A stretch of DNA of 64,000 nucleotides. Origin: a candidate division FCPU426 bacterium (GTDB lineage: Bacteria > Oederibacteriota > Muellerivitia > Muellerivitales > Muellerivitaceae). Under the pieces are notes generated by a model that had not been told where the DNA came from, searched no databases, and saw only the letters and a program-made list of their open reading frames with translations. Shown here in pieces: positions 1-64,000 of this stretch. Position numbers and translations under genes: made by a program. The stretch covers positions 96,001 through 160,000 of the forward strand of contig CAVTWJ010000009.1 of the NCBI GenBank assembly GCA_963738405.1, given 5' to 3'. Every line of letters begins with the position of its first letter. Positions within the stretch are counted from its first letter, which is position 1.

Positions 1-705
1 CCACTCATCCTCAGCCGTGAGAGAGAGGGATAGATCATCGGCGGGTTCTACCGAGACCTGGAGCTCGCCGCTGTAGCTGTACTCGTCAATCTCGTCGATT
101 TTATCCGTGCTTTGGTTGGGCGGGGGCCCCTGGTGGCTGGAAAGCCCCCCTCCGCCGATGAGGCCGATGGTGATCTCGTCCCAAGGTTTCAAGTTCATCG
201 TCAGGGTAGAGCCGTATTCGTTCAAGGCGGCGGCGCCCTGCTGGGTCGTCAATTCCAACGCGGGATTAAAAAATCCCAACCCCAGCCCTCCCTCCAAACT
301 AATTTCCCCGAAATTGGTGTTGGAGCCTTCCACTATTTCCTGGCCCCCGGTCAGCCCCATGGAAAGGTAGTGGCCGCTTTCGGTGAGGTTATAGGTGCCG
401 TTCAGGCACAATTGTTTTTCTATCTGTCCCTGGCCCGCAGAACTGGGCTGGTTGGAATAGGTAAAACCGACCTGACCGGTCCAATGGGGAGCGAAAGGTT
501 TGTCTTCCTCATCGGTATCGGGCGAGACGGTTTCAGGGGAAATGGCGCTCCCACCCTCCGTGACGGCTTCGGAAGGAGTTGTGGAAGGGGTCGGCTGGGT
601 GGCCGTTGTTTCGGCAGCGGAAGTGGGGGCCGGGGTTGTCTGGGCTCCAAGGGATGAAATACACAAAAAGAGACAGATGAAGGCGCCGCAAAAGATTCTC
701 TTCAT
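1..705 (-). CDS. Secreted/outer-membrane beta-barrel-like protein (3' end runs off the window); paralog of 754..1677
   Basis: Not in ORF track. Manual translation from ATG 705: MKRIFCGAFICLFLCISSLGAQTT...DEEDKPFAPHW...DKIDEIDEYSYSGELQVSVEPADDLSLSLTAEDEW. Signal peptide and motifs shared with the neighbour. Confidence 0.8.
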   Translation of the reverse strand, partial: MKRIFCGAFICLFLCISSLGAQTTPAPTSAAETTATQPTPSTTPSEAVTEGGSAISPETVSPDTDEEDKPFAPHWTGQVGFTYSNQPSSAGQGQIEKQLCLNGTYNLTESGHYLSMGLTGGQEIVEGSNTNFGEISLEGGLGLGFFNPALELTTQQGAAALNEYGSTLTMNLKPWDEITIGLIGGGGLSSHQGPPPNQSTDKIDEIDEYSYSGELQVSVEPADDLSLSLTAEDEW

Positions 706-753
706 TGGCTTCCCCGTAAATGTGATGCGCCCAACGAATCAAACCCGATTAAA

Positions 754-1677
754 TTACTCGAAACTATAAGTGAGGGAAACAGTTCCGGCGGCGAAATTTT
801 GGGTTGTGGGGCTGCTGAAATTGACGATTCCGCCCGCCAGGGGGCTATAGACCGACCCCGCCGGGGAATATTCCCGCCCGCCTTCTCCTGAGACCCCTAG
901 GACCCAGCCCTTGGTCAGGGTGAAATCCAGTCCCAGGGTGAGGGAAGCGATTTGGTCGCTTTGATTGAGAGGGTATTTTAGTGAGTGGTTAATGCTTCTT
1001 ATTTGATAAGTAATGTCGTATTCGTTCTCGGCGGTAAGAGAAATGGAAAGCCAATCCCAAGCTTCGTAAGTTAATTCCAAACTGGAATTCCAACTTGCGG
1101 TATCAATTTCCCAAAGTTTATCCGAGGTGAAGGAGGATGAAATTTGGGAAAGATCCCCCTGGTGATTTCCCGCCGAACCTCCCAAGGAAAGACTTATCGA
1201 AAAGGGGTCCCAGAGCTGAAAAGGGAGGCTCAAGGTTCCGGAAAAAAGTTTCAAGGCGTTTTCGCCGCCCTGGAATTGGACCAAGAGGGAGGGGGAAAAA
1301 GAGCCAAGGCCTAAGGTTCCCTGGCCGCCCAGGATGCCGGTATTGGAGTCGCCCCCCTCGATTTTCTGACGGGAATATTCCAGAAAGGCGCCAAGGGAAT
1401 CGCCCCCCTCGTCGAACTCATAGGTGCCGGTAAAGGAAAGGGTGGTGGTGTTTTGCCCGGCTTGCTGGTTGGAATGGCTGAAGCTGAATTCCTTGGACCA
1501 ATGGGGCTTGAAGGGTTTGTCGCTGTCGTCCTCCCCTGAATTCGAGGAGAGTGCGGACACGGCTTTATCCTGTGAATCGGCGGGGGAAGTGGAGGGGTTA
1601 GAGGTTTGCGCTCCCAGAGAGGTTGTCCAAGCCAACGCGGAGAAAATACCAGCCCAGACATAGATTGATTTTTTCAT
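754..1677 (-). CDS. Secreted/outer-membrane beta-barrel-like protein
   Basis: Signal peptide (SLGA-Q), alternating hydrophobic strands, C-terminal VSLTYSFE resembling a beta-signal. Confidence 0.7.
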   Translation of the reverse strand: MKKSIYVWAGIFSALAWTTSLGAQTSNPSTSPADSQDKAVSALSSNSGEDDSDKPFKPHWSKEFSFSHSNQQAGQNTTTLSFTGTYEFDEGGDSLGAFLEYSRQKIEGGDSNTGILGGQGTLGLGSFSPSLLVQFQGGENALKLFSGTLSLPFQLWDPFSISLSLGGSAGNHQGDLSQISSSFTSDKLWEIDTASWNSSLELTYEAWDWLSISLTAENEYDITYQIRSINHSLKYPLNQSDQIASLTLGLDFTLTKGWVLGVSGEGGREYSPAGSVYSPLAGGIVNFSSPTTQNFAAGTVSLTYSFE

Positions 1678-1791
1678 AGGGGTCTCCGGAAGTCTTTATT
1701 CGAAAAGACCTACATCAGGTTCATCCTTCTATTGGACGGTCCGGCGGTCCAAAAGTTGGAACCCGTTTATTTTATCCAATAAGACGTGGTT

Positions 1792-2511
1792 TCAGGCAGG
1801 GGGATGCAGCGGGGATGGGGTGGATTCGGCCACGTGAATTCCGCACTCGATCTTGTTTTTTCCGGCCCAGCGGCCCGCGCGGGGGTCCTCCCCGGCCAAA
1901 ACGGGCCGGGTACAGCATTCGGGGGAACAGCCGATGGAAAGATATCCTTTTTCCCAAAGGGGATGGTAGGGAAGGCCGTGTTCCTTCGCGTATTCCCAAA
2001 GTTTCTTGCTGTTCCAGTCCAATAGGGGGCAGATCTTGACCATGGTTTCCCGGTCCCTCTGGACATAGGGAAGGGCGTTGCGGGTTTGGGCCTGGTTGCG
2101 GCGCACACCGGTGATCCAGGCCTCATAATCTTTCAAGCCCTTCTCGAAGGGCGCGATCTTGTTCACGTCACAGCAGGCGTCAGGGTCGCGCTCGTAAAGT
2201 TTGCCGTTCTTGGCGAGGAATTCTTCGGTTGGGATTTCTGGTTTTAATTCCCGCAGGTTCAAGTGGAGCATCGAAACCAACCGGTCCCGGTGCTCGAGGG
2301 TTTCCTTGAAATGAAAACCCGTGTTGGTGAACAAGACGGGGATATCGGGCTTCACGCGGGTTACCAGGTGGAGTAAAACGGCGCTCTCGGCTCCGAAGGA
2401 AGTGGCCATGGCCAGCTTGCCGTCAAACTCATCCACGGCCCATCGGATCAGGACCAGCGGGTCGCCGGATTGGAACTTTAAATTGAGAGCGTCAAAGTCG
2501 TAGTTTTTCAA
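1792..2511 (-). CDS. cysH: (Phospho)adenylyl-sulfate reductase, probably Fe-S APS-reductase type
   Basis: TSFGAES, TGFHFKET, CC pair (ACCDVNK), GYLSIGC..CC, ECGIH. Confidence 0.92.
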   Translation of the reverse strand: MKNYDFDALNLKFQSGDPLVLIRWAVDEFDGKLAMATSFGAESAVLLHLVTRVKPDIPVLFTNTGFHFKETLEHRDRLVSMLHLNLRELKPEIPTEEFLAKNGKLYERDPDACCDVNKIAPFEKGLKDYEAWITGVRRNQAQTRNALPYVQRDRETMVKICPLLDWNSKKLWEYAKEHGLPYHPLWEKGYLSIGCSPECCTRPVLAGEDPRAGRWAGKNKIECGIHVAESTPSPLHPPA

Positions 2512-2584
2512 TGAAGTCCCCTGAACTTAAAGCCTTGATTCATCTTAGGTTTAGGCTGTAAGAAAGACAATAAGAGGAAAGGGA

Positions 2585-3472
2585 TCAATCCTCCCAGCCG
2601 GGTTCCAGGGAGGCTTTCATCCGGCCTACAAGGGCCTCCAATTCTTTTCTCATCTCCTCTTGGGGCAGGTGTTTCCTTTCCCCATGACCCGGCAAGACCC
2701 ATTCGAAATCAAAACGAAGAAGTTTTTCCATGGACTCGGTTTGTTTTCTCCACGAATACCAGGCCACGCTGGAGGAAGCGCCTAATTGTTTTCGCTTGCG
2801 GCGCCACCAGAGGTGGTCCCCGGTGAAAAGATACTTGTCCTGATAGAGCAAAACGCAATGGCCTTCCGTGTGCCCGGGAGTGGGAATGATTTTAAAACCG
2901 GGAACCGGTTCAAAAAAACCGGCGCCCTTCAGGAGCATTTCCGCGCCCGGCTGGGCGTCCGAATCCTCCTCGTGAATAATACGTTGGGCTCCGAATTCCT
3001 TGGCGTACCTTTCAGCTTCCGCCACGTCGTCCCGGTGTGTGAGAAAGATAAAGCGAAGGCCGCCAAGTTCCCGGAATTTATTTACCAGATGGGGAAGAAA
3101 TTTGGGGGAATCCACCAGCCAATTTCCTTCCGGGTGCTGGATGAAATAGCTGTTGCCTCCGAAAGACTTGGGGGAATTGAACCCGCAGTAAAAAACGCCC
3201 TCCACAATAGGAATGGGGAAGTCCGACAGAATTTTTGAAGACTCGTTGGGGCCTTTGGTTCCAATGGAGCCGGTAGGGCAGGCCAGGAGGGCCTGGGTGG
3301 CGGAGCGGATTTCCGCCTCCGTTTGGGGCTGGACCCGGACAAAAGAGGTATTACCCGCGTCTTCAAATGTCGCGGGCGCCAATTGACGGCAGGTGTCGCA
3401 GTCGATGCAGGTGGAATCGACGAAGAATTCACCTTCAACATTGTTAGAAACCCTTTTTTTCCAGTCGGCCAT
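2585..3472 (-). CDS. Ferredoxin-MBL-fold metallo-hydrolase fusion
   Basis: CIDCDTC...CPTGSI ferredoxin; THRDD, TPGHTEG, FTGDH, LPGHG. Start trimmed to ATG 3472. Confidence 0.85.
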   Translation of the reverse strand: MADWKKRVSNNVEGEFFVDSTCIDCDTCRQLAPATFEDAGNTSFVRVQPQTEAEIRSATQALLACPTGSIGTKGPNESSKILSDFPIPIVEGVFYCGFNSPKSFGGNSYFIQHPEGNWLVDSPKFLPHLVNKFRELGGLRFIFLTHRDDVAEAERYAKEFGAQRIIHEEDSDAQPGAEMLLKGAGFFEPVPGFKIIPTPGHTEGHCVLLYQDKYLFTGDHLWWRRKRKQLGASSSVAWYSWRKQTESMEKLLRFDFEWVLPGHGERKHLPQEEMRKELEALVGRMKASLEPGWED

Positions 3473-3604
3473 ATGTCCAAGATGGGATGGCAACCCTGAC
3501 AAAGTAAAGGGCTTGTTATGTTTTTTCCTCCCTGATTGAAAACCACCCCATTCGACGGTTAAGGTATTGCCCATTCACAACATCCTTCACCCCACGAGGT
3601 CCCC

Positions 3605-5140
3605 ATGGCCGGCGACAGCAACCTGGAAAACCCACTTCGCGAAGGACTCTTCTCCGACCGGGTGCCCCTGCCCTGCACCCTGGTGATCTTCGGCGCCTCC
3701 GGGGACCTGACCCAGCGCAAACTGGTTCCGGCCCTCTTTGATCTCTACCGCCGCCACCAGCTTCCCGCGGCCTTTAGCCTGATCGGCATTTCCCGCTCCA
3801 AGTTGACCGATCCGGAATTCCGCCAGCGGTTGAAGGATTTCTTGAAGGAAGAGGACCCGGGTTTGTCGGATGCTTTGTATGACAGCTTTTCGCAGAATTT
3901 TCATTATTTAGCCGGAGGCTATGACGATCCAGCGGCCTTTACGGCCCTGGCCGAAATGATTGGTCAGTTGGACGCCAAGAACGGCACCCAGGGCAACCGA
4001 ATCTTTTATCTTTCCACCCCGCCTAACGTATTCAAGGCCATCATCACCAACCTAAACGGCGCTGGTTTGAACAAAGAAGAAAAGGGCTACTCCCGAATTG
4101 TCATCGAGAAACCCTTTGGCCGGGACCTGGCCACCGCCCAGGAACTGAACCGGCAAGTGAAGGAAGCCTTCCAGGAACACCAGATCTACCGTATCGACCA
4201 TTACCTGGGCAAGGAAACGGTGCAGAACCTATTGGTGATGCGCTTCGCCAATTCTATCTTCGAGCCCATTTGGGACCGCCGATACGTGGACCACGTGCAG
4301 ATCACCGCCTGCGAGGACCTGGGCGTAGGAAGCCGGGCGGGTTATTACGAATCTTCCGGCGTGATGAGGGACATGTTCCAAAACCACCTTCTGCAGGTGC
4401 TTTGCCTGGTGGCCATGGAGCCGCCCGCGGCCTTTGAGGCCAACGCCATCCGCGACGAGAAATTGAAAATTTTGCGCTCTATCCGTCCTATTCCGGAAAC
4501 CGAGATGGACCAATGGGCCGTGCGGGGCCAGTATGGGCCGGGGTTTTTGGGCGGGGAAAAGGTTCCGGGCTACCGGGAAGAAGAGGGGGTGAAGCCTTCC
4601 ACCACGACTCCCACCTTCGCGGCGGTAAGGTTGTTTCTCGATACCTGGCGCTGGCATGGGGTTCCCTTCTTTCTCCGTTCGGGTAAAAGACTTCCCAAGC
4701 GGGCCACCGAAGTGGCAATCCAGTTCAAAGAGCCTCCCAACCTTCTTTTCAAAGGCAACATGGGGGAATTATCCCCCAACGTTCTGGTGGTGCGCATCCA
4801 GCCGGATGAGGGAATCACCTTGAAATTCGAGACCAAAGTGCCGGGCATGACCATGGAAGTGCGCACCGTGAATATGGACTTCCGCTATAACACCAGCTTC
4901 GCGGAAGGCACATCCGAAGCCTACGAAAGGCTTCTGCTGGACTGCATGCTGGGAGACGCGACCCTCTTTATCCGGGGTGACGAGGCGGAAGCGGCCTGGA
5001 GCGCGGTCATGCCCATCCTCAACGCTTGGGAAACCACACTTCCGAAGGAATACTTTCCCAATTATGAGGCGGGCACCTGGGGCCCGGCCTCCGCCGACGC
5101 GCTGTTGGAAAAACCCTGGCGGGAATGGCGGCACCTGTGA
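3605..5140 (+). CDS. zwf: Glucose-6-phosphate 1-dehydrogenase
   Basis: GASGDL, EKPFG, RIDHYLGKETV. Confidence 0.97.
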   Translation: MAGDSNLENPLREGLFSDRVPLPCTLVIFGASGDLTQRKLVPALFDLYRRHQLPAAFSLIGISRSKLTDPEFRQRLKDFLKEEDPGLSDALYDSFSQNFHYLAGGYDDPAAFTALAEMIGQLDAKNGTQGNRIFYLSTPPNVFKAIITNLNGAGLNKEEKGYSRIVIEKPFGRDLATAQELNRQVKEAFQEHQIYRIDHYLGKETVQNLLVMRFANSIFEPIWDRRYVDHVQITACEDLGVGSRAGYYESSGVMRDMFQNHLLQVLCLVAMEPPAAFEANAIRDEKLKILRSIRPIPETEMDQWAVRGQYGPGFLGGEKVPGYREEEGVKPSTTTPTFAAVRLFLDTWRWHGVPFFLRSGKRLPKRATEVAIQFKEPPNLLFKGNMGELSPNVLVVRIQPDEGITLKFETKVPGMTMEVRTVNMDFRYNTSFAEGTSEAYERLLLDCMLGDATLFIRGDEAEAAWSAVMPILNAWETTLPKEYFPNYEAGTWGPASADALLEKPWREWRHL

Positions 5141-6243
5141 GCCCCCTCACCGCTCAGCAGGTCGAAAAAGACCTTGGGGAATTGTGGAAGACTCTTCCGG
5201 GGGACGAAACCAAAGACCTGGGTCTTCAAAGGGTCTATACCACTAACCTGGTGGCTTATGCGGAGGACCCGGCCGAGGGTTTTCGCGTGGAGCGCACCCT
5301 TCATCACCTGGCAGAGATCCATCCGGGCCGTTACATTCTGGTGCAGCCTGGGGAAAAAGAGGAAGAAGTACCCCTTCCCCCGGTCCGACATTTTGTCTCG
5401 GGGCATTGTTTCCTATTCCAAGGACGCGATAAGAGAGTTTGCTGCGAGCTGGTGCAGTTGGTGGCCGATCCGGCCAAGATGGACCATCTTTATGGCCTGG
5501 CCTTCTCGCTCCTCCTGCCGGACTTGCCCGTGGAATTTTGGTGGCCGGGGGATCTAGCCCCACGACATCCTTTCTTCAGCCAAATGGCCGGGGAAACGAG
5601 CCGGGTTTGGGTGGATTCTTCCCGGTTCAAGGGCGTCCTGAACCCCCTGGTGTCCCTGGCCGATTCCTGGAAGGGGCTCTATCCCCGTGTTCAATTGGGA
5701 GACTTGAATTGGGTGAGACTTCACCGCTGGCGCGCCTTGATCGCCGAGTTTTTTGACGGCCAATGGGCTCCCTATCTTTCACAAATAAGGGAAGTGACGA
5801 TCAAATACGGGGATCAGTCCCACCCGGTACGCCCTTTCTACCTTGCCTGCTGGCTGGGGGCCCTCTTGGGCTGGCGTCCCGGAAATACCCGCTATAAGAC
5901 TATTCCCGAACGCTTTCATTTCACGGGGCGCCGGGGCGATATCGCGGTGAAATTGGAGCCCGTGCCGCTTCAAGATGAGCTGAAAGACCGAATCTATTCG
6001 GTCGAAATCAACACCGCCAACGGAAACCCGGGCCGGTTCACCATCGACCGGGGCCAGGACCCCTTCACCGTCACCGCCCGTTCTCAAGTGGAAGGCCGCA
6101 CGACCTTTTCTCGCACCGTCACCTTCGAACATTTACATACTTATGAATTGCTGTCCGAGGGCATCCGGCACCTGGAAACCGACACGGCTTTTGAAAAGAC
6201 CATGAAAATGGCAGCTTTGATGCTGGAAAAAGCCAAATTGTAA
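5125..6243 (+). CDS. opcA: G6PD assembly protein OpcA (start may be GTG 5137)
   Basis: LLLPDLPVEFWWPG, DLNWVRLHRWRALIA; directly after zwf. Confidence 0.88.
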   Translation: MAAPVSPLTAQQVEKDLGELWKTLPGDETKDLGLQRVYTTNLVAYAEDPAEGFRVERTLHHLAEIHPGRYILVQPGEKEEEVPLPPVRHFVSGHCFLFQGRDKRVCCELVQLVADPAKMDHLYGLAFSLLLPDLPVEFWWPGDLAPRHPFFSQMAGETSRVWVDSSRFKGVLNPLVSLADSWKGLYPRVQLGDLNWVRLHRWRALIAEFFDGQWAPYLSQIREVTIKYGDQSHPVRPFYLACWLGALLGWRPGNTRYKTIPERFHFTGRRGDIAVKLEPVPLQDELKDRIYSVEINTANGNPGRFTIDRGQDPFTVTARSQVEGRTTFSRTVTFEHLHTYELLSEGIRHLETDTAFEKTMKMAALMLEKAKL

Positions 6244-6400
6244 GAAAAGAATTTCGGCGACAAGGTCTTCCCTGGTTGGAAAGGCTCTCCCCCGATTGCT
6301 ACAATTAAAAGGCAAGGGGGTTGCCTCCCCCTTTTCCCCTTTCCTTCCGGGCCTATGGATTCGGGACGCTGATCCAGGCCTTCCTGCACCGGGAGAATCC

Positions 6401-7255
6401 ATGAGTCCAGCCAAGAAAACCGCCGTCAAGAAAAAGAAAATCGCGCCTAAGTCCAAGTTCGTCAAAGCCGTCAAGAAAGTCCCGTCGCCCGCCAAAATCA
6501 AACCCGCTGTTTTTGATCCCGAAGTCCGGGTTTACCCCACGAAGGAAATTTTATTTGAGGAAGCCGCTCCCATTGTGATGATGAGGGCGAGGGAAGCCGC
6601 CGACAAACGGGGCCGCTTTGTTTGGGCAATTTCGGGAGGTTCCACCCCCAAGGGTTTGTTTCAACAATTGACTGAAGAGCCGGTCTTGAGCCTCATGCCC
6701 TGGGACAAAACCTACGTATTCTGGGTGGATGAGCGCCATGTTCCCCTGGATCATCCCGATAGCAACTACCGCATGACCCAGGAATACCTGCTTTCCAAAG
6801 TGCCGATCCCGAAGGAAAACATCTTTCCCATGACCAAGGGCGCCCAGCCAGTCGATCAGGCGGCCTCTACTTACGAAAATAAGCTGCACAAATTTTTCGG
6901 TGAGGAAATGAAATTGCCCCAGTTTGACATGGTCCTCTTAGGCATGGGCGATGACGGCCACACGGCCAGCCTTTTCCCCGGTATGCAAACTTTGAACGAG
7001 ACGGATAAATGGGTGGTGGGTTATTTCGTCGATGACGCGCGTAAGGAAAGAATCACCCTGACTTTCCCAGTCTTGAACGCCGCCCGTATGGTCATGACGC
7101 TGGTGGAAGGCGAAAAAAAAGCGGCGCGGGTGAAAGCCGTATTGGAAGGGCCCAAGGACCCGCCGGAATATCCCATCCAATACATCCGGCCGGCGTCCGG
7201 CCAGTTTGACTTTCTGATGGACGCTGCCGCGGGCAAAAAACTCAGCAAAAAATAA
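6401..7255 (+). CDS. pgl: 6-phosphogluconolactonase with Lys-rich N-terminal extension
   Basis: SGGSTP, DERHVP, GMGDDGHTASLFP, RITLT; GGAG RBS before ATG 6401. Confidence 0.93.
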   Translation: MSPAKKTAVKKKKIAPKSKFVKAVKKVPSPAKIKPAVFDPEVRVYPTKEILFEEAAPIVMMRAREAADKRGRFVWAISGGSTPKGLFQQLTEEPVLSLMPWDKTYVFWVDERHVPLDHPDSNYRMTQEYLLSKVPIPKENIFPMTKGAQPVDQAASTYENKLHKFFGEEMKLPQFDMVLLGMGDDGHTASLFPGMQTLNETDKWVVGYFVDDARKERITLTFPVLNAARMVMTLVEGEKKAARVKAVLEGPKDPPEYPIQYIRPASGQFDFLMDAAAGKKLSKK

Positions 7256-7266
7256 AGCCAAATCCA

Positions 7267-8625
7267 TTAGTTGACCGGCTGGGGGCCCTCTAGGGTGCCT
7301 GCGTGCAAGGTATAGGTGATGGTCGCGGCGCCGTTGGCTGGGACCGGCACATCGAACTCAAAATTGTTCGCGTCTTTTTTGCGGAAGTCCTGGCTCTTTT
7401 GAGTGATGTGCCATTCACCCCAGGCGTGTTCCACCGCGACGACCTGGATGGCCGTATCCTTGTGATTGCGCAAGACAATCTGGATGTCTTGTTCGTTGGT
7501 TTGGCTTCCCGCCCGGCGCACCGCCAGTATCTTTCTTTCACCCACCACGTCGAAAGCCTTGCCCATGTTCACGCGCACCTTCTCGTCCTTGGGGGTGTGG
7601 TCGATGGAATCTTCCCCGATAAATTGGTCGGTTGAATCCTCATCGGCCTTATAGACCCGTATCTTTCCGGCGGGCAGGGGCATGCCCATGCCATTGGCTT
7701 CTTTGTTATCCAGTTCCAGGGTCACACTCACCTTTTTATCATCCTGGCTCCCGTCATAGGTGTATTTCTTCAATACGGGCACGCCCTGGGCCTCCATCAA
7801 CTGAACCTGTTTGACCTGCTTGTCCAACAGGTCGGTGGGGCGCTGAAGGGTGTAGAGGTGGTATTCAAAGAGGCTCTTTTCTTGGAACTGGGGAGCTGGG
7901 GGGGCCGCATTCTCCGCTTTGGCCATCTCATACATCGCGCCGCCAGAGGGTGCCGGTTCGACCCGGTTTACGTCCCCCGCCACCAATTTCAGGCGGGCAT
8001 CCCTGTAGCTGGCGCCCGATTCGTTGTCGAGCGACACCCAGCCGTTTAGGTCCATGGTTTTTTCGTCCGGCGAAACCTTGGCAACATATTCGCAATGCCA
8101 GCTTAAACCGGTGGTCATGTAGGTAAGGGTCAGGGGTTTGGAAGCGGTCAGGGGGGATTTGACCTTCCAAACGAGGGTGGGTTTGAGGATGAGTCCTCCA
8201 GGCAGGTCGGGAAAGTCCAACCGAACCAATTCGGACCGGTTCAGCATCTGCACCCCGCCGTCCTTGAGTCCCAAGACCAACTGGTTCCCATCGAAAGAGA
8301 AAAGCTTGCCCTCGTAGGGTTTGCCCGCCTTGTCGAACCCCGAAAGGGTTTCGCCGATGTATTTTTGAAGCAGGATGTCGGATGAAACCAGGTCGTAATC
8401 GTAATTCTGTTCCAGCACCTGAAAGCCCTCGGGGCCGTCCAGCGCCACCGAAGTGGGGTCGATTTGGGAGGCCACATCCTGGAAGCGCAGGGTCTGAAGG
8501 CCCTCTTTGAGGTCGAAGGGCCGGGTTTCTCGAATGACTCCCAGGTTATCGTTGTAGGCCGTGACGGATACTTCGGCAAATCCCAGGGAGGGCAGTAACA
8601 GCAGGAAAAGCAGGGTCTTTTTCAT
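7267..8625 (-). CDS. Secreted DUF4139-family protein
   Basis: Signal peptide; EQNYDYDL, LKLVAGDVNR, LFEYHLY, GMPLPAGKIRVY, FIGEDSIDHTPKDE. Confidence 0.8.
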   Translation of the reverse strand: MKKTLLFLLLLPSLGFAEVSVTAYNDNLGVIRETRPFDLKEGLQTLRFQDVASQIDPTSVALDGPEGFQVLEQNYDYDLVSSDILLQKYIGETLSGFDKAGKPYEGKLFSFDGNQLVLGLKDGGVQMLNRSELVRLDFPDLPGGLILKPTLVWKVKSPLTASKPLTLTYMTTGLSWHCEYVAKVSPDEKTMDLNGWVSLDNESGASYRDARLKLVAGDVNRVEPAPSGGAMYEMAKAENAAPPAPQFQEKSLFEYHLYTLQRPTDLLDKQVKQVQLMEAQGVPVLKKYTYDGSQDDKKVSVTLELDNKEANGMGMPLPAGKIRVYKADEDSTDQFIGEDSIDHTPKDEKVRVNMGKAFDVVGERKILAVRRAGSQTNEQDIQIVLRNHKDTAIQVVAVEHAWGEWHITQKSQDFRKKDANNFEFDVPVPANGAATITYTLHAGTLEGPQPVN

Positions 8626-8687
8626 TTAAAACTCCTTTAAAAGTGGGTCTTGTTGAATTGGACCCGCTCAAGGAGTTTTGGTTCCAG
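8582..8687. repeat. 106-bp direct repeat, copy 1 (DUF4139 upstream region and first codons)
   Basis: Ungapped match to 9711..9816 with 10 mismatches by manual count. Confidence 0.92.
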
Positions 8688-8694
8688 GAATTTA

Positions 8695-8937
8695 TTATCG
8701 ATTTATTTTTTTGCTCAATTTGGAAAAAGGTGTGGCCATCCCTTTGTGGAGGGATTCGCGCATGCCGGGAATGGATAGAAGATAAAGGGTCTCTTGGATG
8801 GCCTGCCAATCCTTTTCGGAAACCAGAACCCCGTTGGCGCGCTTTCTTATTATGTGGATTGGTTTGTGGCTTTTGGCTGTCTGGTCCAAAAGTCGATTAA
8901 GACTAGCTCGGGCTTTGCTGGCGGTTAAGGTCTTCAT
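8695..8937 (-). CDS. Phd/YefM-family antitoxin with no adjacent YoeB/RelE toxin
   Basis: MKTLTASKARASLNRLLDQ...VLVSEKDWQAIQETLYLLSIPGMRESL. Confidence 0.88.
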   Translation of the reverse strand: MKTLTASKARASLNRLLDQTAKSHKPIHIIRKRANGVLVSEKDWQAIQETLYLLSIPGMRESLHKGMATPFSKLSKKINR

Positions 8938-9380
8938 AAGTTCTCCCATTCGCCTAACCATCGGACTTGATGAGAATAGGCTTTCAATTTATGGACCAAT
9001 TTTTGATCCGCAGTCAGCAAGGGAAAGCCTAAGAGATCCGAAAGGGCGACGTAACAAGCGTCATAGGCGGTTATGTCCTTTTCCAGGGCGATATTCAAGG
9101 CCATCTGAAAGAGGTTTTGAGTCGGGACAGGGTTTAACCCGAGAAAGGCCAGTTGCTCTAGGTTATGTTGTGCTTTACGGGCGGAATAACCGTACCGTTT
9201 GACGTGTTTCCAAAGAATAGAGGCGCATTCGACGTAAAAAAGGTCAGGGACGTGAATGGTAAAGGAAGGATCGTTGCCCAAGTTTCCTACGAAAGATTCG
9301 GCATGCTTGGCGTAAGGTTCTTGAAGAAAAATTTTGACCCCGACACTGGCATCCATGACCCATTGGTTAGGCCGGCTCAC
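8934..9380 (-). CDS. vapC: VapC/PIN-domain toxin
   Basis: VMDASVGVK, VPDLFYVE, TAYDACYVAL, LLTAD. Confidence 0.9.
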   Translation of the reverse strand: MSRPNQWVMDASVGVKIFLQEPYAKHAESFVGNLGNDPSFTIHVPDLFYVECASILWKHVKRYGYSARKAQHNLEQLAFLGLNPVPTQNLFQMALNIALEKDITAYDACYVALSDLLGFPLLTADQKLVHKLKAYSHQVRWLGEWENL

Positions 9381-9625
9381 CGGGCGCGGTCCTCCCGCAA
9401 CAGGGAGACGCTATCGGGGATGGAATGGACATATTTCAGTTTGGCCCTGTTTTGTTTGAGGTCTTTCAATATTTCGCTTTGAGTCTTGAGGCGGTTTTCT
9501 TCGTCAACGGCCCGGTCCAATAGGGTTACCACTTGCGCGCTCAGTGAACGGCGCTGAAGAGCGGCTAATTTACGAATTTTTTGATAGAGATTCGCGGGCA
9601 CATCGCGCACATGAAGGATGGGCAT
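9377..9625 (-). CDS. FitA-like ribbon-helix-helix antitoxin
   Basis: MPILHVRDVP...AALQRRSLSAQV; 4-nt overlap with the PIN toxin. Confidence 0.85.
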   Translation of the reverse strand: MPILHVRDVPANLYQKIRKLAALQRRSLSAQVVTLLDRAVDEENRLKTQSEILKDLKQNRAKLKYVHSIPDSVSLLREDRAR

Positions 9626-9655
9626 GTAAAGGCTCCTGTAAAACAAGTTAAGAAT

Positions 9656-9684
9656 AATATATTCAGGATGCTTTCACTTTGCAA
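9656..9684 (-). promoter_or_regulatory. Sigma70-type promoter of the TA operon
   Basis: TTGCAA-17 bp-TATATT, with GCATCCTG direct repeats nearby. Confidence 0.55.
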
Positions 9685-9710
9685 CCAGGATGCGATAGGC
9701 GCCGCCAAAG

Positions 9711-9816
9711 CCCAGGGAGGAGAGAAACGGTAGGAAAAGCAGGGTCTTTTTCATCGAAAACTCCTTTAAAAGTGGGTCTTGATGAATTGGACCCGCCCAA
9801 GAAGTTTTGGTTCCAG
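9711..9816. repeat. 106-bp direct repeat, copy 2; carries a 26-aa stub of the DUF4139 5' end
   Basis: Stub MKKTLLFLPFLSSLGF... from ATG 9754. Confidence 0.92.
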
Positions 9817-9891
9817 AGAAATTACTAGTTTTAGCTGTTAGGTGTCATTTTCTTAGGATTTGAGAACCGTGAAATTCGAGGTTATTTGAAT

Positions 9892-10335
9892 CTAATTTAA
9901 TCTAGGCTTAATAAATCCAATACCAATAAAACCAATTACACTTAATGCGAATTCATAAAAAATAAGATAATCCGAAAGATTATTAAAAAGACTTAAAACC
10001 GTAAGTAAGGCCATGAAAATCCACAAAAGACTACCGAACTTGAACATGTTTTTATTGCCAGTTCTAAGCGCCCATGCCACAAAAGGACTAATAAGAACCC
10101 CTGCCCAAATACTCATCACAAACATGATGATATTGAAATAAAAGAATATTTCCTGAATTTGAAAGGGCAATTTAAGGACTATGTGTATACAAATCATGAA
10201 AAAAATGAACAAACTGCTAGCAAAACAAAAACTAATTTGAAAAGCTTGTCGCAGTCGGGGTCTTACGTCGTTTCGGTAAAGAGTTACGAAGCTCATCAAA
10301 TACCCTCCTGTTCCGTACGATTTGCGAACAGTCAA
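9892..10335 (-). CDS. AT-rich hypothetical multi-TM membrane protein
   Basis: About four hydrophobic segments; 4-nt overlap with the upstream ORF. Confidence 0.6.
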   Translation of the reverse strand: MTVRKSYGTGGYLMSFVTLYRNDVRPRLRQAFQISFCFASSLFIFFMICIHIVLKLPFQIQEIFFYFNIIMFVMSIWAGVLISPFVAWALRTGNKNMFKFGSLLWIFMALLTVLSLFNNLSDYLIFYEFALSVIGFIGIGFIKPRLN

Positions 10336-10721
10336 ATTTGAGGTTTTCCGGAATATTCGTTAATTCTTTTTTCCAAATATGGCAACCATTCTTTCCGCAT
10401 ATTTTGAACAGAGGAATTTTTTGAAGCTGAAACATCGTTTAGAAATCTAAAAGAATGTCGAATATCCTCTTCTTTTGCACCAGGCTTTCTCAATTCGTGT
10501 GCAAGTTGTTCAACAAAAATTGTTGAAAATACAATCTGAGTACCTTCTGGCCCAGAATCACGAATTACATCCGCCTGGCGAAGAAGTTCTAAGGAATCGG
10601 AGGCGGTATTGTACGCTTCTTCCGATAAGCCTTCGTTTATTAGGCGTAGCGCTTTTCTGTACGCTGAATCTGCTTTCAAATAAATAAGAAAACTTTTTAT
10701 ATGTTTTGTAATATTCCACAT
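10332..10721 (-). CDS. AT-rich hypothetical helical protein
   Basis: 129-aa ORF with AGGA RBS. Confidence 0.6.
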   Translation of the reverse strand: MWNITKHIKSFLIYLKADSAYRKALRLINEGLSEEAYNTASDSLELLRQADVIRDSGPEGTQIVFSTIFVEQLAHELRKPGAKEEDIRHSFRFLNDVSASKNSSVQNMRKEWLPYLEKRINEYSGKPQI

Positions 10722-10819
10722 AAATCTATCCTAACGTTGAAATTTGCGACTCCTCGGGTTGGACTAGAACCTTAGTATAACTCTCGACCTTTATCGGAGA
10801 AGATGAAGGGTTAAAACCT

Positions 10820-12457
10820 TTATTTTTCGGCTAGCTCAATAGCGCCCTGCCAGTCCTTGGGAGGGTGACGGCGGTAGGTTTCGGCCATGGATTTCAAATA
10901 ACGGGCCGGGCGGTCCTGGGAGGGCAATTTATCCAAAATCTCATAGGCCCTCTCCCATTCTCCATTTTCAAAGGCTGACAAACCAAAGGCGAATAGCTCC
11001 TCATGGTCCTGGTTGGGGGTTTGGCCCGAGACGTGGTAAAGGTCTAAGGCGGTGGTCATGCCGACGGGAATAAACCGGCCCACGCGGCGGGTAAAGACCA
11101 CGCCGGGGGTTAACTTTTCAGCCACATCCTTGGTGATAAGCACCGGGACTTCAACGGTCTTGGTGATACCTTCCACCCGGGAGGCTTGGTTCACGATCGA
11201 ACCCATGACGGTATAAGAAAACAATTGTTTGGCCCCCATGGGCCCGGCAATGACTTCTCCTGTGTGGATGCCGATGCCGCAGCGCCAACCGGGCGCTACC
11301 TTGCCCAGGGCCTCCACCATCGCCAAGGCCGCGCGGCAGGCTTGGTTGATATGGTCGGTGTCGGAAAAGGGCACGTTCCAACAGGCCAGGATACCGTCTC
11401 CCAAAAACTGCAAGACCACCCCGTTTTCCCTAAAAATTTCTTCTGTCAAAGCTGTCATAACGTCCTTCAACTGCCGCATATGCAAAAGAACGTCTTCTTG
11501 GTTGCCCTCGATCAGCCTGGAAAAACCCCGGATGTCGAAAAACATGACGGTTCCTTCGGTCATGCGGGGTTCCAAATCCTTGGCGTCGGGGGCCTCGAAG
11601 ATTTTGGAAACAATAGCGCCCGAAAAAAAACGCTCCAGCCTTTTCTTGAACCCTTCGAGCCGGGACACCGAGAGGCTTCGGCCAACCATGTCGGCGATCA
11701 AGCCCGCCAGGCGGCAGCCTTCCTTCAGCGATTTTTCATCCCCGCCCTTGCCGCCCACATAAAACACCAGGGGCGCTTCGCCGGGCACCTGGTAGGTGGC
11801 GCAGATGGCCCATACGCCGTTCCAGGTATAGAGGGAAGGATGGGGGGACTCGGCCAGGGCCTCTTTGACCAGGTCTTCCGAAAATTTGGGTTCCTGCCCC
11901 TGGTCAAGGGTGGAATCCACCCCCAAAACCCTTCCGCCCACTTCGGCGATGCGGCTGAAGTGCCCCCCCGACACGGTGCGCAGCAGGCCCGCCACATGGG
12001 CGAAGGATTCGGCGGGGGATTTTAGGCGAAGAATTTCAGGAAGTTCCAAAAGGTCCAATAGGCGCAGGCGGTCGGACATCAGGCTTTTGCTGTAAACCTC
12101 CGGCGAGGCCATGGAATAACGCGAGAGGGGGGAATCACCCAGTTTTTCTTCCGAAATGGCGGTGGTAAAAACAAACCGGGTTTTGCCCACGACGAACTGG
12201 TCGCCCGGGTCCAAGGTAAAACTTTCCTCTTCCTTCCCCCGGTAATAGACGGGGTTGGTGGCGCCCTTGAGGCGGGTGACCGTCAGGCAGCCGGAATGGA
12301 AATTCAACTCCAAATGCCTGCGGCTTAAGAATCGCTCAAAGGGAACCACCCATTCGGCTTCCTCGTTGCGCCCCACCACCACGGCTTTGTTTTCCACCAG
12401 CTCGAACTGGGCGGTTTCCTTGCCCGGGCCCAAAACTTCCAGTTTGCCTTTAGACAT
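10820..12457 (-). CDS. FHA-domain class III nucleotide cyclase
   Basis: FHA GR..SRRH..N; cyclase FFDIRGFS, FLGDG, GIGIHTG, NQASRVE. Confidence 0.88.
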   Translation of the reverse strand: MSKGKLEVLGPGKETAQFELVENKAVVVGRNEEAEWVVPFERFLSRRHLELNFHSGCLTVTRLKGATNPVYYRGKEEESFTLDPGDQFVVGKTRFVFTTAISEEKLGDSPLSRYSMASPEVYSKSLMSDRLRLLDLLELPEILRLKSPAESFAHVAGLLRTVSGGHFSRIAEVGGRVLGVDSTLDQGQEPKFSEDLVKEALAESPHPSLYTWNGVWAICATYQVPGEAPLVFYVGGKGGDEKSLKEGCRLAGLIADMVGRSLSVSRLEGFKKRLERFFSGAIVSKIFEAPDAKDLEPRMTEGTVMFFDIRGFSRLIEGNQEDVLLHMRQLKDVMTALTEEIFRENGVVLQFLGDGILACWNVPFSDTDHINQACRAALAMVEALGKVAPGWRCGIGIHTGEVIAGPMGAKQLFSYTVMGSIVNQASRVEGITKTVEVPVLITKDVAEKLTPGVVFTRRVGRFIPVGMTTALDLYHVSGQTPNQDHEELFAFGLSAFENGEWERAYEILDKLPSQDRPARYLKSMAETYRRHPPKDWQGAIELAEK

Positions 12458-12458
12458 T

Positions 12459-15400
12459 TCAATGGTCTCCGTATTGGTTGAACAGTGAAAGCCAGTCATC
12501 CGAGGGGATAGGGTCCACCGAGCCGTGGCTGTTTAATTGGGCTTGGCCCGCCACCTCAGCCTGGAGGATTAGGTCTTTCGCGGATCGGCCGGAAAGAAGC
12601 CAGGAGCTGTCGAGGGTATGGATGACCCCGTCCGGGCCCAGCCAGAAAAAGGTTTTGCTGTCGGAGGCAAAGGCGGCGGTCCGGGGCTGGTTCAAGGGCA
12701 GGTTGCCCCCGATGGGTTCGCCCGTATGGGAATCCCAGAATTGCAAAAGGCCCTTGCCGTAAACACCGGCCAGGCCCTCGCCCCCTGGGCTGAAAGAAAG
12801 GCTTTGAGCCGGGGCGGGCGGATTCATGCGGGTTCCCAGCACCTCTCCCGTTTCCGTTTTCCAGAGTTGGCCCTTGCCGTCCGCGCCGAGGCTTAAGAGG
12901 GTTTGCCCCTCCGGGCTGTAGGAAAGGGAAACGACCCTGCCTCCCGGTTTCAAAGCCTTGGGCTTAGGTGTGCCGGAGATGATTTCATGGAACTGGACGG
13001 ACCCGGAAGAAGCCACCGCTACCCAGGTGCCCGCCGGATTCAAGGCCGCGGCTTCCACGCCCTTGTTCAGTTTCCACATGGGCTTGGAATTGATCGTGGG
13101 GGAAAGGGATAGACAGGCCAGGGAACCGCCCTGCTGCCAGGCGATCATGGAAAGATCCGCGGGGTGAAGCGAAAGCCTGCTGGCTTTGAACCCTAAATTA
13201 ACAGGGGAACCGGGAAGGGGGCCGGAGGCCAAATTCGAAACAAAAAGCTTCCCGCCGTTGGTTGAGACCGACAGAAATTTCCCGTCGGGGCTGAAGGCCA
13301 TCCCGAGGGCAGACGAATCCAAATCCAGGGGATGGAGGTCCCCGGTTGCCAGGTTGACCCATAGGCAGGCTTGCGAACCGGCGATCAACAGTTTGGAATC
13401 GTCAGGGCTGAAGAGCGCCTTGCTGACTGTTCCGGGAAATACCAGGGCCTTGCCGATCGGGTTGCCGCTGGCGGTATCCCAAATTTGGGCGGCCTTTCCG
13501 CCGAAGGTCAGGACTTTCTTTCCGTCATGGGAGAAAAGGGCGAAGGGGGCTGTGAAAACCTTGGCGATGGGGCTAGAGGAGGATTGGGGGTTCGCCCCCG
13601 ATTCCGAAAGGTCCCATAGCCTGACTAAGCCGTCCTTGCCCCCGGTGACCGCCAAACGCCCGGAAGGGCTGAGTGCCGCGGTGGTGATGGCATCGCCGTG
13701 CCAAAGGGTGCGCCCCAAAAGCTTGCCGGTCGCGATTTCCCAAAGATGGGCCTGATGGTCGGCCCCGGCGGTTAGGGCCATCTTGCCTGAGCCTCCTGAA
13801 ACCCAGGCCAGTACACGGCCCTTATGAGCGAAAAGAGTTTTGGATACTTGGTGTGTCCGAAACGAGAAAATCCGAACCATGCCGTCGCCATGGGAAATGG
13901 TATTGACCATGAAAGTCTTTCCATCCGCTAAGGGGTTAAAAAGCGCCCCGGACCCGTCGAAATAAACGGGATGGCCCTGTTTGTGGCCGTCATGGTCGTA
14001 GAAACGGATATTGCCGTCCCAATCGCTAAAGAGAATGGTTTTTCCATCGGGGCTATAGGCCATGGAGGGCAGGTACCAGGCGGGCGCGCCCTGAAAGGAA
14101 ACCTTCACCGGGTCGCCCTGGTGGTCGGCGTTATCCGGGTTCCATTGCTGGGCGATGCCGTTTTTATTGAGGGTCAAGACCCTGCTGGAATCAGGGCTGA
14201 AGAGGGCTTCCGCAACTGGAGCTCCGGCCTGGATGGCCGTGGGGCGGGGCTTGTTGTCCTTAACTGTAAAAACCTGGGCGGTGCCATCCTGGTTTCCGGC
14301 GATAAGATATTTTCCGTCGGGGCTGAGGGCGAGACAGGAAATGCCTTCTTTTCCCTCCAGCGAAGCAAGGGAAGAACCGCCTTCCCTCAGGTTCAAAAGC
14401 CGGATATCGCCGTCTTTTCCCGCGACGACCATCTTTCCCCCGTCCGAACTTAAGAAATAGGCCTGCAGGGAACCTCCGATCTTAAAGGTTTTTATTAGAG
14501 ACCCTGTTTCGGGGTTCCAGAGCTTCAAGGGGCCTTCTTCCCCGGCGGTTAAAATTTCTTTGCCCGAGGGGGTGAACCAAGCCCCGATGAGGGGCGATTT
14601 TTGATCCATCACGCGAAGGGGAATGGGCGGCATGTTGATGGCCGCGCTGCCACGGGCCAGGGCGGAGGGAAAAAGCTTGTTGGAATCGGCGAAGAAGGCC
14701 ACGGCTGAGGGTTGGTCGCCTTTATCTAAAAAGTCCCGGCCCCTCAAAATCTCGCTGAAGGCCTGGTCGGAAAGCTGGGATTGTTCCTTTTGTTTGTTGA
14801 TCAGGTAGGCCGCGAAGACCCCGCAAAGGGCCAGCAAGGCCACCAAAAGAACGAGCCAGAAGCGGGTCACGAACTTGCCCAACCAATAGGCCGGGTCGTG
14901 GGATAGCGGGGAAACGGGTTTTCCCTCGCGCCGGTTCTTGAGATCCTTCAATACCTCATTGACCGAGGCGTAGCGTTTAAGAGGGTTGGGGTGCATGCAC
15001 TTGGCCACGATGGCGGACAAGTCCCGGTCCACCTTGCCCTTGGTGAGGATGTGAAGCTCGGGTACCGGCGTGCCTAAGATTGCGTCGCGGTAAATGCGCA
15101 GGCGCTCGGCGGTTTCGGGGGTGTTTTCAAGCACCTGGCCGATTTCGCGGTGGGGCACCAAGCCGGAGACCAGGGCATAAACCGTGCAACCCATGGCGTA
15201 GATATCCCAACGTCCGTCGGGCTGGAGGGGATGGTCCAGGTCGGGTTTGATCGCCTGTTCGGGCGCCATGTAAAAAAGGGTTCCCAGGGCGCTGCCCGAT
15301 TCGCTCATGACGCGGGAATGGCCAAAGTCAGCCACCCGGACGTTTCCTTCCTCATCCAGCAAAACGTTCGCGGGTTTCAGGTCGCAATGAACCATTTGTT

Positions 15401-15914
15401 TGGCGTGCACATAGGCGAGGGCGCTGGCGATCTGCTCCATCCATTGGACGATCCGGTCCAGCCCCTTGGCGTCGGGCCCGCCATGGTTGGAGTGATCCAG
15501 GTGTTTTTCGAGCGAGCCTTCGCGAGCCAGGTCCATCACGTAATAGGGAGGGTCGGCGGTGAAGTCGGCATCCAGCATGGAAACAATGTTGGGGTGCTTG
15601 TCCAGGCGAATCAGGCGCTCCACCTCGCGCTGTAAAAACATCCACTGCACACCGGCTTTTTTAAGGAAGACCTTTACGGCGACGAAGCGGTGGGTGCGCA
15701 CTTGAATGGCTTCCCAAACCTGGGCGTAGGCTCCCCGGCCGATGGGCTGAAGCAGCATATAGCCGGGGATGCGCGGGGCTTCCTCGTTTTGCTTGAATTC
15801 TTCGGTCTCAGAAAGGTCCTGCGAGACCTTTTGCGAATCCTCGGTCTGGGCCATGGTGTGGAAAAGATTGGAGGAGGAGGTGGGGCTGGGGCTGGCTTTG
15901 GGGTCGGACTCCAT
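12459..15914 (-). CDS. Ser/Thr protein kinase with TM helix and WD40 repeats
   Basis: GRGAYA, VAVK, HCDLKPANV, DFG, YMAPE; TM at about aa 345-370; repeated SPDG/WD units. Confidence 0.92.
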   Translation of the reverse strand: MESDPKASPSPTSSSNLFHTMAQTEDSQKVSQDLSETEEFKQNEEAPRIPGYMLLQPIGRGAYAQVWEAIQVRTHRFVAVKVFLKKAGVQWMFLQREVERLIRLDKHPNIVSMLDADFTADPPYYVMDLAREGSLEKHLDHSNHGGPDAKGLDRIVQWMEQIASALAYVHAKQMVHCDLKPANVLLDEEGNVRVADFGHSRVMSESGSALGTLFYMAPEQAIKPDLDHPLQPDGRWDIYAMGCTVYALVSGLVPHREIGQVLENTPETAERLRIYRDAILGTPVPELHILTKGKVDRDLSAIVAKCMHPNPLKRYASVNEVLKDLKNRREGKPVSPLSHDPAYWLGKFVTRFWLVLLVALLALCGVFAAYLINKQKEQSQLSDQAFSEILRGRDFLDKGDQPSAVAFFADSNKLFPSALARGSAAINMPPIPLRVMDQKSPLIGAWFTPSGKEILTAGEEGPLKLWNPETGSLIKTFKIGGSLQAYFLSSDGGKMVVAGKDGDIRLLNLREGGSSLASLEGKEGISCLALSPDGKYLIAGNQDGTAQVFTVKDNKPRPTAIQAGAPVAEALFSPDSSRVLTLNKNGIAQQWNPDNADHQGDPVKVSFQGAPAWYLPSMAYSPDGKTILFSDWDGNIRFYDHDGHKQGHPVYFDGSGALFNPLADGKTFMVNTISHGDGMVRIFSFRTHQVSKTLFAHKGRVLAWVSGGSGKMALTAGADHQAHLWEIATGKLLGRTLWHGDAITTAALSPSGRLAVTGGKDGLVRLWDLSESGANPQSSSSPIAKVFTAPFALFSHDGKKVLTFGGKAAQIWDTASGNPIGKALVFPGTVSKALFSPDDSKLLIAGSQACLWVNLATGDLHPLDLDSSALGMAFSPDGKFLSVSTNGGKLFVSNLASGPLPGSPVNLGFKASRLSLHPADLSMIAWQQGGSLACLSLSPTINSKPMWKLNKGVEAAALNPAGTWVAVASSGSVQFHEIISGTPKPKALKPGGRVVSLSYSPEGQTLLSLGADGKGQLWKTETGEVLGTRMNPPAPAQSLSFSPGGEGLAGVYGKGLLQFWDSHTGEPIGGNLPLNQPRTAAFASDSKTFFWLGPDGVIHTLDSSWLLSGRSAKDLILQAEVAGQAQLNSHGSVDPIPSDDWLSLFNQYGDH

Positions 15915-16105
15915 GAAAGCCTCGAAAAAAGAAGATGGCCGGAAACCGCGTCAAAGGGTTCCAGAACTGGGGTTATTTCGGAGAATCATAATCGAAAAAA
16001 ACGCCGATAGGAAAGATACACGTCCCTTAAATAGAGGGCTGAAAAAGGGGAAGTTACCTGGACTTAACAAGAGTTATTAGAAAGCCGATGAAATAGTCAT
16101 GAAAT

Positions 16106-16540
16106 CTAGCGGATGATTCTTTCCCAATTTTCAATTTTTCCCGGAACCGCTCTAAAAGAAGGATGGGGTTGGGGTGACGTGATGGGGGGTAAAAGTTTCA
16201 GGCGCGAAGGGTCCCTTTGACGCAATTTTTTCCGCAGATGCCGCCTTTCGTACTGAAGTTGGCCCAGCGTGACTGGGATAGCCTTCGCTTTTATCGCTCC
16301 GGCCACCTTTTGGCGCTGGAAGGAATATCCCCGCTCCTTTGATTCATTCCAAATCTGGAACAGATACCATTTGATGGCGGCTTTGGGAGAAGGCTGGCTT
16401 TGAAAGCGTTCCAACTGGGGATGGTGACGATAGCCTTTGGTTTTACCTTGAAGGACCTTTTGGGCTAAAAGGCCTTCCCGCCAAAGGGCCACCAGGCCTT
16501 TCGCGTCCAGATACTTTGGATGAAGGGACCAAAGGCGCAT
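16106..16540 (-). CDS. Pyrimidine-dimer DNA glycosylase/T4 endonuclease V family protein
   Basis: MRLWSLHPKYLDAKGLVALWREGLLAQ...GYRHHPQL. Confidence 0.82.
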   Translation of the reverse strand: MRLWSLHPKYLDAKGLVALWREGLLAQKVLQGKTKGYRHHPQLERFQSQPSPKAAIKWYLFQIWNESKERGYSFQRQKVAGAIKAKAIPVTLGQLQYERRHLRKKLRQRDPSRLKLLPPITSPQPHPSFRAVPGKIENWERIIR

Positions 16541-16559
16541 ACCTACGAGTCTCTTTTCA

Positions 16560-17135
16560 TTACCAATGGATTCCGGTAAAGGCGTAGATCCACCAGGTTC
16601 CCTGAAAAATCACGATGGTGAGGAGCAGGACCTGGACCCAGGACTGGATTCCCCGCTTATATAAAATCCACGCCGAGAGGCAGACCAGGGCCCATTCAAT
16701 GGTGGCGACGATGGCCCCGTGGTAGGCCGGTTCGTAATAGGAAAGGGGGCCGGAAAAGGTCCAACGGCTGAAGGGCACAAAATGCTCGTGAGGATAAACG
16801 GCGTGCACGAAAAAATCCTCAAAATCGTGCAAAAGCATGCTGAGGAAAAACACCCAACCCCATTCTTTCTTGAAAAGCAGGCAAACCAGAATACCCGTCA
16901 GGGCCAGGGGGATGGAATGGCCCCAGTCGATGAGGAAACGGTAGTAGGGGAAATAAAAAAAACGGCCTGGGAGGGAAAGGTGGAAAAGGCGCGAACCGGT
17001 GGGGATCAAAAAGAAAAACAAGATCATGGGCAGGTCGGGAAGGATGGCTCCTAAAACTGCGGGCCAATGGCGCTGGGGTTTGTCCTTACGGCCCAAAAGG
17101 GCGGCATTCAGGATGGCGTGGCTGGTGGTGATCAT
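16560..17135 (-). CDS. Membrane protein, YdjM-like metal-dependent hydrolase
   Basis: H...GAILPD...HS...LHDFED; several TM segments. Confidence 0.65.
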   Translation of the reverse strand: MITTSHAILNAALLGRKDKPQRHWPAVLGAILPDLPMILFFFLIPTGSRLFHLSLPGRFFYFPYYRFLIDWGHSIPLALTGILVCLLFKKEWGWVFFLSMLLHDFEDFFVHAVYPHEHFVPFSRWTFSGPLSYYEPAYHGAIVATIEWALVCLSAWILYKRGIQSWVQVLLLTIVIFQGTWWIYAFTGIHW

Positions 17136-17172
17136 GGAGCCGTATCGATTTCTTTGAAAGCCGTTGGGTCGA

Positions 17173-19176
17173 TCAGGCTTTAAGACTTTCCTTCGCCGCC
17201 GCCACCACGTTTTCGGGGGTGAACCCTAGGTTTTTCATGGCCACGGGGCCTGGGGCGCTGGCGCCAAAACGTTCCAGCGTCACGAAACGGCCCTTGTCCC
17301 CCGTCCAGCGGTGCCAGCCGAAGGAAGTGGCGGCTTCCACTACGACCCTGGCCTTTACCGAGGAAGGAAGAACTTCCTCTTGGTAGGAGGCGGGTTGGGA
17401 AGCGAAAAGTTCCAGCGAGGGGGCGCTGATGACGCGGGCGAATATACCTTCCCTCTCCAGCATTTCCTGGGCCTTGAGGCAAAGCTGAACCTCGGAACCG
17501 GTGCCGATCAACAACACTTGGGACTTGCCGCCCTTGGCTTCCGAAAGGGTGTAGGCGCCTTTTAAAAGACCCGAGGCCGAGGCGGTTTTAGACCGGTCAA
17601 AAGTGGGCACGGCTTGGCGGGTCAAGACGAGCGCAGTCGGGGCGCTTTTGCGCTCCAACGCCACCTTCCAGGCGTAGGAAACTTCGTTGGAATCGGCGGG
17701 GCGGATAATACAGGCGTTGGGAGTGGACCTCATGGCGGCTAGGGTTTCCACCGGCTGATGGGTGGGGCCATCTTCGCCCTGCCCGATGGAATCGTGCGTG
17801 AAAACGAAGATGGACTGAACGCCCATCAAGTGGGCCAGGCGGAAGGCGGGCTTCATATAGTCGTTGAACATGAGGAAAGTTCCGCCGAAGGCGATGACCC
17901 CGCCGTGCAGAGCCATGCCGTTAAGGGAAGCGGCCATGGCGTGTTCGCGGATGCCAAAATGGAAGATGCGGTTTTGGTACTGGCCAGCCTCAAAATCCCC
18001 GCCGCCCACGATATTGGTGTCGTTAGAACCCGCTAGGTCGGCGGAGCCACCGAAAAAGAAGGGAACTTCATTGGCGATGACGTTGAGGACCTTTCCGGAG
18101 GCCGAACGGGTGGCCAGGCCCTTTTCATCTGCAGGGAAAACCGGAAGTTTTGAATCCAAGTCCTTGGGAAGTTCCTTGGTCAGGGCCTGTTGAAAGAGGC
18201 TGAACTTTGCGGGGTCCGCCTTGGCGAAAGTGTCCCTCTTTTGGTTCCAATCCTGCTCCGCTTTTTTGCCTTTCTCAACTGATTCAAGGCAGCGTTGTTT
18301 GGCTTCCTCAGGGATGTAAAAGGCGGGTTCCTGCGGCCATTTGAAGAATTCCTTGGTGGCTTTCACGTGTTCAGCGGAAAGGGCGCTACCGTGGGCCTTG
18401 GCGCTGTCCTGAACCGGACTGCCGTAGCCGATGTGGCTTCGAACGGAGATAAGAGTGGGTCTTTCCTTTTCGGCCAGGGCTTCTTCCATGGCCTTTTCCA
18501 AGGCGCCAAGGTCGTTGGCGTCGGAGACCCGAAGGGTATGCCAGCCGTAGGATTCAAAACGCTTTAATACGTCCTCGCTGAAGGCAAGGTTGGTATCGCC
18601 CTCGATGGAAATGTGGTTGTCGTCGTAGATCACCTTGAGCCCGGAGAGCTTCAGATGCCCCGCAAGCGAACAGGATTCGTGGGAAACGCCTTCTTCCAAA
18701 TCGCCGTCGGAGGCAATGACCCAGGTGTTGTGGTTAACCAGTTCGTCGCCGAAGCGGGCGGCTAAAATGCGTTCCGCCATGGCCATCCCCACCGAGGTGG
18801 CGATGCCTTGGCCCAAGGGCCCCGTGGTAGTTTCGACGCCGACCGTATGGCCGTATTCGGGATGGCCGGGTGTCTTGCTGCCCCATTGGCGGAAATTTTT
18901 AAGGTCTTCCAGGGTCAAGCCGTAGCCGTGCAGGTGGAGCAGGGAATAGATCAGCATGGAACCGTGGCCCGCCGAAAGCACGAACCGGTCCCGGTTGAAC
19001 CAATGGGGGTTGGAAGGATTATGTTTCAGAATGCGGCTAAAGAGCACGTGGGCGACGGGAGCCATTCCCATGGGCATGCCGGGGTGGCCCGAGTTGGCCT
19101 TGAAGGTGGCGTCCACGGCCAGGAGGCGGATGCTATTGACGGCTAGTTGGTCGGCTTGGTCGAACGGTTTAGACAT
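17173..19176 (-). CDS. tkt: Transketolase
   Basis: [31 protein letters not shown]. Confidence 0.97.
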
Positions 19177-19315
19177 GATGTCCCCTTTGGGATTTGAAAA
19201 AGATTTCAGCGGATTCAAGAATCTCTTTAAAGAAGGGCACTATCTTAAAGGGAAGGTTTTCCCAAAGGAAGGGATGAAAAGTAAAACCCAAGAAAAAGAT
19301 GGGCGGAAAATTTCG

Positions 19316-19762
19316 TCAGATCTTCTGGCGGTTGGTGTATCCCCCTTCGAGGGGATGCCAGTGGGCAACTTCTTTTTCGTCTTCCCGCCAGCATAAAAAC
19401 ACGATTTCAGGGCCGCGGCGGCTGTAAAAATCCACCAAGCCTGATTCCAGATCTTTTATGAAAACGCCCTGGGTTTGGAGTTCCTCCAGCAGACTCTCAA
19501 AGTGACGGCTGAGATCCTGCAAGGCGCCCATCTGGGTGGCGATGGCGGCTTCGGCGGCGGAGGTCAGCACATTATTGGGACCGGAACCGGTCATTTCCTC
19601 GATTTGGATCTGGGCCTCGACCCGGAGAACCCTCTGCCGCAGCTCGCGAAGGGCGGCCAGCGCGCGGCGGACCCGTGGAATAAGCGAATTGGCTTCGTCG
19701 ACCGAAATGAGTTTGATCGGAATTTCACCTGGGTTCATGGGGGTAAGGCTCCTTTCTTTCAT
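19316..19762 (-). CDS. DUF2203-family protein
   Basis: EANSLIP...IKDLESGLVDF...FLCWREDE...HWH. Confidence 0.82.
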   Translation of the reverse strand: MKERSLTPMNPGEIPIKLISVDEANSLIPRVRRALAALRELRQRVLRVEAQIQIEEMTGSGPNNVLTSAAEAAIATQMGALQDLSRHFESLLEELQTQGVFIKDLESGLVDFYSRRGPEIVFLCWREDEKEVAHWHPLEGGYTNRQKI

Positions 19763-19770
19763 TTTAAGAT

Positions 19771-20799
19771 TTGCCTAAGATGCCAACAAGGGAAAAACGG
19801 GAGACAATTTTGGGATACGGGAAAATTATCCGGAGGATCATGGAATATGGCGTCTTGGCGCCGTCGGTTTATAACAGCCAGCCCTGGCTTTTTCAACCGG
19901 ATGAGAAGCGGGGAAGTTTAGACCTTTATGCCGACTTGAAAAGAGCCAGGCCGGTTGGCATCGACCCCCAGTTACGTGATTTATACCTGGCACTGGGAGC
20001 CTGTGCCGAATTCATGGCGATCGCGGCCTCGGGTTTGGGATGGGCGGCGGAAGTTATTCCCTTTCCTCGAGGTAAGGAGGTGTCGAATACCGCGGCAAGA
20101 TTGGTTTTCAAGCCGCAGGATGATGTGGAACCTGAGGAGATATTTTCTGCCCTTTTAACCCGGCAAACCCATGGCGGGCCCTATCAAAATGATCCGGTGG
20201 GGGAGGTGCGTTTAGAAAGACTTCGGAAGATATCATCCCCAACGGATCAAGAGCATCTGGAGTTCTTAACCGATCCCAAGGACCTGGAGGCTTTCCGTCG
20301 GTTCCATGAGGATCTGGGCCAAGCGGTTCTTAAGCGGGAGGATCTTATTCAGGAGGCGCAAGGCTGGGCCCGAAAAGATTCCAATGCCCTGGACGGGATT
20401 TCTTTTTCTTCCGCGGGATTGAATCCTGGCCCTCTTTTGTCCCTTCTCCCCCTGGCTTGGGAAAGGAAGGCGGCCCGCAGGATGATCTTACAAAGCCAAG
20501 GAGGCACGACCTCGGCTTATATTTACATGAGCACTTCCCAACCGGGTCCGGAAGCTTATTTTCGATCGGGCCGTTGGCAGGCCCGCTTGCGGCTGACCTT
20601 GACGGTGCTGGAGCTGGCTTGTGAAGGTTTGAATCTTCCCCTCACTTTCGACGAAAGCCAACCGGCGCTTTTTAACTTATTAAACATTCCTAGTGGCGAA
20701 CGGCTTTTGTGGTTTGCCCGTATCGGCTCTCCTCTTCAAAAACACTGGCCCCGGACCCAACGACGAGATCCGGCGCAGTGCCTGTTAACCCCGAATTAA
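19771..20799 (+). CDS. Acg-family nitroreductase-like protein
   Basis: LAPSVYNSQPW, RQTHGGPY, C-terminal R-I-G...RR. Confidence 0.75.
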   Translation: MPKMPTREKRETILGYGKIIRRIMEYGVLAPSVYNSQPWLFQPDEKRGSLDLYADLKRARPVGIDPQLRDLYLALGACAEFMAIAASGLGWAAEVIPFPRGKEVSNTAARLVFKPQDDVEPEEIFSALLTRQTHGGPYQNDPVGEVRLERLRKISSPTDQEHLEFLTDPKDLEAFRRFHEDLGQAVLKREDLIQEAQGWARKDSNALDGISFSSAGLNPGPLLSLLPLAWERKAARRMILQSQGGTTSAYIYMSTSQPGPEAYFRSGRWQARLRLTLTVLELACEGLNLPLTFDESQPALFNLLNIPSGERLLWFARIGSPLQKHWPRTQRRDPAQCLLTPN

Positions 20800-20869
20800 T
20801 CTTTCTACCCTGGATATTTAAGAACCCCAGTACAAGGATGGGGGGCCGTAAAAAAATGCGTTTCATCTG

Positions 20870-20898
20870 TTGACAATTAATTCCAATTGGAATAGTTT
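20870..20898 (+). promoter_or_regulatory. Sigma70 promoter containing a 14-bp palindromic operator ATTCCAATTGGAAT (20880-20893)
   Basis: TTGACA-17 bp-TAGTTT; ATG 7 nt downstream. Confidence 0.75.
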
Positions 20899-20905
20899 AC
20901 CATCC

Positions 20906-21379
20906 ATGAAATCGCCCCAATTCACTCAGGAAAAGATGGCCCGCTTCGAGCAATTGTGCCGGGAACAGGGTGTTCCCTTAACGGTTCAGCGCCGTGTGAT
21001 TTTGGAGTCCCTGGCCGTCCGAGAGGATCACCCTACCGCCGATCAAATTTTCGAGGATGTAGCTTCCAAACTTCCCGGTTTGTCCCGAACCACCATTTAC
21101 CGGGTTTTGGAAACCCTGGTGGGTTTGGGCGTCATCCATAAGGCGATCCACTTGGGTTCGGCCGCCCGATACGATCCCAATACCGAGCGGCATCACCATC
21201 TGACTTGTCTTTCCTGCCACCAAGTGGTGGATCTGGAAGAAGCCGCACTTCCTTCTTTGAAGCTTTCTTCCTCGAAGGCTGGGGATTTTGAGATTTTGGA
21301 TTACTCGGTGCATTTCCGGGGATATTGCAGGAATTGCGCTAAAAATAAAGCCCGTAATAAATTGCCTTCGCGGGCCTAA
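20906..21379 (+). CDS. Fur-family (PerR-like) transcriptional regulator
   Basis: HPTAD, TIYR, HHHLTCLSC, CRNC; upstream of ahpC. Confidence 0.9.
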   Translation: MKSPQFTQEKMARFEQLCREQGVPLTVQRRVILESLAVREDHPTADQIFEDVASKLPGLSRTTIYRVLETLVGLGVIHKAIHLGSAARYDPNTERHHHLTCLSCHQVVDLEEAALPSLKLSSSKAGDFEILDYSVHFRGYCRNCAKNKARNKLPSRA

Positions 21380-21548
21380 AAGAAGTTTCCGTTCCCTGCG
21401 GGATGACCGGATTTCCGGACTTTCCCCGTAGGAGGGATGGATATCAGGGAAAGGGCCTCCTCGGGAGGCCCGCCCAAAACAAACCGGCCTTGGTGGGGTG
21501 AAAACCGCCAGGGCCATAATCACCTGTTTATTATTCAAGGAGGACGTC

Positions 21549-22073
21549 ATGTCAGTTCAAGTGGGACAAAGAGCGCCGGATTTTCAGGGCCAGGCCCTTA
21601 TGCCGAACGGCGAATTCAAGGAAGTAAAGCTTTCCGACTACAAGGGCAAGTGGGTGGTGTTGTTCTTTTACCCGCTCGATTTCACCTTCGTCTGCCCGAC
21701 TGAAATCCAAGGCTTCAATGAGAAGTACGAGGAATTTAAAAAGATGGGGGCAGAAGTGATCACCTGCTCTACCGACAGCGTGTACAGCCACAAGGCTTGG
21801 CAGGAATCGCCCACCTTGGGCAAGCTGAAGTTCCCTCATTTGGCGGACACGGCGCACCATATTTCCCGCGCCTACGGCGTCTTGATCGAGGAGAAGGGTA
21901 TCGCCTTGCGCGGCACCTTCGTCATTGACCCCGAGGGGAATTTGAAACACGCCACCATCAACGATACGGCTGTCGGCCGCAACGTGGACGAAACGATCCG
22001 TACCTTGGCGGCTTTTGAGACCGGAAAATTGACAGGCTGCAATTGGACGCCTGGTTCCAAAACGCTGAATTAA
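21549..22073 (+). CDS. ahpC: Typical 2-Cys peroxiredoxin
   Basis: FYPLDFTFVCPTE, GRNVDE; AGGAGG RBS. Confidence 0.95.
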   Translation: MSVQVGQRAPDFQGQALMPNGEFKEVKLSDYKGKWVVLFFYPLDFTFVCPTEIQGFNEKYEEFKKMGAEVITCSTDSVYSHKAWQESPTLGKLKFPHLADTAHHISRAYGVLIEEKGIALRGTFVIDPEGNLKHATINDTAVGRNVDETIRTLAAFETGKLTGCNWTPGSKTLN

Positions 22074-22090
22074 ACTTTTATAGAAGGTAT

Positions 22091-22127
22091 AAAGGGGGGG
22101 CCTTTCGAGGTCTCCCCTTTTTTATTT
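22091..22127 (+). terminator. Rho-independent terminator after ahpC
   Basis: GGGGGGGCCT-TTCG-AGGTCTCCCC followed by a T tract. Confidence 0.8.
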
Positions 22128-22157
22128 CATTGTTAGATATAAAGCGAGGGCGTTCTT

Positions 22158-23288
22158 TTGATACTCATTTCAATTTTTGCGTACCTAGTTTCGGCTTGGA
22201 TGGTTTTTTGCGCATGGGAAAATATCCGATTTTTTGAAAGGGTTCCACCCACCGATGGGATTCAAAAGAAATGGCCGAAGGTTTCCATACTGATTCCTGC
22301 CCGCAACGAGGAAAAAAGAATCCGGCCCCTCATTGAAAGCCTCCTTCGACAGGATTATCCCAACTATGAAATTTTGGTTTTAGACGATAGGTCGACCGAC
22401 CAAACTTTGAAACTACTGCTCACCTACGCGCGAAAACACAAAAACTTAAGGGTGATAACGGGGAAGGAGCTTCCTTCAGGCTGGTTGGGCAAGCCCTGGG
22501 CCTGTCATCAACTATCCCAAAAAGCGAAAGGGGATTGGTTTCTTTATACCGACGCGGATACCTGGCATGGCCCAGACATGTTGAAGCGGTCGATTCAATT
22601 TTCCGAAAAAAAGAACGCGGACGCCCTTTCCCTGATGAACGAACAGGTCACGGAATCATGGATGGAAAAGTTGGTGGTGCCGGTAATGGTCTATTCGCTA
22701 GTGGCCTATCTGCCGGGTTCCTGGGCCTTGAATCCCCAAAGTCCATTTCGAAAATTCGCGGGAGTGGGAGGGCAATTTATTCTAGTCCGGAAAAAAGTCT
22801 ACAGGGACATTGGCGGACATTTTTCTGTCAAAAACGAAATAGTGGAAGATTTAAGTTTTGGAAGGGAATTGGTAAAAGGGAGTTATCGGGTCGTGTTGGG
22901 GAATGGAAGTGATTTCACTTTTTGCCGGATGTACGCGGATGCCCGGGAAGTTTGGGAAGGCTTTTCGAAAAACATGTTTCCGGCCGCAGGCTTTTCGCTT
23001 CCCCGTATGGCCGCAATACTGTTAGTGCTTCTTGGAATAGGCATCGCGCCCTTTATCGGTTTGACTTGGGGGAGCGCTTCCCCCTTATTTTTCCCTTGTC
23101 TGGCCCTGGTTTTATCTCAATGGGGCATCCGCCTGACTCATGCGGTTTGTTACAGAATGAACCGGATTTCCGTTTTATTCCATCCTTTGGGGTCGTTTCT
23201 CTTCGCCCTCATCGGAATCAACTCAATTCTATGGTTTTGGCTGGGCCGAGGACGATGGAAAGGAAGAAAGCTAGGATTGCCGTCCTAG
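22158..23288 (+). CDS. GT2 glycosyltransferase (carotenoid glycosyltransferase-like)
   Basis: IPARNEE, DDRSTD, GWLGKPWAC, TDAD, IVED, C-terminal WKGR. Confidence 0.85.
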   Translation: MILISIFAYLVSAWMVFCAWENIRFFERVPPTDGIQKKWPKVSILIPARNEEKRIRPLIESLLRQDYPNYEILVLDDRSTDQTLKLLLTYARKHKNLRVITGKELPSGWLGKPWACHQLSQKAKGDWFLYTDADTWHGPDMLKRSIQFSEKKNADALSLMNEQVTESWMEKLVVPVMVYSLVAYLPGSWALNPQSPFRKFAGVGGQFILVRKKVYRDIGGHFSVKNEIVEDLSFGRELVKGSYRVVLGNGSDFTFCRMYADAREVWEGFSKNMFPAAGFSLPRMAAILLVLLGIGIAPFIGLTWGSASPLFFPCLALVLSQWGIRLTHAVCYRMNRISVLFHPLGSFLFALIGINSILWFWLGRGRWKGRKLGLPS

Positions 23289-23302
23289 GGTAAATCGGTC
23301 AT

Positions 23303-23752
23303 TTATTTAGAAGATGGCGGGGTTTGCTTCTTTTTGGCAATTTCTTGCTGAACCATATGGATCCAATCCTTCACATCGGGCCCATGGCTTGCCGATGGGG
23401 GTGTTGGGATCAATGGCCTGCTGATAGGGCTTTTAGAAGGACTGGGGGAAGCGGTTCGAGCCGTTTCACGAGTGATATCCACATAGGTTTTCTGAAGGTC
23501 TTCCAAAACCTCCCTCAATACCTTTTTTTCCTCAATGTTCAGGTTTCCGGAGGTCTTTTTAACAAGCGAGGTAATCATATTTATGGTGATACGGGCGCGC
23601 GCTAGGTTGAGGTCTTTGTCTTTGTAATAAGGGTGGGGAATCTCGCCCAAGTCGATTTTGACCGAGGAAGCCAGCATGACGACTAAGTCAATGAAGTAGT
23701 AATCGGTAATACCCCAGTCCCGATTATTTTTTGATTGAAGGGGTTCGGCCAT
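23303..23752 (-). CDS. DUF1844-family protein
   Basis: LGEIPHP...AR.TI.M...KT.GNL..EE. Confidence 0.7.
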   Translation of the reverse strand: MAEPLQSKNNRDWGITDYYFIDLVVMLASSVKIDLGEIPHPYYKDKDLNLARARITINMITSLVKKTSGNLNIEEKKVLREVLEDLQKTYVDITRETARTASPSPSKSPISRPLIPTPPSASHGPDVKDWIHMVQQEIAKKKQTPPSSK

Positions 23753-23797
23753 TTGAAAACTCCCTAAAAAGGCGATTTGGGGGAATTGGATAAATCT

Positions 23798-24433
23798 TTA
23801 ATCCCTATCGCCGCAAAACATCCGAACAGCATCAACCCAGGCATTATCGTCACCGCCGGTTTTTCCCTGAATTTGATGATAATCCTGTTTGGATAGGAAT
23901 TCATTCAAATCTTTTTTGAGGTTTTCCAGGGCTCTTAAGGCTGTTTCTTGAAAATCTTTCAATAAAGGTTTGGAGGGCATTTGGCGAAGGACGGTTTTCA
24001 AATGGGGCAGGCAAAGGATCCCCTTTTCCTTAAAAACACTTCTCAGTTGATCGGATCGGAGCCAACTATGGGCGAATTGATTGGAATAGACCCGGTCGCA
24101 GGAGGATTCGGATTCGCAAATGGGACAGATTTTTTTTTGCAAGATACGCCAAAACCTGGGCGGGCGTTGGAATGCCTCGAGTTCCTTATCCCATAGTCCT
24201 GAATAAATGGCCGCCATGCTTAGGGATTGGCGCTGTTGAACTCCCTGCCATGCGTGACGCCGACAGAAACCCTTGGAAAAGTAAAGGCGGTCGCGGGTGT
24301 GGGGATCGGTGATGCTTTCATCCAAGAGGGATTTTAAATGGTCAAAGCCGTATTGACGCACAAGAAAACAAAGGGGACAGCGTCTGGGTTGAAGAGCTTC
24401 GATAAACCGTTCAGGATCCGACGGAACGGTCAT
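23798..24433 (-). CDS. DUF6062-like Cys-rich protein
   Basis: CPLC, GFCRRH, CPIC, LCLPH. Confidence 0.65.
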   Translation of the reverse strand: MTVPSDPERFIEALQPRRCPLCFLVRQYGFDHLKSLLDESITDPHTRDRLYFSKGFCRRHAWQGVQQRQSLSMAAIYSGLWDKELEAFQRPPRFWRILQKKICPICESESSCDRVYSNQFAHSWLRSDQLRSVFKEKGILCLPHLKTVLRQMPSKPLLKDFQETALRALENLKKDLNEFLSKQDYHQIQGKTGGDDNAWVDAVRMFCGDRD

Positions 24434-24452
24434 TAGGCGATCCTGAAAGGGG

Positions 24453-25082
24453 TTAAAAGAGTTTTCGGTTCCAGAAAGAGGTCTTTTTTGATTCGGTCAG
24501 GTTTCTCCTGGCGGTGAAACCACTCACCGGAGACAGCCCGCCCACAGGCGGCTGGGGCTGGTAAGGAGTTTCATCCTCGCGACGATGAGACCAATACCAA
24601 TAGGCCCCTCCGCCTAGAACCGCGAGAACAATCAGCCAAATGAACCAATGGGAACCTTTAGGCTTGTTATTCGTGCTGGCATCCATGGGGGGTTGGGATT
24701 GTTGGGAAGACGTGGGGGTGGAGTTACTCGAAATCGCGGCGCTTGTCTCGGGTGTGGGGGTCGTGATCACCTGGACGGTTTGCACCGACTGCGGACCCTT
24801 AACCCTTGCGATTTTTTCCTTGTAGGAACGGGCGACTGATCTTTCAACGGGACGGTTTGGCGTATCAAAGTTAAAGCCCGTCTTTGGGTTGGAGGAAACT
24901 TCGGAACCGTTTGGAGAGGGTCCCATATTGATTGCGGCATTAGGCGTAGCGGAGGTTTCGGCATTTAGAACAGTTTCAGGGGTTTTTTGCCCTTTGATTT
25001 CATTGCCGCCACAAGCCGGTAATAATAAAGTGCAAGCGATCAAAAGCAGGAACGATGGCATGAGAGAAAAATAGCGGTTCAA
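24453..25082 (-). CDS. Hypothetical lipoprotein-like membrane protein
   Basis: LPAC lipobox-like motif, low-complexity linker, C-terminal TM. Confidence 0.6.
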   Translation of the reverse strand: MNRYFSLMPSFLLLIACTLLLPACGGNEIKGQKTPETVLNAETSATPNAAINMGPSPNGSEVSSNPKTGFNFDTPNRPVERSVARSYKEKIARVKGPQSVQTVQVITTPTPETSAAISSNSTPTSSQQSQPPMDASTNNKPKGSHWFIWLIVLAVLGGGAYWYWSHRREDETPYQPQPPVGGLSPVSGFTARRNLTESKKTSFWNRKLF

Positions 25083-25248
25083 AAAAGACTCCCTGAAAAT
25101 CGATTTTTCTTATTTTAACTTAATATTTGCCGAAACTGGAGAAGGAAATGAAGCTGAGGGACACCATACCTGGGGTTCGAACCTTACTGCAAAGGATATG
25201 CAGTAGGAAAAGGAACAATGTTTTCTGTGGCAGGAATAATTGAAAATA

Positions 25249-25340
25249 TGGCGGAGAGGGAGGGATTCGAACCCTCGAGAGGGTGTTACCCCTCCAACGG
25301 TTTAGCAAACCGTCGCCTTAAGCCGCTCGGCCACCTCTCC
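25249..25340 (-). tRNA. tRNA-Ser(GCT)
   Basis: GGAGAGG...ACGGT-TTGCTAA-ACCGT, long variable arm, TTCGAATCC, encoded CCA. Confidence 0.95.
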
Positions 25341-25410
25341 ACGCGGTAAGAAATGATTCAAACGCGATGCACCCTTAAAGGTGGAGTCGCGTAAAATTTT
25401 TTAAAATGAT

Positions 25411-25497
25411 TGGCGGAGGGTGCAGGACTCGAACCTGCAAGGGGTTTCCCCCGGTGGATTTCAAGTCCACTGCCTTACCAATTAGGACTAACCCTCC
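25411..25497 (-). tRNA. tRNA-Ser(TGA), integration target
   Basis: GGAGGGT...GTGGA-CTTGAAA-TCCAC...GTTCGAGTCC...CCA. Confidence 0.95.
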
Positions 25498-25498
25498 A
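25458..25498. repeat. att core repeat, 41 bp (5' half of tRNA-Ser-TGA)
   Basis: Identical to 50641..50681. Confidence 0.96.
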
Positions 25499-25509
25499 TC
25501 TCCACTAAA

Positions 25510-25537
25510 ACCTTACGGCACAATGTTTTCGAATCAA
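25510..25537 (-). promoter_or_regulatory. Putative island-supplied promoter for the tRNA pair
   Basis: TTGATT-16 bp-TAAGGT, 12 nt before the tRNA 5' end. Confidence 0.45.
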
Positions 25538-26637
25538 GCGCCAAACCCTTGGGCCTTCGGAAACCCTTCCGGTGTCATTCCCGTGTCATTCAACTTCCGG
25601 ACACGACTCAAGGCTTCCTTGCGGTCGCCCCGGTCGATACGGTCGTACTTCCTGAAGACCGCGTACGTCTTGTGTCCTGAGATCGACATGATCGTGGAAT
25701 CACTCACCCCGGCTTTCCGGAAGTTCGTAACCGCGCAGTGCCGTAAATCATGGAAATGAAAGTCCGTGATATTAGCACGCTGGCACGCCCTGAGGAAAGC
25801 GGTTTTAGGGTCTTTCAACCCATGGCCACGGAAATTGAAGACATAGGGACTGCCCAAGACCTTGGGAACCTTCCTGAAAAGGTCGATCAAACCCTCATCC
25901 AGGGGAATTTCCCGTGCTTCCTGGGTTTTGGTATCCTCGGACTTCAAGGTGATGATATTTTCCTTCAAGTCCACCTGATCCCACTTCAACCCAGTGATCT
26001 CGCCCCGCCTCATGCCCGTGACGTAAGCTAACTGCACGACGGGCCTGTAATGCGAGGAGCAGTTCTCCAAGAGCCTCTGGAATTCCTCCGGGGTTAATGT
26101 CCGGTTCCTCGAAGTCTCCCGGAACATCCTGACGCCTTCCACCGGATTCCGTTCGATCTTCCTGTCCAGCACCGCCCTACGGGCGATGGTCTTCAGGCAG
26201 GCAATCTCTCGGTTCAAGGTGGAGCCCTTCAGGCTCTTTCCCTTTTCCTCGGCCTTCTTCTTCCGTTGGGTCAGGTAGTCTTCCACCAAACTTGGCGTCA
26301 AGCTTTCCAGGGTTCGCCCCCCGAAAAAGGCCCTCAAGGCCTTCACCGAATGAGTATCCCTGATGAAGCTTTTTTTCCTCGCCTCCGAAAAGGCCAGGAA
26401 GGAATCCGCCGCTTCGTCGAAGCTCACTTTAGGTTTGTCGTTGGGCAGAAATTCCTCCGCCACGATCTCCTTCATGTGCTCCGCCAAAATCCGCTTGGCT
26501 TGGACCTGGGGTATCAGGCCTAACCTAACCCTCTTGCGCTTTCTTAAACCCCCTTCCTTGACGAAATAATCCAGGAAATACCCCTTACCATCCTTGCGGA
26601 GGTGTTGGGGCAATCCATGAACATTAGGTTTGCTCAT
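25534..26637 (-). CDS. int: Tyrosine recombinase/integrase
   Basis: TGMRRGEI, KT, HDLRH, SGHKT...Y. Confidence 0.95.
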   Translation of the reverse strand: MSKPNVHGLPQHLRKDGKGYFLDYFVKEGGLRKRKRVRLGLIPQVQAKRILAEHMKEIVAEEFLPNDKPKVSFDEAADSFLAFSEARKKSFIRDTHSVKALRAFFGGRTLESLTPSLVEDYLTQRKKKAEEKGKSLKGSTLNREIACLKTIARRAVLDRKIERNPVEGVRMFRETSRNRTLTPEEFQRLLENCSSHYRPVVQLAYVTGMRRGEITGLKWDQVDLKENIITLKSEDTKTQEAREIPLDEGLIDLFRKVPKVLGSPYVFNFRGHGLKDPKTAFLRACQRANITDFHFHDLRHCAVTNFRKAGVSDSTIMSISGHKTYAVFRKYDRIDRGDRKEALSRVRKLNDTGMTPEGFPKAQGFGA

Positions 26638-26891
26638 AACTGCCTCCTAATGTCCCCAGCACTTTGCATTTTATCAGCCCCTAAGGGGGAATAGGTAAGG
26701 GGTTTTTGAAAGACCCTAAGGAAAACCGAATACCAGACCCTGGGGAATTTTCCGACCTTCACAAAGGGAAGCATCCCCGCCTGCCGCCAATGCCGGACGG
26801 TATGGGGGGACACCTTAGCCAACTCAGCCACTTGCTCTTCAGTCAATAGATAGTCCTGAAACCGACGGTCATTCTTCCTGCGGTCTTCCAT
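26634..26891 (-). CDS. HTH_17 excisionase-like protein
   Basis: LLTEEQVAELAKVSPHTVRHW...LPFVKVG; overlaps the int start; GGAGG RBS. Confidence 0.85.
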   Translation of the reverse strand: MEDRRKNDRRFQDYLLTEEQVAELAKVSPHTVRHWRQAGMLPFVKVGKFPRVWYSVFLRVFQKPLTYSPLGADKMQSAGDIRRQL

Positions 26892-27252
26892 GTCTTGCCT
26901 CCGCAAATAAGATTTAAAAATAAAGACCCCGAAGGGGTCCTACCTTCAGGGAAAAGGGTGAAAAACCCCGCCGGTCCCGTCAGGGACATGCAGGGGGGTT
27001 TTTCACGGTGTTGCTGTTCGACGTACGCCTTTGCTTCTTCTTTAACTTCTAATATCTTCACGCCCGCGCCCGCGTTTACTTGGTTGTTAGAGATGCCAGC
27101 CCCCACTACCGAATTCCAGTTATCAAGTATTGATACTGGGGGAGTGGGGGCTGGCGTCGAAGAACAACCAAACTCTTTGTAAACGCGGGCGTTTCCTTCG
27201 ATTTTGGGTTGAGTCTGACTCAACCTCTGACTCAAGTTTTGAGACCCCTTAT

Positions 27253-28149
27253 TCATGCCGTTTGTCTCGTTGGGTTATCCCCGGTTTGGGGGTTCTTGAG
27301 GATGGGGTCTTTCACGAAGGGTAGGTACTCTCCGTCCAGGTTGACCCAAGGCACCTGCCGGAAGGGAATCCGGGTCACCTTCTCAAAGAAGGAAAAGCCC
27401 CAAAGCCCACGTCTCCGGGGGTCACCCTTCAGGAAAGTCTCCAACCCTTCTAGCATCCTCACCGCATGGGCCTTATCCCGGCTGACCACCAGCCGGAAGG
27501 CGGTGGGGAAGTCCCGGTCGAGGTTGAGGACCATGGCGGTCATCTTGTCCCGGTTGTAGGAGGTATGCTCGTACTCCAGGACAAAGCCATAAGCCTTGCC
27601 CTCCAGGGTGGCTTCGAAGTACCCGTCTGGTGTACGGTCATGGACCCGGTGAAGCTTGGCCCCGGCCAGGTCCCAACCCCGGCCCTGGCATAGGGCCCTC
27701 TTCCAGGCCATCTTCAACCCACACCGCATTTCGTAGTCCGAAAGCCAGGTCAGCCCTTCCAGCCCCCCGCCCTCCTCAATTTGAATACGCATAGCAAGCA
27801 CCCGCTTGTCATGCTCCCTTTCAAAGAGGTTGATATGGGGGGATCGGATTTCGGGGGAGGTAAGGATTCGGGCTATCCCCGCCAGGTGCTTCAAGGCCGG
27901 ACGGGTCAGGCAATAGAAAGAGTCCTCGTTGGGAAGTTTCCTTGACCTTAAAACCAACCCCTTTTCCACCATGCGGTTCAAATGAAGGCAGGCGGTCCAA
28001 AGGGAATGGTTGGGGTGGAACTTCCTATGGAAAAGGTTGGTGGTGATGAATTTGTTGGAATGGATATAGGCCAGGGTATCCACGTCTCTGGGGTCCAGGG
28101 ACAGGATAAAGCCAGCCGGTTTCGGGGTGGGGGTTGGATTAGGCAACAT
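27253..28149 (-). CDS. Replication-relaxation (Replic_Relax) family relaxase
   Basis: N-terminal wHTH (RD..L), HD, PDG, LEYE; downstream of the coupling protein. Confidence 0.7.
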   Translation of the reverse strand: MLPNPTPTPKPAGFILSLDPRDVDTLAYIHSNKFITTNLFHRKFHPNHSLWTACLHLNRMVEKGLVLRSRKLPNEDSFYCLTRPALKHLAGIARILTSPEIRSPHINLFEREHDKRVLAMRIQIEEGGGLEGLTWLSDYEMRCGLKMAWKRALCQGRGWDLAGAKLHRVHDRTPDGYFEATLEGKAYGFVLEYEHTSYNRDKMTAMVLNLDRDFPTAFRLVVSRDKAHAVRMLEGLETFLKGDPRRRGLWGFSFFEKVTRIPFRQVPWVNLDGEYLPFVKDPILKNPQTGDNPTRQTA

Positions 28150-29950
28150 ATTCGTCCCCCATGAAGTCATTGTGACGCTTGGGGCCTTTGCCTTGCGTTC
28201 CGCCTTCCCCTTCCTTTATCAATTCAGGAATAGAACTTTCGTTCTTCCGGTTCCTATGGATGCTTGAATCCGTGGAATAAAAGGGTTGGTAATCCGCAGG
28301 GGCAGTTTCGGCGGGGTTCAAATTGACCTTCCCGACCTTTACCCCACCGTTATCCATGATCCGGACAATGGCTTGGCCCACCATCAGCTCCTTGATCTGG
28401 TTGGGGTGGACACGGAACTTCTCCACCTGGGGTTTGGAATACCCGGCCATCTGGCCCTGGGAATTGTAGCTTTCCGTTCTGTATTCAGTATCCCGTTCGG
28501 TCCCGATCTGCCGGGCAAAGATCTCGGCTGTGTCGGGGTCGTTGACCCTGAGGATGATCTTGTTGCTGGCGGTATTCATGACCTGTTCCAAGAACTCAGG
28601 GGATACCCACCTAAGGTCACCCATAGACTGGTGGGCTAAAAAGAGGTTCACCTTGGCTTCGCGGCACTTGTTAATGAAGTCGATGAACTTCGGATAGGCG
28701 ATGTTGTAGAACTCGTCCAGAAAAACCCGGAAAGGCTTGTCGGGGATCTCCTTATACCGGTCGGACAATTGCTCGGCCAAATCCATCATGGCGAGAATAC
28801 AAAGGGGTTTGGAGTCCTCGGGATACCGGGCCGAATCCGGTGAAAAAAGAAAGATTTGGCCATACTCTAAAATGCTCTTCATCCGAATACTCGGTTTGCG
28901 GACATTGAGCAAATAGGACCATTCGCTATTGCAGAACCTTTGAAGCTTGGTGACCAAGCCGGAAAGTTCTGTCCTGCGGTCTTTAGGTGATTTACCCAGC
29001 CATTGGTCACGAAAGTACCGCGCATAACCGGTATCTGGGTATCTTGCGCAAAACCATGAGATTGTCCTGAAGGTGTCCACTTCCTGGGTTGCGGTCAATA
29101 AGTCCTGAAAGGTGATGGTTTCTATCTTTAGCTTGAGCAATCCGATCAAGTTATGAAGAAAGGCTTCCGCTAATTTGACGTAATAGGGCTCGGTGTTTTG
29201 TGTGTCGTAGTACAAGGCTGTAAAAACTCGGTTGGCGATTGCGTCCGGATTGTCGCCAAAGAGGGGGTTATAGGTGTTTGATTTGGTAGGTTCGGCTAAT
29301 GAAAATAAATACTGGGCTGTTTTTTGCTGTTTAGAGCCGTAGTAAGAAATGTCCTTATACATGTTCGACTTAACATCGAGAATGAAACATCCGACTCTTT
29401 GCTCGATGGTCTGTTGAATAAAAGGTTTGATGACGTAATGGGTTTTACCAGTGCCCGTTCCACCGATGATTTGGGTGTTTTCATGAAGGGCGGATGTGGA
29501 AATCCCAATTTTCTTTTTCTTGTCCAAGAAGAGTGGGTAATCGCCCAATCGTTTGTTGATATTGGGAGTTCCATTTGGCTCCCAATAGAGGAAGAAAACT
29601 CCCATTGCGGCTGTTGATACGATAAGACCGACATGGGGGAGATCGTAATAATCAGTAATGGGGTCCAATAAACTTATGGCTGCGGAACCACACGCCGCGA
29701 TTTTAGTGAACCAAAAGATGTTCTCAGAATGCCGTAAGTAGTAAAAAATTCCATAAGAGATAGGGAATAACCAAAAAGGGAATGGGCCAAGGTGCAAACT
29801 GTTGATGAATTCGTTTCTGGGTAGGAAAGGGTTCTCTAAAGGTGCCATGCCTATGTAAGGCCGAACAATGTTTAAGAGAACAAAAAAATAGGGTGGAGCC
29901 AACAACATAAGAATGATCTGGTTGATAATCTTCTTTTCTTCGAATCTCAT
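28139..29950 (-). CDS. Type IV coupling protein (TrwB/TraD/VirD4-like)
   Basis: N-terminal TMs, GGTGTGKT, LDVK, YNPL, FLDEF, AHQS. Confidence 0.88.
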   Translation of the reverse strand: MRFEEKKIINQIILMLLAPPYFFVLLNIVRPYIGMAPLENPFLPRNEFINSLHLGPFPFWLFPISYGIFYYLRHSENIFWFTKIAACGSAAISLLDPITDYYDLPHVGLIVSTAAMGVFFLYWEPNGTPNINKRLGDYPLFLDKKKKIGISTSALHENTQIIGGTGTGKTHYVIKPFIQQTIEQRVGCFILDVKSNMYKDISYYGSKQQKTAQYLFSLAEPTKSNTYNPLFGDNPDAIANRVFTALYYDTQNTEPYYVKLAEAFLHNLIGLLKLKIETITFQDLLTATQEVDTFRTISWFCARYPDTGYARYFRDQWLGKSPKDRRTELSGLVTKLQRFCNSEWSYLLNVRKPSIRMKSILEYGQIFLFSPDSARYPEDSKPLCILAMMDLAEQLSDRYKEIPDKPFRVFLDEFYNIAYPKFIDFINKCREAKVNLFLAHQSMGDLRWVSPEFLEQVMNTASNKIILRVNDPDTAEIFARQIGTERDTEYRTESYNSQGQMAGYSKPQVEKFRVHPNQIKELMVGQAIVRIMDNGGVKVGKVNLNPAETAPADYQPFYSTDSSIHRNRKNESSIPELIKEGEGGTQGKGPKRHNDFMGDEYVA

Positions 29951-30006
29951 ACCGCACCTGGCTTTCCGGAAAACTTCCGAGCAAAGCCTGGCGGGTATCC
30001 GCCAAG

Positions 30007-30210
30007 CTATTGCTTGCGGGTTTCCCAATCAGATTTGCGGCGCTTCCCAAGGTATTGGGCTTCTATAGCCCTCTGAATCAAGTCGGTCCTAGTTCTACCA
30101 GACCGCTTTTGCTCCGCCTCAAGAGCTGTAACTAAATCCGGCAAGAGACGAAGAATGATTCGAATTCCACCTTTGGGTTTAGGGCCGCGATTATTCTTCT
30201 GCATGGGCAT
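30007..30210 (-). CDS. Ribbon-helix-helix (CopG-like) protein
   Basis: IILRL...L....RSGRTRTDLIQRAI. Confidence 0.75.
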   Translation of the reverse strand: MPMQKNNRGPKPKGGIRIILRLLPDLVTALEAEQKRSGRTRTDLIQRAIEAQYLGKRRKSDWETRKQ

Positions 30211-30369
30211 AAATTTATTCCAGCCTTTCTAAAACGTCAAAAGTATTATGATATATCCTATATATCAGTGATATCAGTTGGCAAACTTAAAAATTACGGG
30301 TTTTAAGGTTTTTTTAGGGGTCGGTACAAAAACTTATATATCAGGGATGAAGATTTATTATTAAGAAAT

Positions 30370-30900
30370 TCACTTTTGCTTTTTAATTAAAAATGCGACG
30401 TCTTTGCCACCCTCATATTCATCATGAATACGAATGATTTCACTTTTTAAGATTTGCCGAATGTCGTATTGATCGGGAGAAAACATTCCCCCGTAAAGAA
30501 TAAGTTCTTTTTCATTCATAGCCACAACAAGAAAGGTGTGCCAAATATTTTTGTTGTAGGGTGGTTGAGACAAGGAAATTAGTAAAGGAATCTTTTGAGA
30601 GACGATATCCTCAATAAACTTAATCTTTTTATTCCCATCCCCTTTATCAAAAGTTTTTTCTGTAAAACTGACAAAAGGATATTTTTGATTGATTGCGTTG
30701 GCGACACTGCCAAAACTATTAAAGTGCAATTCGTCGGGTTTTCTGTCTTTGTCTAAATCAAAATCGTCTTGAAAGCTTTCGTAATTTATTCCTTTTACTT
30801 CTGCTGCTCTAAGGATTATTTCATACCCTGTTGGCACACAACCAGTTTGTGGCCGTTTTTGAGGTACTACGTATTTTTTCCATTCTGGTATGTACCCGAT
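30370..30900 (-). CDS. Papain-like (C39-like) peptidase; start uncertain
   Basis: In-frame extension upstream of GTG 30837 gives PQKRPQTGC; WHTFLVV downstream. Confidence 0.5.
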   Translation of the reverse strand: MGYIPEWKKYVVPQKRPQTGCVPTGYEIILRAAEVKGINYESFQDDFDLDKDRKPDELHFNSFGSVANAINQKYPFVSFTEKTFDKGDGNKKIKFIEDIVSQKIPLLISLSQPPYNKNIWHTFLVVAMNEKELILYGGMFSPDQYDIRQILKSEIIRIHDEYEGGKDVAFLIKKQK

Positions 30901-30911
30901 TTTTGATTTTC

Positions 30912-32660
30912 CTAACTATTCAATTTCGATTCAAATTTCTTCCAACTATTATTAAATTTTGTTTTGTATTGATTCGATGAACTGTTCCAATATTTAGCGA
31001 AAAGGATATGTAGATTTCTTCGCATAAAGAATGTTGAAACGTCAGCGGCCTTTTGGCCGCTACCTCTATTTTTTCGATAAAAATTAATTGCTGAATTAAA
31101 TACGTATTTAATTGAATTGTTAAATGGCCCAAACATTGGATCGCCAGTGATCCATTTATTTCTAAAAGCTGTAATCGAATGATCTGAGCGAAGAGTAATT
31201 TTTAAATATTTCCAAACAAAATTCACAACTAACCATTTAGCATAAGCTCTTTCCGGGTAACCTGATGCGACGTAACCGACATTTCGCATTAAGAAGTATC
31301 GATTTAAGTAATAATTTGGATCTGTATTAGGGAATATAGAATCATAATATTCTTCAAAAAGACCTTCTTTTCCCTGCCTTACTAAAAGTGGGTCGAGGTC
31401 GCAAGCTGCAACCGCCTGTGCCAGTTCCTCTTTTTTTATTAAAGAAAAATGTCTACCAAGCACTTCACGTTGGGCTTCGCTTTTTGATTGGCGTTTTCTT
31501 ATATAGTGAAAGTCTAATTTTCTGAGTTGCCTTTCAATGGCGATTTGTTTTTGATCGTTTGATCTTAGGTCAGATGGTCGTATTTGGTTTTGCCAATTCG
31601 TTGCAGAAACTATGTTAGAAACGAGTGCTTCGAAATTACTTGGGACACCTTGAATGTCTCTTGGAACACGAATGACACGCACTATTACGCTGCCAATAGA
31701 AGAATTAGAAGCCACACGTGCTAAAGTTCTTGTTGTTTGTTGACCATTAATAATTTGTGGATTTGTAACACTTAAAATATCTTTCCCGTTTTGGCTCCTT
31801 TTTTCAGCCTGGTCGCAAATTATTGTTATCCCATTGTTGTAATACCAAAAATACTCTGGTTCTTCCTTTAACGTTTTCTCCATATTCCTATTAATTTCGG
31901 TGCTGCCCAGGAATCCCCGAACATTTCTCGCGAATATTCTGACGCCAGAATTTTGAAATATTTCTCCAACTGAATGCCCATTCATGGAGAAAACCCATGA
32001 TTCTATTTTTGTATTATTGTCATACCTATTTAAAGTGCCTTTTACTGCAACGCCGGAACCAGACTCCATCTCTAAATCTATATTCGGTACTGGTGGGGCC
32101 ACACCACTAATGTAATCGGATAATAAAAGTAAAACCTGTTTGCCTTGAACTATCATTAATGACGCATTTTCGGCGCTGTGTTTAACTTTATTAATGGCCT
32201 CTTCGCATAAATTGTTCGCGCATTTACCAGTAGTTAAATAATAAAGTTGTAATTTATATCCCTTTTTTAATTTCCGCCGCACTTCCCGCAATCTATTTTC
32301 CAGATTAGGATCAATTGTTTTTATGTAATTATTAAATTCTTCTTCTGTGCCAGTTAGGTTGTTTGCCAAATCAGCAAATTCGAAAACGTCAGCTCTTTTT
32401 TCGCTGCTTTTACTAAAATATTTTCGGTACTTGCCTTGAACGATAATTACTAAATTTAACTTTTCGTCAATTAAAATCGCATCGACGGCTTTATCATTTG
32501 TTTTTCCGGTTAATGCCTTAATAGCCGCGTCTTCATCTTCAGTTATAAAAGCTCTCAGAAACCATGTGTTGAATAAGTCGTTGAGAGATAATTTAGGGAA
32601 TTTTTCTTTAAAGGATTCCAATTCTTTTTTCAAATCATTTTCATTAAGTAAAGATTCCAC
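30912..32660 (-). CDS. AIPR-family (abortive infection phage resistance) protein
   Basis: FARNVRGFLG, FWYYNNGITII, PQIINGQQT. Confidence 0.88.
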   Translation of the reverse strand: MESLLNENDLKKELESFKEKFPKLSLNDLFNTWFLRAFITEDEDAAIKALTGKTNDKAVDAILIDEKLNLVIIVQGKYRKYFSKSSEKRADVFEFADLANNLTGTEEEFNNYIKTIDPNLENRLREVRRKLKKGYKLQLYYLTTGKCANNLCEEAINKVKHSAENASLMIVQGKQVLLLLSDYISGVAPPVPNIDLEMESGSGVAVKGTLNRYDNNTKIESWVFSMNGHSVGEIFQNSGVRIFARNVRGFLGSTEINRNMEKTLKEEPEYFWYYNNGITIICDQAEKRSQNGKDILSVTNPQIINGQQTTRTLARVASNSSIGSVIVRVIRVPRDIQGVPSNFEALVSNIVSATNWQNQIRPSDLRSNDQKQIAIERQLRKLDFHYIRKRQSKSEAQREVLGRHFSLIKKEELAQAVAACDLDPLLVRQGKEGLFEEYYDSIFPNTDPNYYLNRYFLMRNVGYVASGYPERAYAKWLVVNFVWKYLKITLRSDHSITAFRNKWITGDPMFGPFNNSIKYVFNSAINFYRKNRGSGQKAADVSTFFMRRNLHILFAKYWNSSSNQYKTKFNNSWKKFESKLNS

Positions 32661-32670
32661 AACATTCCTC

Positions 32671-35382
32671 CTAATTTGCGATTAAATATTTTAGTGATAA
32701 ATGTTGGAATGTGGTTGCGGCGTCAATTCCGGTTTCAGGAATAAGCAAATATGACCAAGGCTTACCCCCGATAGTAGCTTCATATTCACTTGCTCTTTTG
32801 CACCACAAAACAGCGGCACGCGTCTTTTCTTCTACGTCTTTGTTTTTTATCTCATCATCATCTTTGACTTCACAAACGTATTTGGCTGAATTAGATTCAA
32901 CTATGAAATCCGGCCTATATTGGCTTTCGCCTATTAAATAAATACGAATATCGTGATCGTTAGGCCGGAACCACTTTAATACATCGTTGGGGCCTTCCAA
33001 TATAATTGCAAAACGGCGTTCTGGATCTGAATCGAATTTTTGGTATTGGAAAAGGCATTTTTTAAAACCCGAAAAGACCATAGAACGGATTCGAATCCGG
33101 TCCATAACTGGTATATGAAAATCGACAGGATTTTCTCCGACCGTTCTCGCCATTCCATGACTACTTCGAAAAATATCATGAGCATCATGAACTTCCGCCT
33201 CGAATTGGGTAACGATTTGCTTAAAATGATCCTGCATTTGACCGTGAATCAAATCGACGAGTGGAGATTGGTAATAGGCAAGAACATTCCTGATTTCTTT
33301 TTCATCTTTCAAATAGCTACGCAGATGAACCACCATCTGGCCAGCTAATTTGTAAAGCAGGGCCTGATCCTGATCGTAATTGATATCGTTCTTGTCTATT
33401 AGTCCTCTAACAAGGTGATCCTCAAGCCGCACTTCCGGATGGGTGCCTGTGCCACCAGAAAGGCGTTCTTGATCATTGGTGCGAAGATGCTGAATAAGAA
33501 TATTTTCTTCAACCGGTTGGTAATGAACAGCTGATGGGTCCAGGTCGAAATCTTGAAAACCACTCTCCTTCACATCCTTAGCCGTGATATTAATTTTTGG
33601 AACAACAATAAAACGGTCTAAAAATAATTCAGATACCTTTGCTGCGATCTGTGTAATATCCACCCTAGATTGGGTTACACCAACTAACTCTTCCTGAGTA
33701 GGTCCTAACTGACTTTGGACCCATTGGACAATTTTACTCTGTGTTTCTTTTTCTTTTAATTGGCTTAACCTGTGTAAAGGGACGATTTCCTGAATAGCGG
33801 TCAAAGCAAAATCTGCAACTTTTCGTTCCTCTTCCGTTGAAAAAAGAGCAGGGACTTCATCTGCACCTGGATGAATAATACTTGGATCAGGCCGCCAAAG
33901 CGCTGTCACGGCGTTAGGGGCATCTACCACTTCTTGGCGTTGAATGGAAATATCTTTTCCAATAATGACACCAGTTCGGATAATCGAATCTGGTTTATGG
34001 GCTTCATCGATTATTTCTTGGAATCGGTCATGTGAGACGATAGTCAAACGATCAACGGCCACCACCCCGGTTCGACGCCCATAGGGAAGTCGCAAACCTC
34101 GCCCAATGCTCTGCTCAACTAAAGTTTTAGAATTAGCTGCCCGGAGTGGAACAATCGTATACAAATTAGTGACATCCCAACCTTCTTTGAGCATGTTCAC
34201 ATGGATTACGATTTCAACAGGATTAGTTAAACTTTCAACCGTTAGTAATTTTGCAACGATATGATCTTTTTCTTCTTTACCACGACCCTCACCCGAGTGG
34301 ACTGTGATAATTTTACCTTTATAACTACCTTCAAAAAAAGAATCGCTTTCCATCAAGGTTTGCAAATTTCCAGCATGTTCAATATCGGTTGCTACTACCA
34401 GCATAAAGGGTTTTTTACGGTCCACGCCCTTGTCTCGGGCATAAAGATCCAATTTAACCTTTGTATCTTCATGGACACGGATTCCATCCTCAAGTTTTAA
34501 AAGTTCTAATTCTTCTGGGTTATAACTATCAGTACTAAAATTTTCTCTAGTAGCCACGGCAGGTTCTTTAACAAAACCGTCCTTCATAGCTTCCGATAGG
34601 GGATAACTATAAATAACATTTTTAAATGCAACCTGGGTTCCACCGGTTTCAATATGCGGAGTTGCGGTTAGTTCCAAACCCAAAATCGGATTAAGTTCAT
34701 TTATTGCTTTGAGACCAGCAGCGGCTCTATAACGATGACTTTCATCCATTAATAAAACTAAATCGGGCAAATTACTTAGGTATTCAAAATAGCTCTGTCC
34801 AATGTATTCGCTGAGTCTTTTAATTCGAGGGGCATTTCCTGCACGAACTTCACTTGTAATTTTGCTGATATTGAAAATGTTGATATGAGGTTCACCGCTA
34901 TCCCACATTCGCAATTGTGAACGAGCTTCGTTTCGTACTCCGCGTCCTTGTTCATAGTTATCGCCTGTAATAATTTCGGGAGTATTCGTTACGAAATCGG
35001 CTATTCCAGTAAAAACATATTTAGGGGTGCCTGGTGTGAAATCGGAAATTAGTTTGTTGTAAATTGTTAGGTTAGGAGCCAACACAAAAAAGTGCCGACT
35101 GCGATGGGTTCGGTACAAATAGGCAATAAAGGCACCCATAAGCCGAGTTTTACCCACTCCGGTTGCTAGGGCAAAACAAAGTGATGGGAATTCTCGTTCA
35201 AAATCCTGCACAGTTGAATAGTTAGCCTTAATGGTCTCTAGCGTTGAAATCGAATTTTGCTCTTTATGAAAAGCTACCTTTTCATCTAAGTCGGCTAAAA
35301 TTTCTAGCGAACGTCGCTGTGGTTCCCTAAGTGATAGGCGTTGTGTGATATAGCTGATTTGTTGTGAGTTTAGTGGGTACAT
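32671..35382 (-). CDS. res: Type III restriction enzyme Res subunit
   Basis: ATGVGKT, DESH, LKEGWD, QSIGRGLR, PDF...EVK nuclease. Confidence 0.9.
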   Translation of the reverse strand: MYPLNSQQISYITQRLSLREPQRRSLEILADLDEKVAFHKEQNSISTLETIKANYSTVQDFEREFPSLCFALATGVGKTRLMGAFIAYLYRTHRSRHFFVLAPNLTIYNKLISDFTPGTPKYVFTGIADFVTNTPEIITGDNYEQGRGVRNEARSQLRMWDSGEPHINIFNISKITSEVRAGNAPRIKRLSEYIGQSYFEYLSNLPDLVLLMDESHRYRAAAGLKAINELNPILGLELTATPHIETGGTQVAFKNVIYSYPLSEAMKDGFVKEPAVATRENFSTDSYNPEELELLKLEDGIRVHEDTKVKLDLYARDKGVDRKKPFMLVVATDIEHAGNLQTLMESDSFFEGSYKGKIITVHSGEGRGKEEKDHIVAKLLTVESLTNPVEIVIHVNMLKEGWDVTNLYTIVPLRAANSKTLVEQSIGRGLRLPYGRRTGVVAVDRLTIVSHDRFQEIIDEAHKPDSIIRTGVIIGKDISIQRQEVVDAPNAVTALWRPDPSIIHPGADEVPALFSTEEERKVADFALTAIQEIVPLHRLSQLKEKETQSKIVQWVQSQLGPTQEELVGVTQSRVDITQIAAKVSELFLDRFIVVPKINITAKDVKESGFQDFDLDPSAVHYQPVEENILIQHLRTNDQERLSGGTGTHPEVRLEDHLVRGLIDKNDINYDQDQALLYKLAGQMVVHLRSYLKDEKEIRNVLAYYQSPLVDLIHGQMQDHFKQIVTQFEAEVHDAHDIFRSSHGMARTVGENPVDFHIPVMDRIRIRSMVFSGFKKCLFQYQKFDSDPERRFAIILEGPNDVLKWFRPNDHDIRIYLIGESQYRPDFIVESNSAKYVCEVKDDDEIKNKDVEEKTRAAVLWCKRASEYEATIGGKPWSYLLIPETGIDAATTFQHLSLKYLIAN

Positions 35383-35385
35383 TCG

Positions 35386-37074
35386 TTATCTCTTCTTTGA
35401 ATTTTGGGATTTATTTTTCTCGTTAAACAAATCAGATTGCCCGGTTGTAACGGATTTGGAAATTTTGTGATTATTTATGTTTTCTTCGATTTCTTCATTC
35501 TCGTCCTCTACCACCGGCAACTGGCTTACTGCCATGCTATAGTCATCTTTATCCCATTCCGCTTTATCCAAAACAGCTTTTGGGATTTTCTTTAGCGACA
35601 AATTGCCCCATTGGGTTAGGTCTTTTGCTCTCCAAGCACCGCAACAAATCAATAAACTGCGTTTAGAACCCACCTCATCACTAATCTTGACCAATTGTTC
35701 AACTGTTAAAGTTTGTGTCGTCACGTATATAAAGTCATTTTCGGTGGACTGACCGTGTCGCCAAAATTCAGTTTCGCTTGGGGAATAAGTAAAGCCTTCT
35801 AATTTGCAAACGGCTTCGGCTACCAACTCGGGATTGAATGTTGGATTAATAACCTCATTCCCCCAAGAATCCTTTTTAATCAGCGAAGGGGCAAGTCTGT
35901 AATATCTAAATCCACCGCCACCTTTCCAACCAATAGATTCGCTAATACCACCTTGGTCAGTCCCATCAATAACTTTTTTAAGTCGAGGAATGATATGGGT
36001 ATGGCAATGTTCTCCCAGTTCTATCATTATCCAACGACGACCCATTTTGTGCGCTACTGCCCCAGTGGTGCCTGAACCAGCAAATGAATCGAGAACAAAA
36101 TCGCCAGGGTTAGTAGAAATTTGTAAAATTCTTTGAATTAAACGTTCTGGTTTCGGTGTAGCGAAAACAGGCGCTGTTGGTAACAAAGTTGCAATTTCTG
36201 CACTCGCTTCTCTTGTTGTACCTGCATCGTCACCTAACCATATGCTTTCGGGAACTCTTCCGTCTTGATCTTCCAAATATATCTTTCTCAAAATCCTTGA
36301 TTCGCCATCTACAAAAGTGATTTCTCCAGTAGAAACCTTTTCATAAAACGTTTCCTTAGACCAGCGCCAACCTTTATCTGGGGGCGCAATTTTATTCCCG
36401 TTTGGTGTTTCAATGACGTATTTTAAATTTTCCCTAAGATTAGGGCTCCGGACATCACCGCTTCTCCACAAGCCGCGCGGATCACTATCAGGGTTTGAAT
36501 AATTAATGTTATTTTCTTCAGTCCTGGGCAGTTTATTACGAATAAATTTATCTGACTTTTGATAAACCAAAATGTAGTTGTGATGTAATGAAAGTTGTTT
36601 CGCGTCGTTTTTGCCTTGAATACTGTGTTGCCAAGTAATAGAACCGAAAAAATTATCCCTGCCGAACATTTCGTCGCATAGGATTTTTAAATAGTGGCAT
36701 TCATTATCGTCGATAATTATCCAAATACTTCCGTCTGGGCTTAACAAGTTTCTCAGTAATTCCAACCGATCCCGCATTAAACTTAACCAAATGGAATGTT
36801 CTACGCCGTCTTTGTAATGTTCAAATGCACTACCTGTATTGTAAGGTGGGTCAATGCAAACACATTTTATTTTTCCAGCGAACTCGTTTTCCAATGCCTT
36901 TAATCCTAATAGGTTGTCTCCGAAAATTAGTCGATTATCAAATTGATCAACATCTCGTCGAGTTTTAGAGTGAAATGAATTTGCGAAGTCGTGGATAAGA
37001 ACCCGCGGTTCAAACTTCGGCCTGTTATCTTTGCCAATCCAAGTAAGTTCAAGTTTTGTTTTTTGCCCGTTCAT
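35386..37074 (-). CDS. mod: Type III N6-adenine methyltransferase Mod
   Basis: DPPYNTG, TPKPE, DSFAGSGTT. Confidence 0.92.
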   Translation of the reverse strand: MNGQKTKLELTWIGKDNRPKFEPRVLIHDFANSFHSKTRRDVDQFDNRLIFGDNLLGLKALENEFAGKIKCVCIDPPYNTGSAFEHYKDGVEHSIWLSLMRDRLELLRNLLSPDGSIWIIIDDNECHYLKILCDEMFGRDNFFGSITWQHSIQGKNDAKQLSLHHNYILVYQKSDKFIRNKLPRTEENNINYSNPDSDPRGLWRSGDVRSPNLRENLKYVIETPNGNKIAPPDKGWRWSKETFYEKVSTGEITFVDGESRILRKIYLEDQDGRVPESIWLGDDAGTTREASAEIATLLPTAPVFATPKPERLIQRILQISTNPGDFVLDSFAGSGTTGAVAHKMGRRWIMIELGEHCHTHIIPRLKKVIDGTDQGGISESIGWKGGGGFRYYRLAPSLIKKDSWGNEVINPTFNPELVAEAVCKLEGFTYSPSETEFWRHGQSTENDFIYVTTQTLTVEQLVKISDEVGSKRSLLICCGAWRAKDLTQWGNLSLKKIPKAVLDKAEWDKDDYSMAVSQLPVVEDENEEIEENINNHKISKSVTTGQSDLFNEKNKSQNSKKR

Positions 37075-37117
37075 TTTCGATCCATTTTCGTAGATGTATT
37101 TCTAACGCTTAGTAAAC

Positions 37118-40003
37118 TTATTGAATTGTCCACCGAACGGTGAATAATTCACTTGTCTTCATTTGTCTTCCCATTCTCTCCTGAAGTTCTTGAACTAAAG
37201 ATTGGTGCTTCTCGTCCAATTCATCCTGGGCGGCAAAGATCTGAACTCGTTTTCTCTTCAATTGAACTTGTAACTCCGCGATTTTTTGTTGAATCTCAAC
37301 TTTTTCAGCTAGACTCGGCACTCGTAGGCTTTGTCGGCGGGCTTCTTTGATTTCGCGTTCAATGGAAGTCAACTCGAAATCCAGGCCTTGTTTTTGATCT
37401 TCGTGCCAAAGCTCCAGCTTGTCTAATTCGGTTTCAAAGTAGTTACGATTTCTTTCCTCCATCTGACTTAACAAAATACCGCGTTGATTTTCAGTTTGAG
37501 TTATCAGAATATCTGGGCAAGAGAGATTACATTGAGTCGAACTTAGAACATTAAGTCCTAACAAACGGCGACATTGGTCAGTATCTAACGGTTGGCCATC
37601 TTCTGTGATGCCAGCCCAAATTAAGTATTCCTCAAGTTGCAATGTATGTACTGCAACTTTAGAAAGACTTAACCAGCCAGATTTACCTAGCAAAGTTTGA
37701 ATAGCGGCTATATTTAAACGGGAACCGGTTAAATCAAGGGTTATATCTGCTGAAGGTAATTTACGAAGTTCCCATTGGTCCAATAAACGCTGGGCAAGAG
37801 GATGACCGACTCTAAAAAGGTAAGTATCTTCGACATTACGCCCTGTTCGATAAGGCCCCTCGGGTATTTCCTCACCAACGAATGGATTTTCTTTAAGAAA
37901 AAAATATTTACCTTCTGGTCCTTCTTTAAACTCTGCAAAATCACGTAATGACCAAGCAGCTAAATCCCAAAGCCAACGACTATAACGATCACGGCCTGCA
38001 ATAGCTAAATCGTCACTAAGACGCAATTTTTCTTGAACTTCGACATCGAAATTCTCTAATAATTGTTGGCGTGTTTGATCCAAACGTTCTTGAATGGGAA
38101 TTTCTAATTCCGTTCGTAGTTGTTCAAAGCTTTTGTCGATCTGTTCAGGTGTTCGACAGTGTTGATAAATATCAGCGATTCTTTTTTCGAAGTCTACGCC
38201 GCTTTCTAATGTACTTAGTACTTGGTCACTCGCGCCAAAAACACCTTCGAAAAGCTTGAACTTTTCGTCTAAAAGCTCAAATACGCGTCTATCGACTTCA
38301 TTATCGAGATTTACAAAATTAACCACTACGACGTCATGCTTTTGGCCATAACGATGACAGCGGCCAATTCTTTGTTCTATGCGTTGGGGATTCCATGGCA
38401 GGTCGTAATTAACGACTAAGTTACAAAATTGGAGGTTGATACCTTCTGCGGCTGCCTCTGTCGCAATCATAATCTGGCCATCTTCTCGGAAATAATCGAC
38501 TAAAGCTTGGCGTGTATCCGCTGTTTTTGAGCCACTGATACGAGAAGTGTTAGCATGTTTGGAAAGCCAAGCTTGATACAAAGCTTTTGCTTGGGGGCCG
38601 TTGTTACTGCCGTTGAAAAGTAATATTTTCCCATGCCATTGGCTTTTTTCGAGTAAACCCAATAGGTATTCTTGGGTTCTGGTAGATTCGGTAAAGATAA
38701 CTGCCTTTTCTGGTGCTCCCAACTCTCTTGCTTTATCAAAACCCTTCGCTAAAGCGGTCAATAAAGCTTCGCCTTTAGAATTACTGTTTATGCTTTCCGC
38801 AAGGGCCTGGAATTCACGTAATCGAGCTATTTCTAGGCGCATTTTTCGTTTTTCTTCTTCTGTGTAGACACGAACTGGTTTTGCTTCGCCGTCTTCTGTT
38901 TCCTGTTCCTCATCATCATCCACCCATTCATCTGGTTGGGCTTCACCGCCTTCATAACCTGGCGTGACCGCTTCGATGTCAAGTTCGGGTGGTGCTGGGG
39001 CAGAAGCTTGTTCTTCAAGTTTTTCCGCCAAATGGTGAAGTGTGCCGGAAATAGCAAAACTCGAGCTTGCTAATAGTTTTCGAACAATCATGGTCATCAG
39101 GGCTCGCTGACTTTTTGGCAAAGCAAAGAGCGTATCTTCTTGCAAGTAATCGGATATTAAATCATATAGTTCTTGTTCCTCTGGTTTAGGATGAAACCCT
39201 TCAGTTATAGACAAGCGGTTCGTATAACGAACGTATTCCAAAACCTGGCGTCTAAGTGTTCGTTGGCAAAGAGGTTTAAGTCTTTCCTTTAAAAGACGAA
39301 AAGAAGAGCCTTGAGTTAAGTTGGAAAATTGGGCTTTAAAAGCTTCTAAAGATCCAAACGCATGGTCGTCAACCAAGCTCACCAGCCCATAAAGTTCTAA
39401 TAGGGAATTTTGTAGTGGCGTAGCAGTTAGAAGGATTTTTGGGTGTTGTGCCAATGCTTCTTTGATTATGTTGGCGATTTTCGCAGTGGGTTTATATACA
39501 TTTCGCAAACGATGGGCTTCGTCAATTACTACCAAATCCCAAGAAGTCCCTTTTACGTAGGACGCTTTAGCTTTTGCGAAATGTAGGGAAGTAATAACCA
39601 CTCGATCTGTTTGGTCAAACGGATTAAAGCGCCCCTTTTCAGTTTCGATATTAAAAGTGGCTTTTTCTAATATAAGAGACTTTAAAAAAAACTTTTGTTC
39701 AAGTTCTTCCGCCCATTGTTTTCGAAGGCTAGCGGGGCAAATAACAAGGAGTCTTCGTTTGCGTTCAGCCCATTTTTGTGAAAGAAGGATGCCTGCTTCA
39801 ATGGTTTTTCCTAAACCCACTTCATCAGCGAGGATAGCCCCGCGAGAAAAAGGTGAACGGAAAGCAAAAAGAGCGGCTTCTACTTGATGGGGATTTAAAT
39901 CGACCTGGGCTTCGGACAAGGTTGCGGCTAATTTATCCATGCTGTCGCTAGGACATTTACGTGTAAGTTCGCTGGCAAGGTATTTAGCGTAGTAGTCGTT
40001 CAT
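37118..40003 (-). CDS. SNF2-family helicase (RapA/DrmD-like)
   Basis: ADEVGLGKT, DEAH, TATP, EGINLQ, QRIGR. Confidence 0.92.
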   Translation of the reverse strand: MNDYYAKYLASELTRKCPSDSMDKLAATLSEAQVDLNPHQVEAALFAFRSPFSRGAILADEVGLGKTIEAGILLSQKWAERKRRLLVICPASLRKQWAEELEQKFFLKSLILEKATFNIETEKGRFNPFDQTDRVVITSLHFAKAKASYVKGTSWDLVVIDEAHRLRNVYKPTAKIANIIKEALAQHPKILLTATPLQNSLLELYGLVSLVDDHAFGSLEAFKAQFSNLTQGSSFRLLKERLKPLCQRTLRRQVLEYVRYTNRLSITEGFHPKPEEQELYDLISDYLQEDTLFALPKSQRALMTMIVRKLLASSSFAISGTLHHLAEKLEEQASAPAPPELDIEAVTPGYEGGEAQPDEWVDDDEEQETEDGEAKPVRVYTEEEKRKMRLEIARLREFQALAESINSNSKGEALLTALAKGFDKARELGAPEKAVIFTESTRTQEYLLGLLEKSQWHGKILLFNGSNNGPQAKALYQAWLSKHANTSRISGSKTADTRQALVDYFREDGQIMIATEAAAEGINLQFCNLVVNYDLPWNPQRIEQRIGRCHRYGQKHDVVVVNFVNLDNEVDRRVFELLDEKFKLFEGVFGASDQVLSTLESGVDFEKRIADIYQHCRTPEQIDKSFEQLRTELEIPIQERLDQTRQQLLENFDVEVQEKLRLSDDLAIAGRDRYSRWLWDLAAWSLRDFAEFKEGPEGKYFFLKENPFVGEEIPEGPYRTGRNVEDTYLFRVGHPLAQRLLDQWELRKLPSADITLDLTGSRLNIAAIQTLLGKSGWLSLSKVAVHTLQLEEYLIWAGITEDGQPLDTDQCRRLLGLNVLSSTQCNLSCPDILITQTENQRGILLSQMEERNRNYFETELDKLELWHEDQKQGLDFELTSIEREIKEARRQSLRVPSLAEKVEIQQKIAELQVQLKRKRVQIFAAQDELDEKHQSLVQELQERMGRQMKTSELFTVRWTIQ

Positions 40004-40218
40004 ACACCCTGAATTCCGGAAAAGTGTGTAAAAGTGTCCAAAAAGGCATCAGCGAGCTTAAAAATTCATCTAATTCTAACCTTTCCAAACTAATCGGTCA
40101 CATCCCATTTATTGCTTTAGGAATTGTTAAAAGAGTTGTTAGGGGGAGGGTTTGGGAGGGAAAGGCCCAAAGAATCACAAAAAGTCCCGCTAGGGACTTT
40201 TCGGAAATTCCCGAAGAG

Positions 40219-40701
40219 TTATGCGAGAAGTCCGGCTTGGCGGAAGGAAAAGTGGCCTTCGTGAGTTACAATCAGGTGGTCATGAACCGTTAGCCCCATG
40301 GCCCTTGCAGCGGTGACGATTTGGCGGGTTAATTGCCTATCTCCTTCGGAAGCTTCAAGGCTTCCCCCTGGGTGGTTGTGAGAAAGAAGCAACCCTGAGG
40401 CGTTAAGCTCTAAAGCTTTCTTCAAGACTTCCCTGGGATAGACGGCGGTATGGTCAACGGTTCCATCTCCCATGAGTACGCAATCCAAAACATGGTTTCT
40501 GTGGTCAACGTACATGACTAAAAAGGACTCGTTGGCCTTCCCGCCTATGAAATTCCGGAAATATTCCGCCGCATCCGCAGGACCCGAAAGACATGGCCCC
40601 CTTTTGTAATCTGCCCTGGCTTCAGCCCAGCTCACCGGGGGAACCGTAGGGGGAACCTTGAACATTACGTCTAATTTCATCTCCAACTGTTTCTTTCTCA
40701 T
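40219..40701 (-). CDS. radC: RadC-like JAB-domain protein
   Basis: E.F, VYPREV, HNHPGG...S..D, DHLI. Confidence 0.9.
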   Translation of the reverse strand: MRKKQLEMKLDVMFKVPPTVPPVSWAEARADYKRGPCLSGPADAAEYFRNFIGGKANESFLVMYVDHRNHVLDCVLMGDGTVDHTAVYPREVLKKALELNASGLLLSHNHPGGSLEASEGDRQLTRQIVTAARAMGLTVHDHLIVTHEGHFSFRQAGLLA

Positions 40702-41088
40702 GTGCCCTGCTCCTTAGTTTGTTAGAGGAGAGAGCACCCTCCGGGTGCGCCCCCTCACAAACGCTTGGGGGCGCAAACGGAGCGATAAGAGGAGTTCGCT
40801 TATGGAAAACCGAATCCGGGGGGAAGTGCGTTGTTCGCTTTTAGCATTATTGGGGGAAACGTCAGGCCATCTGTGCGGACGGAATTACCGAGGAACGAGG
40901 TCCGGCCGGCCTGGCGTTTAGGCGCTGTCCGACCCCAACGGCGAAGCCGCCCCCGGTTCGGTTTTCGACAGGATTTACGTTGCTGGGGGTTCCGGGGTGA
41001 TATTCCAACCGGACTAGGGATGGGAATAGGGAAGGGTCGTTTTCCTTTCCTTGGGGGGCCGGGGGAAACGCCACCCGGACAATTGAAG

Positions 41089-41124
41089 TTGACGATAGAA
41101 ATCTAAAGAATACTTTTGTATAAT
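41089..41124 (+). promoter_or_regulatory. Promoter of the micropeptide operon
   Basis: TTGACG-16 bp-TACTTT, and TATAAT (41119-41124) 6 nt before ATG 41131. Confidence 0.6.
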
Positions 41125-41130
41125 CGTCGT

Positions 41131-41220
41131 ATGAATCATTTTAAAATGAATTTAAATATGGGCCCAAATCCACCTTCTCCTCCACCAGATGATGATGGTA
41201 TAGGAACTAGAGGTAAGTAA
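41131..41220 (+). CDS. Micropeptide A, MNHFKMNLNMGPNPPSPPPDDDGIGTRGK (29 aa)
   Basis: Manual translation; PxPPxDDDG motif; stop abuts the next ATG. Confidence 0.65.
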   Translation: MNHFKMNLNMGPNPPSPPPDDDGIGTRGK

Positions 41221-41361
41221 ATGAATAATATTGATGACCCGAAAATTCCAGAGGCGGAAAATAATGATGAACGTTCTGAAACCGTATCAAAATCGGAAGT
41301 GTCTGTTCCAGATCCGCCGGTAGATGAAGATGGAACAATTTGGAATTCCAAAGATGAATGA
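41221..41361 (+). CDS. Micropeptide B, MNNIDDPKIPEAENNDERSETVSKSEVSVPDPPVDEDGTIWNSKDE (46 aa)
   Basis: GAGGT RBS, TAA-ATG coupling, PDPPVDEDG. Confidence 0.7.
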   Translation: MNNIDDPKIPEAENNDERSETVSKSEVSVPDPPVDEDGTIWNSKDE

Positions 41362-41455
41362 TTTCCAAGAAGATCCTAAACCAGAACCAATTCCAGCGCC
41401 TGTTCCCGAACCGCCAGAGGATGAGGATGGAACTATGCAGGAATCCGAGAGATGA
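41354..41455 (+). CDS. Micropeptide C, MNDFQEDPKPEPIPAPVPEPPEDEDGTMQESER (33 aa)
   Basis: ATGAATGA overlap with B, PEPPEDEDG. Confidence 0.7.
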   Translation: MNDFQEDPKPEPIPAPVPEPPEDEDGTMQESER

Positions 41456-41592
41456 GTTTATTTGAACGGGACCCTAATTTAATTCTCCCGCCTGAACCAC
41501 CGCCTGATGATGATGGGATTCTAGGCGCAAGCCCTATTCAACTTCCAGATCCACCTCCAGATGAAGACGGATATTTCGAAAAGAGCTTATAA
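41452..41592 (+). CDS. Micropeptide D, MSLFERDPNLILPPEPPPDDDGILGASPIQLPDPPPDEDGYFEKSL (46 aa)
   Basis: ATGA overlap with C, AGGA RBS, two motif copies. Confidence 0.7.
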   Translation: MSLFERDPNLILPPEPPPDDDGILGASPIQLPDPPPDEDGYFEKSL

Positions 41593-42111
41593 CAAGCTGA
41601 AAATTAAACTAATCGTCAAAGATATAATTAGCCCTACCAAACTTGAATACGCTGATAAATTTATTAACATCAGTTTAGCATCGTTACTTTGAATGCTTTG
41701 TTTGATTCTATCCTGGTGATAAAAAGTTATATAACCCAACATGACTTTCAGGGAATTTTCGTTACCTTCTAGTGTTGTTTTTTCTAACCACATACTCGGA
41801 TTGCTTCCTAAGGACCCATATTTATAGCTATGTAAAGAGACAACAATGAGAATCAAACTTAAAACAAAAAATGGTATTAACGATACTAGAAAATAAAACA
41901 AGTTCGGATGAGTGGTTTTAACAACGAATGAGGCGGAAATTTCACCAATTAAAAGAGTCAAGTAACCGTTGAATAAAATAAAGGCTTTCTGCTCTATTTG
42001 TTTTTTTGTTTCGATAACATCGGTTAGTTTTTTTTCCGCCTGATTTAAAGCTTCTCTAACAATACTCATGTTTATATGTTTTAAGTTTTTGATAGCTTCT
42101 TTGGTTAACAC
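41587..42111 (-). CDS. 3-TM membrane protein, loosely resembling Pycsar-type TM effectors
   Basis: GGAGG RBS and GTG start; helix-KA-TM-TM...N..K-TM layout. Confidence 0.7.
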   Translation of the reverse strand: MLTKEAIKNLKHINMSIVREALNQAEKKLTDVIETKKQIEQKAFILFNGYLTLLIGEISASFVVKTTHPNLFYFLVSLIPFFVLSLILIVVSLHSYKYGSLGSNPSMWLEKTTLEGNENSLKVMLGYITFYHQDRIKQSIQSNDAKLMLINLSAYSSLVGLIISLTISLIFSLL

Positions 42112-42175
42112 GACCTCCCCCTGAACAAGGTCACTAAATGTTTAGGGTTATGAAGTTTGGTAGAGTTCAACTTGC

Positions 42176-42820
42176 TCATTTATCAGCACCATGGGCAAGT
42201 TTTTTTAACGCGACTGATAGATCAATTACTTTGTTGTTCACTTTTTTTAAATCGCCAATCAAATGATGAAAATCTTTATATTGGCGTTGAATGATTTGTG
42301 GTGATAGTCCTGGCGATTTGGATCTTTTGTGTTCAAACCAGACTCTGAATTTTGCTTGCCATTCAGTTAGATGTGGTCGTAAGGTGTCATTCAAAAGGGA
42401 AATTAATACTTTTAGTAGTTTTTTTGCATCACCATCATCCGAAAGTTCTTCCACTGGGATAGTAACAATTAGCTCTCTGATTTTTTTAAATAGCTCATAC
42501 CAGGAATTGTAAACTTCAACTATCAAATCATGTTTTTCATCAAATGGTAATGCGGCCTTTCTTGTAACAATTTCTGCCCAAGCTACATGAGCAATTCTGG
42601 AAACTTCCGAGGTTCGTTTAAGTTTAATTTTTGAAGTCCCCAAAGGAACTTCAATCTCTTCAATTTTCCAATGCGAATTACGGTTTAAAAAAAAGTATTT
42701 AATAATCCACATAAGGAAAATTGTTCCCGTGATTAGAAATATCAACGAATTATTTAAATGAAATTTGAATCCATCACTCAGTGTGTAGGAAATGTAAACC
42801 AAATCATCATTAGTATTCAT
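42176..42820 (-). CDS. Hypothetical protein with N-terminal TM helix
   Basis: LIFLITGTIFLMWIIKYFF; ATGA overlap with the Nmad2 gene. Confidence 0.75.
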   Translation of the reverse strand: MNTNDDLVYISYTLSDGFKFHLNNSLIFLITGTIFLMWIIKYFFLNRNSHWKIEEIEVPLGTSKIKLKRTSEVSRIAHVAWAEIVTRKAALPFDEKHDLIVEVYNSWYELFKKIRELIVTIPVEELSDDGDAKKLLKVLISLLNDTLRPHLTEWQAKFRVWFEHKRSKSPGLSPQIIQRQYKDFHHLIGDLKKVNNKVIDLSVALKKLAHGADK

Positions 42821-43461
42821 TTTATTTCCGAAATGGGAAAAACTTTAGCATTTTTGAACTCTAATGGCATTCCTTTAAAGCCCCATCCGTAACTCACGTC
42901 TATCCATTTGATTATACTCTCTAAGAGTTTTGATGAAGGTTTTCGGTGACCCCTGGCTGAACAACAAATATCTTCTTTTGAAGGACCAAACATTCTAAAA
43001 CGTTTCAAGATTTTAGGGGCGTTCTCGCCGAAATAGACGAATTTATTTGAAACTAAAACACGATTAACGTTAGTGTCGTGCGTAATGTTTTTTCTGTTCG
43101 GTTTCCCTTTCTCTTTACTATGGTGCGAATCTACTTGATGCCATCGATCATTTCTAAAAAAATAAATGTTATCACCATACAGTTGTTTTAAACTCCCATT
43201 TAATTTAGGTCTTTTTGAAAAAAATCTAGGATCACGCCAGTAAGTATTGAAATCAAAAGCTTCTGTGACTTGCATTAAATAAATAATCTTCCCTGCGAAC
43301 CCATACCTGGATTTTGCGCCTGTTCCAATAATCCAATCTCCAATTTGAGCACGTGCTCTTATTTGTGGTTTGCAGGTCGCAAGCGTACACCATCCATAAA
43401 AAGGATTAGGAGCAAATCCATAATCACGGGCAACAATGTAAGAAAAAATATTTAAGGGCAT
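42817..43461 (-). CDS. Nmad2-family (nucleotide modification associated domain 2) protein
   Basis: SYIVARDYGFAPNPFYGWCTLATCKPQIR...GDWIIG...GDNIY. Confidence 0.85.
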   Translation of the reverse strand: MPLNIFSYIVARDYGFAPNPFYGWCTLATCKPQIRARAQIGDWIIGTGAKSRYGFAGKIIYLMQVTEAFDFNTYWRDPRFFSKRPKLNGSLKQLYGDNIYFFRNDRWHQVDSHHSKEKGKPNRKNITHDTNVNRVLVSNKFVYFGENAPKILKRFRMFGPSKEDICCSARGHRKPSSKLLESIIKWIDVSYGWGFKGMPLEFKNAKVFPISEIK

Positions 43462-43937
43462 GTGTATCTCTTGATTTGCCATTCAGGATTTCTGTCATTC
43501 CCAGATGCTGGATCTTCCCACTTTTGAGAATTTGTGGAATTTAAAGCATCAACAATCTGTTGACTTTGCCAACCAACAATTGCTGAATCGCCTAACTTTT
43601 GTAGCATATCCGGAATATTTGCTTCAGTTGCACCCTGAGCATAAACACCAATAACTCGTTTACCTTGAGAGATGGCATATTCAATTTCCCAATTAACCCA
43701 CCAGCTAGTATGTGTGTCCTTATCAATTAGAACAACTAGAGCACTAGCCCAATCAATTCTTGGGGCTAATATATTAGTTTTGATGTATTCAGGGTCTTTT
43801 GCTTCGTTAGGTTTTTCGCTATTAATAGAACCATCTCGAACATCCATGCCAGCTTGGCCAATTAAATCTTTAAGCTTAGGTAAAAGCTCGTCATTTTCGT
43901 GTATGTGAGAGATAAATATATTTTTGATATCGGACAT
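43452..43937 (-). CDS. TIR domain protein, DUF1863/ThsB-like
   Basis: IFISH, LVVLI..TH.S.WVNWEIEYA...KRVIGV with catalytic Glu. Confidence 0.88.
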   Translation of the reverse strand: MSDIKNIFISHIHENDELLPKLKDLIGQAGMDVRDGSINSEKPNEAKDPEYIKTNILAPRIDWASALVVLIDKDTHTSWWVNWEIEYAISQGKRVIGVYAQGATEANIPDMLQKLGDSAIVGWQSQQIVDALNSTNSQKWEDPASGNDRNPEWQIKRYTCP

Positions 43938-44048
43938 ATTTATTAATTCCGAAATAAAAAGTTATTTGAGATCCGTTTATATATTATGCATTTGTATTAA
44001 TTAATTAGCCACGAACTAAATATTAAAATGTAACAAATAATTAGAGAT

Positions 44049-45056
44049 TCAATGAGTTTTTATTACTTTGTTTGTGCGTTTCAACCAATGGAAAAAAAGG
44101 TTTTTAAATACTCCATTTGTACATTTTAAAATTGTTTTATTTGATAATTCTTGCCAACCTCGCCGTCTTGCCGCCTCAGCTGACAAAATGAATAAAATAT
44201 TTTTGTAAGCGATTGGTGCATTTGGCCAGTAGGTAATAGCCTCGTGTTTTCGCTTAGAAAGTTTCTCGCTAATAAATAGATCAATTTTTCTGCCTAACGC
44301 GAAAAATAAATATTCGGATTGTTTTTTATTAACGGAAATGTTATCTGAATTTCTAGGCGGCTTCCCTTTTTTACAAAAAACTTTATCGGCGAGGTACAAG
44401 TGGAGGCTATCGCTGATTTGATTGTAAGAACCTACTTTAAGTTTTAACCAGCCTGCCAATATTTCTTGAAGATAAGTAAATTGTATAAAATCATAAGGAA
44501 GACCGCGAAAAAGATCATTGCTCCTTAATACTTGCAACCATTCGAGTTTACCGTCTCTAACCTTTAATAAAGAAACAATATTACAAGGAACATCTTCATT
44601 TCTTGGAAGCCCTTTTACTTTAGGAAGGTCTAAATTGGAGTCCCAAATTTCTAAAACAACCTGTCGACTTATTGAATTAGATTTTAATGTTTGATAGGCG
44701 TTCTCGAGTTGATCTAGACCATTTCTTTTTCGGAGTCGAAAACCATATGCTCCGTATAAAGTTTTACCTGAGCCTGCAAAACTAGAAAGTTCTCGGTTCC
44801 AATAAGTTAAAAATTTAGAATCATTTCGGCCATTCATTGTCCAGATGACTTCGGCTAAAGCAAAAGCGATATTCAAAGTGGGTTTTCGAGAAAAAATCCA
44901 TCTTTGACGTGGATCTTCAATTACAAAGCCTGAATGAAGTATTTCCTTTGTTGGGCCAATTCTACTTGGGTGTCTTTGATATTTTTTATTATCATTGAAT
45001 TCGTTAAAGGCTTTTCGCCAAACAATATCAGCGGATTTCCCTTGGAATATTTTCAT
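44049..45056 (-). CDS. Thymidylate synthase-family (hydroxy)methyltransferase
   Basis: GAYGFR, SRQ, VPCN, RSND...GLPYD, SLHLY. Confidence 0.85.
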   Translation of the reverse strand: MKIFQGKSADIVWRKAFNEFNDNKKYQRHPSRIGPTKEILHSGFVIEDPRQRWIFSRKPTLNIAFALAEVIWTMNGRNDSKFLTYWNRELSSFAGSGKTLYGAYGFRLRKRNGLDQLENAYQTLKSNSISRQVVLEIWDSNLDLPKVKGLPRNEDVPCNIVSLLKVRDGKLEWLQVLRSNDLFRGLPYDFIQFTYLQEILAGWLKLKVGSYNQISDSLHLYLADKVFCKKGKPPRNSDNISVNKKQSEYLFFALGRKIDLFISEKLSKRKHEAITYWPNAPIAYKNILFILSAEAARRRGWQELSNKTILKCTNGVFKNLFFHWLKRTNKVIKTH

Positions 45057-45059
45057 TTA

Positions 45060-46055
45060 TCAAGCACCCTTTAATCCTTTTGAAATTAGATGATTGATTT
45101 TCCATTTAGGTGGATACCAAAAATGGATATTTTCTTTATTCATTTGATAGATCTGTTTAATTCTTTTACGGCCACTAAGTCCTTGGACTTCTGGATGTGC
45201 AACCCGAGAGTATTTATCAACTTCGCAAAATAAATTCTGACAATCAATATTCTTTAAAGGTCTACCCCATAGGGATTTAAAATTGATGTTAAGTCGCTCG
45301 AATTCTTCGTTTTGCACGTCAGTCACATAACGAATGATATCTGACTCGTTGTAATCATTTAAATCTTCAAAGCACTTACGGATACCATCAAGTGCACCTG
45401 GTCCAGGAACGACAAAATCATTTTCATCAAAATTAGTAATACAACTATAGTTAATATCAATCGTGAATTGATAAGCCAAAAAGTTACCAATGGTCGGGTA
45501 ACTTAATAAAATGGAAAATACTTCCTGCATTGATTTTGAGCGAGAAATATTATCAACGACACGCTCCTTCATTAAAAGTTCAATTAGTTTAAGATGATTT
45601 TTGTGTTTCTTAGAATAACCGAAATAACTTTTTCCTGAAGCCATGATATAAGCCCCGGAATATATTTTTTGATCTTCCTTTAGTGCCTTGGACAAAATCT
45701 TTTCATACATTTCGTATTTATAAGATGAAAAGCGAGGTTGTCCCAATTCCTTACAAAACAATTCCCAAGTACTGATTTTGTTAAATAATTTAAAAAGAAT
45801 AATCCTAAAAAAGATTTCTTTTGCATCAACCGGGCCTGAATAAATAACATTTTTAATTAAGTACTGACTAACTCTGTCAGAAGCACGATAGGCGTTAGTG
45901 AATTTATGTTTGGCGATAATTGGGTCGGAGGTCCATGGACTAGGTTCGTTATAAACTTTTTTAAAAAAAATCGACTGTCTTTCAGCCGCAAAAATCCAAT
46001 AAGTGTCAAATACCTTTGTGGGTTTAGGACGACTCTTAGTAGAAAAAGTAATCAT
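45060..46055 (-). CDS. 5-hmdU DNA kinase-like helical domain (aGPT-Pplase1 clade)
   Basis: YWIFAAERQ...PWT.DPI...KFTNAYRASDRVSQYLI, PGPGA, QNLFCE.DKY.R. Confidence 0.82.
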   Translation of the reverse strand: MITFSTKSRPKPTKVFDTYWIFAAERQSIFFKKVYNEPSPWTSDPIIAKHKFTNAYRASDRVSQYLIKNVIYSGPVDAKEIFFRIILFKLFNKISTWELFCKELGQPRFSSYKYEMYEKILSKALKEDQKIYSGAYIMASGKSYFGYSKKHKNHLKLIELLMKERVVDNISRSKSMQEVFSILLSYPTIGNFLAYQFTIDINYSCITNFDENDFVVPGPGALDGIRKCFEDLNDYNESDIIRYVTDVQNEEFERLNINFKSLWGRPLKNIDCQNLFCEVDKYSRVAHPEVQGLSGRKRIKQIYQMNKENIHFWYPPKWKINHLISKGLKGA

Positions 46056-46079
46056 TGTTTATGACCTGGAATTTGATGT

Positions 46080-46814
46080 TTACTTGGATGAATTAGTTAT
46101 TTGTTTAGTGAATGGAGTAGCTATCGGTAATGTTATAGAAGGCGTATTAGGCCGAGAAGATTTAGAACTTGTGATCGAATTAACTAATATTTCTGCTAAA
46201 ACTGTAACTGCAAAAACCAGCACGCCGAACCAGAAAAACTTTTTGATAAAATCGATCGTTTCTTCAACTTTAATCAATCGTTTATTTAATGCGGCAGGTG
46301 AAGCAACTTCACCTGCCATTCTCATTACATCTTCACTAGATATTTCCATCTGATCATATTTTTTGCCATCGTATAAATCATTTGTCTTTTGATCTAGCTT
46401 GGAAAACCAGATCAAAAATATTAACTCGCCACGCGTAAGAACAATATCTCCGCTTCCAGCGTTATAGACAGAAAATTTCAGTCTCCCCCTAAATCCTGGA
46501 TCAACGTGAAATCCAGAAACATTAACTAGGCCACGAAACTTTTTGTCGGCTTTGATTGAAATAAAGCCGATCATATCGGCTGGGATGGTTACGATCTCTT
46601 CTGTGAGAAGAAGAGCGAATTGGCCTGGGGGGATAGCAGTTTGCTTACCAATCTCGAGAAATTTCTTAACCTTATCCCCGGAAATATAGACTTCAGGTCC
46701 TAGGGTTAACTCGTATGCACCGCGTTTTATGTTTTTCGAATCAGAGCTACTAATTAGTTTCGGGAGGATTTTTTTAAGACTTTCAGAGCTTAAAAAGGAC
46801 ACTTTGGCTCCCAA
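46080..46814 (-). CDS. dCTP-deaminase/dUTPase-fold protein with C-terminal TM helix
   Basis: AYELTLG, FALLLTEE, HVDPGFRG; TM FFWFGVLVFAVTVLAEILV. Confidence 0.8.
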   Translation of the reverse strand: MGAKVSFLSSESLKKILPKLISSSDSKNIKRGAYELTLGPEVYISGDKVKKFLEIGKQTAIPPGQFALLLTEEIVTIPADMIGFISIKADKKFRGLVNVSGFHVDPGFRGRLKFSVYNAGSGDIVLTRGELIFLIWFSKLDQKTNDLYDGKKYDQMEISSEDVMRMAGEVASPAALNKRLIKVEETIDFIKKFFWFGVLVFAVTVLAEILVNSITSSKSSRPNTPSITLPIATPFTKQITNSSK

Positions 46815-46896
46815 GCAATTACGATGAATTAACGCGGCAAGTATAGCAGTTCTTAATATTGGTTAATATGTTGCAGGATTAGGGTTGTATTCGGTT

Positions 46897-47244
46897 TTAT
46901 TGAACCCACAACAGATCTCGATTTCTAATATTATCGAATCCCGTGAAGCTTCCAAATACACCATATTCTCTTTTGCCTCTGGCTTTATGAGCGTAAGAAA
47001 GCCATTTAATCTTTTCTCCAACCTTCAGGGCATAATCAAATCCAATTCGATAAAAGCCGGGTTCCATTCCGCGTGCTAAGTCTGTCCTTATCTCAATATT
47101 TCTGTCGTATCGCATTGAGCATGCAGGGTCGTTGTAATAAATGAAAATGCAATCCATACCATCCATGATTTCGTAATTATGAAAATATTCGTGAGGAAAC
47201 AACATTGGATCAATGGTGGGTAGTGAGGTATTAAAAAAGCCCAT
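46897..47244 (-). CDS. Hypothetical protein, paralog of 47265..47651
   Basis: Shared D.IF.YY.D, GM.PGFY...FDYA, E.G.F. Confidence 0.7.
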   Translation of the reverse strand: MGFFNTSLPTIDPMLFPHEYFHNYEIMDGMDCIFIYYNDPACSMRYDRNIEIRTDLARGMEPGFYRIGFDYALKVGEKIKWLSYAHKARGKREYGVFGSFTGFDNIRNRDLLWVQ

Positions 47245-47264
47245 TAAGTGCCTCTGTCAAGAAA

Positions 47265-47651
47265 TTACGCGGACCAGATAATAAGGTGTTTTGGTATTTC
47301 TCTGGGGGCCCTGACCCAAGGATGATTCACTCCCGAAAAAATCCCAAACTCCATTTTATTGTGATCGTGGTAAGCATGCAAAAGCGAATTAGGATCACCA
47401 TTTGATTCAACGGCGTAATCGAAATATGGCAGGTAGAATCCAGGTAACATGCCTAAGCTTAAATTCACTTTGACCTCGATTCTTCGCTTATAGGAAATCT
47501 GACCGAGTGAATCAAAGTCATTACCTTTTCTCGCATAGTCCCGGTAATAAACAAAAATAGTGTCTTCTCCTAAGGGATTTTGGAAACGATTGAAATATCC
47601 AACCGGATTTCCTTTTGGGTGTAACACTAATGAAGTTAGGTTGATTGCCAT
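47265..47651 (-). CDS. Hypothetical protein, paralog of 46897..47244
   Basis: Same motifs as the neighbour; GGGG RBS before ATG 47651. Confidence 0.7.
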   Translation of the reverse strand: MAINLTSLVLHPKGNPVGYFNRFQNPLGEDTIFVYYRDYARKGNDFDSLGQISYKRRIEVKVNLSLGMLPGFYLPYFDYAVESNGDPNSLLHAYHDHNKMEFGIFSGVNHPWVRAPREIPKHLIIWSA

Positions 47652-47747
47652 TTTTCCCCCCTGGGAACATTCACGAATGAATTTTAAGTTAGCAGGGCAA
47701 AATATACAGCCAAATTTAGTCCAAAGAGTTTGGGACATTGGACCAGG

Positions 47748-47797
47748 TGAAGGGGGTGTGCCGAGGATCGCCGAAGGCAGCCGAGGCCAGGGGGAAG
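47748..47797. repeat. GC-rich ~50-bp intergenic repeat, copy 1 of 3
   Basis: CCGAGGATCGCCGAAGGCAGCCGAGGCCAGGGGGAAG. Confidence 0.85.
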
Positions 47798-47821
47798 GCT
47801 TTCCACCAAGAGACGAGTCTT

Positions 47822-48052
47822 TTAACCGGAACGTCTTCTTTGTCTTGCATGAAGTTTCGCATGTGCGTTTGGGCTCATATTGATGAGATTGTTACGTCTG
47901 AAGTTTTTCGGATTTCCGTCTATATGATGCGTGACTTGATTCCCTTTGGGTTTGGCAACAGTTCTATGAACCAATAACCCGCTATTATTCCAGACAGGAT
48001 ATCCTTTTGGATTGTAATGAAACCTTCCCATGAATTTTCTCCTTTCACCCAT
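47822..48052 (-). CDS. Small HNH endonuclease (HNH_3-like)
   Basis: GY...VHR...HHIDGN..N...NL......H...H. Confidence 0.75.
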   Translation of the reverse strand: MGERRKFMGRFHYNPKGYPVWNNSGLLVHRTVAKPKGNQVTHHIDGNPKNFRRNNLINMSPNAHAKLHARQRRRSG

Positions 48053-48061
48053 GAACTTCGC

Positions 48062-48418
48062 TTACGCACTCAACCTTACATGTAGAAGCCAGACATCGAC
48101 CACCATGTGAAATTCATAATCATCTAAAGGCATTCCATGTCTGAGTTTGGTGGCGATTCGACGGTCAAAATCGGCATGCTCTCCCTTCGCCTCCGGTGAG
48201 GGCTCAACGATCTCGATGGCAAATTTCAACAGATCCCCAGTCAACCGTTCATTGCGAATCAGCTTCCTTTTTATTTGGCCACAGCGCCAGTTTCGGAGTT
48301 TGCGAGCTTCCTCCTTTTCGGGATTCCGAAACGCGCGCATGAAACAATCTTCCATGAACAAATCTTCTGGCCAAACCAATTCGAACGGTTTCTTTGGCTC
48401 ATTTTTCATAGGCTTCAC
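48062..48418 (-). CDS. Hypothetical protein
   Basis: 118-aa ORF co-oriented with island genes. Confidence 0.55.
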   Translation of the reverse strand: MKPMKNEPKKPFELVWPEDLFMEDCFMRAFRNPEKEEARKLRNWRCGQIKRKLIRNERLTGDLLKFAIEIVEPSPEAKGEHADFDRRIATKLRHGMPLDDYEFHMVVDVWLLHVRLSA

Positions 48419-48540
48419 CTTTCGGGTATTTGAGAATATTTAAACCCTGAGTGGGAGAACAAATAAAAAAATTATGGGTAGAAGTAATCAAAACTGTGCT
48501 GAGTGACACCAAACGGGGTTTTGTTTACATTCCCGTAACA

Positions 48541-48593
48541 TGAAGGGGGAGGTGGGCCGAGGATCACCGAAGGTAGCTGAGGCAAGGGGGAAG
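48541..48593. repeat. GC-rich intergenic repeat, copy 2
   Basis: CCGAGGATCACCGAAGGTAGCTGAGGCAAGGGGGAAG. Confidence 0.85.
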
Positions 48594-48599
48594 ACCTAT

Positions 48600-48824
48600 T
48601 TACCTTTTTCTTAAGGGGCGATCTCCTCTTCGACGGTCCGCCCATGCGGCCAGGTCCTCAGAAGGGAATCGAAGACATCTGGCTGTGAATTTAACAAACG
48701 GTATTGGATCGGCTTCCCAAGGGGACCTTGAAACCCAATGGTAAAGTGTCCCGGCTTCTACCCCGAGAAAATTAGAAGCCTCTTTGATGTTCAAATATCT
48801 CAAATTGTCCTTCGGATTTTCCAT
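48600..48824 (-). CDS. HTH_17/AlpA-like DNA-binding protein
   Basis: YLNIKEASNFLGVEAGTLYHWVS...IPFVK...LRF...DL..W. Confidence 0.8.
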   Translation of the reverse strand: MENPKDNLRYLNIKEASNFLGVEAGTLYHWVSRSPWEADPIPFVKFTARCLRFPSEDLAAWADRRRGDRPLRKR

Positions 48825-48860
48825 TTCATTCCTGATTTAGTGATATATCAGCGTATTGTT

Positions 48861-48903
48861 AGGGTGTGTTGAAATCACCAAAGGCAGCCGAGGACAGGGG
48901 GAA
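48861..48903. repeat. GC-rich intergenic repeat, copy 3 (more diverged)
   Basis: ATCACCAAAGGCAGCCGAGGACAGGGGGAA. Confidence 0.75.
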
Positions 48904-48924
48904 AGCGTTCCCTCCAATTCGCAG

Positions 48925-49908
48925 TTATTTTTCCAATTCGCGTTTAATCTCAGATAGGGAAAGCCGCTTACCTTGCCATTCCCGAATAAGTTTAACCTTT
49001 TCGACAGCCTCTAACGGATACAAGGTGTAACCCGATTCGGTATGGTCCGCCGGTTTCAAGAGCCCTTCTTTGGTCCAATGGCGAATAGTTGCGGTGCTTT
49101 CACGGGTCTTTCGGGCCAGGGCCCCGATCCGAAGCAGGGAAGTAGTATCCTGGGCTTCCTGAGCAGGGCTTTCCCCTTTTGCGGCTTTCAAGTAAATATC
49201 AAGTGACCGATCGATAATCCTGTACATGAGCGCTTCATAGTCTTCGATGCTCCCCCCCAACTGTGCTTTTTCTAACCCGTTTAAATAAGCCAAACGCTCA
49301 CGGGTACGGATGAAGGCCGGGGGATAACCTTTTTGCATTAAAAGCAGGTTCATCAAAAGCCGGGCTGTTCTGCCGTTACCATCGACAAATGGATGGATAC
49401 TCACCAGACGGTAATGCGCTTGAGCCGCCAACTCGGCAGGGTGTAGGTCGGTGGTCGATTTGAGCCAGGATGCGAATTGACTCATGAGTTGGGGAACTTT
49501 TTGGGCATTAGGAAGCACGACCGTGGAACCGGAAATTCTGACCATTAGGGTCCGGTACCTTCCGGCATTGGAATCGTCGATACCCTTAAGAATCATCCCA
49601 TGAAGTTCCAGGATCTCTTTTTCGCCTACAGGGTGCCTTGGACTGGAAACAACCTCTTTTAACCAATCCAAAGCCTTGGCATGGTTGGTGGCTTCCAAGT
49701 GTTCCCGCATCGTCCGGCCACCAACGGTAATCCCTTTTTCCAGGACAATAGCCGTTTCCTGGCGGGTGAGGGTATTGCCCTCAATCGCGTTGCTCGTATA
49801 AGTCAGCTCAACCCGGAACCATTCTTCCAGGTTCAGGATTAATGCGGGTTTAAGCGGACGTAAGGCGTCCAGGCGCTTCTTTTTTGTGTCGAGTTTGTTC
49901 CAGTTCAT
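48925..49908 (-). CDS. Fic-family AMPylase with C-terminal MerR-type HTH
   Basis: SNAIEGN inhibitory motif, HPFVDGNGRTAR, IGALAR...TIRHW..GLL...SGY. Confidence 0.9.
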   Translation of the reverse strand: MNWNKLDTKKKRLDALRPLKPALILNLEEWFRVELTYTSNAIEGNTLTRQETAIVLEKGITVGGRTMREHLEATNHAKALDWLKEVVSSPRHPVGEKEILELHGMILKGIDDSNAGRYRTLMVRISGSTVVLPNAQKVPQLMSQFASWLKSTTDLHPAELAAQAHYRLVSIHPFVDGNGRTARLLMNLLLMQKGYPPAFIRTRERLAYLNGLEKAQLGGSIEDYEALMYRIIDRSLDIYLKAAKGESPAQEAQDTTSLLRIGALARKTRESTATIRHWTKEGLLKPADHTESGYTLYPLEAVEKVKLIREWQGKRLSLSEIKRELEK

Positions 49909-49915
49909 GACACTA

Positions 49916-49944
49916 AGTATAAAGTGTAACGTTACGGTTTACAA
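49916..49944 (-). promoter_or_regulatory. fic promoter with internal palindrome GTAACGTTAC
   Basis: TTGTAA-17 bp-TATACT, 7 nt before ATG. Confidence 0.6.
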
Positions 49945-49952
49945 GATGGTTT

Positions 49953-49990
49953 TACTCAGTCATTGAGTATTTTTACTCAATGACTGAGTA
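49953..49990. repeat. Perfect 17-bp inverted repeat made of two TACTCA-N5-TGAGTA palindromes
   Basis: TACTCAGTCATTGAGTA-TTTT-TACTCAATGACTGAGTA. Confidence 0.9.
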
Positions 49991-50144
49991 TTTTCGAAAA
50001 TGGCTTTTAAGGGAGTATTTACAATTTATTCAGCCACCTGAACAAATTGTTTTTGCCGGAATTGCCCTGTCAAGGAAGGCCTTTTTGGCGGTTCGAGACA
50101 AAGGCAAGCCTTTAATAAGCCATTTCGTTATTAAGGATAAGGCA

Positions 50145-50375
50145 TTATCTTTTAATATCTTTGGTCGATGATGTTTCAGGTTTTTGGAATGTTTTATTGA
50201 ATACAGAAAGCCAAATTCGAGGATGTTTTCCCACCTTGACGGAGGGAAGCATCCCCATTTGCCGCCAATATTTAACTGTGTTGACGGGAACCTTAGCGAG
50301 ATCCGCTACTTCTTGTTCTGTCAAAAGGTAATCTTCGTGTTTCAACCGGGGGTCACCCATTACAGTTTTTTTCAT
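50145..50375 (-). CDS. HTH_17 excisionase-like protein, paralog of 26634..26891
   Basis: DYLLTEQEVADLAKV...VKYWRQMGMLPSVKVGKHPRIW.SVF...FQKP. Confidence 0.85.
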   Translation of the reverse strand: MKKTVMGDPRLKHEDYLLTEQEVADLAKVPVNTVKYWRQMGMLPSVKVGKHPRIWLSVFNKTFQKPETSSTKDIKR

Positions 50376-50540
50376 GACTGTCTCCTGTTTTTTAAAGTTG
50401 GGAAAACGGCCATTTTAAAGACCCCTTAGTTATTAAGGGTTTTGTGATCCCACGGTGCCTTTCCTCGTGTCATATACGTGTCATTCGGAGTTGTTTTGTA
50501 AGTTTTTAACAGGCCGCCAGAGGTCACCAACGATCAGAAC

Positions 50541-50583
50541 AAAAAAGCCTCTGCTCGTAAAACCATTACGGGCAAAGGCTTTT
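50541..50583 (-). terminator. Intrinsic terminator just inside the island end
   Basis: AAAAGCCTCTGCTCGTAA/TTACGGGCAAAGGCTTTT stem with a U tract on the - strand. Confidence 0.7.
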
Positions 50584-50640
50584 AAAAATGTGCTGGGGAC
50601 TGAATTTTTTGCTCGAAGATGTCGGTTGTGGCCTGAAAAA

Positions 50641-50681
50641 ATTTCAAGTCCACTGCCTTACCAATTAGGACTAACCCTCCA
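50641..50681 (-). repeat. att core repeat / displaced 5' half of tRNA-Ser(TGA)
   Basis: Identical to 25458..25498; ends just past the anticodon loop. Confidence 0.96.
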
Positions 50682-50690
50682 GCCGGGTTG

Positions 50691-50719
50691 ATTGTATCTG
50701 CTTTTCTTCCGCCTGTCAG
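50691..50719 (-). promoter_or_regulatory. Predicted native tRNA promoter
   Basis: CTGACA-17 bp-TACAAT with a GC-rich discriminator before GGAGGG. Confidence 0.7.
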
Positions 50720-50773
50720 GGTTGCTCATTGTACCCAAATTCATTTTTTCAACAACAAATGAATTAAAACGTC

Positions 50774-52606
50774 TTATTTTTCCAGATACCCTTTGAGTTC
50801 CCGGCTTCTGGAGGGATGTCGGAGTTTGCGAAGAGCCTTGGCCTCGATTTGCCGGATTCTTTCCCGCGTGACATTGTAAACACTGCCGACCTCTTCCAAA
50901 GTTTGAGTCCGGCCGTCGTTCAAACCGAAACGCATTCTGAGTATTTCTGCTTCCCTTTCTTTGAGGGTTCCCAGGACCTTGCCGATTTTTTCTTGAAGAA
51001 GCACGAAAGCGGCCGCGTCCGCAGGGGAAACCACCTGTTTGTCCTCGATAAAATCGCCTAGATGGACGTTATTGTCCTCCCCCACCGGGGTTTCCAACGA
51101 TACGGGGGATTGGGCGACTTTTAAAATGGATTGAACCTTTTCGATCGGCAGCTCCAAACGCTCTGCGGCCTCGTCGGCCGTGGGTTCCCGCCCTAATTCC
51201 TGGGCCAGGTCGCGTGACACCTTGATGAACTTATTAATCACCTCATTCATGTGGACGGGAATTCGAATGGTGCGGGCCTGGTCCGAAATGGCCCGGGTGA
51301 TGGCTTGACGCACCCACCATGTGGCGTAGGTGGAAAATTTATAACCACGCCGGTATTCGAATTTTTCTACGGCTTTCATCAGGCCGATATTTCCTTCCTG
51401 GATCAAATCCAAGAAAGAGAGGCCTCGATTGGCGTACTTTTTCGCGATCGAAATCACGAGGCGCAGATTGGCTTCCACCATTTCCATGCCCGCTCGATAG
51501 GATTCTCGTTCACCCTTTCGAATGTTTTTCATCATGGCCTTGATGTCCTCTCGGTCGGCCATGGTTTCTTTTTCGATTTTCTTGATGTTTCGGCGGGCCT
51601 CATCCCAAGCGAGGGCGGCGGCCAGGAAATCCTCCCCTTTGAGCGAACTCTTTTTTTCAATCGGCGCTAACCGGTTGGGGGAGGTTGATTTTAAAAGGCT
51701 GGGGAGCTTGATGTATTCCGCAGGCGAGAGATTCATTCTACTTTCCTGTTTGTGCATCGCGTGTTCTTGGCGGTCGATGTTGTCGCCTTGTTCCTTCATG
51801 CGGTCGATCAGGCGTTCACGCACTTTTTTCTGGAACTGGCAATCTTTCACTAGCCAAATCAGATCAATTAATTGAGTGTCCAATTTTTCGATCAGCTTTT
51901 TTTTCTTTTCAGGCGACAGGGATTTGAGCGTGGTCTGATGCTGCAACGCCTTGATTTGGCGTTCCATGATTTTAAGCTTTCCATGGTTTTTCTTAATCTT
52001 GTCCATGATCTTTTTTTCGGGAATTCCATCGGGAGAATCCGCATAGGGGTTTAAGTCGATGGTTTCCTGAAGGGTTTTTGTTTTTTTGATGATGGATAAA
52101 AAAAGCTCATGCAATTGTAGGAACCCTAAAGCTGAGCCAAGAACTTCTTTTCCTACCATAAATTCACCGGCCTCAATCCGCTTGGAAATGGAAATTTCTT
52201 CCGCCCTGCTGAGAAGAGGAACCCGGCCCATTTGATGAAGGTAGAGTTTGACCGGGTCGCCCATGCGCGATTCCGCACCGGATTCGACGAAGGATTCTGC
52301 CGGTTCGTCATCCTCATCTTCGTTTTTGGTCAGGGTGGCGGAGTTATCGGAGTCGGATTCAGATGCGTCATCAGTTGAAACGGCGGCTTTTTCCGCCCGG
52401 TTAACGACCTCAATGTCGTTTTCCCCCAGGGCGAGAAGCAGATGGTCGATCTCTTTCAGCGACACCACTTCCTCGGGAAGAATGTCGTTCACCTGTTTGT
52501 GGGTGACATAACCCTTTTCTTTTCCCGCCGCCAGGATTTTTACCAGATAAGGTGATTTTTTTTTCGTGTCAGGTTTGATGGGGATGGTCCTTTTTTCATT
52601 GATCAC
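50774..52606 (-). CDS. rpoD: RNA polymerase sigma-70 factor (group 1 architecture)
   Basis: Region 1.1, [38 protein letters not shown]. Confidence 0.93.
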
Positions 52607-52947
52607 TTCACGGGGAAATTAAAAACGATACCCAACTCAGGCCAAACGAAAGAATCCTTGGCCTTGGCCCCTACCGTACTTCTTTTTTATGGGTACCTAG
52701 GAGGTCTTTTCTCCGCAATTCAGACCCCTAGGGGGGTCTCATCCTATAGAGGTTTGGCAAAACGTGTTGAAAAATCGAACTAGAAAGGGGGGTATCGGTC
52801 CATCTAGCAAGGTTTTCGTAGGGAAATTAGCCCTGTCGATTCAACTCGGATTGAAATTTAGGTATGTTTTGATCCAGTTCAAAGGGGTAAAGGGCACAAA
52901 AATGATGTCTCAAAAGGCCCAATTTAAGGCTTGCCCAAGGTGTTTAC

Positions 52948-53490
52948 TTAGGGTTTCAAGGGTTTGATTTGAGCCACAATGATGCGTAATTTTTTGGCCG
53001 CGTCAAAGATGCGGTCGTCCCGGTAAAACTCACCGTAATAAATAGATTTGATACCGGCATTGGCTACCATCTTGAAACAATTCCAGCAAGGAGACGCGGT
53101 GACATAGATATCAGCTCCGTCCACCCTTACCCCGTTGCGGGCCGCTTGGATGATAGCGTTGGCTTCCGCGTGAATCGTGGCCACGCAGTGATTGTCCTCC
53201 ATCATATGGCCAGCGTCGTCGCAATGGGGAAGGCCACGGACGCTTCCGTTGTATCCCGTGGAAAGAATGGTTTTGTCGCGGACTATCACTGCCCCGACAT
53301 GTTTACGGTCACAGGTAGAACGGGTGGCCACTTCGGTGGCGATATTCATGAAATATTGGTGCCAATCTACCCGGATTCGATGGGAAGGTTTGGATTGTTG
53401 AGTCTGTTTCATTTGAAGTGGGGAGGTGTTTCTCTTCCTTAAACGTTGGACCGATTTTTTTTTGAACTTCATGCGGATTTTTTGAGCCAT
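52948..53490 (-). CDS. dCMP deaminase (ComEB-like)
   Basis: RSTC, GYNG, HAEANA, PCWNC. Confidence 0.9.
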   Translation of the reverse strand: MAQKIRMKFKKKSVQRLRKRNTSPLQMKQTQQSKPSHRIRVDWHQYFMNIATEVATRSTCDRKHVGAVIVRDKTILSTGYNGSVRGLPHCDDAGHMMEDNHCVATIHAEANAIIQAARNGVRVDGADIYVTASPCWNCFKMVANAGIKSIYYGEFYRDDRIFDAAKKLRIIVAQIKPLKP

Positions 53491-53550
53491 AACCCCCTCC
53501 GAGTCAAAAGCTAAACTAATTTACCAAAATTTATTGGTTTTCGATCCTTT

Positions 53551-54462
53551 TTATAAAGGGTCAACCGCGAATAGGGCTAACTTTTTAACAGGATGCCAAT
53601 GATCCTTTGATTCGGCCAGCCGCGGCAAACCCTCGGCGTCGCCCGTGTTTACAAAAGAATAGCCTTCCAACTGCCTGCAAAGGGTTGAAAAAATATAAGC
53701 TGGAAGGCCCTTTATATGAAGATCGGTTACCTCCAAGAAAATGCCAAAAGTTTCCTTGTTCAATGGCGCTCCGGCGGTATAAGCGGCCAAGCGATTTTCC
53801 AATAACACGACCCAAGCGGACATGCCCCAGCTATCACCCTGCAAAAGAGTTCGCAAATGCGCCTTTTGGGCGGAATGAATCATTTTTTCTCCCATCTGGC
53901 CTTGAAGATTCGGAAGACGTTGTGATTTCCAGGTTTCGAACAGTTCACCGCAAGATTTAAGATCGGAAGATCGATAGGGTCGAAACAAAACCCTTTCCTC
54001 ACGCAAAAGGTGATTTGCCAGCGATCTTTGGGATCGATAGGAGTCACCTTGTAGTTCGGCTATTCGGGTACGTTCGTAACAATATTCGGTAAGGGTTGGA
54101 TGGACCGGATAGGGAGGGATATTTTGCAGATCCGTTTCGGTAAAACCTTCGACTCGGGAAACGCCCGCTCCGGGGCCGTTCACTTGAGCCATGTATTGAA
54201 AGGCCAAAGCCAACGACTCTTTTGTTAAGGGTTGGGGAGGAACGGGAAAATAAACGTTGGTTCCATAATAGGCTAGGATGAAATGGGTGTTTTTTTTAAC
54301 CGCCCAGGCATAGGCAAAGTCATCCTGCCACATAAGAAAGGAAGGCAGAGATGAACTCAGGGATGAAGCCGATCCAAAAAAGATTCCAGCCGAGTCCAAG
54401 GCGGAATCTAATGGCTCAATTCTGTCAAAAAAATCGGCTAGGGGTAATTGCAAAGAGGACAA
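53551..54462 (-). CDS. DUF2156-family (LPG-synthase C-terminal-like) protein
   Basis: EY.Y....L.G..Y...R..N; VN..D..GL..L..SK..W.P. Confidence 0.7.
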   Translation of the reverse strand: MSSLQLPLADFFDRIEPLDSALDSAGIFFGSASSLSSSLPSFLMWQDDFAYAWAVKKNTHFILAYYGTNVYFPVPPQPLTKESLALAFQYMAQVNGPGAGVSRVEGFTETDLQNIPPYPVHPTLTEYCYERTRIAELQGDSYRSQRSLANHLLREERVLFRPYRSSDLKSCGELFETWKSQRLPNLQGQMGEKMIHSAQKAHLRTLLQGDSWGMSAWVVLLENRLAAYTAGAPLNKETFGIFLEVTDLHIKGLPAYIFSTLCRQLEGYSFVNTGDAEGLPRLAESKDHWHPVKKLALFAVDPL

Positions 54463-54477
54463 ATGGGCCTCGAAAAT

Positions 54478-54509
54478 AAAAAAAGCCCCGGAATTTCCGG
54501 GGCTTTTTT
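54478..54509. terminator. Bidirectional intrinsic terminator
   Basis: AAAAAAAGCCCCGGAA-T-TTCCGGGGCTTTTTT. Confidence 0.85.
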
Positions 54510-54511
54510 GC

Positions 54512-55264
54512 CTACTTGCCTGTTAAGACTCGCGCGATTTCACGCCTCAAGCCGTAACTCAATCGGTGAGCTCTTGAAGGAGGACGGTAATTGGTCAAGT
54601 ACTGTGGAAGATTCGGCAATTCCACTACACCATGATCATGACTGACCACCGCCGAAGCGTCTCCCTGGGGATGGGCAAAGACCACCACGCCCTGAATCCA
54701 AATTTGGGAACATTCCTGGGCCCAGCGGGGAGGCAGGTTGGCCTCCAAATGGCTTCGTAAATGATAAATCTGGGTGGCGACCTGCTTTAGGGGGTTATAG
54801 AAGCCTCTCTTGTACCGTGACCGAGTCTTGCGGGCTCTCTTATGAAGAGTCCATTCACGATCCAGAACCTCCCCGGCGATACGGCCACGCAGATATTTGG
54901 TTTCGATCACAAACATGACGTTGTTGGTGATTAGAAGATGATCCAGCTCCCGGGCCTTGTCGCCCGATTGAAACTGCACCGAGTGAAGAACTTTCGCGTC
55001 CATTTGAAGGCCGTCAAGGACCTTGGCCGTCATGGCCTCCCCCTCGCTGCCTTCTCCCACGATCCGGCTGCGGTGTTGGGCGACCGTAAAACTCCATACG
55101 GCGAAACATAAAAAGGTAAGACCCAAAATAACTTTTAACCAAACCCAAGGCAAAAAGAAGAACGAAGCGAAACTCAACGCAAAGAGACTAATCGAAATCC
55201 ATCTCCAACGAGTCACCCAGCGCATCGCGCGGGGGGGTTGGAGCGCCCGCAATGTGGCGACCAT
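54512..55264 (-). CDS. NERD-domain nuclease-like protein with 2 TM helices
   Basis: G.EGE, ELDHLL, IETK, NPLKQ. Confidence 0.85.
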   Translation of the reverse strand: MVATLRALQPPRAMRWVTRWRWISISLFALSFASFFFLPWVWLKVILGLTFLCFAVWSFTVAQHRSRIVGEGSEGEAMTAKVLDGLQMDAKVLHSVQFQSGDKARELDHLLITNNVMFVIETKYLRGRIAGEVLDREWTLHKRARKTRSRYKRGFYNPLKQVATQIYHLRSHLEANLPPRWAQECSQIWIQGVVVFAHPQGDASAVVSHDHGVVELPNLPQYLTNYRPPSRAHRLSYGLRREIARVLTGK

Positions 55265-55268
55265 AAAT

Positions 55269-55793
55269 TTATGCCTTTCCCAGCGACAACTCCCGCACTT
55301 CCACCACCTCTTCCTGGTAAATACTAATGAACTGAGGATGTTTGAGGATCAGGGAGGATAGATCGGTGCTTTCCAAGTATCGCTGTATCCAATTCAAGTA
55401 ATTTTGAAGCTTCGCGGACACTTCGCTCCGCGACAGGGCCGGACATTTCGTATCAGCCCCTAACAAAACAGTCCGCTGGTCTTTGCTTTTCATCACCACC
55501 GCGGGGTACATCGAGCAATCCAAGGGACGGGCCTCGTAAATCTGGCACGTGTGATCCCCAGGATTAAAAAATGAGCATGCAAAACCATGCCCGCACTTTA
55601 CCAACTCCGCCTTGGAGGAAAGGCCCTCGGCCTTTTCGCGAAACGAGCCGCCTGATGGCGTTAACTCTACAGTCTGCCGCTCGACCGGGAAAAAAAAGGG
55701 AGACAAATCGGCTTTTTTTTCGGGAAACCTGCAACAGACAGGACACTCCAGGCAAATCTCACTTGGCACCAACTGAGGAGGCTGGGGAAACAT
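55269..55793 (-). CDS. YkgJ-family CxxCxxCC protein
   Basis: CLECPVCC...C..F...CQIYEARPLDCSMYP. Confidence 0.85.
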   Translation of the reverse strand: MFPQPPQLVPSEICLECPVCCRFPEKKADLSPFFFPVERQTVELTPSGGSFREKAEGLSSKAELVKCGHGFACSFFNPGDHTCQIYEARPLDCSMYPAVVMKSKDQRTVLLGADTKCPALSRSEVSAKLQNYLNWIQRYLESTDLSSLILKHPQFISIYQEEVVEVRELSLGKA

Positions 55794-55805
55794 GAAAACC
55801 TTGTT

Positions 55806-56015
55806 TTAAAGATTATATATGCCGATCCCGATGGTGATCAGCCCCCCGATAATCAATACCGGAGCCAAAGTCATGGAGCCCGTAGCCAAAAACATGTAAC
55901 CGGCGACTAAAACACCCACGCCCACTCCCAACGTTAACTTACCTGCACTTGACATACGGGGTTGAATGGCATTCATGGGCTTCATGTTTTTTTCCGGCAT
56001 GCGGTCTTCCTCCAA
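55806..56015 (-). CDS. Small 2-TM membrane protein
   Basis: GY.FL...S.TLAPVLIIGG. Confidence 0.6.
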   Translation of the reverse strand: MEEDRMPEKNMKPMNAIQPRMSSAGKLTLGVGVGVLVAGYMFLATGSMTLAPVLIIGGLITIGIGIYNL

Positions 56016-56113
56016 TGGCGTAAAGCGAGAGCATTGTACCAGAACCTCTCGATGGAATTAGGGGTTTCTGGAACCTACGGAAACGTGGATGGCTCTCTGC
56101 CTTAAGGTCATTC

Positions 56114-56917
56114 TTATTTTTTTAACCCTAGCTGGTGCTCTTCTGATGGAGAAATTTGTCTATGTTTCTCAAAAGTTGGCCCTTTTAGCCATTTTTCGAC
56201 TTGAAAGGCCCATACAATCCCAATCAGAAGGCTTGTTTCCAATAAGGCTTTGGCCACAATCTTTAAAGAGGCGCCTTTCGCTTTTCCGCCGGTCCTTTCG
56301 TGGTAAACGGACGGGATTTCAATAGGACAGCTCCCTTGAACCCCCAACTTAGCGCAAATCTCGCTTTCAATGAGTGAACTGTTAAGTTTTAGGTTGAGAG
56401 CCAGTAATTCCTCGCGTTTGTAAACTTTTACCCAATTGACGTCCCGCAAACGGATGCCTAAGAACCACCAGTTGACCATCCTGTTCATTCGAGAAAGGAG
56501 AATTCTAAAAAGGCTGTAACCCTGCTGTTTTTTTCGACAGAAGGACAGAAAGGTTTTAGGCCTCAATCGGGGGCGTGAAATCAGCTCGGCTAAATTAAAT
56601 TGTCCATCCGCGGGAACCACACAGACGTTTTCAAAACGGGAATGAAAGTATCCGCTTCGAAGGGCCGCGCCAATGCCCATGTTTTGAGGATGGAAAACCG
56701 CCCGGACGTTTGAATGCATTTTTTTAAACTCTCGGATGATTTTGGGCGACGCGTCGGAGCTTCCGTCGTCCACGATTAGGATTTCGTTTTTGCCTGGGGA
56801 TATTTTATTCAAAACCCTCAGGGCTTGATTGCCGACACGAAGAATCGAATTTTCTTCGTTGTAACACATGATGACGATGGACCATGTTTGGGAAGATTTT
56901 GCCTTGAGGGGATTCAA
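56114..56917 (-). CDS. GT2 glycosyltransferase (DPM1-like)
   Basis: YNEE, VDDGSSD, N.G.G.A, ADGQ. Confidence 0.88.
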   Translation of the reverse strand: MNPLKAKSSQTWSIVIMCYNEENSILRVGNQALRVLNKISPGKNEILIVDDGSSDASPKIIREFKKMHSNVRAVFHPQNMGIGAALRSGYFHSRFENVCVVPADGQFNLAELISRPRLRPKTFLSFCRKKQQGYSLFRILLSRMNRMVNWWFLGIRLRDVNWVKVYKREELLALNLKLNSSLIESEICAKLGVQGSCPIEIPSVYHERTGGKAKGASLKIVAKALLETSLLIGIVWAFQVEKWLKGPTFEKHRQISPSEEHQLGLKK

Positions 56918-56935
56918 TTTAATTCGATGGAATCA

Positions 56936-58042
56936 TTAATGAATTTCCGCCAGGCCTTTTCGAACCGCCACAGCCACCTCTTGGACCTGGGATGGTTTTA
57001 GTTCCGGGTAAAGAGGCAGGGAGAGGACCCTTCGGCATAGAGATTCGGCGACAGGGAAATCGCCGGAATGATAGCCGAGATCCGAATAGGCTTTTTGTAG
57101 GTGAACGGGAATGGGGTAATGGATGTTGGTTTGAATTTCTTGTTTGACCAGGAAATCGATCAGTTTTTCCCTCTGGTCGGTCTGGATGGCATAGACATGG
57201 TACACATGGCGATTGGGATAGGAAGCGCCCTTGATATGAAGTGTGCTTCCCTTGAATTCGGCATCGTATAGTTGTGCCAAGACACGCCGTGCTTTCGTCC
57301 ATTTTTCCAAATGGCGCAATTTCACCTTCAGGACGGCGCCTTGGAGACTTTCCATACGGTAGTTATAGCCCTTTAAATCATGGTGATATTTATGCTCGGC
57401 GCCCCAATCCCGGAGTATCTTGACGGTTTTGGCCAGGGAAGATTCATAAGTCGTGATGGCTCCCCCCTCCCCGAAAGCCCCCAGATTTTTTCCGGGATAA
57501 AAGCTAAAGCAACTGATGACTCCCATGCTGCCTGCACGGCGCCCTTTGTACTCCGCCCCGTGAGCCTGTGCCGAGTCCTCTATGACTTTAAGTCCGTGTT
57601 TTTGGGCGATCCCAAGAATAGGATCCATATCAGCGCATTGGCCGTACAGATGAACGGGAATAATGGCGCGGGTTTTGGGAGTAATGACTTTTTCGATTTT
57701 GTGAGGATTCAGGTTGAGGGTATCGGAATCGACGTCAACCAATACCGGCTTGGCGCCGGCGTATAGAATGGCGGCTACGGTCGCGATAAAGGTCAAGGGC
57801 GTGGTAATCACTTCGTCGCCGGGTTGAATCCCAATCGCCAGCAGGGCCAAATGCAGAGCGCTGGTTCCGGTATTAACCCCGACCGCATGCGGAACTTGGC
57901 AATACGCGGCGAATTGCTCCTCGAAAGCCGCTACTTCCTTGCCCAAGACATATTGACCACTTTCCAAAACGGAGAGGACAGCCGAATCCAGTTCAGGTTT
58001 CAAACTCTGATATTGGGCCTTTAAATCAAGATAGGGAATCAT
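56936..58042 (-). CDS. DegT/DnrJ/EryC1 aminotransferase (WbpE/GnnB-like)
   Basis: GTSALHLAL, PVHLYGQ, EDSAQAHG, SFYPGKNLG. Confidence 0.93.
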   Translation of the reverse strand: MIPYLDLKAQYQSLKPELDSAVLSVLESGQYVLGKEVAAFEEQFAAYCQVPHAVGVNTGTSALHLALLAIGIQPGDEVITTPLTFIATVAAILYAGAKPVLVDVDSDTLNLNPHKIEKVITPKTRAIIPVHLYGQCADMDPILGIAQKHGLKVIEDSAQAHGAEYKGRRAGSMGVISCFSFYPGKNLGAFGEGGAITTYESSLAKTVKILRDWGAEHKYHHDLKGYNYRMESLQGAVLKVKLRHLEKWTKARRVLAQLYDAEFKGSTLHIKGASYPNRHVYHVYAIQTDQREKLIDFLVKQEIQTNIHYPIPVHLQKAYSDLGYHSGDFPVAESLCRRVLSLPLYPELKPSQVQEVAVAVRKGLAEIH

Positions 58043-59066
58043 TAGGAATATTCGTCCCAGTCCAAGGAAACGGGAAGGCCCTTTTGAGCGATGGATTGGG
58101 AGGCTTTTTCAAGAATATGAACGACATCTAATCCAGCCTGGCCATCCGAAAGGGGCTTTTTACCTTTTTGGATACTTTCTAAAAAATAAGAAGCTTCAGT
58201 TTTCAACGCCTCCGTCGTGTCCAAGTGAGGAGTCCAAATATCACCCGCACGGTAATCCACCATCATTTTATAAAACTTTTCGGGCTGGTCCGAAATGACG
58301 ATTCCCTTGTCGTAAACTTTTATTTTTTCTGTCACTTCCACGTCGTCATATACGATCATTTTTTTATCGCCGCCGATGAGGGTTTGCCGAATTTTCACTG
58401 GTGCGAGCCAATTCGCATGGATATGGCCGATCAGGTTTTCCTCAAAAAAACAGGTCAGATAGGCGATATTTTCCGGAGCGCCGGACACATGGGAAATTCC
58501 CGTTGCCGCTACGGAAATGGGTTTTTTTCCAAGAACGAAGTTCATGATGGCCAAATCGTGCACCGCCAAATCCCACAGAACATTGACGTCATGTTGGAAG
58601 AGACCCAGATTGACCCGGATGGAATCATAGTAATAAATCCGTCCCAATTGATTTGTCCCAACCAGTTCCTTGATTTTGCGAACGGCCCCGGTGTAGATGA
58701 AGGTATGGTCCACGAATAAAACTTTTTTCTTTTTTCGGCTTCTTCAATTAACCGCAAAACCTGCTGACTGTTAGCGGCAAGAGGTTTTTCAACGAAAACA
58801 TGTTTTCCTGTTTCGAAGGCTTTCATGCACAGTTCAAAATGAGAAGCCACGGGTGTCGCGATGGCGACGGCATCAATTTTTGGGTTTTGAAATAGGTCAT
58901 GAGCATGAAGTGTGGTTTGAAGCGAGGGATACCGCCGCTTGGCTTTTTCCAGATTGGATTGCTTCAGATCGGACACCATCAGGACTTGGGCTCCCTCCGC
59001 CTCAGAAAAATTCCGGAGGAGATTAGGCCCCCAATAGCCGTATCCAATTATTCCAATATTAATCAT
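58042..59066 (-). pseudogene. Gfo/Idh/MocA oxidoreductase (WbpB/GnnA-like) split by a single -1 frameshift at ~58722
   Basis: GYGYWG...EKP in one frame; VDHTF...DLAVHD in the next; junction at A_AAA_AAG. Confidence 0.85.
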
Positions 59067-59184
59067 TTTGGGATTCGCTTTCCCCCTGTCATGGTTTAGA
59101 AATCGCAACAAATTTAAGTATATTAAATCTAGGGCCAGGACCTTTAGAAATCATCTTTCCCCTGCCGTGAATGAAAATGAAGTC

Positions 59185-60462
59185 TTATTTGGAGGCTGGA
59201 TGGAGGGCTTCAACGCCATCTAAGTAGGGCCGTAATACCTCGGGGATTACTACCGAACCGTCCTTCTGCTGGTAATTTTCAAGTACGGCCAGCCAGGTTC
59301 TGCCTACCGCCAAACCCGAACCATTCAAGGTGTGAACCAGTTCGGGCTTACCCCCGCTTGCCCGCTTCACCTTGATGGCACCCCTTCGAGCCTGGAAATC
59401 GGTGCAGTTGGAACAGCTGGAGATTTCACGGAAGGCGTTTTGGCTAGGGAGCCAAACTTCCAAGTCGTAAGTTTTGGTAGAGCTGAAGCTTTTATCACCG
59501 GTGGCCAATACCATAACCCGGTAGGGAAGACCTAACGCCTTTAATACGTCCTCCGCGTCAGAGGTTAACTGTTCCAGAGCCTCCATGCTCTTGTCGGGTT
59601 CCACGAATTGAAACAACTCCACCTTGTTGAACTGATGCAATCGGATAAGCCCTTTGGTGTCCTTGCCGTAGCTTCCCGCTTCCCTTCGGTAGCAGGGGGT
59701 ATGGGACATGTACTTTTTAGGTAACGCACCGGCAGAAAAGGTTTCTCCCCGGTGCAGATTGGCGAGGGAGACCTCGGCCGTGGGGATTAGGTAGTAGCCG
59801 TCCTTCTCTACGGCGAATGCCTGCTCAATGAATTTGGGGAATTGGCCGGACATTTCCATAGACTGGTAATTCACCAGGTGTGGAACCACCATTTCCTGGT
59901 AGCCCTTTTGGGTATGCAGGTCGAGCATGAAATGGGCAAGTGCCCGCTCCAGTTTGGCGCCCAACCCGGAAAGGATAAAGAAGCGGGCTCCGGAAATCTT
60001 GGCGGCCCGTTCAAAATCGAGGATGCCGAGGTTTGTCCCTATTTCATCGTGGCTTTGTGGTTTGAAGTCGAAGGTGCGGGGATTACCCACCTTTCGGATT
60101 TCCTGGTTACACTCCTCACCCCCGACGGGGACGGAGGGATGGGGTAGGTTGCAGACCTGAAGCTCGATCTCGTGAAAATCCTTTTCGACCGAGGCGATCT
60201 CGCCGTCCATCTGCTTGATCTCGTCAGAAAGTTCCTTGAGTTTGGCCTGAAAGGGGGAGATATCTTTCCCTTCCTTTTTCAATTTTCCCATCTCTTCGGA
60301 AGCCTGGTTCAACCGGGCCTTTCGCTTGTCGACGGAAACCATTAAGTCCCGGCGACGGCGCTCCAGGTCCAAGTAAAGGGAAAGGTCGACTTTGGATTTG
60401 CAGTCTTCAAGGGCCTTGCGGACCTCGGCTTCGTGTTCGCGGACATATTTCGGATCAAGCAT
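59185..60462 (-). CDS. serS: Serine--tRNA ligase
   Basis: LIPTAEV, RREAGSYG, HQFNKVE, EISSCSNC, HTLNGS. Confidence 0.97.
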   Translation of the reverse strand: MLDPKYVREHEAEVRKALEDCKSKVDLSLYLDLERRRRDLMVSVDKRKARLNQASEEMGKLKKEGKDISPFQAKLKELSDEIKQMDGEIASVEKDFHEIELQVCNLPHPSVPVGGEECNQEIRKVGNPRTFDFKPQSHDEIGTNLGILDFERAAKISGARFFILSGLGAKLERALAHFMLDLHTQKGYQEMVVPHLVNYQSMEMSGQFPKFIEQAFAVEKDGYYLIPTAEVSLANLHRGETFSAGALPKKYMSHTPCYRREAGSYGKDTKGLIRLHQFNKVELFQFVEPDKSMEALEQLTSDAEDVLKALGLPYRVMVLATGDKSFSSTKTYDLEVWLPSQNAFREISSCSNCTDFQARRGAIKVKRASGGKPELVHTLNGSGLAVGRTWLAVLENYQQKDGSVVIPEVLRPYLDGVEALHPASK

Positions 60463-60771
60463 GGGTTCTCCCGGTGAAATGGAGGGGTTATTGTAAACAG
60501 GAGGGATGGGGAAAGAAATTTTTTTTTAACCCGGCGGGATCCGATGGAAACCAGCGAACAAAGGAAAACATAGTGTTTGGTATCCATTTATTCGTGATTT
60601 AATGATTTATGAGTGAAAACAAATTGGGAAAGAGAAGACGGTATACTGTTTTGATCGAGCTTCCCAATATATAAGGGTTATGGAGGATGGATGAAATAAC
60701 TGTGAAGATAAGTGGTATGCTTCGAACCCGGCAGTTTAATATCCATTGGTTTGAACAAAGAGAAAGAGTCT

Positions 60772-61239
60772 ATGCCAATATCAGAAACCGTAAAATTAGG
60801 AAAGAATGTTTCCATACCTCAACCTGGCTTGGTCAATCTATACGGCTGTGATATCGGAGACTATACGAAAATTGGAGCTTTTGTTGAGATTCAAAAGGGG
60901 GTAAGGGTAGGTCGGTTATGCAAGATTAGCAGTCATAGTTTTCTTTGTGAAGGCGTTACCCTGGAAGAACGGGTGTTTGTAGGACATGGAGTTATGTTTA
61001 TCAATGATCGTTATCCCCGTTCTGCGGTAGGGATTAGACTGCAAACTGAAGAGGATTGGAAAATGATTCCAACACTTGTCAAAGAAGGGGCCTCTTTGGG
61101 AAGTGGTGTCATTGTTCTTTGCGGGATCACCATCGGCAAAGATTCGATGATTGGGGCGGGTGCGGTAGTTACTCGCGATGTTCCGGATTTCGCAATCGTT
61201 CGAGGGGTTCCAGGCCGGATTTTCGGAAGCGTAAGATAA
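60772..61239 (+). CDS. Hexapeptide-repeat N-acetyltransferase (WbpD/WxcM-like)
   Basis: VNLYGC.IG, FVEIQK, GHGVMFIND, GAGAVVTRDVP. Confidence 0.88.
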   Translation: MPISETVKLGKNVSIPQPGLVNLYGCDIGDYTKIGAFVEIQKGVRVGRLCKISSHSFLCEGVTLEERVFVGHGVMFINDRYPRSAVGIRLQTEEDWKMIPTLVKEGASLGSGVIVLCGITIGKDSMIGAGAVVTRDVPDFAIVRGVPGRIFGSVR

Positions 61240-61435
61240 ATTGCATAAACTTATATGAAATCAAAAACACCAATTCGTCTTTTTTCAGGGGAAACAGCCC
61301 CGGGCAGAAGTTCAAAACTTTACATCCTGCTTAGACCTCATATAGAATTTAAAATGGCAAGGGCCTGTTATCTGGAATTTTCGATTTAAAAGACTTATCA
61401 ATTCAGTTTAATTTTCTTCCTAAACGAAAGGTTTT

Positions 61436-64000
61436 ATGCCTTCCAATCGCCCCCCAAAACGCAAAGCGACTCTAAAGGATCAACCTTCTGAAAACGAAAG
61501 CAAGATTGAAGTTTCCAACCCTGACTTAGATAGGGGTTTAAAGCCAGCTCCCAATAAATGGATCGTATTATCCTTGATCCTTTTGGCGATTTTACTGGTT
61601 GGGAAGGGCCGGCTATTATTCGGCGAAGTCATTATGGGAGCCGTCGTTTTATTTTTAATATTTCCCTTACGCTTACCGAGTATGGCGAAACGGAAAGAAC
61701 AGCTTCCCTCATCCCCTGGATTGACCTGGCTTCCAATCTTTTGTTTGGCATTATTTTGGCTCGGATTTGCACTTGAATTGGCGAGTTTCCCCAATCATCT
61801 ATGGATGTTCCCGTCCATTCCTCAGTTTCCCTTCCCCCAATCTCAAGCCTTACTTTTAACCTGTTTCGTCGGAATGATTTTTTCCATGAAATATTTAAAT
61901 CCGATCGCGAAGATGGAAGATATGCCAGTCAAGCTGGCTTGGGTCTTTTTGTTTGTTTTTATGGTCTGCGGGTCGTTTCTCCAGCTTTATCAGTGGCAAA
62001 CACCTTTTGGCTCGTATTGGAATGATCAAACGATGGAAATTGCCGCGGCAAGGAGTGTTTTTGATTTAGATGATTATCGATCCGCTTTTGTCCTCCATTC
62101 GGGTCATGGAATTTCAACAGCTCCAATATGGTCGATGGTCTTTTTATGGCACTTATTTCCCAATGCCAATGGGTTCTTAATACAAAGGCTCGTGACCACT
62201 TTGGTTGATTTGTTGGGTATGTTTATTCTTTATATGTTAGGCAAAGAACTAGGCGGGAGGCGAATAGGTGTTTTCGCCGTTGGATTAGCCGCGGTGAGTA
62301 AGCCCCTCATCATAAAATCTTTGGGAAACATACAATCCGTCGAAATGCCGATGGTGGAAGCGTTGGTGTTATGGTTATTGTTGCGTGCAATTAGGAAACC
62401 AACTTTAGTCAATTTTGTTTTTTGGGGGTTATCAGTTTCATTAGGGGTGTATGTTTATTCGGTTTTCAGACCTTTTGTCCTCTTTTTCTTCATCGCGGGA
62501 GCGGTCCTTATTTGGTTTGAGCATCCAGAAGAACGAAAATTCGATAAGTCGATCGGAATTTGGATCGGAAGCACATTCTTTTTCTTTATAACTTATCTTT
62601 TGTATATGAATGGTTTATTTGTTGTTGATAATTGGTTATCTCGAATCATTGACGTTTCGGGTTCCTGGCTTCCGTGTATGGTCATGGCTCTCCTATTGAT
62701 GTACCTATCGGTGAATAGGTTGAAAATGAAAAAATTATCAGCTCATCCATCTTGGATGGGTTGGACTGCAGCTGCCTGGATCTGTATTTTTCTGACTTTT
62801 CCAGTTTTTTCCGAACCTTTTTTGCGAGACCAGCTTTTGGAGACGAATTCGGTCGGAGCCCATGGGTTTAATGTTATTTTTGATCCATTCCAAACCCTAA
62901 GAGATTTAGTGCTGAGCATGCAAGATTCGGCTGCTTACAATATCCCGGGTGATTCCTTTTTTAGTTATTTAGAAATTGTTGTTGGGGTTCTTGGAATCGC
63001 TTGGGTGATAGCTAGGCCCAATTTGATAAATCTTTTTCTTCTCGCGTCCTTTTTGGCTGGAATCGCGCCCTATCTCTTTGCGGCCAAACCAACCCACAGT
63101 TTAAAATTGATGAATTGCCTCCCGCCCTTATTGTTGATGAGCGGATTGGCCTTGGATCAGGTATGGGGATTTTTTTCAAAAAGCTCTTTTCGACGGATGA
63201 TTCAAATTGGACTAGGGATTCTATTCCTGGCTTTTTGGGCCTGGTCGGGCCAAAAGGTTTTCGACAGGATTTACCGCCAATGGTCAATTCAATGGGTTGG
63301 GTACGATACCTTAGATTTCTTGGAGGCCCGCAAAGCCCAACAAAAAGGCGATCGAGTTTTTGTGGCGGGTTACCATTCTGATAGCAGCAGTCCCTATGTG
63401 TTGTTTGAAAGGAATCCCGTTTACACGCTTCATCCAAGCAACACCCTTTATATGGGGCCGCATGATCCACCCCAAAATTTGGAGATAATCCTTTGGCCGA
63501 CCGATTTGGAAATGAAGAAAAAAATTCAATCCATTTTCCCCTCGGTTGCCTGGGAAAATATTTACAACAATCCTAACCACGAACCAAATGTTGAGACCGC
63601 CGATAATTTCATTGTTTCTCATTGCGAAATTCCTTTCGATCTTCTCGCAAAGTCCCCTCAAACACTTTTTGCAGTGCAAACGACATCGGAGCCAAATTGG
63701 ACCAGGGAATTTTCGGTCGGTAGTTTTGGTTTGAGTATGGCGGTCATCGACTGGGAGGATAAAACCCCGTTTGCCCAGGACCCGATTCCTCCCCAAGTTG
63801 ATTTAACGGATGAGCTGGTACGTTATTCGGCAACGATCAATATCACACGGGAAGGGGACTATGAGATTACAGGAACCACTTCCAACAGGACGCGAATGAG
63901 CCTAGATGAGCATCCATTTATCGATCTTCGATTTTCTAGGACCAGCAATTATTCTTATCAAGGGCCGGATAAAGTGCAGTCGAAAAGGGTTTACCTCCAC
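61436..64000 (+). CDS. Large ArnT/PMT-like (GT-C) membrane glycosyltransferase with PA14-like C-terminus (runs off the window)
   Basis: Not in ORF track. ATG 61436; YWNDQ, LYMLGKELGGRRIG, many TM segments; VRYSATINITREGDY near the end. Confidence 0.75.
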   Translation, partial: MPSNRPPKRKATLKDQPSENESKIEVSNPDLDRGLKPAPNKWIVLSLILLAILLVGKGRLLFGEVIMGAVVLFLIFPLRLPSMAKRKEQLPSSPGLTWLPIFCLALFWLGFALELASFPNHLWMFPSIPQFPFPQSQALLLTCFVGMIFSMKYLNPIAKMEDMPVKLAWVFLFVFMVCGSFLQLYQWQTPFGSYWNDQTMEIAAARSVFDLDDYRSAFVLHSGHGISTAPIWSMVFLWHLFPNANGFLIQRLVTTLVDLLGMFILYMLGKELGGRRIGVFAVGLAAVSKPLIIKSLGNIQSVEMPMVEALVLWLLLRAIRKPTLVNFVFWGLSVSLGVYVYSVFRPFVLFFFIAGAVLIWFEHPEERKFDKSIGIWIGSTFFFFITYLLYMNGLFVVDNWLSRIIDVSGSWLPCMVMALLLMYLSVNRLKMKKLSAHPSWMGWTAAAWICIFLTFPVFSEPFLRDQLLETNSVGAHGFNVIFDPFQTLRDLVLSMQDSAAYNIPGDSFFSYLEIVVGVLGIAWVIARPNLINLFLLASFLAGIAPYLFAAKPTHSLKLMNCLPPLLLMSGLALDQVWGFFSKSSFRRMIQIGLGILFLAFWAWSGQKVFDRIYRQWSIQWVGYDTLDFLEARKAQQKGDRVFVAGYHSDSSSPYVLFERNPVYTLHPSNTLYMGPHDPPQNLEIILWPTDLEMKKKIQSIFPSVAWENIYNNPNHEPNVETADNFIVSHCEIPFDLLAKSPQTLFAVQTTSEPNWTREFSVGSFGLSMAVIDWEDKTPFAQDPIPPQVDLTDELVRYSATINITREGDYEITGTTSNRTRMSLDEHPFIDLRFSRTSNYSYQGPDKVQSKRVYLH

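Follow-up and report, generated by a model that had tools for sequence, protein, structure and literature searches.

The window analysed here, a stretch of 64,000 nucleotides, carries at 41131–41592 of the plus strand an array of four very short open reading frames (ORF1 to ORF4), which meets the convergent gene of a membrane protein within a mobile island. The features of this array and of the surrounding island are as follows.

25249–25497: two tRNA-Ser genes, at the left end of the island
25534–26637: tyrosine integrase gene, which opens the island
40219–40701: RadC (JAB domain) gene, in a block that differs in composition from the array
41096–41124, plus strand: promoter-like site, TAGAAA, a 17-nt spacer and TATAAT (41119–41124), with 10 of 12 matches
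41131–41220, plus strand: ORF1, 29 residues, with motif copy 1 (PSPPPDDDG) at 41173–41199
41221–41361, plus strand: ORF2, 46 residues, with motif copy 2 (PDPPVDEDG) at 41308–41334
41354–41455, plus strand, +1 frame: ORF3, 33 residues, with motif copy 3 (PEPPEDEDG) at 41405–41431
41452–41592, plus strand: ORF4, 46 residues, with two motif copies, PEPPPDDDG at 41491–41517 and PDPPPDEDG at 41545–41571
41587–42111, minus strand: convergent membrane-protein gene, 174 residues, the candidate partner of the peptides
42176–42820, minus strand: gene of a 214-residue single-TM protein with an N-terminal TM segment, assigned to no family
42817–43482, minus strand: Nmad2 gene
43452–43937, minus strand: gene of a ThsB-like TIR protein, overlapping the Nmad2 gene

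The tRNA-Ser genes, the integrase gene and a TraG/TraD-like, coupling-protein-like gene in the left part of the island (25249–30028) delimit an integrated mobile island on its left side, and its right end lies somewhere before rpoD (50774–52606). The minus strand holds a defence cluster at 30912–40003 that comprises an AbiU/AIPR protein, a ResIII helicase with an endonuclease domain, an N6/N4 DNA methylase and a DrmD-like SNF2 helicase, the last of which matches the PADLOC DrmD with an E value of 2.5e-204. On the other side of the array, at 44049–46814 of the minus strand, this bacterial island contains a thymidylate-synthase-like gene, a 5-hmdU DNA kinase gene (E 2.5e-110) and a dCTP-deaminase-like gene, a set that is otherwise tied to phage thymidine hypermodification in the excerpts consulted of two papers (PMC8989533, PMC5889632). 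The right part of the island also has an intergenic 46-nt G+C-rich direct repeat in three copies (47752–47797, 48548–48593 and 48859–48904); relative to the first copy, the second and third show 87% and 63% identity. Two perfectly matched 17-nt arms, 4 nt apart, form an inverted repeat at 49953–49990, just upstream of a Fic-MerR fusion gene (48925–49908, minus strand), which is likely an operator.

On the minus strand, a defence-type operon that includes the TIR and Nmad2 genes ends with the membrane-protein gene. Relatives of Nmad2 were found on 17 plasmids and on no phage, and a TIR gene lies directly upstream of the Nmad2 relative in all four of the loci inspected, so that TIR-Nmad2 looks like a conserved, apparently unnamed module. 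Genes for a nucleotide kinase, an NTP pyrophosphohydrolase, a uracil-DNA glycosylase or a radical SAM protein are present near the plasmid Nmad2 loci. The 214-residue protein matches only unnamed clusters in the protein atlas; its relative on an Aureispira plasmid, with 37% identity, follows four TIR-domain genes as the final gene, an arrangement that suggests a TIR-linked effector.

The interval 41131–41592 of the plus strand is tiled by ATG-started ORFs of 29, 46, 33 and 46 residues. The ATG of ORF2 comes directly after the stop codon of ORF1 (TAAATG), ORF3 overlaps the stop of ORF2 (ATGAATGA) and ORF4 overlaps the stop of ORF3 (ATGA). ORF1, ORF2 and ORF4 share a common frame, and ORF3 is displaced to +1. 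A longer open reading of ORF3, of 43 residues, begins at 41324; its start was nevertheless set at 41354 because this choice restores the common N terminus MNDFQEDPK. The stop codon of ORF4 (TAA, 41590–41592) abuts that of the membrane-protein gene on the opposite strand, and both convergent stops lie within TTATAA at 41587–41592. The preliminary description of this DNA had reported four ORFs of 29–46 residues with the three junctions given above and a convergent membrane-protein gene with adjacent stops; when compared with the sequence and the ORF list, every detail of the coupled ORFs was correct, and the convergent arrangement was confirmed as well. ATG ORFs of at least 25 residues cover 100% of the plus strand of the interval and 0% of its minus strand, and a tiling of at least 95% arose in 1 of 5000 dinucleotide-preserving shuffles, for which the mean coverage was 36%. 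On the plus strand past the array there is no downstream gene, the sequence there being antisense to the membrane-protein gene. The four genes are probably translationally coupled. Two other ways of reading the interval were considered and rejected: the frames of the minus strand are cut by stops, with no ATG ORF of at least 25 residues, and an alternative genetic code, judged by eye, in which TGA is read as a residue, lengthens ORF2 by 6 codons only.

The promoter-like site upstream of ORF1 is positioned exactly where the G+C content drops from 0.61 (40900–41099) to 0.345 (41100–41299), and the array and the membrane-protein gene lie within one AT-rich block that begins at 41100. The TATAAT ends 6 nt before the ATG of ORF1, so this ORF would be leaderless if the promoter is used. 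An own TATAAT promoter had been proposed for the array at the outset; the element is indeed present, with TAGAAA 17 nt upstream, but such sites are no commoner in the region than in shuffled sequences (two found as compared with a shuffle mean of 2.7) and are thus not enriched. Shine-Dalgarno-like sequences precede ORF2 (AGAGG, 7 nt upstream) and ORF4 (AGGAA, 8 nt upstream), and there is none upstream of ORF1. Both strands of 40600–42300 lack terminator-like sites, as compared with a shuffle mean of 2.1, and the interval 40600–41700 has no Rfam match. The spacer between RadC and the array (40702–41130) has a G+C content of 0.56–0.61 and no credible ORF; it contains a 17-nt inverted repeat (40805–40821 and 40950–40966), and its minus strand folds better than 100 of 100 shuffles (z −3.77). 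It may be a leader of RadC or an insulator or terminator for the convergent operon.

The four peptides can be aligned end to end and are therefore paralogous over their whole length. They share an N-terminal module, M[NS]x[FI]..DP[KN], and the usual order of elements is M-[NS]-x-[FI], DP[KN], PEP, the motif P.PP.D[DE]DG and a short charged tail. Each motif is followed by a variable tail of 6–9 residues, and ORF4 comprises two such motif-plus-tail units; the pattern of a conserved motif and a variable tail, which had been noticed from the letters of the sequence, is evident in the alignment. The residue after the motif glycine is hydrophobic or threonine and is also conserved. ORF1 is the most divergent paralogue, lacks the DPK and looks degraded. 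In a six-frame scan of the 64 kb, the motif gave five matches, at 41173, 41308, 41405, 41491 and 41545, and the remainder of the sequence has no match to this pattern or to the looser P.[DE][DE]DG. At the level of DNA, the pattern of the motif has 4 matches in the window, as compared with 0.00 expected from 100 shuffles. The N-terminal module is likewise confined, in six frames of the window, to the starts of the four ORFs, where an ATG occupies the homologous position in each of the four units.

The codons of the paralogues indicate the level at which they have been conserved. For the seven conserved residues of the motif in its five copies, none of the 14 first and second codon positions varies and six of the seven third positions do, a count that cannot by itself tell the two strands apart because a mirror motif on the minus strand, PSSSxGG, shares its wobble positions with the plus frame. 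In all six pairs of paralogues the synonymous differences exceed the nonsynonymous ones, with pS values of 0.63–0.87, at which synonymous sites are saturated, and pN values of 0.31–0.47. Synonymous saturation, together with motif codons that vary almost only at third positions, identifies the units as old duplicates under peptide-level selection; the same two features argue that the array is neither a DNA repeat nor a broken gene for a repeat protein. The earlier proposal of selection at the level of the peptide is thus upheld.

A relic of this kind, i.e. a single longer gene for a repeat protein that a stop and two frameshifts have split, or an array that is otherwise nonfunctional, might have been suspected from the layout, as three of the ORFs are in one frame, only a TAA separates ORF1 from ORF2, ORF3 is at +1, ORF1 has a degraded appearance and the family is an orphan known from one contig. 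However, every unit has its own stop in addition to an ATG at the homologous position, the overlaps at the junctions are typical of coupled genes and the saturation of synonymous sites with intact motifs argues for a long upkeep of each copy; in addition, a profile search without restriction on length recovered no longer protein with the motif among 1.84 billion representatives. We therefore regard a relic as quite unlikely. The tiling, the alignment, the motif and the codon evidence together support the view, already taken in the preliminary description, of a compact, operon-like array, and the array probably consists of real, maintained micro-genes, the translation of which is presumed from their sequence.

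Searches for relatives of the peptides returned little other than the peptides themselves. None of the four has a match in Pfam (to E 10), NCBIfam, PADLOC or PHROGs. A profile built from the four peptides and compared with 1.84 billion representatives of any length identified one protein, which is identical to ORF2 (P0001); ORF2 is the sole member of the array present in that public collection of predicted proteins, from which ORF1, ORF3 and ORF4 are absent. A word-indexed search of 5.8 billion clusters returned only the identical sequence for ORF2, in a cluster with one member from one contig, and nothing for ORF4, for which the protein atlas also had no entry. When plasmids and phages were searched, blastn with 41100–42900 found nothing, tblastn with ORF2 gave chance-level matches only (E ≥ 2) and tblastn with ORF4 gave nothing at E ≤ 10, a search that the low-complexity filter probably blinded. 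The profile search of the PDB returned only a chance match of 11 residues in a P450. Genome contigs scanned with the pattern CCNGANCCNCCNNNNGATGANGAYGG gave at least 119 stretches with one pattern match each. Among the matches listed, two copies of a looser motif occur within 800 nt in 2 of 119 (L102 and L105) and three copies in none; the loci are mostly G+C-rich, and the genome of the window itself is not among them. These listed matches are only chance hits and argue neither for nor against relatives in other genomes. One of them, on a contig of an Erysipelotrichaceae metagenome-assembled genome (L034, about 10001–10026), falls within a small ORF that contains PEPPTDE[ND]GNPCPPPHHG as a two-copy repeat, a different protein rich in proline, acidic residues and histidine that is unrelated to the array peptides outside the short motif. 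As far as their sequences go, the four peptides are orphans in the collections searched.

The peptides are acidic and proline-rich and are predicted to be intrinsically disordered. The pI is 4.05 for three of them and 6.5 for ORF1, GRAVY values are negative for all four (−0.67 to −1.67), cysteine is absent and the tails are charged. None of the peptides contains a 19-residue window with a positive mean hydropathy. An AlphaFold2 model of ORF4, with the paralogues as the alignment, has a pTM of 0.16, and its secondary structure consists of a single four-residue helical turn.

The order of conserved and variable parts recalls the leader and core of a precursor peptide, and RiPP-like precursors were among the functions first suggested for the array. 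According to this explanation the peptides would be precursors of a RiPP or of a quorum signal, which are exported or modified, and the tail after D[DE]DG would be released as the core; the two motif-plus-tail units of ORF4 would suit such a scheme. Against it, the peptides have no cysteine and no hydrophobic or signal-like N-terminal segment of the kind expected of a secreted signal (Phr or AimP type). The variable core of a RiPP is usually rich in Cys, Ser or Thr, and the variable tails here are charged. The Pfam families of 22 ORFs of at least 90 residues between 28 and 55 kb include no maturation enzyme (YcaO, radical SAM, lanthipeptide synthetase, ATP-grasp or peptidase), no exporter and no TPR- or receptor-type family, and the sole candidate nearby is RadC, in its compositionally different block. 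The suggestion of RiPP-like precursors is thus unsupported, and we consider exported or modified precursors highly improbable.

Runs of PPP, DPP, PPD or PPE are present in every ORF, and these runs bear on a second alternative, in which the array is a regulatory device. The transcripts of the array and of the membrane-protein operon would be mutually antisense, the former reaching from the promoter of the array into the 3' end of the operon and the latter passing through the array, translation of the proline-rich ORFs would set the extent or stability of the antisense RNA, and the peptides themselves would be secondary. Such a device would be in keeping with convergent units that have adjacent stops, with the lack of terminator-like sites around them and with a plus strand that is free of genes downstream. 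That same lack of a regulated gene on the same strand, however, separates the array from leaders and attenuators, as there is nothing to attenuate, and the conservation of D[DE]DG, the N-terminal module and the residue after the glycine is unneeded for a mere proline pause. Four diverged copies under selection at the peptide level also exceed the needs of an antisense promoter. A mainly regulatory device is for these reasons unlikely.

The neighbouring membrane protein has two strong hydrophobic segments and a weaker one, and its model is all-helical (pLDDT 72). Pfam, NCBIfam, PADLOC and PHROGs assign it to no family, and a fold search with the model gave no PDB match at E ≤ 0.001. Among 5.8 billion clusters it has two relatives only, P0003 (69% identity) and P0004 (41%). 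Rarity is therefore common to both sides of the convergent pair, the peptides matching only themselves and the membrane protein having two relatives. The N-terminal 44 residues of the membrane protein include 9 lysines and arginines and 6 aspartates and glutamates.

When ORF4 was co-folded with the membrane protein, the median score was 0.34 (0.39, 0.11 and 0.34 in the individual runs), as compared with 0.00 for the best of three controls; contacts agreed in at least 64% between runs, and the pLDDT of the partner was at least 50. Of 157 solved complexes, 116 reached the mark applied to these scores, as did 2 of 215 mismatched pairs; with values of 0.60 or less, 18 of the solved complexes and both of the passing mismatches did so, counts that hold only roughly here because the co-folds were built on custom alignments (A1 for ORF4 and A2 for the membrane protein). 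A pass of this grade is more often wrong than right unless the pairing is likely beforehand. The co-fold thus lends weak support to a partnership of the peptides with the membrane protein, which the preliminary description had called a three-TM protein and had put forward as a possible partner. Against such a partnership, the two are adjacent but convergent and so not co-transcribed. Toxin-antitoxin pairs are usually co-transcribed. Evidence against a conserved association with other genes of the island comes from plasmids, where four loci with relatives of the Nmad2/TIR pair and two with relatives of the 214-residue gene all lack motif peptides. It follows that the TIR-Nmad2 module does not regularly include the peptides.

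The best reading of the array, although one that we hold only tentatively, is that it encodes disordered ligands in the cytoplasm, which bind the membrane protein of the adjacent gene and thereby restrain it, with a supply that is tied to the translation of proline runs. The products, acidic and proline-rich micro-proteins of 29–46 residues that are predicted to be disordered, would remain in the cytoplasm. Each has a short linear motif, in one copy or two, made up of a proline stretch, D[DE]DG and a hydrophobic or threonine residue, and together they would form a set of related ligands for the lysine-rich cytoplasmic parts of the helical membrane protein, holding it in check or tuning it. Because the membrane protein is the product of the last gene of the TIR-Nmad2 operon, the peptides would then resemble a labile antitoxin or immunity factor. 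Proline runs pause ribosomes in the absence of elongation factor P, and the runs in the array (DPPP, PPPD and PPE) would make the supply of peptide depend on this factor and on ongoing translation. A more specific version, which we consider very unlikely, is a translation-gated safety catch: short-lived peptides made only during healthy translation of proline runs would jointly occupy the membrane effector of the TIR operon, and when infection cuts translation the peptides would vanish and the effector would fire. In a bolder variant, the acidic D[DE]DG sites may be acceptor substrates of the neighbouring TIR enzyme, giving rise to a peptide-linked signal.

The coding evidence is identical for another explanation, in which the micro-genes encode real small proteins with a different target. 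This could be, for example, a DNA-binding protein or some other basic protein that belongs to an invading phage, to the host or to the recipient of a transferred island, and the acidic peptides would serve as its decoys or inhibitors. The peptides are strongly acidic and unfolded, the island has an integrase, a coupling-protein-like gene and several defence systems, and the convergent orientation with a possible promoter of its own suggests that the array is an independent unit, all of which would be compatible with this explanation. It is weakened by the lack of similarity to the defence and anti-defence families of PADLOC, PHROGs, Pfam and NCBIfam, by searches of plasmids and phages that found no relatives, by the lack of a candidate target, and by the co-fold signal, which, weak as it is, points to the neighbouring membrane protein. 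We consider a different target unlikely.

Genes of this size are routinely missed, and of these four only ORF2 is represented among about 15 billion predicted proteins. Should the peptides keep a membrane effector in check, defence islands would gain a layer of control that is multi-copy, motif-based and dependent on translation, and the array would offer a way into the study of an uncharacterised membrane protein and of the adjoining conserved TIR-Nmad2 module. If the array is only an oddity of one lineage, its value is limited, and it would still be a clean example of how the comparison of paralogues alone can reveal selection on unannotated micro-ORFs.

The array was also compared with other known classes, one feature at a time. 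Type I toxins are hydrophobic peptides that span the membrane, a feature at odds with the negative GRAVY values of all four products. In the calcium-binding loop DxDxDG, aspartates stand at positions −5, −3 and −1 before the glycine; the array motif has only D-x-D-G, and position −5 is proline in all five copies. The C-terminal tail of SSB, DDDIPF-COOH, is an acidic run that ends in Pro-Phe, whereas the acidic runs of the array peptides are internal and followed by glycine, and none of the four has PF at its C terminus. For every class tested, the array lacks one or more defining features, and it is therefore filed under none of them. A small protein of Escherichia coli, YnaL (57 residues), contains PDPPPDE and PEPIP in the sequence printed in the excerpt consulted of its source (PMC6001520). 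These strings also occur in ORF4 and ORF3, respectively, a low-complexity likeness in proline and acidic residues that is a string match alone, and YnaL, as printed there, has a hydrophobic N terminus and a basic C terminus, unlike the array peptides.

Apart from YnaL, the closest parallels are of three kinds. (i) Labile, disordered antitoxins of type II and similar immunity proteins, which neutralise a toxic protein encoded beside them, are, like the array peptides, small, acidic and unfolded, and the array is placed beside a rare membrane protein of a defence-type operon on a mobile island. It differs from type II antitoxins in being convergent rather than co-transcribed, in having four paralogues instead of one and in lacking a DNA-binding domain, and its peptides bear no sequence relation to any antitoxin family. 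(ii) The leader of the Salmonella mgtCBR operon contains mgtP, an ORF rich in proline codons that senses the translation of proline runs. The array resembles such leader ORFs in consisting of very short reading frames, the decoding of which is expected to depend on proline tRNA and elongation factor P; it differs in having no downstream gene on the same strand and in possessing a conserved acidic motif, an N-terminal module and four coupled copies. (iii) The staphylococcal psm-alpha locus consists of several very short paralogous genes in a row and encodes peptides that are amphipathic, helical and membrane-active. The array shares with it the tandem arrangement of paralogous micro-genes, and its own peptides are instead acidic, proline-rich and, as predicted, unfolded.

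Follow-up and report, generated by a model that had tools for sequence, protein, structure and literature searches.

The seven-gene locus described here is well supported as a membrane-anchored variant of the DS-4 anti-phage family, carried on an integrative element within a defence island. Our analysis indicates that the locus very probably defends against phages and centres on the chemistry of pyrimidine nucleotides, as a sequence-only reading of the same DNA had suggested; four of its seven genes (TS-like, HMUDK_hel, ThsB-like TIR and Nmad2) match the validated DS-4 at the domain (Pfam family) level. The same reading did not recognise the combination as a named system. A relative that joins a TIR-like enzyme and Nmad2 with pyrimidine nucleotide enzymes is already known, although its match to the cluster is partial and not full.

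DS-4 (working id NTTI) is an E. coli operon from the DefensePredictor paper (Science 2026; PMC13092281), where it ranks among the validated anti-phage systems and where Table S8 lists a TS of 361 aa, a dNMP kinase of 185, a PF18723 protein of 340, a TIR/NDT protein of 163 and an Nmad2 of 220. Protection was weak, the one row of Table S7 giving lambda only, with a -log(EOP) of 0.93 and smaller plaques. The portions of that paper used here propose no mechanism for DS-4, cite Burroughs et al. 2015 for predicting a defence role of several such domains, and list MilB (4JEM) in the authors' HHpred row for the TIR-like protein (PMC13092281).

Gene content and genomic setting

The window is the whole 64,000-nucleotide stretch that was analysed. 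Its minus strand carries all seven co-oriented ORFs, at 41587-46814 (Table 1; coordinates checked in the window), with a GC content of 0.33-0.38 vs 0.50-0.59 in most of the window, which bears out the earlier description of seven co-oriented, AT-rich genes. The accompanying statement that several start and stop codons overlap was too strong: two junctions do so, with 10 nt shared at TIR/Nmad2 (31 nt if the longest ORF is taken) and 4 nt at Nmad2/TM1, but the four others have gaps of 24, 3, 111 and 64 nt, the last lying between TM1 and TM2. The longest Nmad2 ORF starts at 43482 and the collection's own version (214 aa) at 43461; the true start of the Dcd-like protein is probably not the TTG but a GTG four codons further on.

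Table 1. Genes of the cluster, with positions in the window
Feature	Position	Strand	Length (aa)	Family match or description
Dcd/dUTPase-fold protein with C-terminal TM helix (Dcd-TM)	46080..46814	-	244	PF22769, E 3.9e-12
HMUDK_hel = aGPT-Pplase clade 1	45060..46055	-	331	PF18723, E 2.5e-110
TS-family pyrimidine C5 (hydroxy)methylase, MilA-like	44049..45056	-	335	PF00303, E 2.2e-19
ThsB-like TIR / nucleoside-deoxyribosyltransferase-like protein	43452..43937	-	161	PF08937, E 2.4e-21
Nmad2	42817..43461	-	214 (from ATG at 43461)	PF18753, E 2.1e-68
TM1	42176..42820	-	214	N-terminal TM anchor, then conserved helical domain; no family
TM2	41587..42111	-	174	multi-TM; membership uncertain; no family

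The integrative element that carries the cluster lies at a pair of tRNA-Ser genes. The defence island noted earlier is evident from PADLOC matches in the neighbouring genes, namely AbiU (6.3e-44), a type III REase (1.5e-206) and MTase (7.9e-208), a DrmD-like SNF2 protein (2.5e-204) and SoFic/PDC-S04 (about 1e-29). Profile searches of the seven-gene cluster found no ThsA, cyclase or glycosyltransferase, in agreement with the sequence-only reading, and no dNMP kinase.

The TIR-Nmad2 core and its cassettes

Related loci were taken as the best 80 of 562 Nmad2 relatives in genome_contigs and come from many phyla; the counts therefore describe the nearest relatives only. In 78 of the 80 the TIR gene immediately precedes Nmad2 in the same orientation, and in 28 the two genes overlap by 4 nt; the pair is the invariant core of these loci. 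HMUDK_hel is present in 50 loci and TS in 15, all of which have HMUDK_hel and 11 of which have a dNMP kinase; the full five-gene DS-4 set is present in 11 of the 80. The pair is accompanied by TS (15 loci), MazG-MazG_C (46), radical SAM (5) or none of these (14), with no co-occurrence of the three within the 80 loci; the core is surrounded by mutually exclusive, swappable nucleotide cassettes. Characterised members of these TS, MazG and radical SAM families use free nucleotides as substrates. Conservation of the gene associations across phyla is supported and, since they recur in unrelated genomes, the cluster is more than a chance arrangement.

The earlier TIR and Nmad2 calls hold, on the Pfam matches of Table 1. 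The TIR protein matches the whole of the PADLOC ThsB1 model PDLC00418 (E 6.2e-54); among Pfam families, ThsB_TIR (2.4e-21) is far better than Nuc_deoxyrib_tr (0.096). Glu84 is invariant in the 34 sequences aligned, and the C-terminal tail is conserved, including Arg157 and Cys160. Nmad2 is cellular rather than viral, being found in 17 plasmid records and in 0 of 50,697 phage records. Its AlphaFold2 model (pLDDT 76) gave weak but uniform Foldseek matches, to ASCH, YTH, EVE and McrB-N in the PDB, where the best E was 0.023, and to ASCH, DUF3850 and EVE in BFVD, where it was 0.0063. All of these, at E values above 0.001 in both databases, are readers of modified bases, and the modelled fold is possibly PUA-like/ASCH-like. 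Fused forms of Nmad2 carry Nmad3, MazG_C, TIR, SLOG cluster 2 or Macro. The weaker Nuc_deoxyrib_tr match and the SLOG and Macro fusions each point to NAD/ADP-ribose chemistry over nucleotide N-glycosidase action, and count against the mechanism proposed below.

The TIR protein and Nmad2 are predicted to bind each other, with ipSAE values of 0.85, 0.85 and 0.83 vs 0.00 for the best control; contacts agree by at least 95% between runs and partner pLDDT is at least 88. Of 157 solved complexes 116 reach the ipSAE mark used here, as do 2 of 215 mismatched pairs; for predictions from our own alignments these counts apply approximately. The predicted interface joins the invariant TIR tail (residues 148-160) to invariant Nmad2 residues 112-115.

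A core of this kind could also belong to a Thoeris-like system, in which Nmad2 would hold or regulate a ThsB-like TIR that turns NAD+ into a signal on infection; the signal would gate TM1, TM2 and Dcd-TM, the cell would be killed or arrested, and the pyrimidine enzymes would either modify the signal or act as a second arm. In addition to the full-length ThsB1 match, the ThsB_TIR match, the invariant Glu84 and the SLOG, Macro and TIR fusions of Nmad2, such a system is suggested by a protein with TIR_2 and SLOG cluster 2 domains adjoining the pair in 44 of the 80 loci (ThsA senses its ligand through a SLOG domain), by a second ThsB-like TIR in 35 and by TM helices in three of the seven window proteins. 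We consider it unlikely, however, as the window cluster has no SIR2, SLOG or Macro domain, the TM helix is missing in 16 of 20 TM1 relatives, TM2 is found in none of the 80 loci and matches no PycTM or SLATT HMM, and the attached TS, HMUDK_hel, MazG or radical SAM cassettes would be left unexplained.

The pyrimidine enzymes

The TS-like protein falls below every NCBIfam thymidylate synthase cut-off, and its nearest solved relative is the MilA CMP 5-hydroxymethylase (5b6d/5jnh, E 5e-28; canonical TS about 1e-10). Compared with MilA it keeps the catalytic residues; E69, R131, C158 and S179 read against MilA Glu68, Lys133, Cys155 and Ala176, and D189, H219 and Y221 against Asp186, His216 and Tyr218. 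Judged by these residues the active site is deoxy-type (Arg131, Ser179) and cytosine-type (Asp189), in keeping with the earlier dCMP-type call. Asp189 is unique to the window copy, with Asn in 11 of 11 relatives; the predicted substrate is dCMP in the window copy and dUMP in the relatives.

The protein first read as hmdU-kinase-like has no Walker A motif and has to be renamed: it is no P-loop kinase but an all-alpha enzyme of aGPT-Pplase clade 1, with a Cys277-Glu278 pair that is invariant, along with other residues, in 23 sequences. The AlphaFold2 model consists of helices throughout (pLDDT 91.7), and Foldseek returned no match at E <= 0.001, the weak ones including HhH DNA glycosylases and PaMx11 gp46. 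By tblastn the protein matched 494 phage records, among them one with the annotation 'aGPT-Pplase clade 1', and TS and aGPT-Pplase-1 genes adjoin in phages LuckyBarnes and Montesquieu.

Phage genes of the TS and aGPT-Pplase families make DNA hypermodifications (PMC8989533), which raises the alternative that the locus places a 5-substituted pyrimidine in host or element DNA as an epigenetic mark, protecting it against neighbouring restriction modules or incoming nucleases. The type III R-M genes and DrmD-like helicase that adjoin the cluster are consistent with this, as is the embedding of 10-12 of the 80 related loci in type I R-M operons. R-M operons commonly harbour unrelated defence genes, however, and the cluster encodes neither a P-loop 5-hmdU DNA kinase nor a clade 2 transferase or glycosyltransferase. 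In the related loci TIR-Nmad2 has no consistent nuclease partner, and complete base replacement needs both a dNMP kinase, absent here, and exclusion of the normal dNTP. We regard modification of self-DNA as very unlikely.

The protein previously called Dcd-TM does have the Dcd fold and one predicted C-terminal TM helix (residues 189-207), but Ser115 occupies the column of the catalytic deaminase Glu of E. coli Dcd (1xs1; variants Ala in 1xs4 and Asp in 2v9x). Its best solved relatives are 9ln0 and 8y1w, 155-156-aa chains named 'dCTP deaminase' (E about 7e-14), and it has no PADLOC match. In 3 of the 80 loci (L061, L064 and L043) there is a homologue that likewise has a TM helix at its C-terminus; L061 and L064 contain Dcd-TM, dNMP kinase, TS, HMUDK_hel, TM1, TIR and Nmad2.

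The membrane proteins

TM1 has no match in Pfam or PADLOC. Its relatives adjoin TIR-Nmad2 in 20 of the 80 loci by clustering and 7 by tblastn, with twelve invariant residues including T86, R87, N144, R148, P149 and W154, and a close subfamily is found in all three Dcd-TM loci. Within the family, only the window protein and those of L001, L019, L061 and L064 have a predicted TM helix.

TM2 has two hydrophobic segments above threshold and a further stretch at about residues 44-64 seen by eye. Two close homologues were found in the word-indexed collection and 312 representatives at E <= 1e-3; there was no Pfam family for TM2 or 40 sampled relatives and no PADLOC family for it or 22 relatives. A language model likened TM2 to clusters partly annotated PycTM (14% of members, score 0.96), a resemblance that the HMMs did not support, giving neither a PycTM nor a SLATT match. 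The earlier grouping of all seven genes into one system holds for the core linkage and weakens at TM2; since no TM2 relative is present in any of the 80 loci, its position is the sole argument for its membership. A DS-4-like core of four or five genes (HMUDK_hel, TS, TIR and Nmad2, perhaps with Dcd-TM and TM1) beside an unrelated TM2 is possible, if somewhat doubtful. The 64 nt between TM1 and TM2 and a TM2 family far larger than two close homologues point the same way; TM2 nevertheless has the cluster's strand and low GC, and no terminator-like site was found between the two genes.

Proposed mechanism

As a whole, the locus is best explained as a DS-4 variant that couples a TIR-Nmad2 core to a cassette diverting deoxypyrimidines, a plausible reading that we adopt tentatively. 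From the gene content, conserved linkage, active-site residues and predicted interface described above, we infer its trigger, every chemical step and its outcome. The core would be a heterodimer of the ThsB-like TIR/NDT-fold enzyme and Nmad2, with the pyrimidine-modifying cassette attached. On infection, the Dcd/dUTPase-fold protein would bind dCTP or dUTP and probably hydrolyse it to the monophosphate, and the MilA-like TS-family enzyme would then attach a one-carbon group, most likely hydroxymethyl, at C5 of this deoxypyrimidine nucleotide. Further processing of the 5-substituted pyrimidine would fall to the aGPT-Pplase-1-type enzyme, acting through its Cys-Glu pair, and to the TIR-Nmad2 complex, by exchange of the C5 group and cleavage or exchange of the N-glycosidic bond, with Nmad2 as a putative reader of the modified base. 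Diversion of the deoxypyrimidine pool to a non-canonical product would starve or poison phage DNA synthesis. The TM anchors of Dcd-TM and TM1 would put the machinery at the membrane, and TM2, if a member, may be an effector. As there is no dNMP kinase, the system would have no means of its own to re-phosphorylate the product, which agrees better with depletion than with incorporation.

Comparison with known systems

The cluster resembles Thoeris (ThsA and ThsB) in its ThsB-type TIR with the conserved Glu, and in related loci a SLOG-containing protein and another ThsB-like TIR are frequent. It differs in that it has no ThsA (SIR2-SLOG or Macro-TM) and that the obligate partner is Nmad2, which is not known from Thoeris types. 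With the phage thymidine hypermodification clusters (ViI, M6, SP10, PaMx11; PMC8989533, PMC5889632) it shares the pair of TS-family hydroxymethylase and aGPT-Pplase-family genes, but the locus is cellular, not viral, and has no clade 2 transferase, P-loop 5-hmdU DNA kinase or PLP, radical SAM or FAD tailoring enzymes. Of the aGPT-Pplase family only clade 1 is represented, and the parts of those two papers used here assign it no activity.

The pairing of a TS-family C5 hydroxymethylase with an NDT-fold N-glycosidase recalls MilA/MilB of mildiomycin and BcmA/BcmB of bacimethrin (PMC5175136; PMC4081090). MilA, however, has Lys133 and Ala176 (ribo type) at the positions of Arg131 and Ser179 in the window enzyme; in Pfam the TIR protein lies much nearer to ThsB_TIR than to Nuc_deoxyrib_tr, and antibiotic-biosynthesis genes are absent. 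The defensive dCTP deaminase is likewise a Dcd-fold protein in a defence setting, but the window protein, with no PADLOC match and Ser for the catalytic Glu, is TM-anchored, and Dcd-TM always lies within a multigene TIR-Nmad2 cluster.

DS-4 remains the closest comparison. TIR directly precedes Nmad2 in both. Gene order differs, and the base-specificity residue of TS is Asp in the window and appears, by eye, to be Asn in DS-4. The dNMP kinase of DS-4 has no counterpart in the window, and what is new here is a Dcd-fold protein with a C-terminal TM in a system lacking that kinase, together with a helical protein that has a TM anchor and a rare protein with several TM segments, all three being additions to the DS-4 set.

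Organisation of the cluster and its genomic setting

The seven consecutive ORFs at 41587-46814, all on the minus strand, very probably form, judged from their sequences, a conserved defence locus that is a variant of the kind represented by DS-4 (working identifier NTTI), the E. coli anti-phage operon of the DefensePredictor paper (PMC13092281). The GC content of the cluster is 0.33-0.38, compared with 0.50-0.59 over most of the window; two junctions overlap (TIR/Nmad2 and Nmad2/TM1) and the remaining gaps measure 3-111 nt. Profile searches found no kinase family among the seven proteins. By hydrophobicity scan, one TM helix is predicted at the C-terminus of the Dcd-fold protein and one at the N-terminus of TM1, and two segments of TM2 lie over threshold.

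Features of the defence island, with positions in the window and family matches
Feature	Position	Strand	Match or remark
Tandem tRNA-Ser pair	25249-25497		Start of the island
Tyrosine integrase	25534-26637		Follows the tRNA-Ser pair
TraG/TraD-type (type IV) coupling protein	28139-30028		
Type III Mod/Res pair	32671-37074		
SNF2 helicase	37118-40003		PADLOC DrmD, E 2.5e-204
Stretch between RadC and TM2	40702-41586		885 bases
TM2	41587-42111	minus	No family in Pfam, PADLOC or NCBIfam
TM1	42176-42820	minus	No family in Pfam, PADLOC or NCBIfam
Nmad2	42817-43461	minus	PF18753, E 2.1e-68 (Pfam)
ThsB-type TIR	43452-43937	minus	PF08937, E 2.4e-21; PADLOC ThsB1 PDLC00418, E 6.2e-54, full length
TS-family protein (gene 3)	44049-45056	minus	PF00303, E 2.2e-19 (Pfam); under all NCBIfam thymidylate synthase cut-offs
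HMUDK_hel (gene 2)	45060-46055	minus	PF18723, E 2.5e-110, whole model covered (Pfam)
Dcd-fold protein, Dcd-TM (gene 1)	46080-46814	minus	PF22769, E 3.9e-12 (Pfam)
Small ORF	46897-47244	minus	115 aa
Small ORF	47265-47738	minus	157 aa
Fic domain fused to MerR HTH	48925-49908		PADLOC PDC-S04 and SoFic, ~1e-29; far island edge

The sequence-only reading had placed the cluster inside a defence island, and the gene content of the island shows this to be correct, as the neighbours include an AIPR protein resembling AbiU, a type III restriction-modification pair, an SNF2 helicase resembling DrmD and a Fic-MerR protein of the SoFic-like kind, along with RadC. The island begins at the tRNA-Ser pair, ends before rpoD and seems to be carried by an integrative mobilisable or conjugative element. 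The type III pair adjoins the SNF2 helicase, and the other DISARM genes are absent. The two small ORFs directly upstream of the cluster are paralogous (36% identity over ~100 residues), match neither a Pfam nor a PADLOC family and lack relatives in the 80 related loci described below. The only ORFs listed in the stretch between RadC and TM2, where GC is higher (~0.52 at 40001-41000), are six of 53-91 aa; Rfam, run over the whole window, returned nothing but two tRNAs and so has no match there. A promoter and terminator scan gave nothing decisive, promoter-like sites being fewer than in shuffles.

Nucleotide-modifying enzymes of the cluster

The nearest solved relative of the TS-like enzyme is the CMP 5-hydroxymethylase MilA (E 5e-28), canonical thymidylate synthases matching at ~1e-10. 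Read against the published residues of MilA (PMC5175136), the catalytic set is kept as Cys158 (the nucleophile), Glu69, His219 and Tyr221, and Asp189 corresponds to the cytosine-specifying Asp186 of MilA, whereas the ribose-specifying Lys133 and Ala176 of MilA give way to Arg131 and Ser179, which are of the deoxyribose type. The uracil-type Asn occupies the residue-189 position in 11/11 aligned relatives. The earlier description of the enzyme as 'dCMP-type' is therefore right for the window copy and exceptional in its family, and the change from Asn to Asp is a candidate for a natural uracil-to-cytosine substrate switch.

Gene 2 had been read as 'hmdU-kinase-like', a label that does not survive: a kinase of the P-loop type (5-hmdU DNA kinase) is ruled out by the missing Walker A motif and by a confident AlphaFold2 model consisting entirely of helices (pLDDT 91.7). 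Phage thymidine hypermodification, unlike the cluster, includes such a P-loop kinase. By tblastn, HMUDK_hel has homologues in 494 phage records, among them those of ViI-like, M6-like and SP-10 phages; 'aGPT-Pplase clade 1' is the annotation of one of these, and a TS/hydroxymethylase gene adjoins the homologue in phages LuckyBarnes and Montesquieu. PF18723 is the sole match of this kind in the cluster at E <= 0.1 (Pfam; clade 1 by phage annotation). Cys277-Glu278 is invariant in 23 HMUDK_hel sequences, and the pair resembles the active site in aGPT-Pplases of clade 2, which the consulted sections of Lee et al. 2021 (PMC8989533) describe as amino acid:DNA transferases in which a Cys is essential and has a Glu next to it. 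For PF18723, the 'kinase' label should thus give way to that of an enzyme of the aGPT-Pplase-1 type that has a Cys-Glu pair. Foldseek with the model gave no match at E <= 0.001; HhH DNA glycosylases and a glycinyltransferase, PaMx11 gp46, are among its weak matches, which indicate a theme only, and profile and sequence searches of the PDB yielded no usable relative.

Ser115 of Dcd-TM aligns with a Glu of E. coli Dcd (1xs1), a position held by Ala in 1xs4, by Asp in 2v9x and by Ser, Ser and Ala in three relatives of Dcd-TM. That Glu, E138, is the catalytic residue of E. coli Dcd. With Ser in place of Glu, and Ser, Ser and Ala in the relatives, Dcd-TM is therefore unlikely to deaminate; it may hydrolyse dCTP/dUTP or merely bind them. 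The C-terminal TM helix is kept in all Dcd-TM relatives according to the hydrophobicity scan. Assignment as a 'dCTP deaminase defence' protein was rejected, there being no PADLOC match and no catalytic Glu.

The TIR-Nmad2 core

In 34 sequences of the TIR family Glu84 is invariant, as are the C-terminal Arg157 and Cys160. The AlphaFold2 model of Nmad2 is moderate (pLDDT 76), and neither Foldseek at E <= 0.001 nor profile and sequence searches of the PDB found a usable relative. The non-significant Foldseek matches are uniform, being ASCH, YTH, EVE and McrB-N in the PDB (best E 0.023) and ASCH, DUF3850 and EVE in BFVD (best E 0.0063), and this uniformity suggests that Nmad2 has a PUA-like fold that may read modified bases. 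Complex prediction for TIR with Nmad2 gave ipSAE values of 0.85, 0.85 and 0.83, with a best control of 0.00; of 157 solved complexes 116 attain the ipSAE mark, as do 2 of 215 mismatched pairs, a rough guide only, as the alignments were our own. At least 95% of contacts are common to the runs, the partner has a pLDDT of at least 88, and the modelled interface sets the TIR tail (148-160) against Nmad2 residues 86-95 and 112-117, which include an invariant Ser-His-His-Ser. On these models TIR probably binds Nmad2, forming a heterodimeric core.

In a set of 36 longer proteins, the fusion partners of Nmad2 are Nmad3 (22), MazG_C (4), TIR (2), SLOG cluster 2 (1) and Macro (1). It occurs in 17 plasmid records and in none of 50,697 phage records.

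Conserved core and exchangeable cassettes in related loci

A scan of one genome per species, made with Nmad2 aligned to 28 database relatives, found 562 stretches encoding an Nmad2 relative; our counts cover the best 80 of these 562 and therefore describe the nearest relatives only. Within ~7 kb around Nmad2, tblastn searches, their queries being the window proteins and others chosen from the loci, found TIR in 78 loci, HMUDK_hel in 50, MazG-MazG_C in 46, a TIR_2 plus SLOG cluster 2 protein in 44, a second ThsB-like TIR in 35, TS in 15, a UDG-like protein in 12, a dNMP-kinase-like protein in 11, TM1 in seven (20 by all-against-all clustering), radical SAM in five, UDG in four, a Dcd-fold protein in three and TM2 in none. 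The TIR gene lies immediately 5' of Nmad2 on the same strand in 78/80 loci (the exceptions being L041 and L058), overlapping it by 4 nt in 28 of those 78.

Around this pair, TS, MazG-MazG_C and radical SAM are mutually exclusive, and 14 loci have none of the three. HMUDK_hel accompanies TS in 15/15 TS loci, and TS, dNMP kinase, HMUDK_hel, TIR and Nmad2 occur all together in 11. The two loci nearest to the window (L061 and L064) hold Dcd-TM, dNMP kinase, TS, HMUDK_hel, TM1, TIR and Nmad2 in differing orders, and 10-12 of the 80 are embedded in type I restriction-modification operons. The same tblastn approach with locus proteins detected no dNMP kinase, MazG, SLOG, UDG, radical SAM or second TIR in the window.

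In five of the 80 loci (L003, L006, L015, L024 and L043) a radical SAM/SPASM protein stands in place of the TS or MazG cassette, its gene lying ~600-1700 bases downstream of Nmad2 except in L043, where it is upstream; a UDG-family protein accompanies it in 4/5, and the L006 copy matches the PADLOC prokaryotic viperin model (E 1.2e-19).

The helical domain of TM1 adjoins TIR-Nmad2 in 20 of the best 80 loci and has 12 invariant residues; by hydrophobicity scan a TM anchor is present in only five copies, the window's among them. PDB searches with TM1 matched nothing but designed coiled coils, and an assignment to DUF6650 (score 0.77) was rejected, being without Pfam support. TM2 is part of a family that has 312 representatives, and neither the window protein nor the sampled relatives match a Pfam or PADLOC model. 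Its relatives are absent from all 80 loci, and TM2 is therefore only a candidate member of the system. Its identification as a Pycsar PycTM effector (PF18967) was also rejected as a language-model look-alike: PF18967 gave no match to TM2 at E <= 10 and matched 0/40 family representatives at E <= 0.01.

Proposed mechanism

Known members of the TS, MazG and radical SAM families act on free nucleotides, and for this reason we favour a mechanism in which the deoxypyrimidine pool would be diverted into a 5-substituted product, to be processed in turn by the aGPT-Pplase-1 enzyme and the TIR-Nmad2 complex, and phage DNA synthesis would be starved or poisoned. If the system works in this way, bacteria would be turning phage-type base-modification chemistry against phages. 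Self-marking of DNA by the cluster is less likely. Phages such as T4 and SPO1 arrive at modified dNTPs by means of a TS, a T4-gp1-like kinase and a dUTPase-fold protein; as the kinase is absent from the window, depletion is favoured over incorporation.

A Thoeris-like reading is still a serious rival, because the TIR resembles ThsB, with the catalytic Glu in common (Glu84 in the window), and because Nmad2 and its loci have SLOG and Macro links. The protein with TIR_2 and SLOG cluster 2 (PF18163) domains (~690 aa; for example L022 6435-8522) adjoins TIR-Nmad2 in 44/80 loci, where it is a candidate ThsA-like sensor-effector. Thoeris, however, has a ThsA effector (SIR2-SLOG or Macro-TM), whereas the seven cluster proteins gave no SIR2, SLOG or Macro match, in keeping with the sequence-only reading that no ThsA is visible, and no TIR-SLOG homologue was found anywhere in the window.

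A broader reading, which we consider improbable as a whole, would make the TIR-Nmad2 heterodimer the engine of a large defence superfamily that counts at least 562 genomic loci. Each of the exchangeable cassettes (TS with a kinase or dUTPase-fold protein, MazG-MazG_C, or viperin-like radical SAM with UDG) would make its own modified pyrimidine. The TIR would use this pyrimidine, for instance by exchanging the base onto ADP-ribose or deoxyribose-phosphate, and the outcome would be an immune signal or antimetabolite of a new class, read out at the membrane in the window variant.

Relation to known systems

The consulted sections of PMC13092281 report two domains, one of 5-hydroxymethyluracil kinase and one of thymidylate synthase, as newly validated in defence; they also show predicted, unvalidated systems with aGPT-Pplase, MazG, MazG-C, dUTPase, NMAD and UDG domains, credit earlier predictions to Burroughs et al. 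2015 and propose no mechanism for DS-4. In Table S8 of that paper, DS-4 comprises a TS of 361 aa (DS-4A), a dNMP kinase of 185 aa (DS-4B), a PF18723 protein of 340 aa (DS-4C, WP_087900470.1), a TIR/NDT protein of 163 aa (DS-4D) and an Nmad2 of 220 aa (DS-4E). The TIR/NDT protein is assigned to ThsB_Global by DefenseFinder, with an HHpred row for 4JEM, a CMP/hydroxymethyl-CMP hydrolase, and the only DS-4 phenotype row in Table S7 is for phage lambda (-log(EOP) 0.93, smaller plaques). A literature search, judged partly on titles and the starts of abstracts, found no further system of this kind, and the stretch from HMUDK_hel to Nmad2, searched as DNA against complete E. coli genomes, gave no match.

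At the level of domains, DS-4 and the window share a TS-family gene, a PF18723 HMUDK_hel, a ThsB-like TIR and Nmad2, with TIR directly upstream of Nmad2. DS-4 has a dNMP kinase, whereas tblastn with the kinase-like protein of L061 found none in the window, which in turn adds three membrane-associated proteins not in DS-4. The window thus has four of the five DS-4 components, minus the kinase and plus three membrane-associated proteins, so that the earlier remark that this combination is not recognised as a named system holds only in so far as the match is partial.

DS-4 shows, according to PMC13092281, that defence can involve an 'hmdU kinase' domain and an enzyme of the TS family. The window locus and its 80 relatives supply the anatomy of the DS-4 family, namely a nearly invariant (78/80), probably heterodimeric TIR-Nmad2 core with mutually exclusive nucleotide-modifying cassettes around it. 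This anatomy, the relabelling of PF18723 and the Asn-to-Asp switch, which predicts a change of substrate in the TS-like enzyme, point to concrete catalytic mutants and metabolites.
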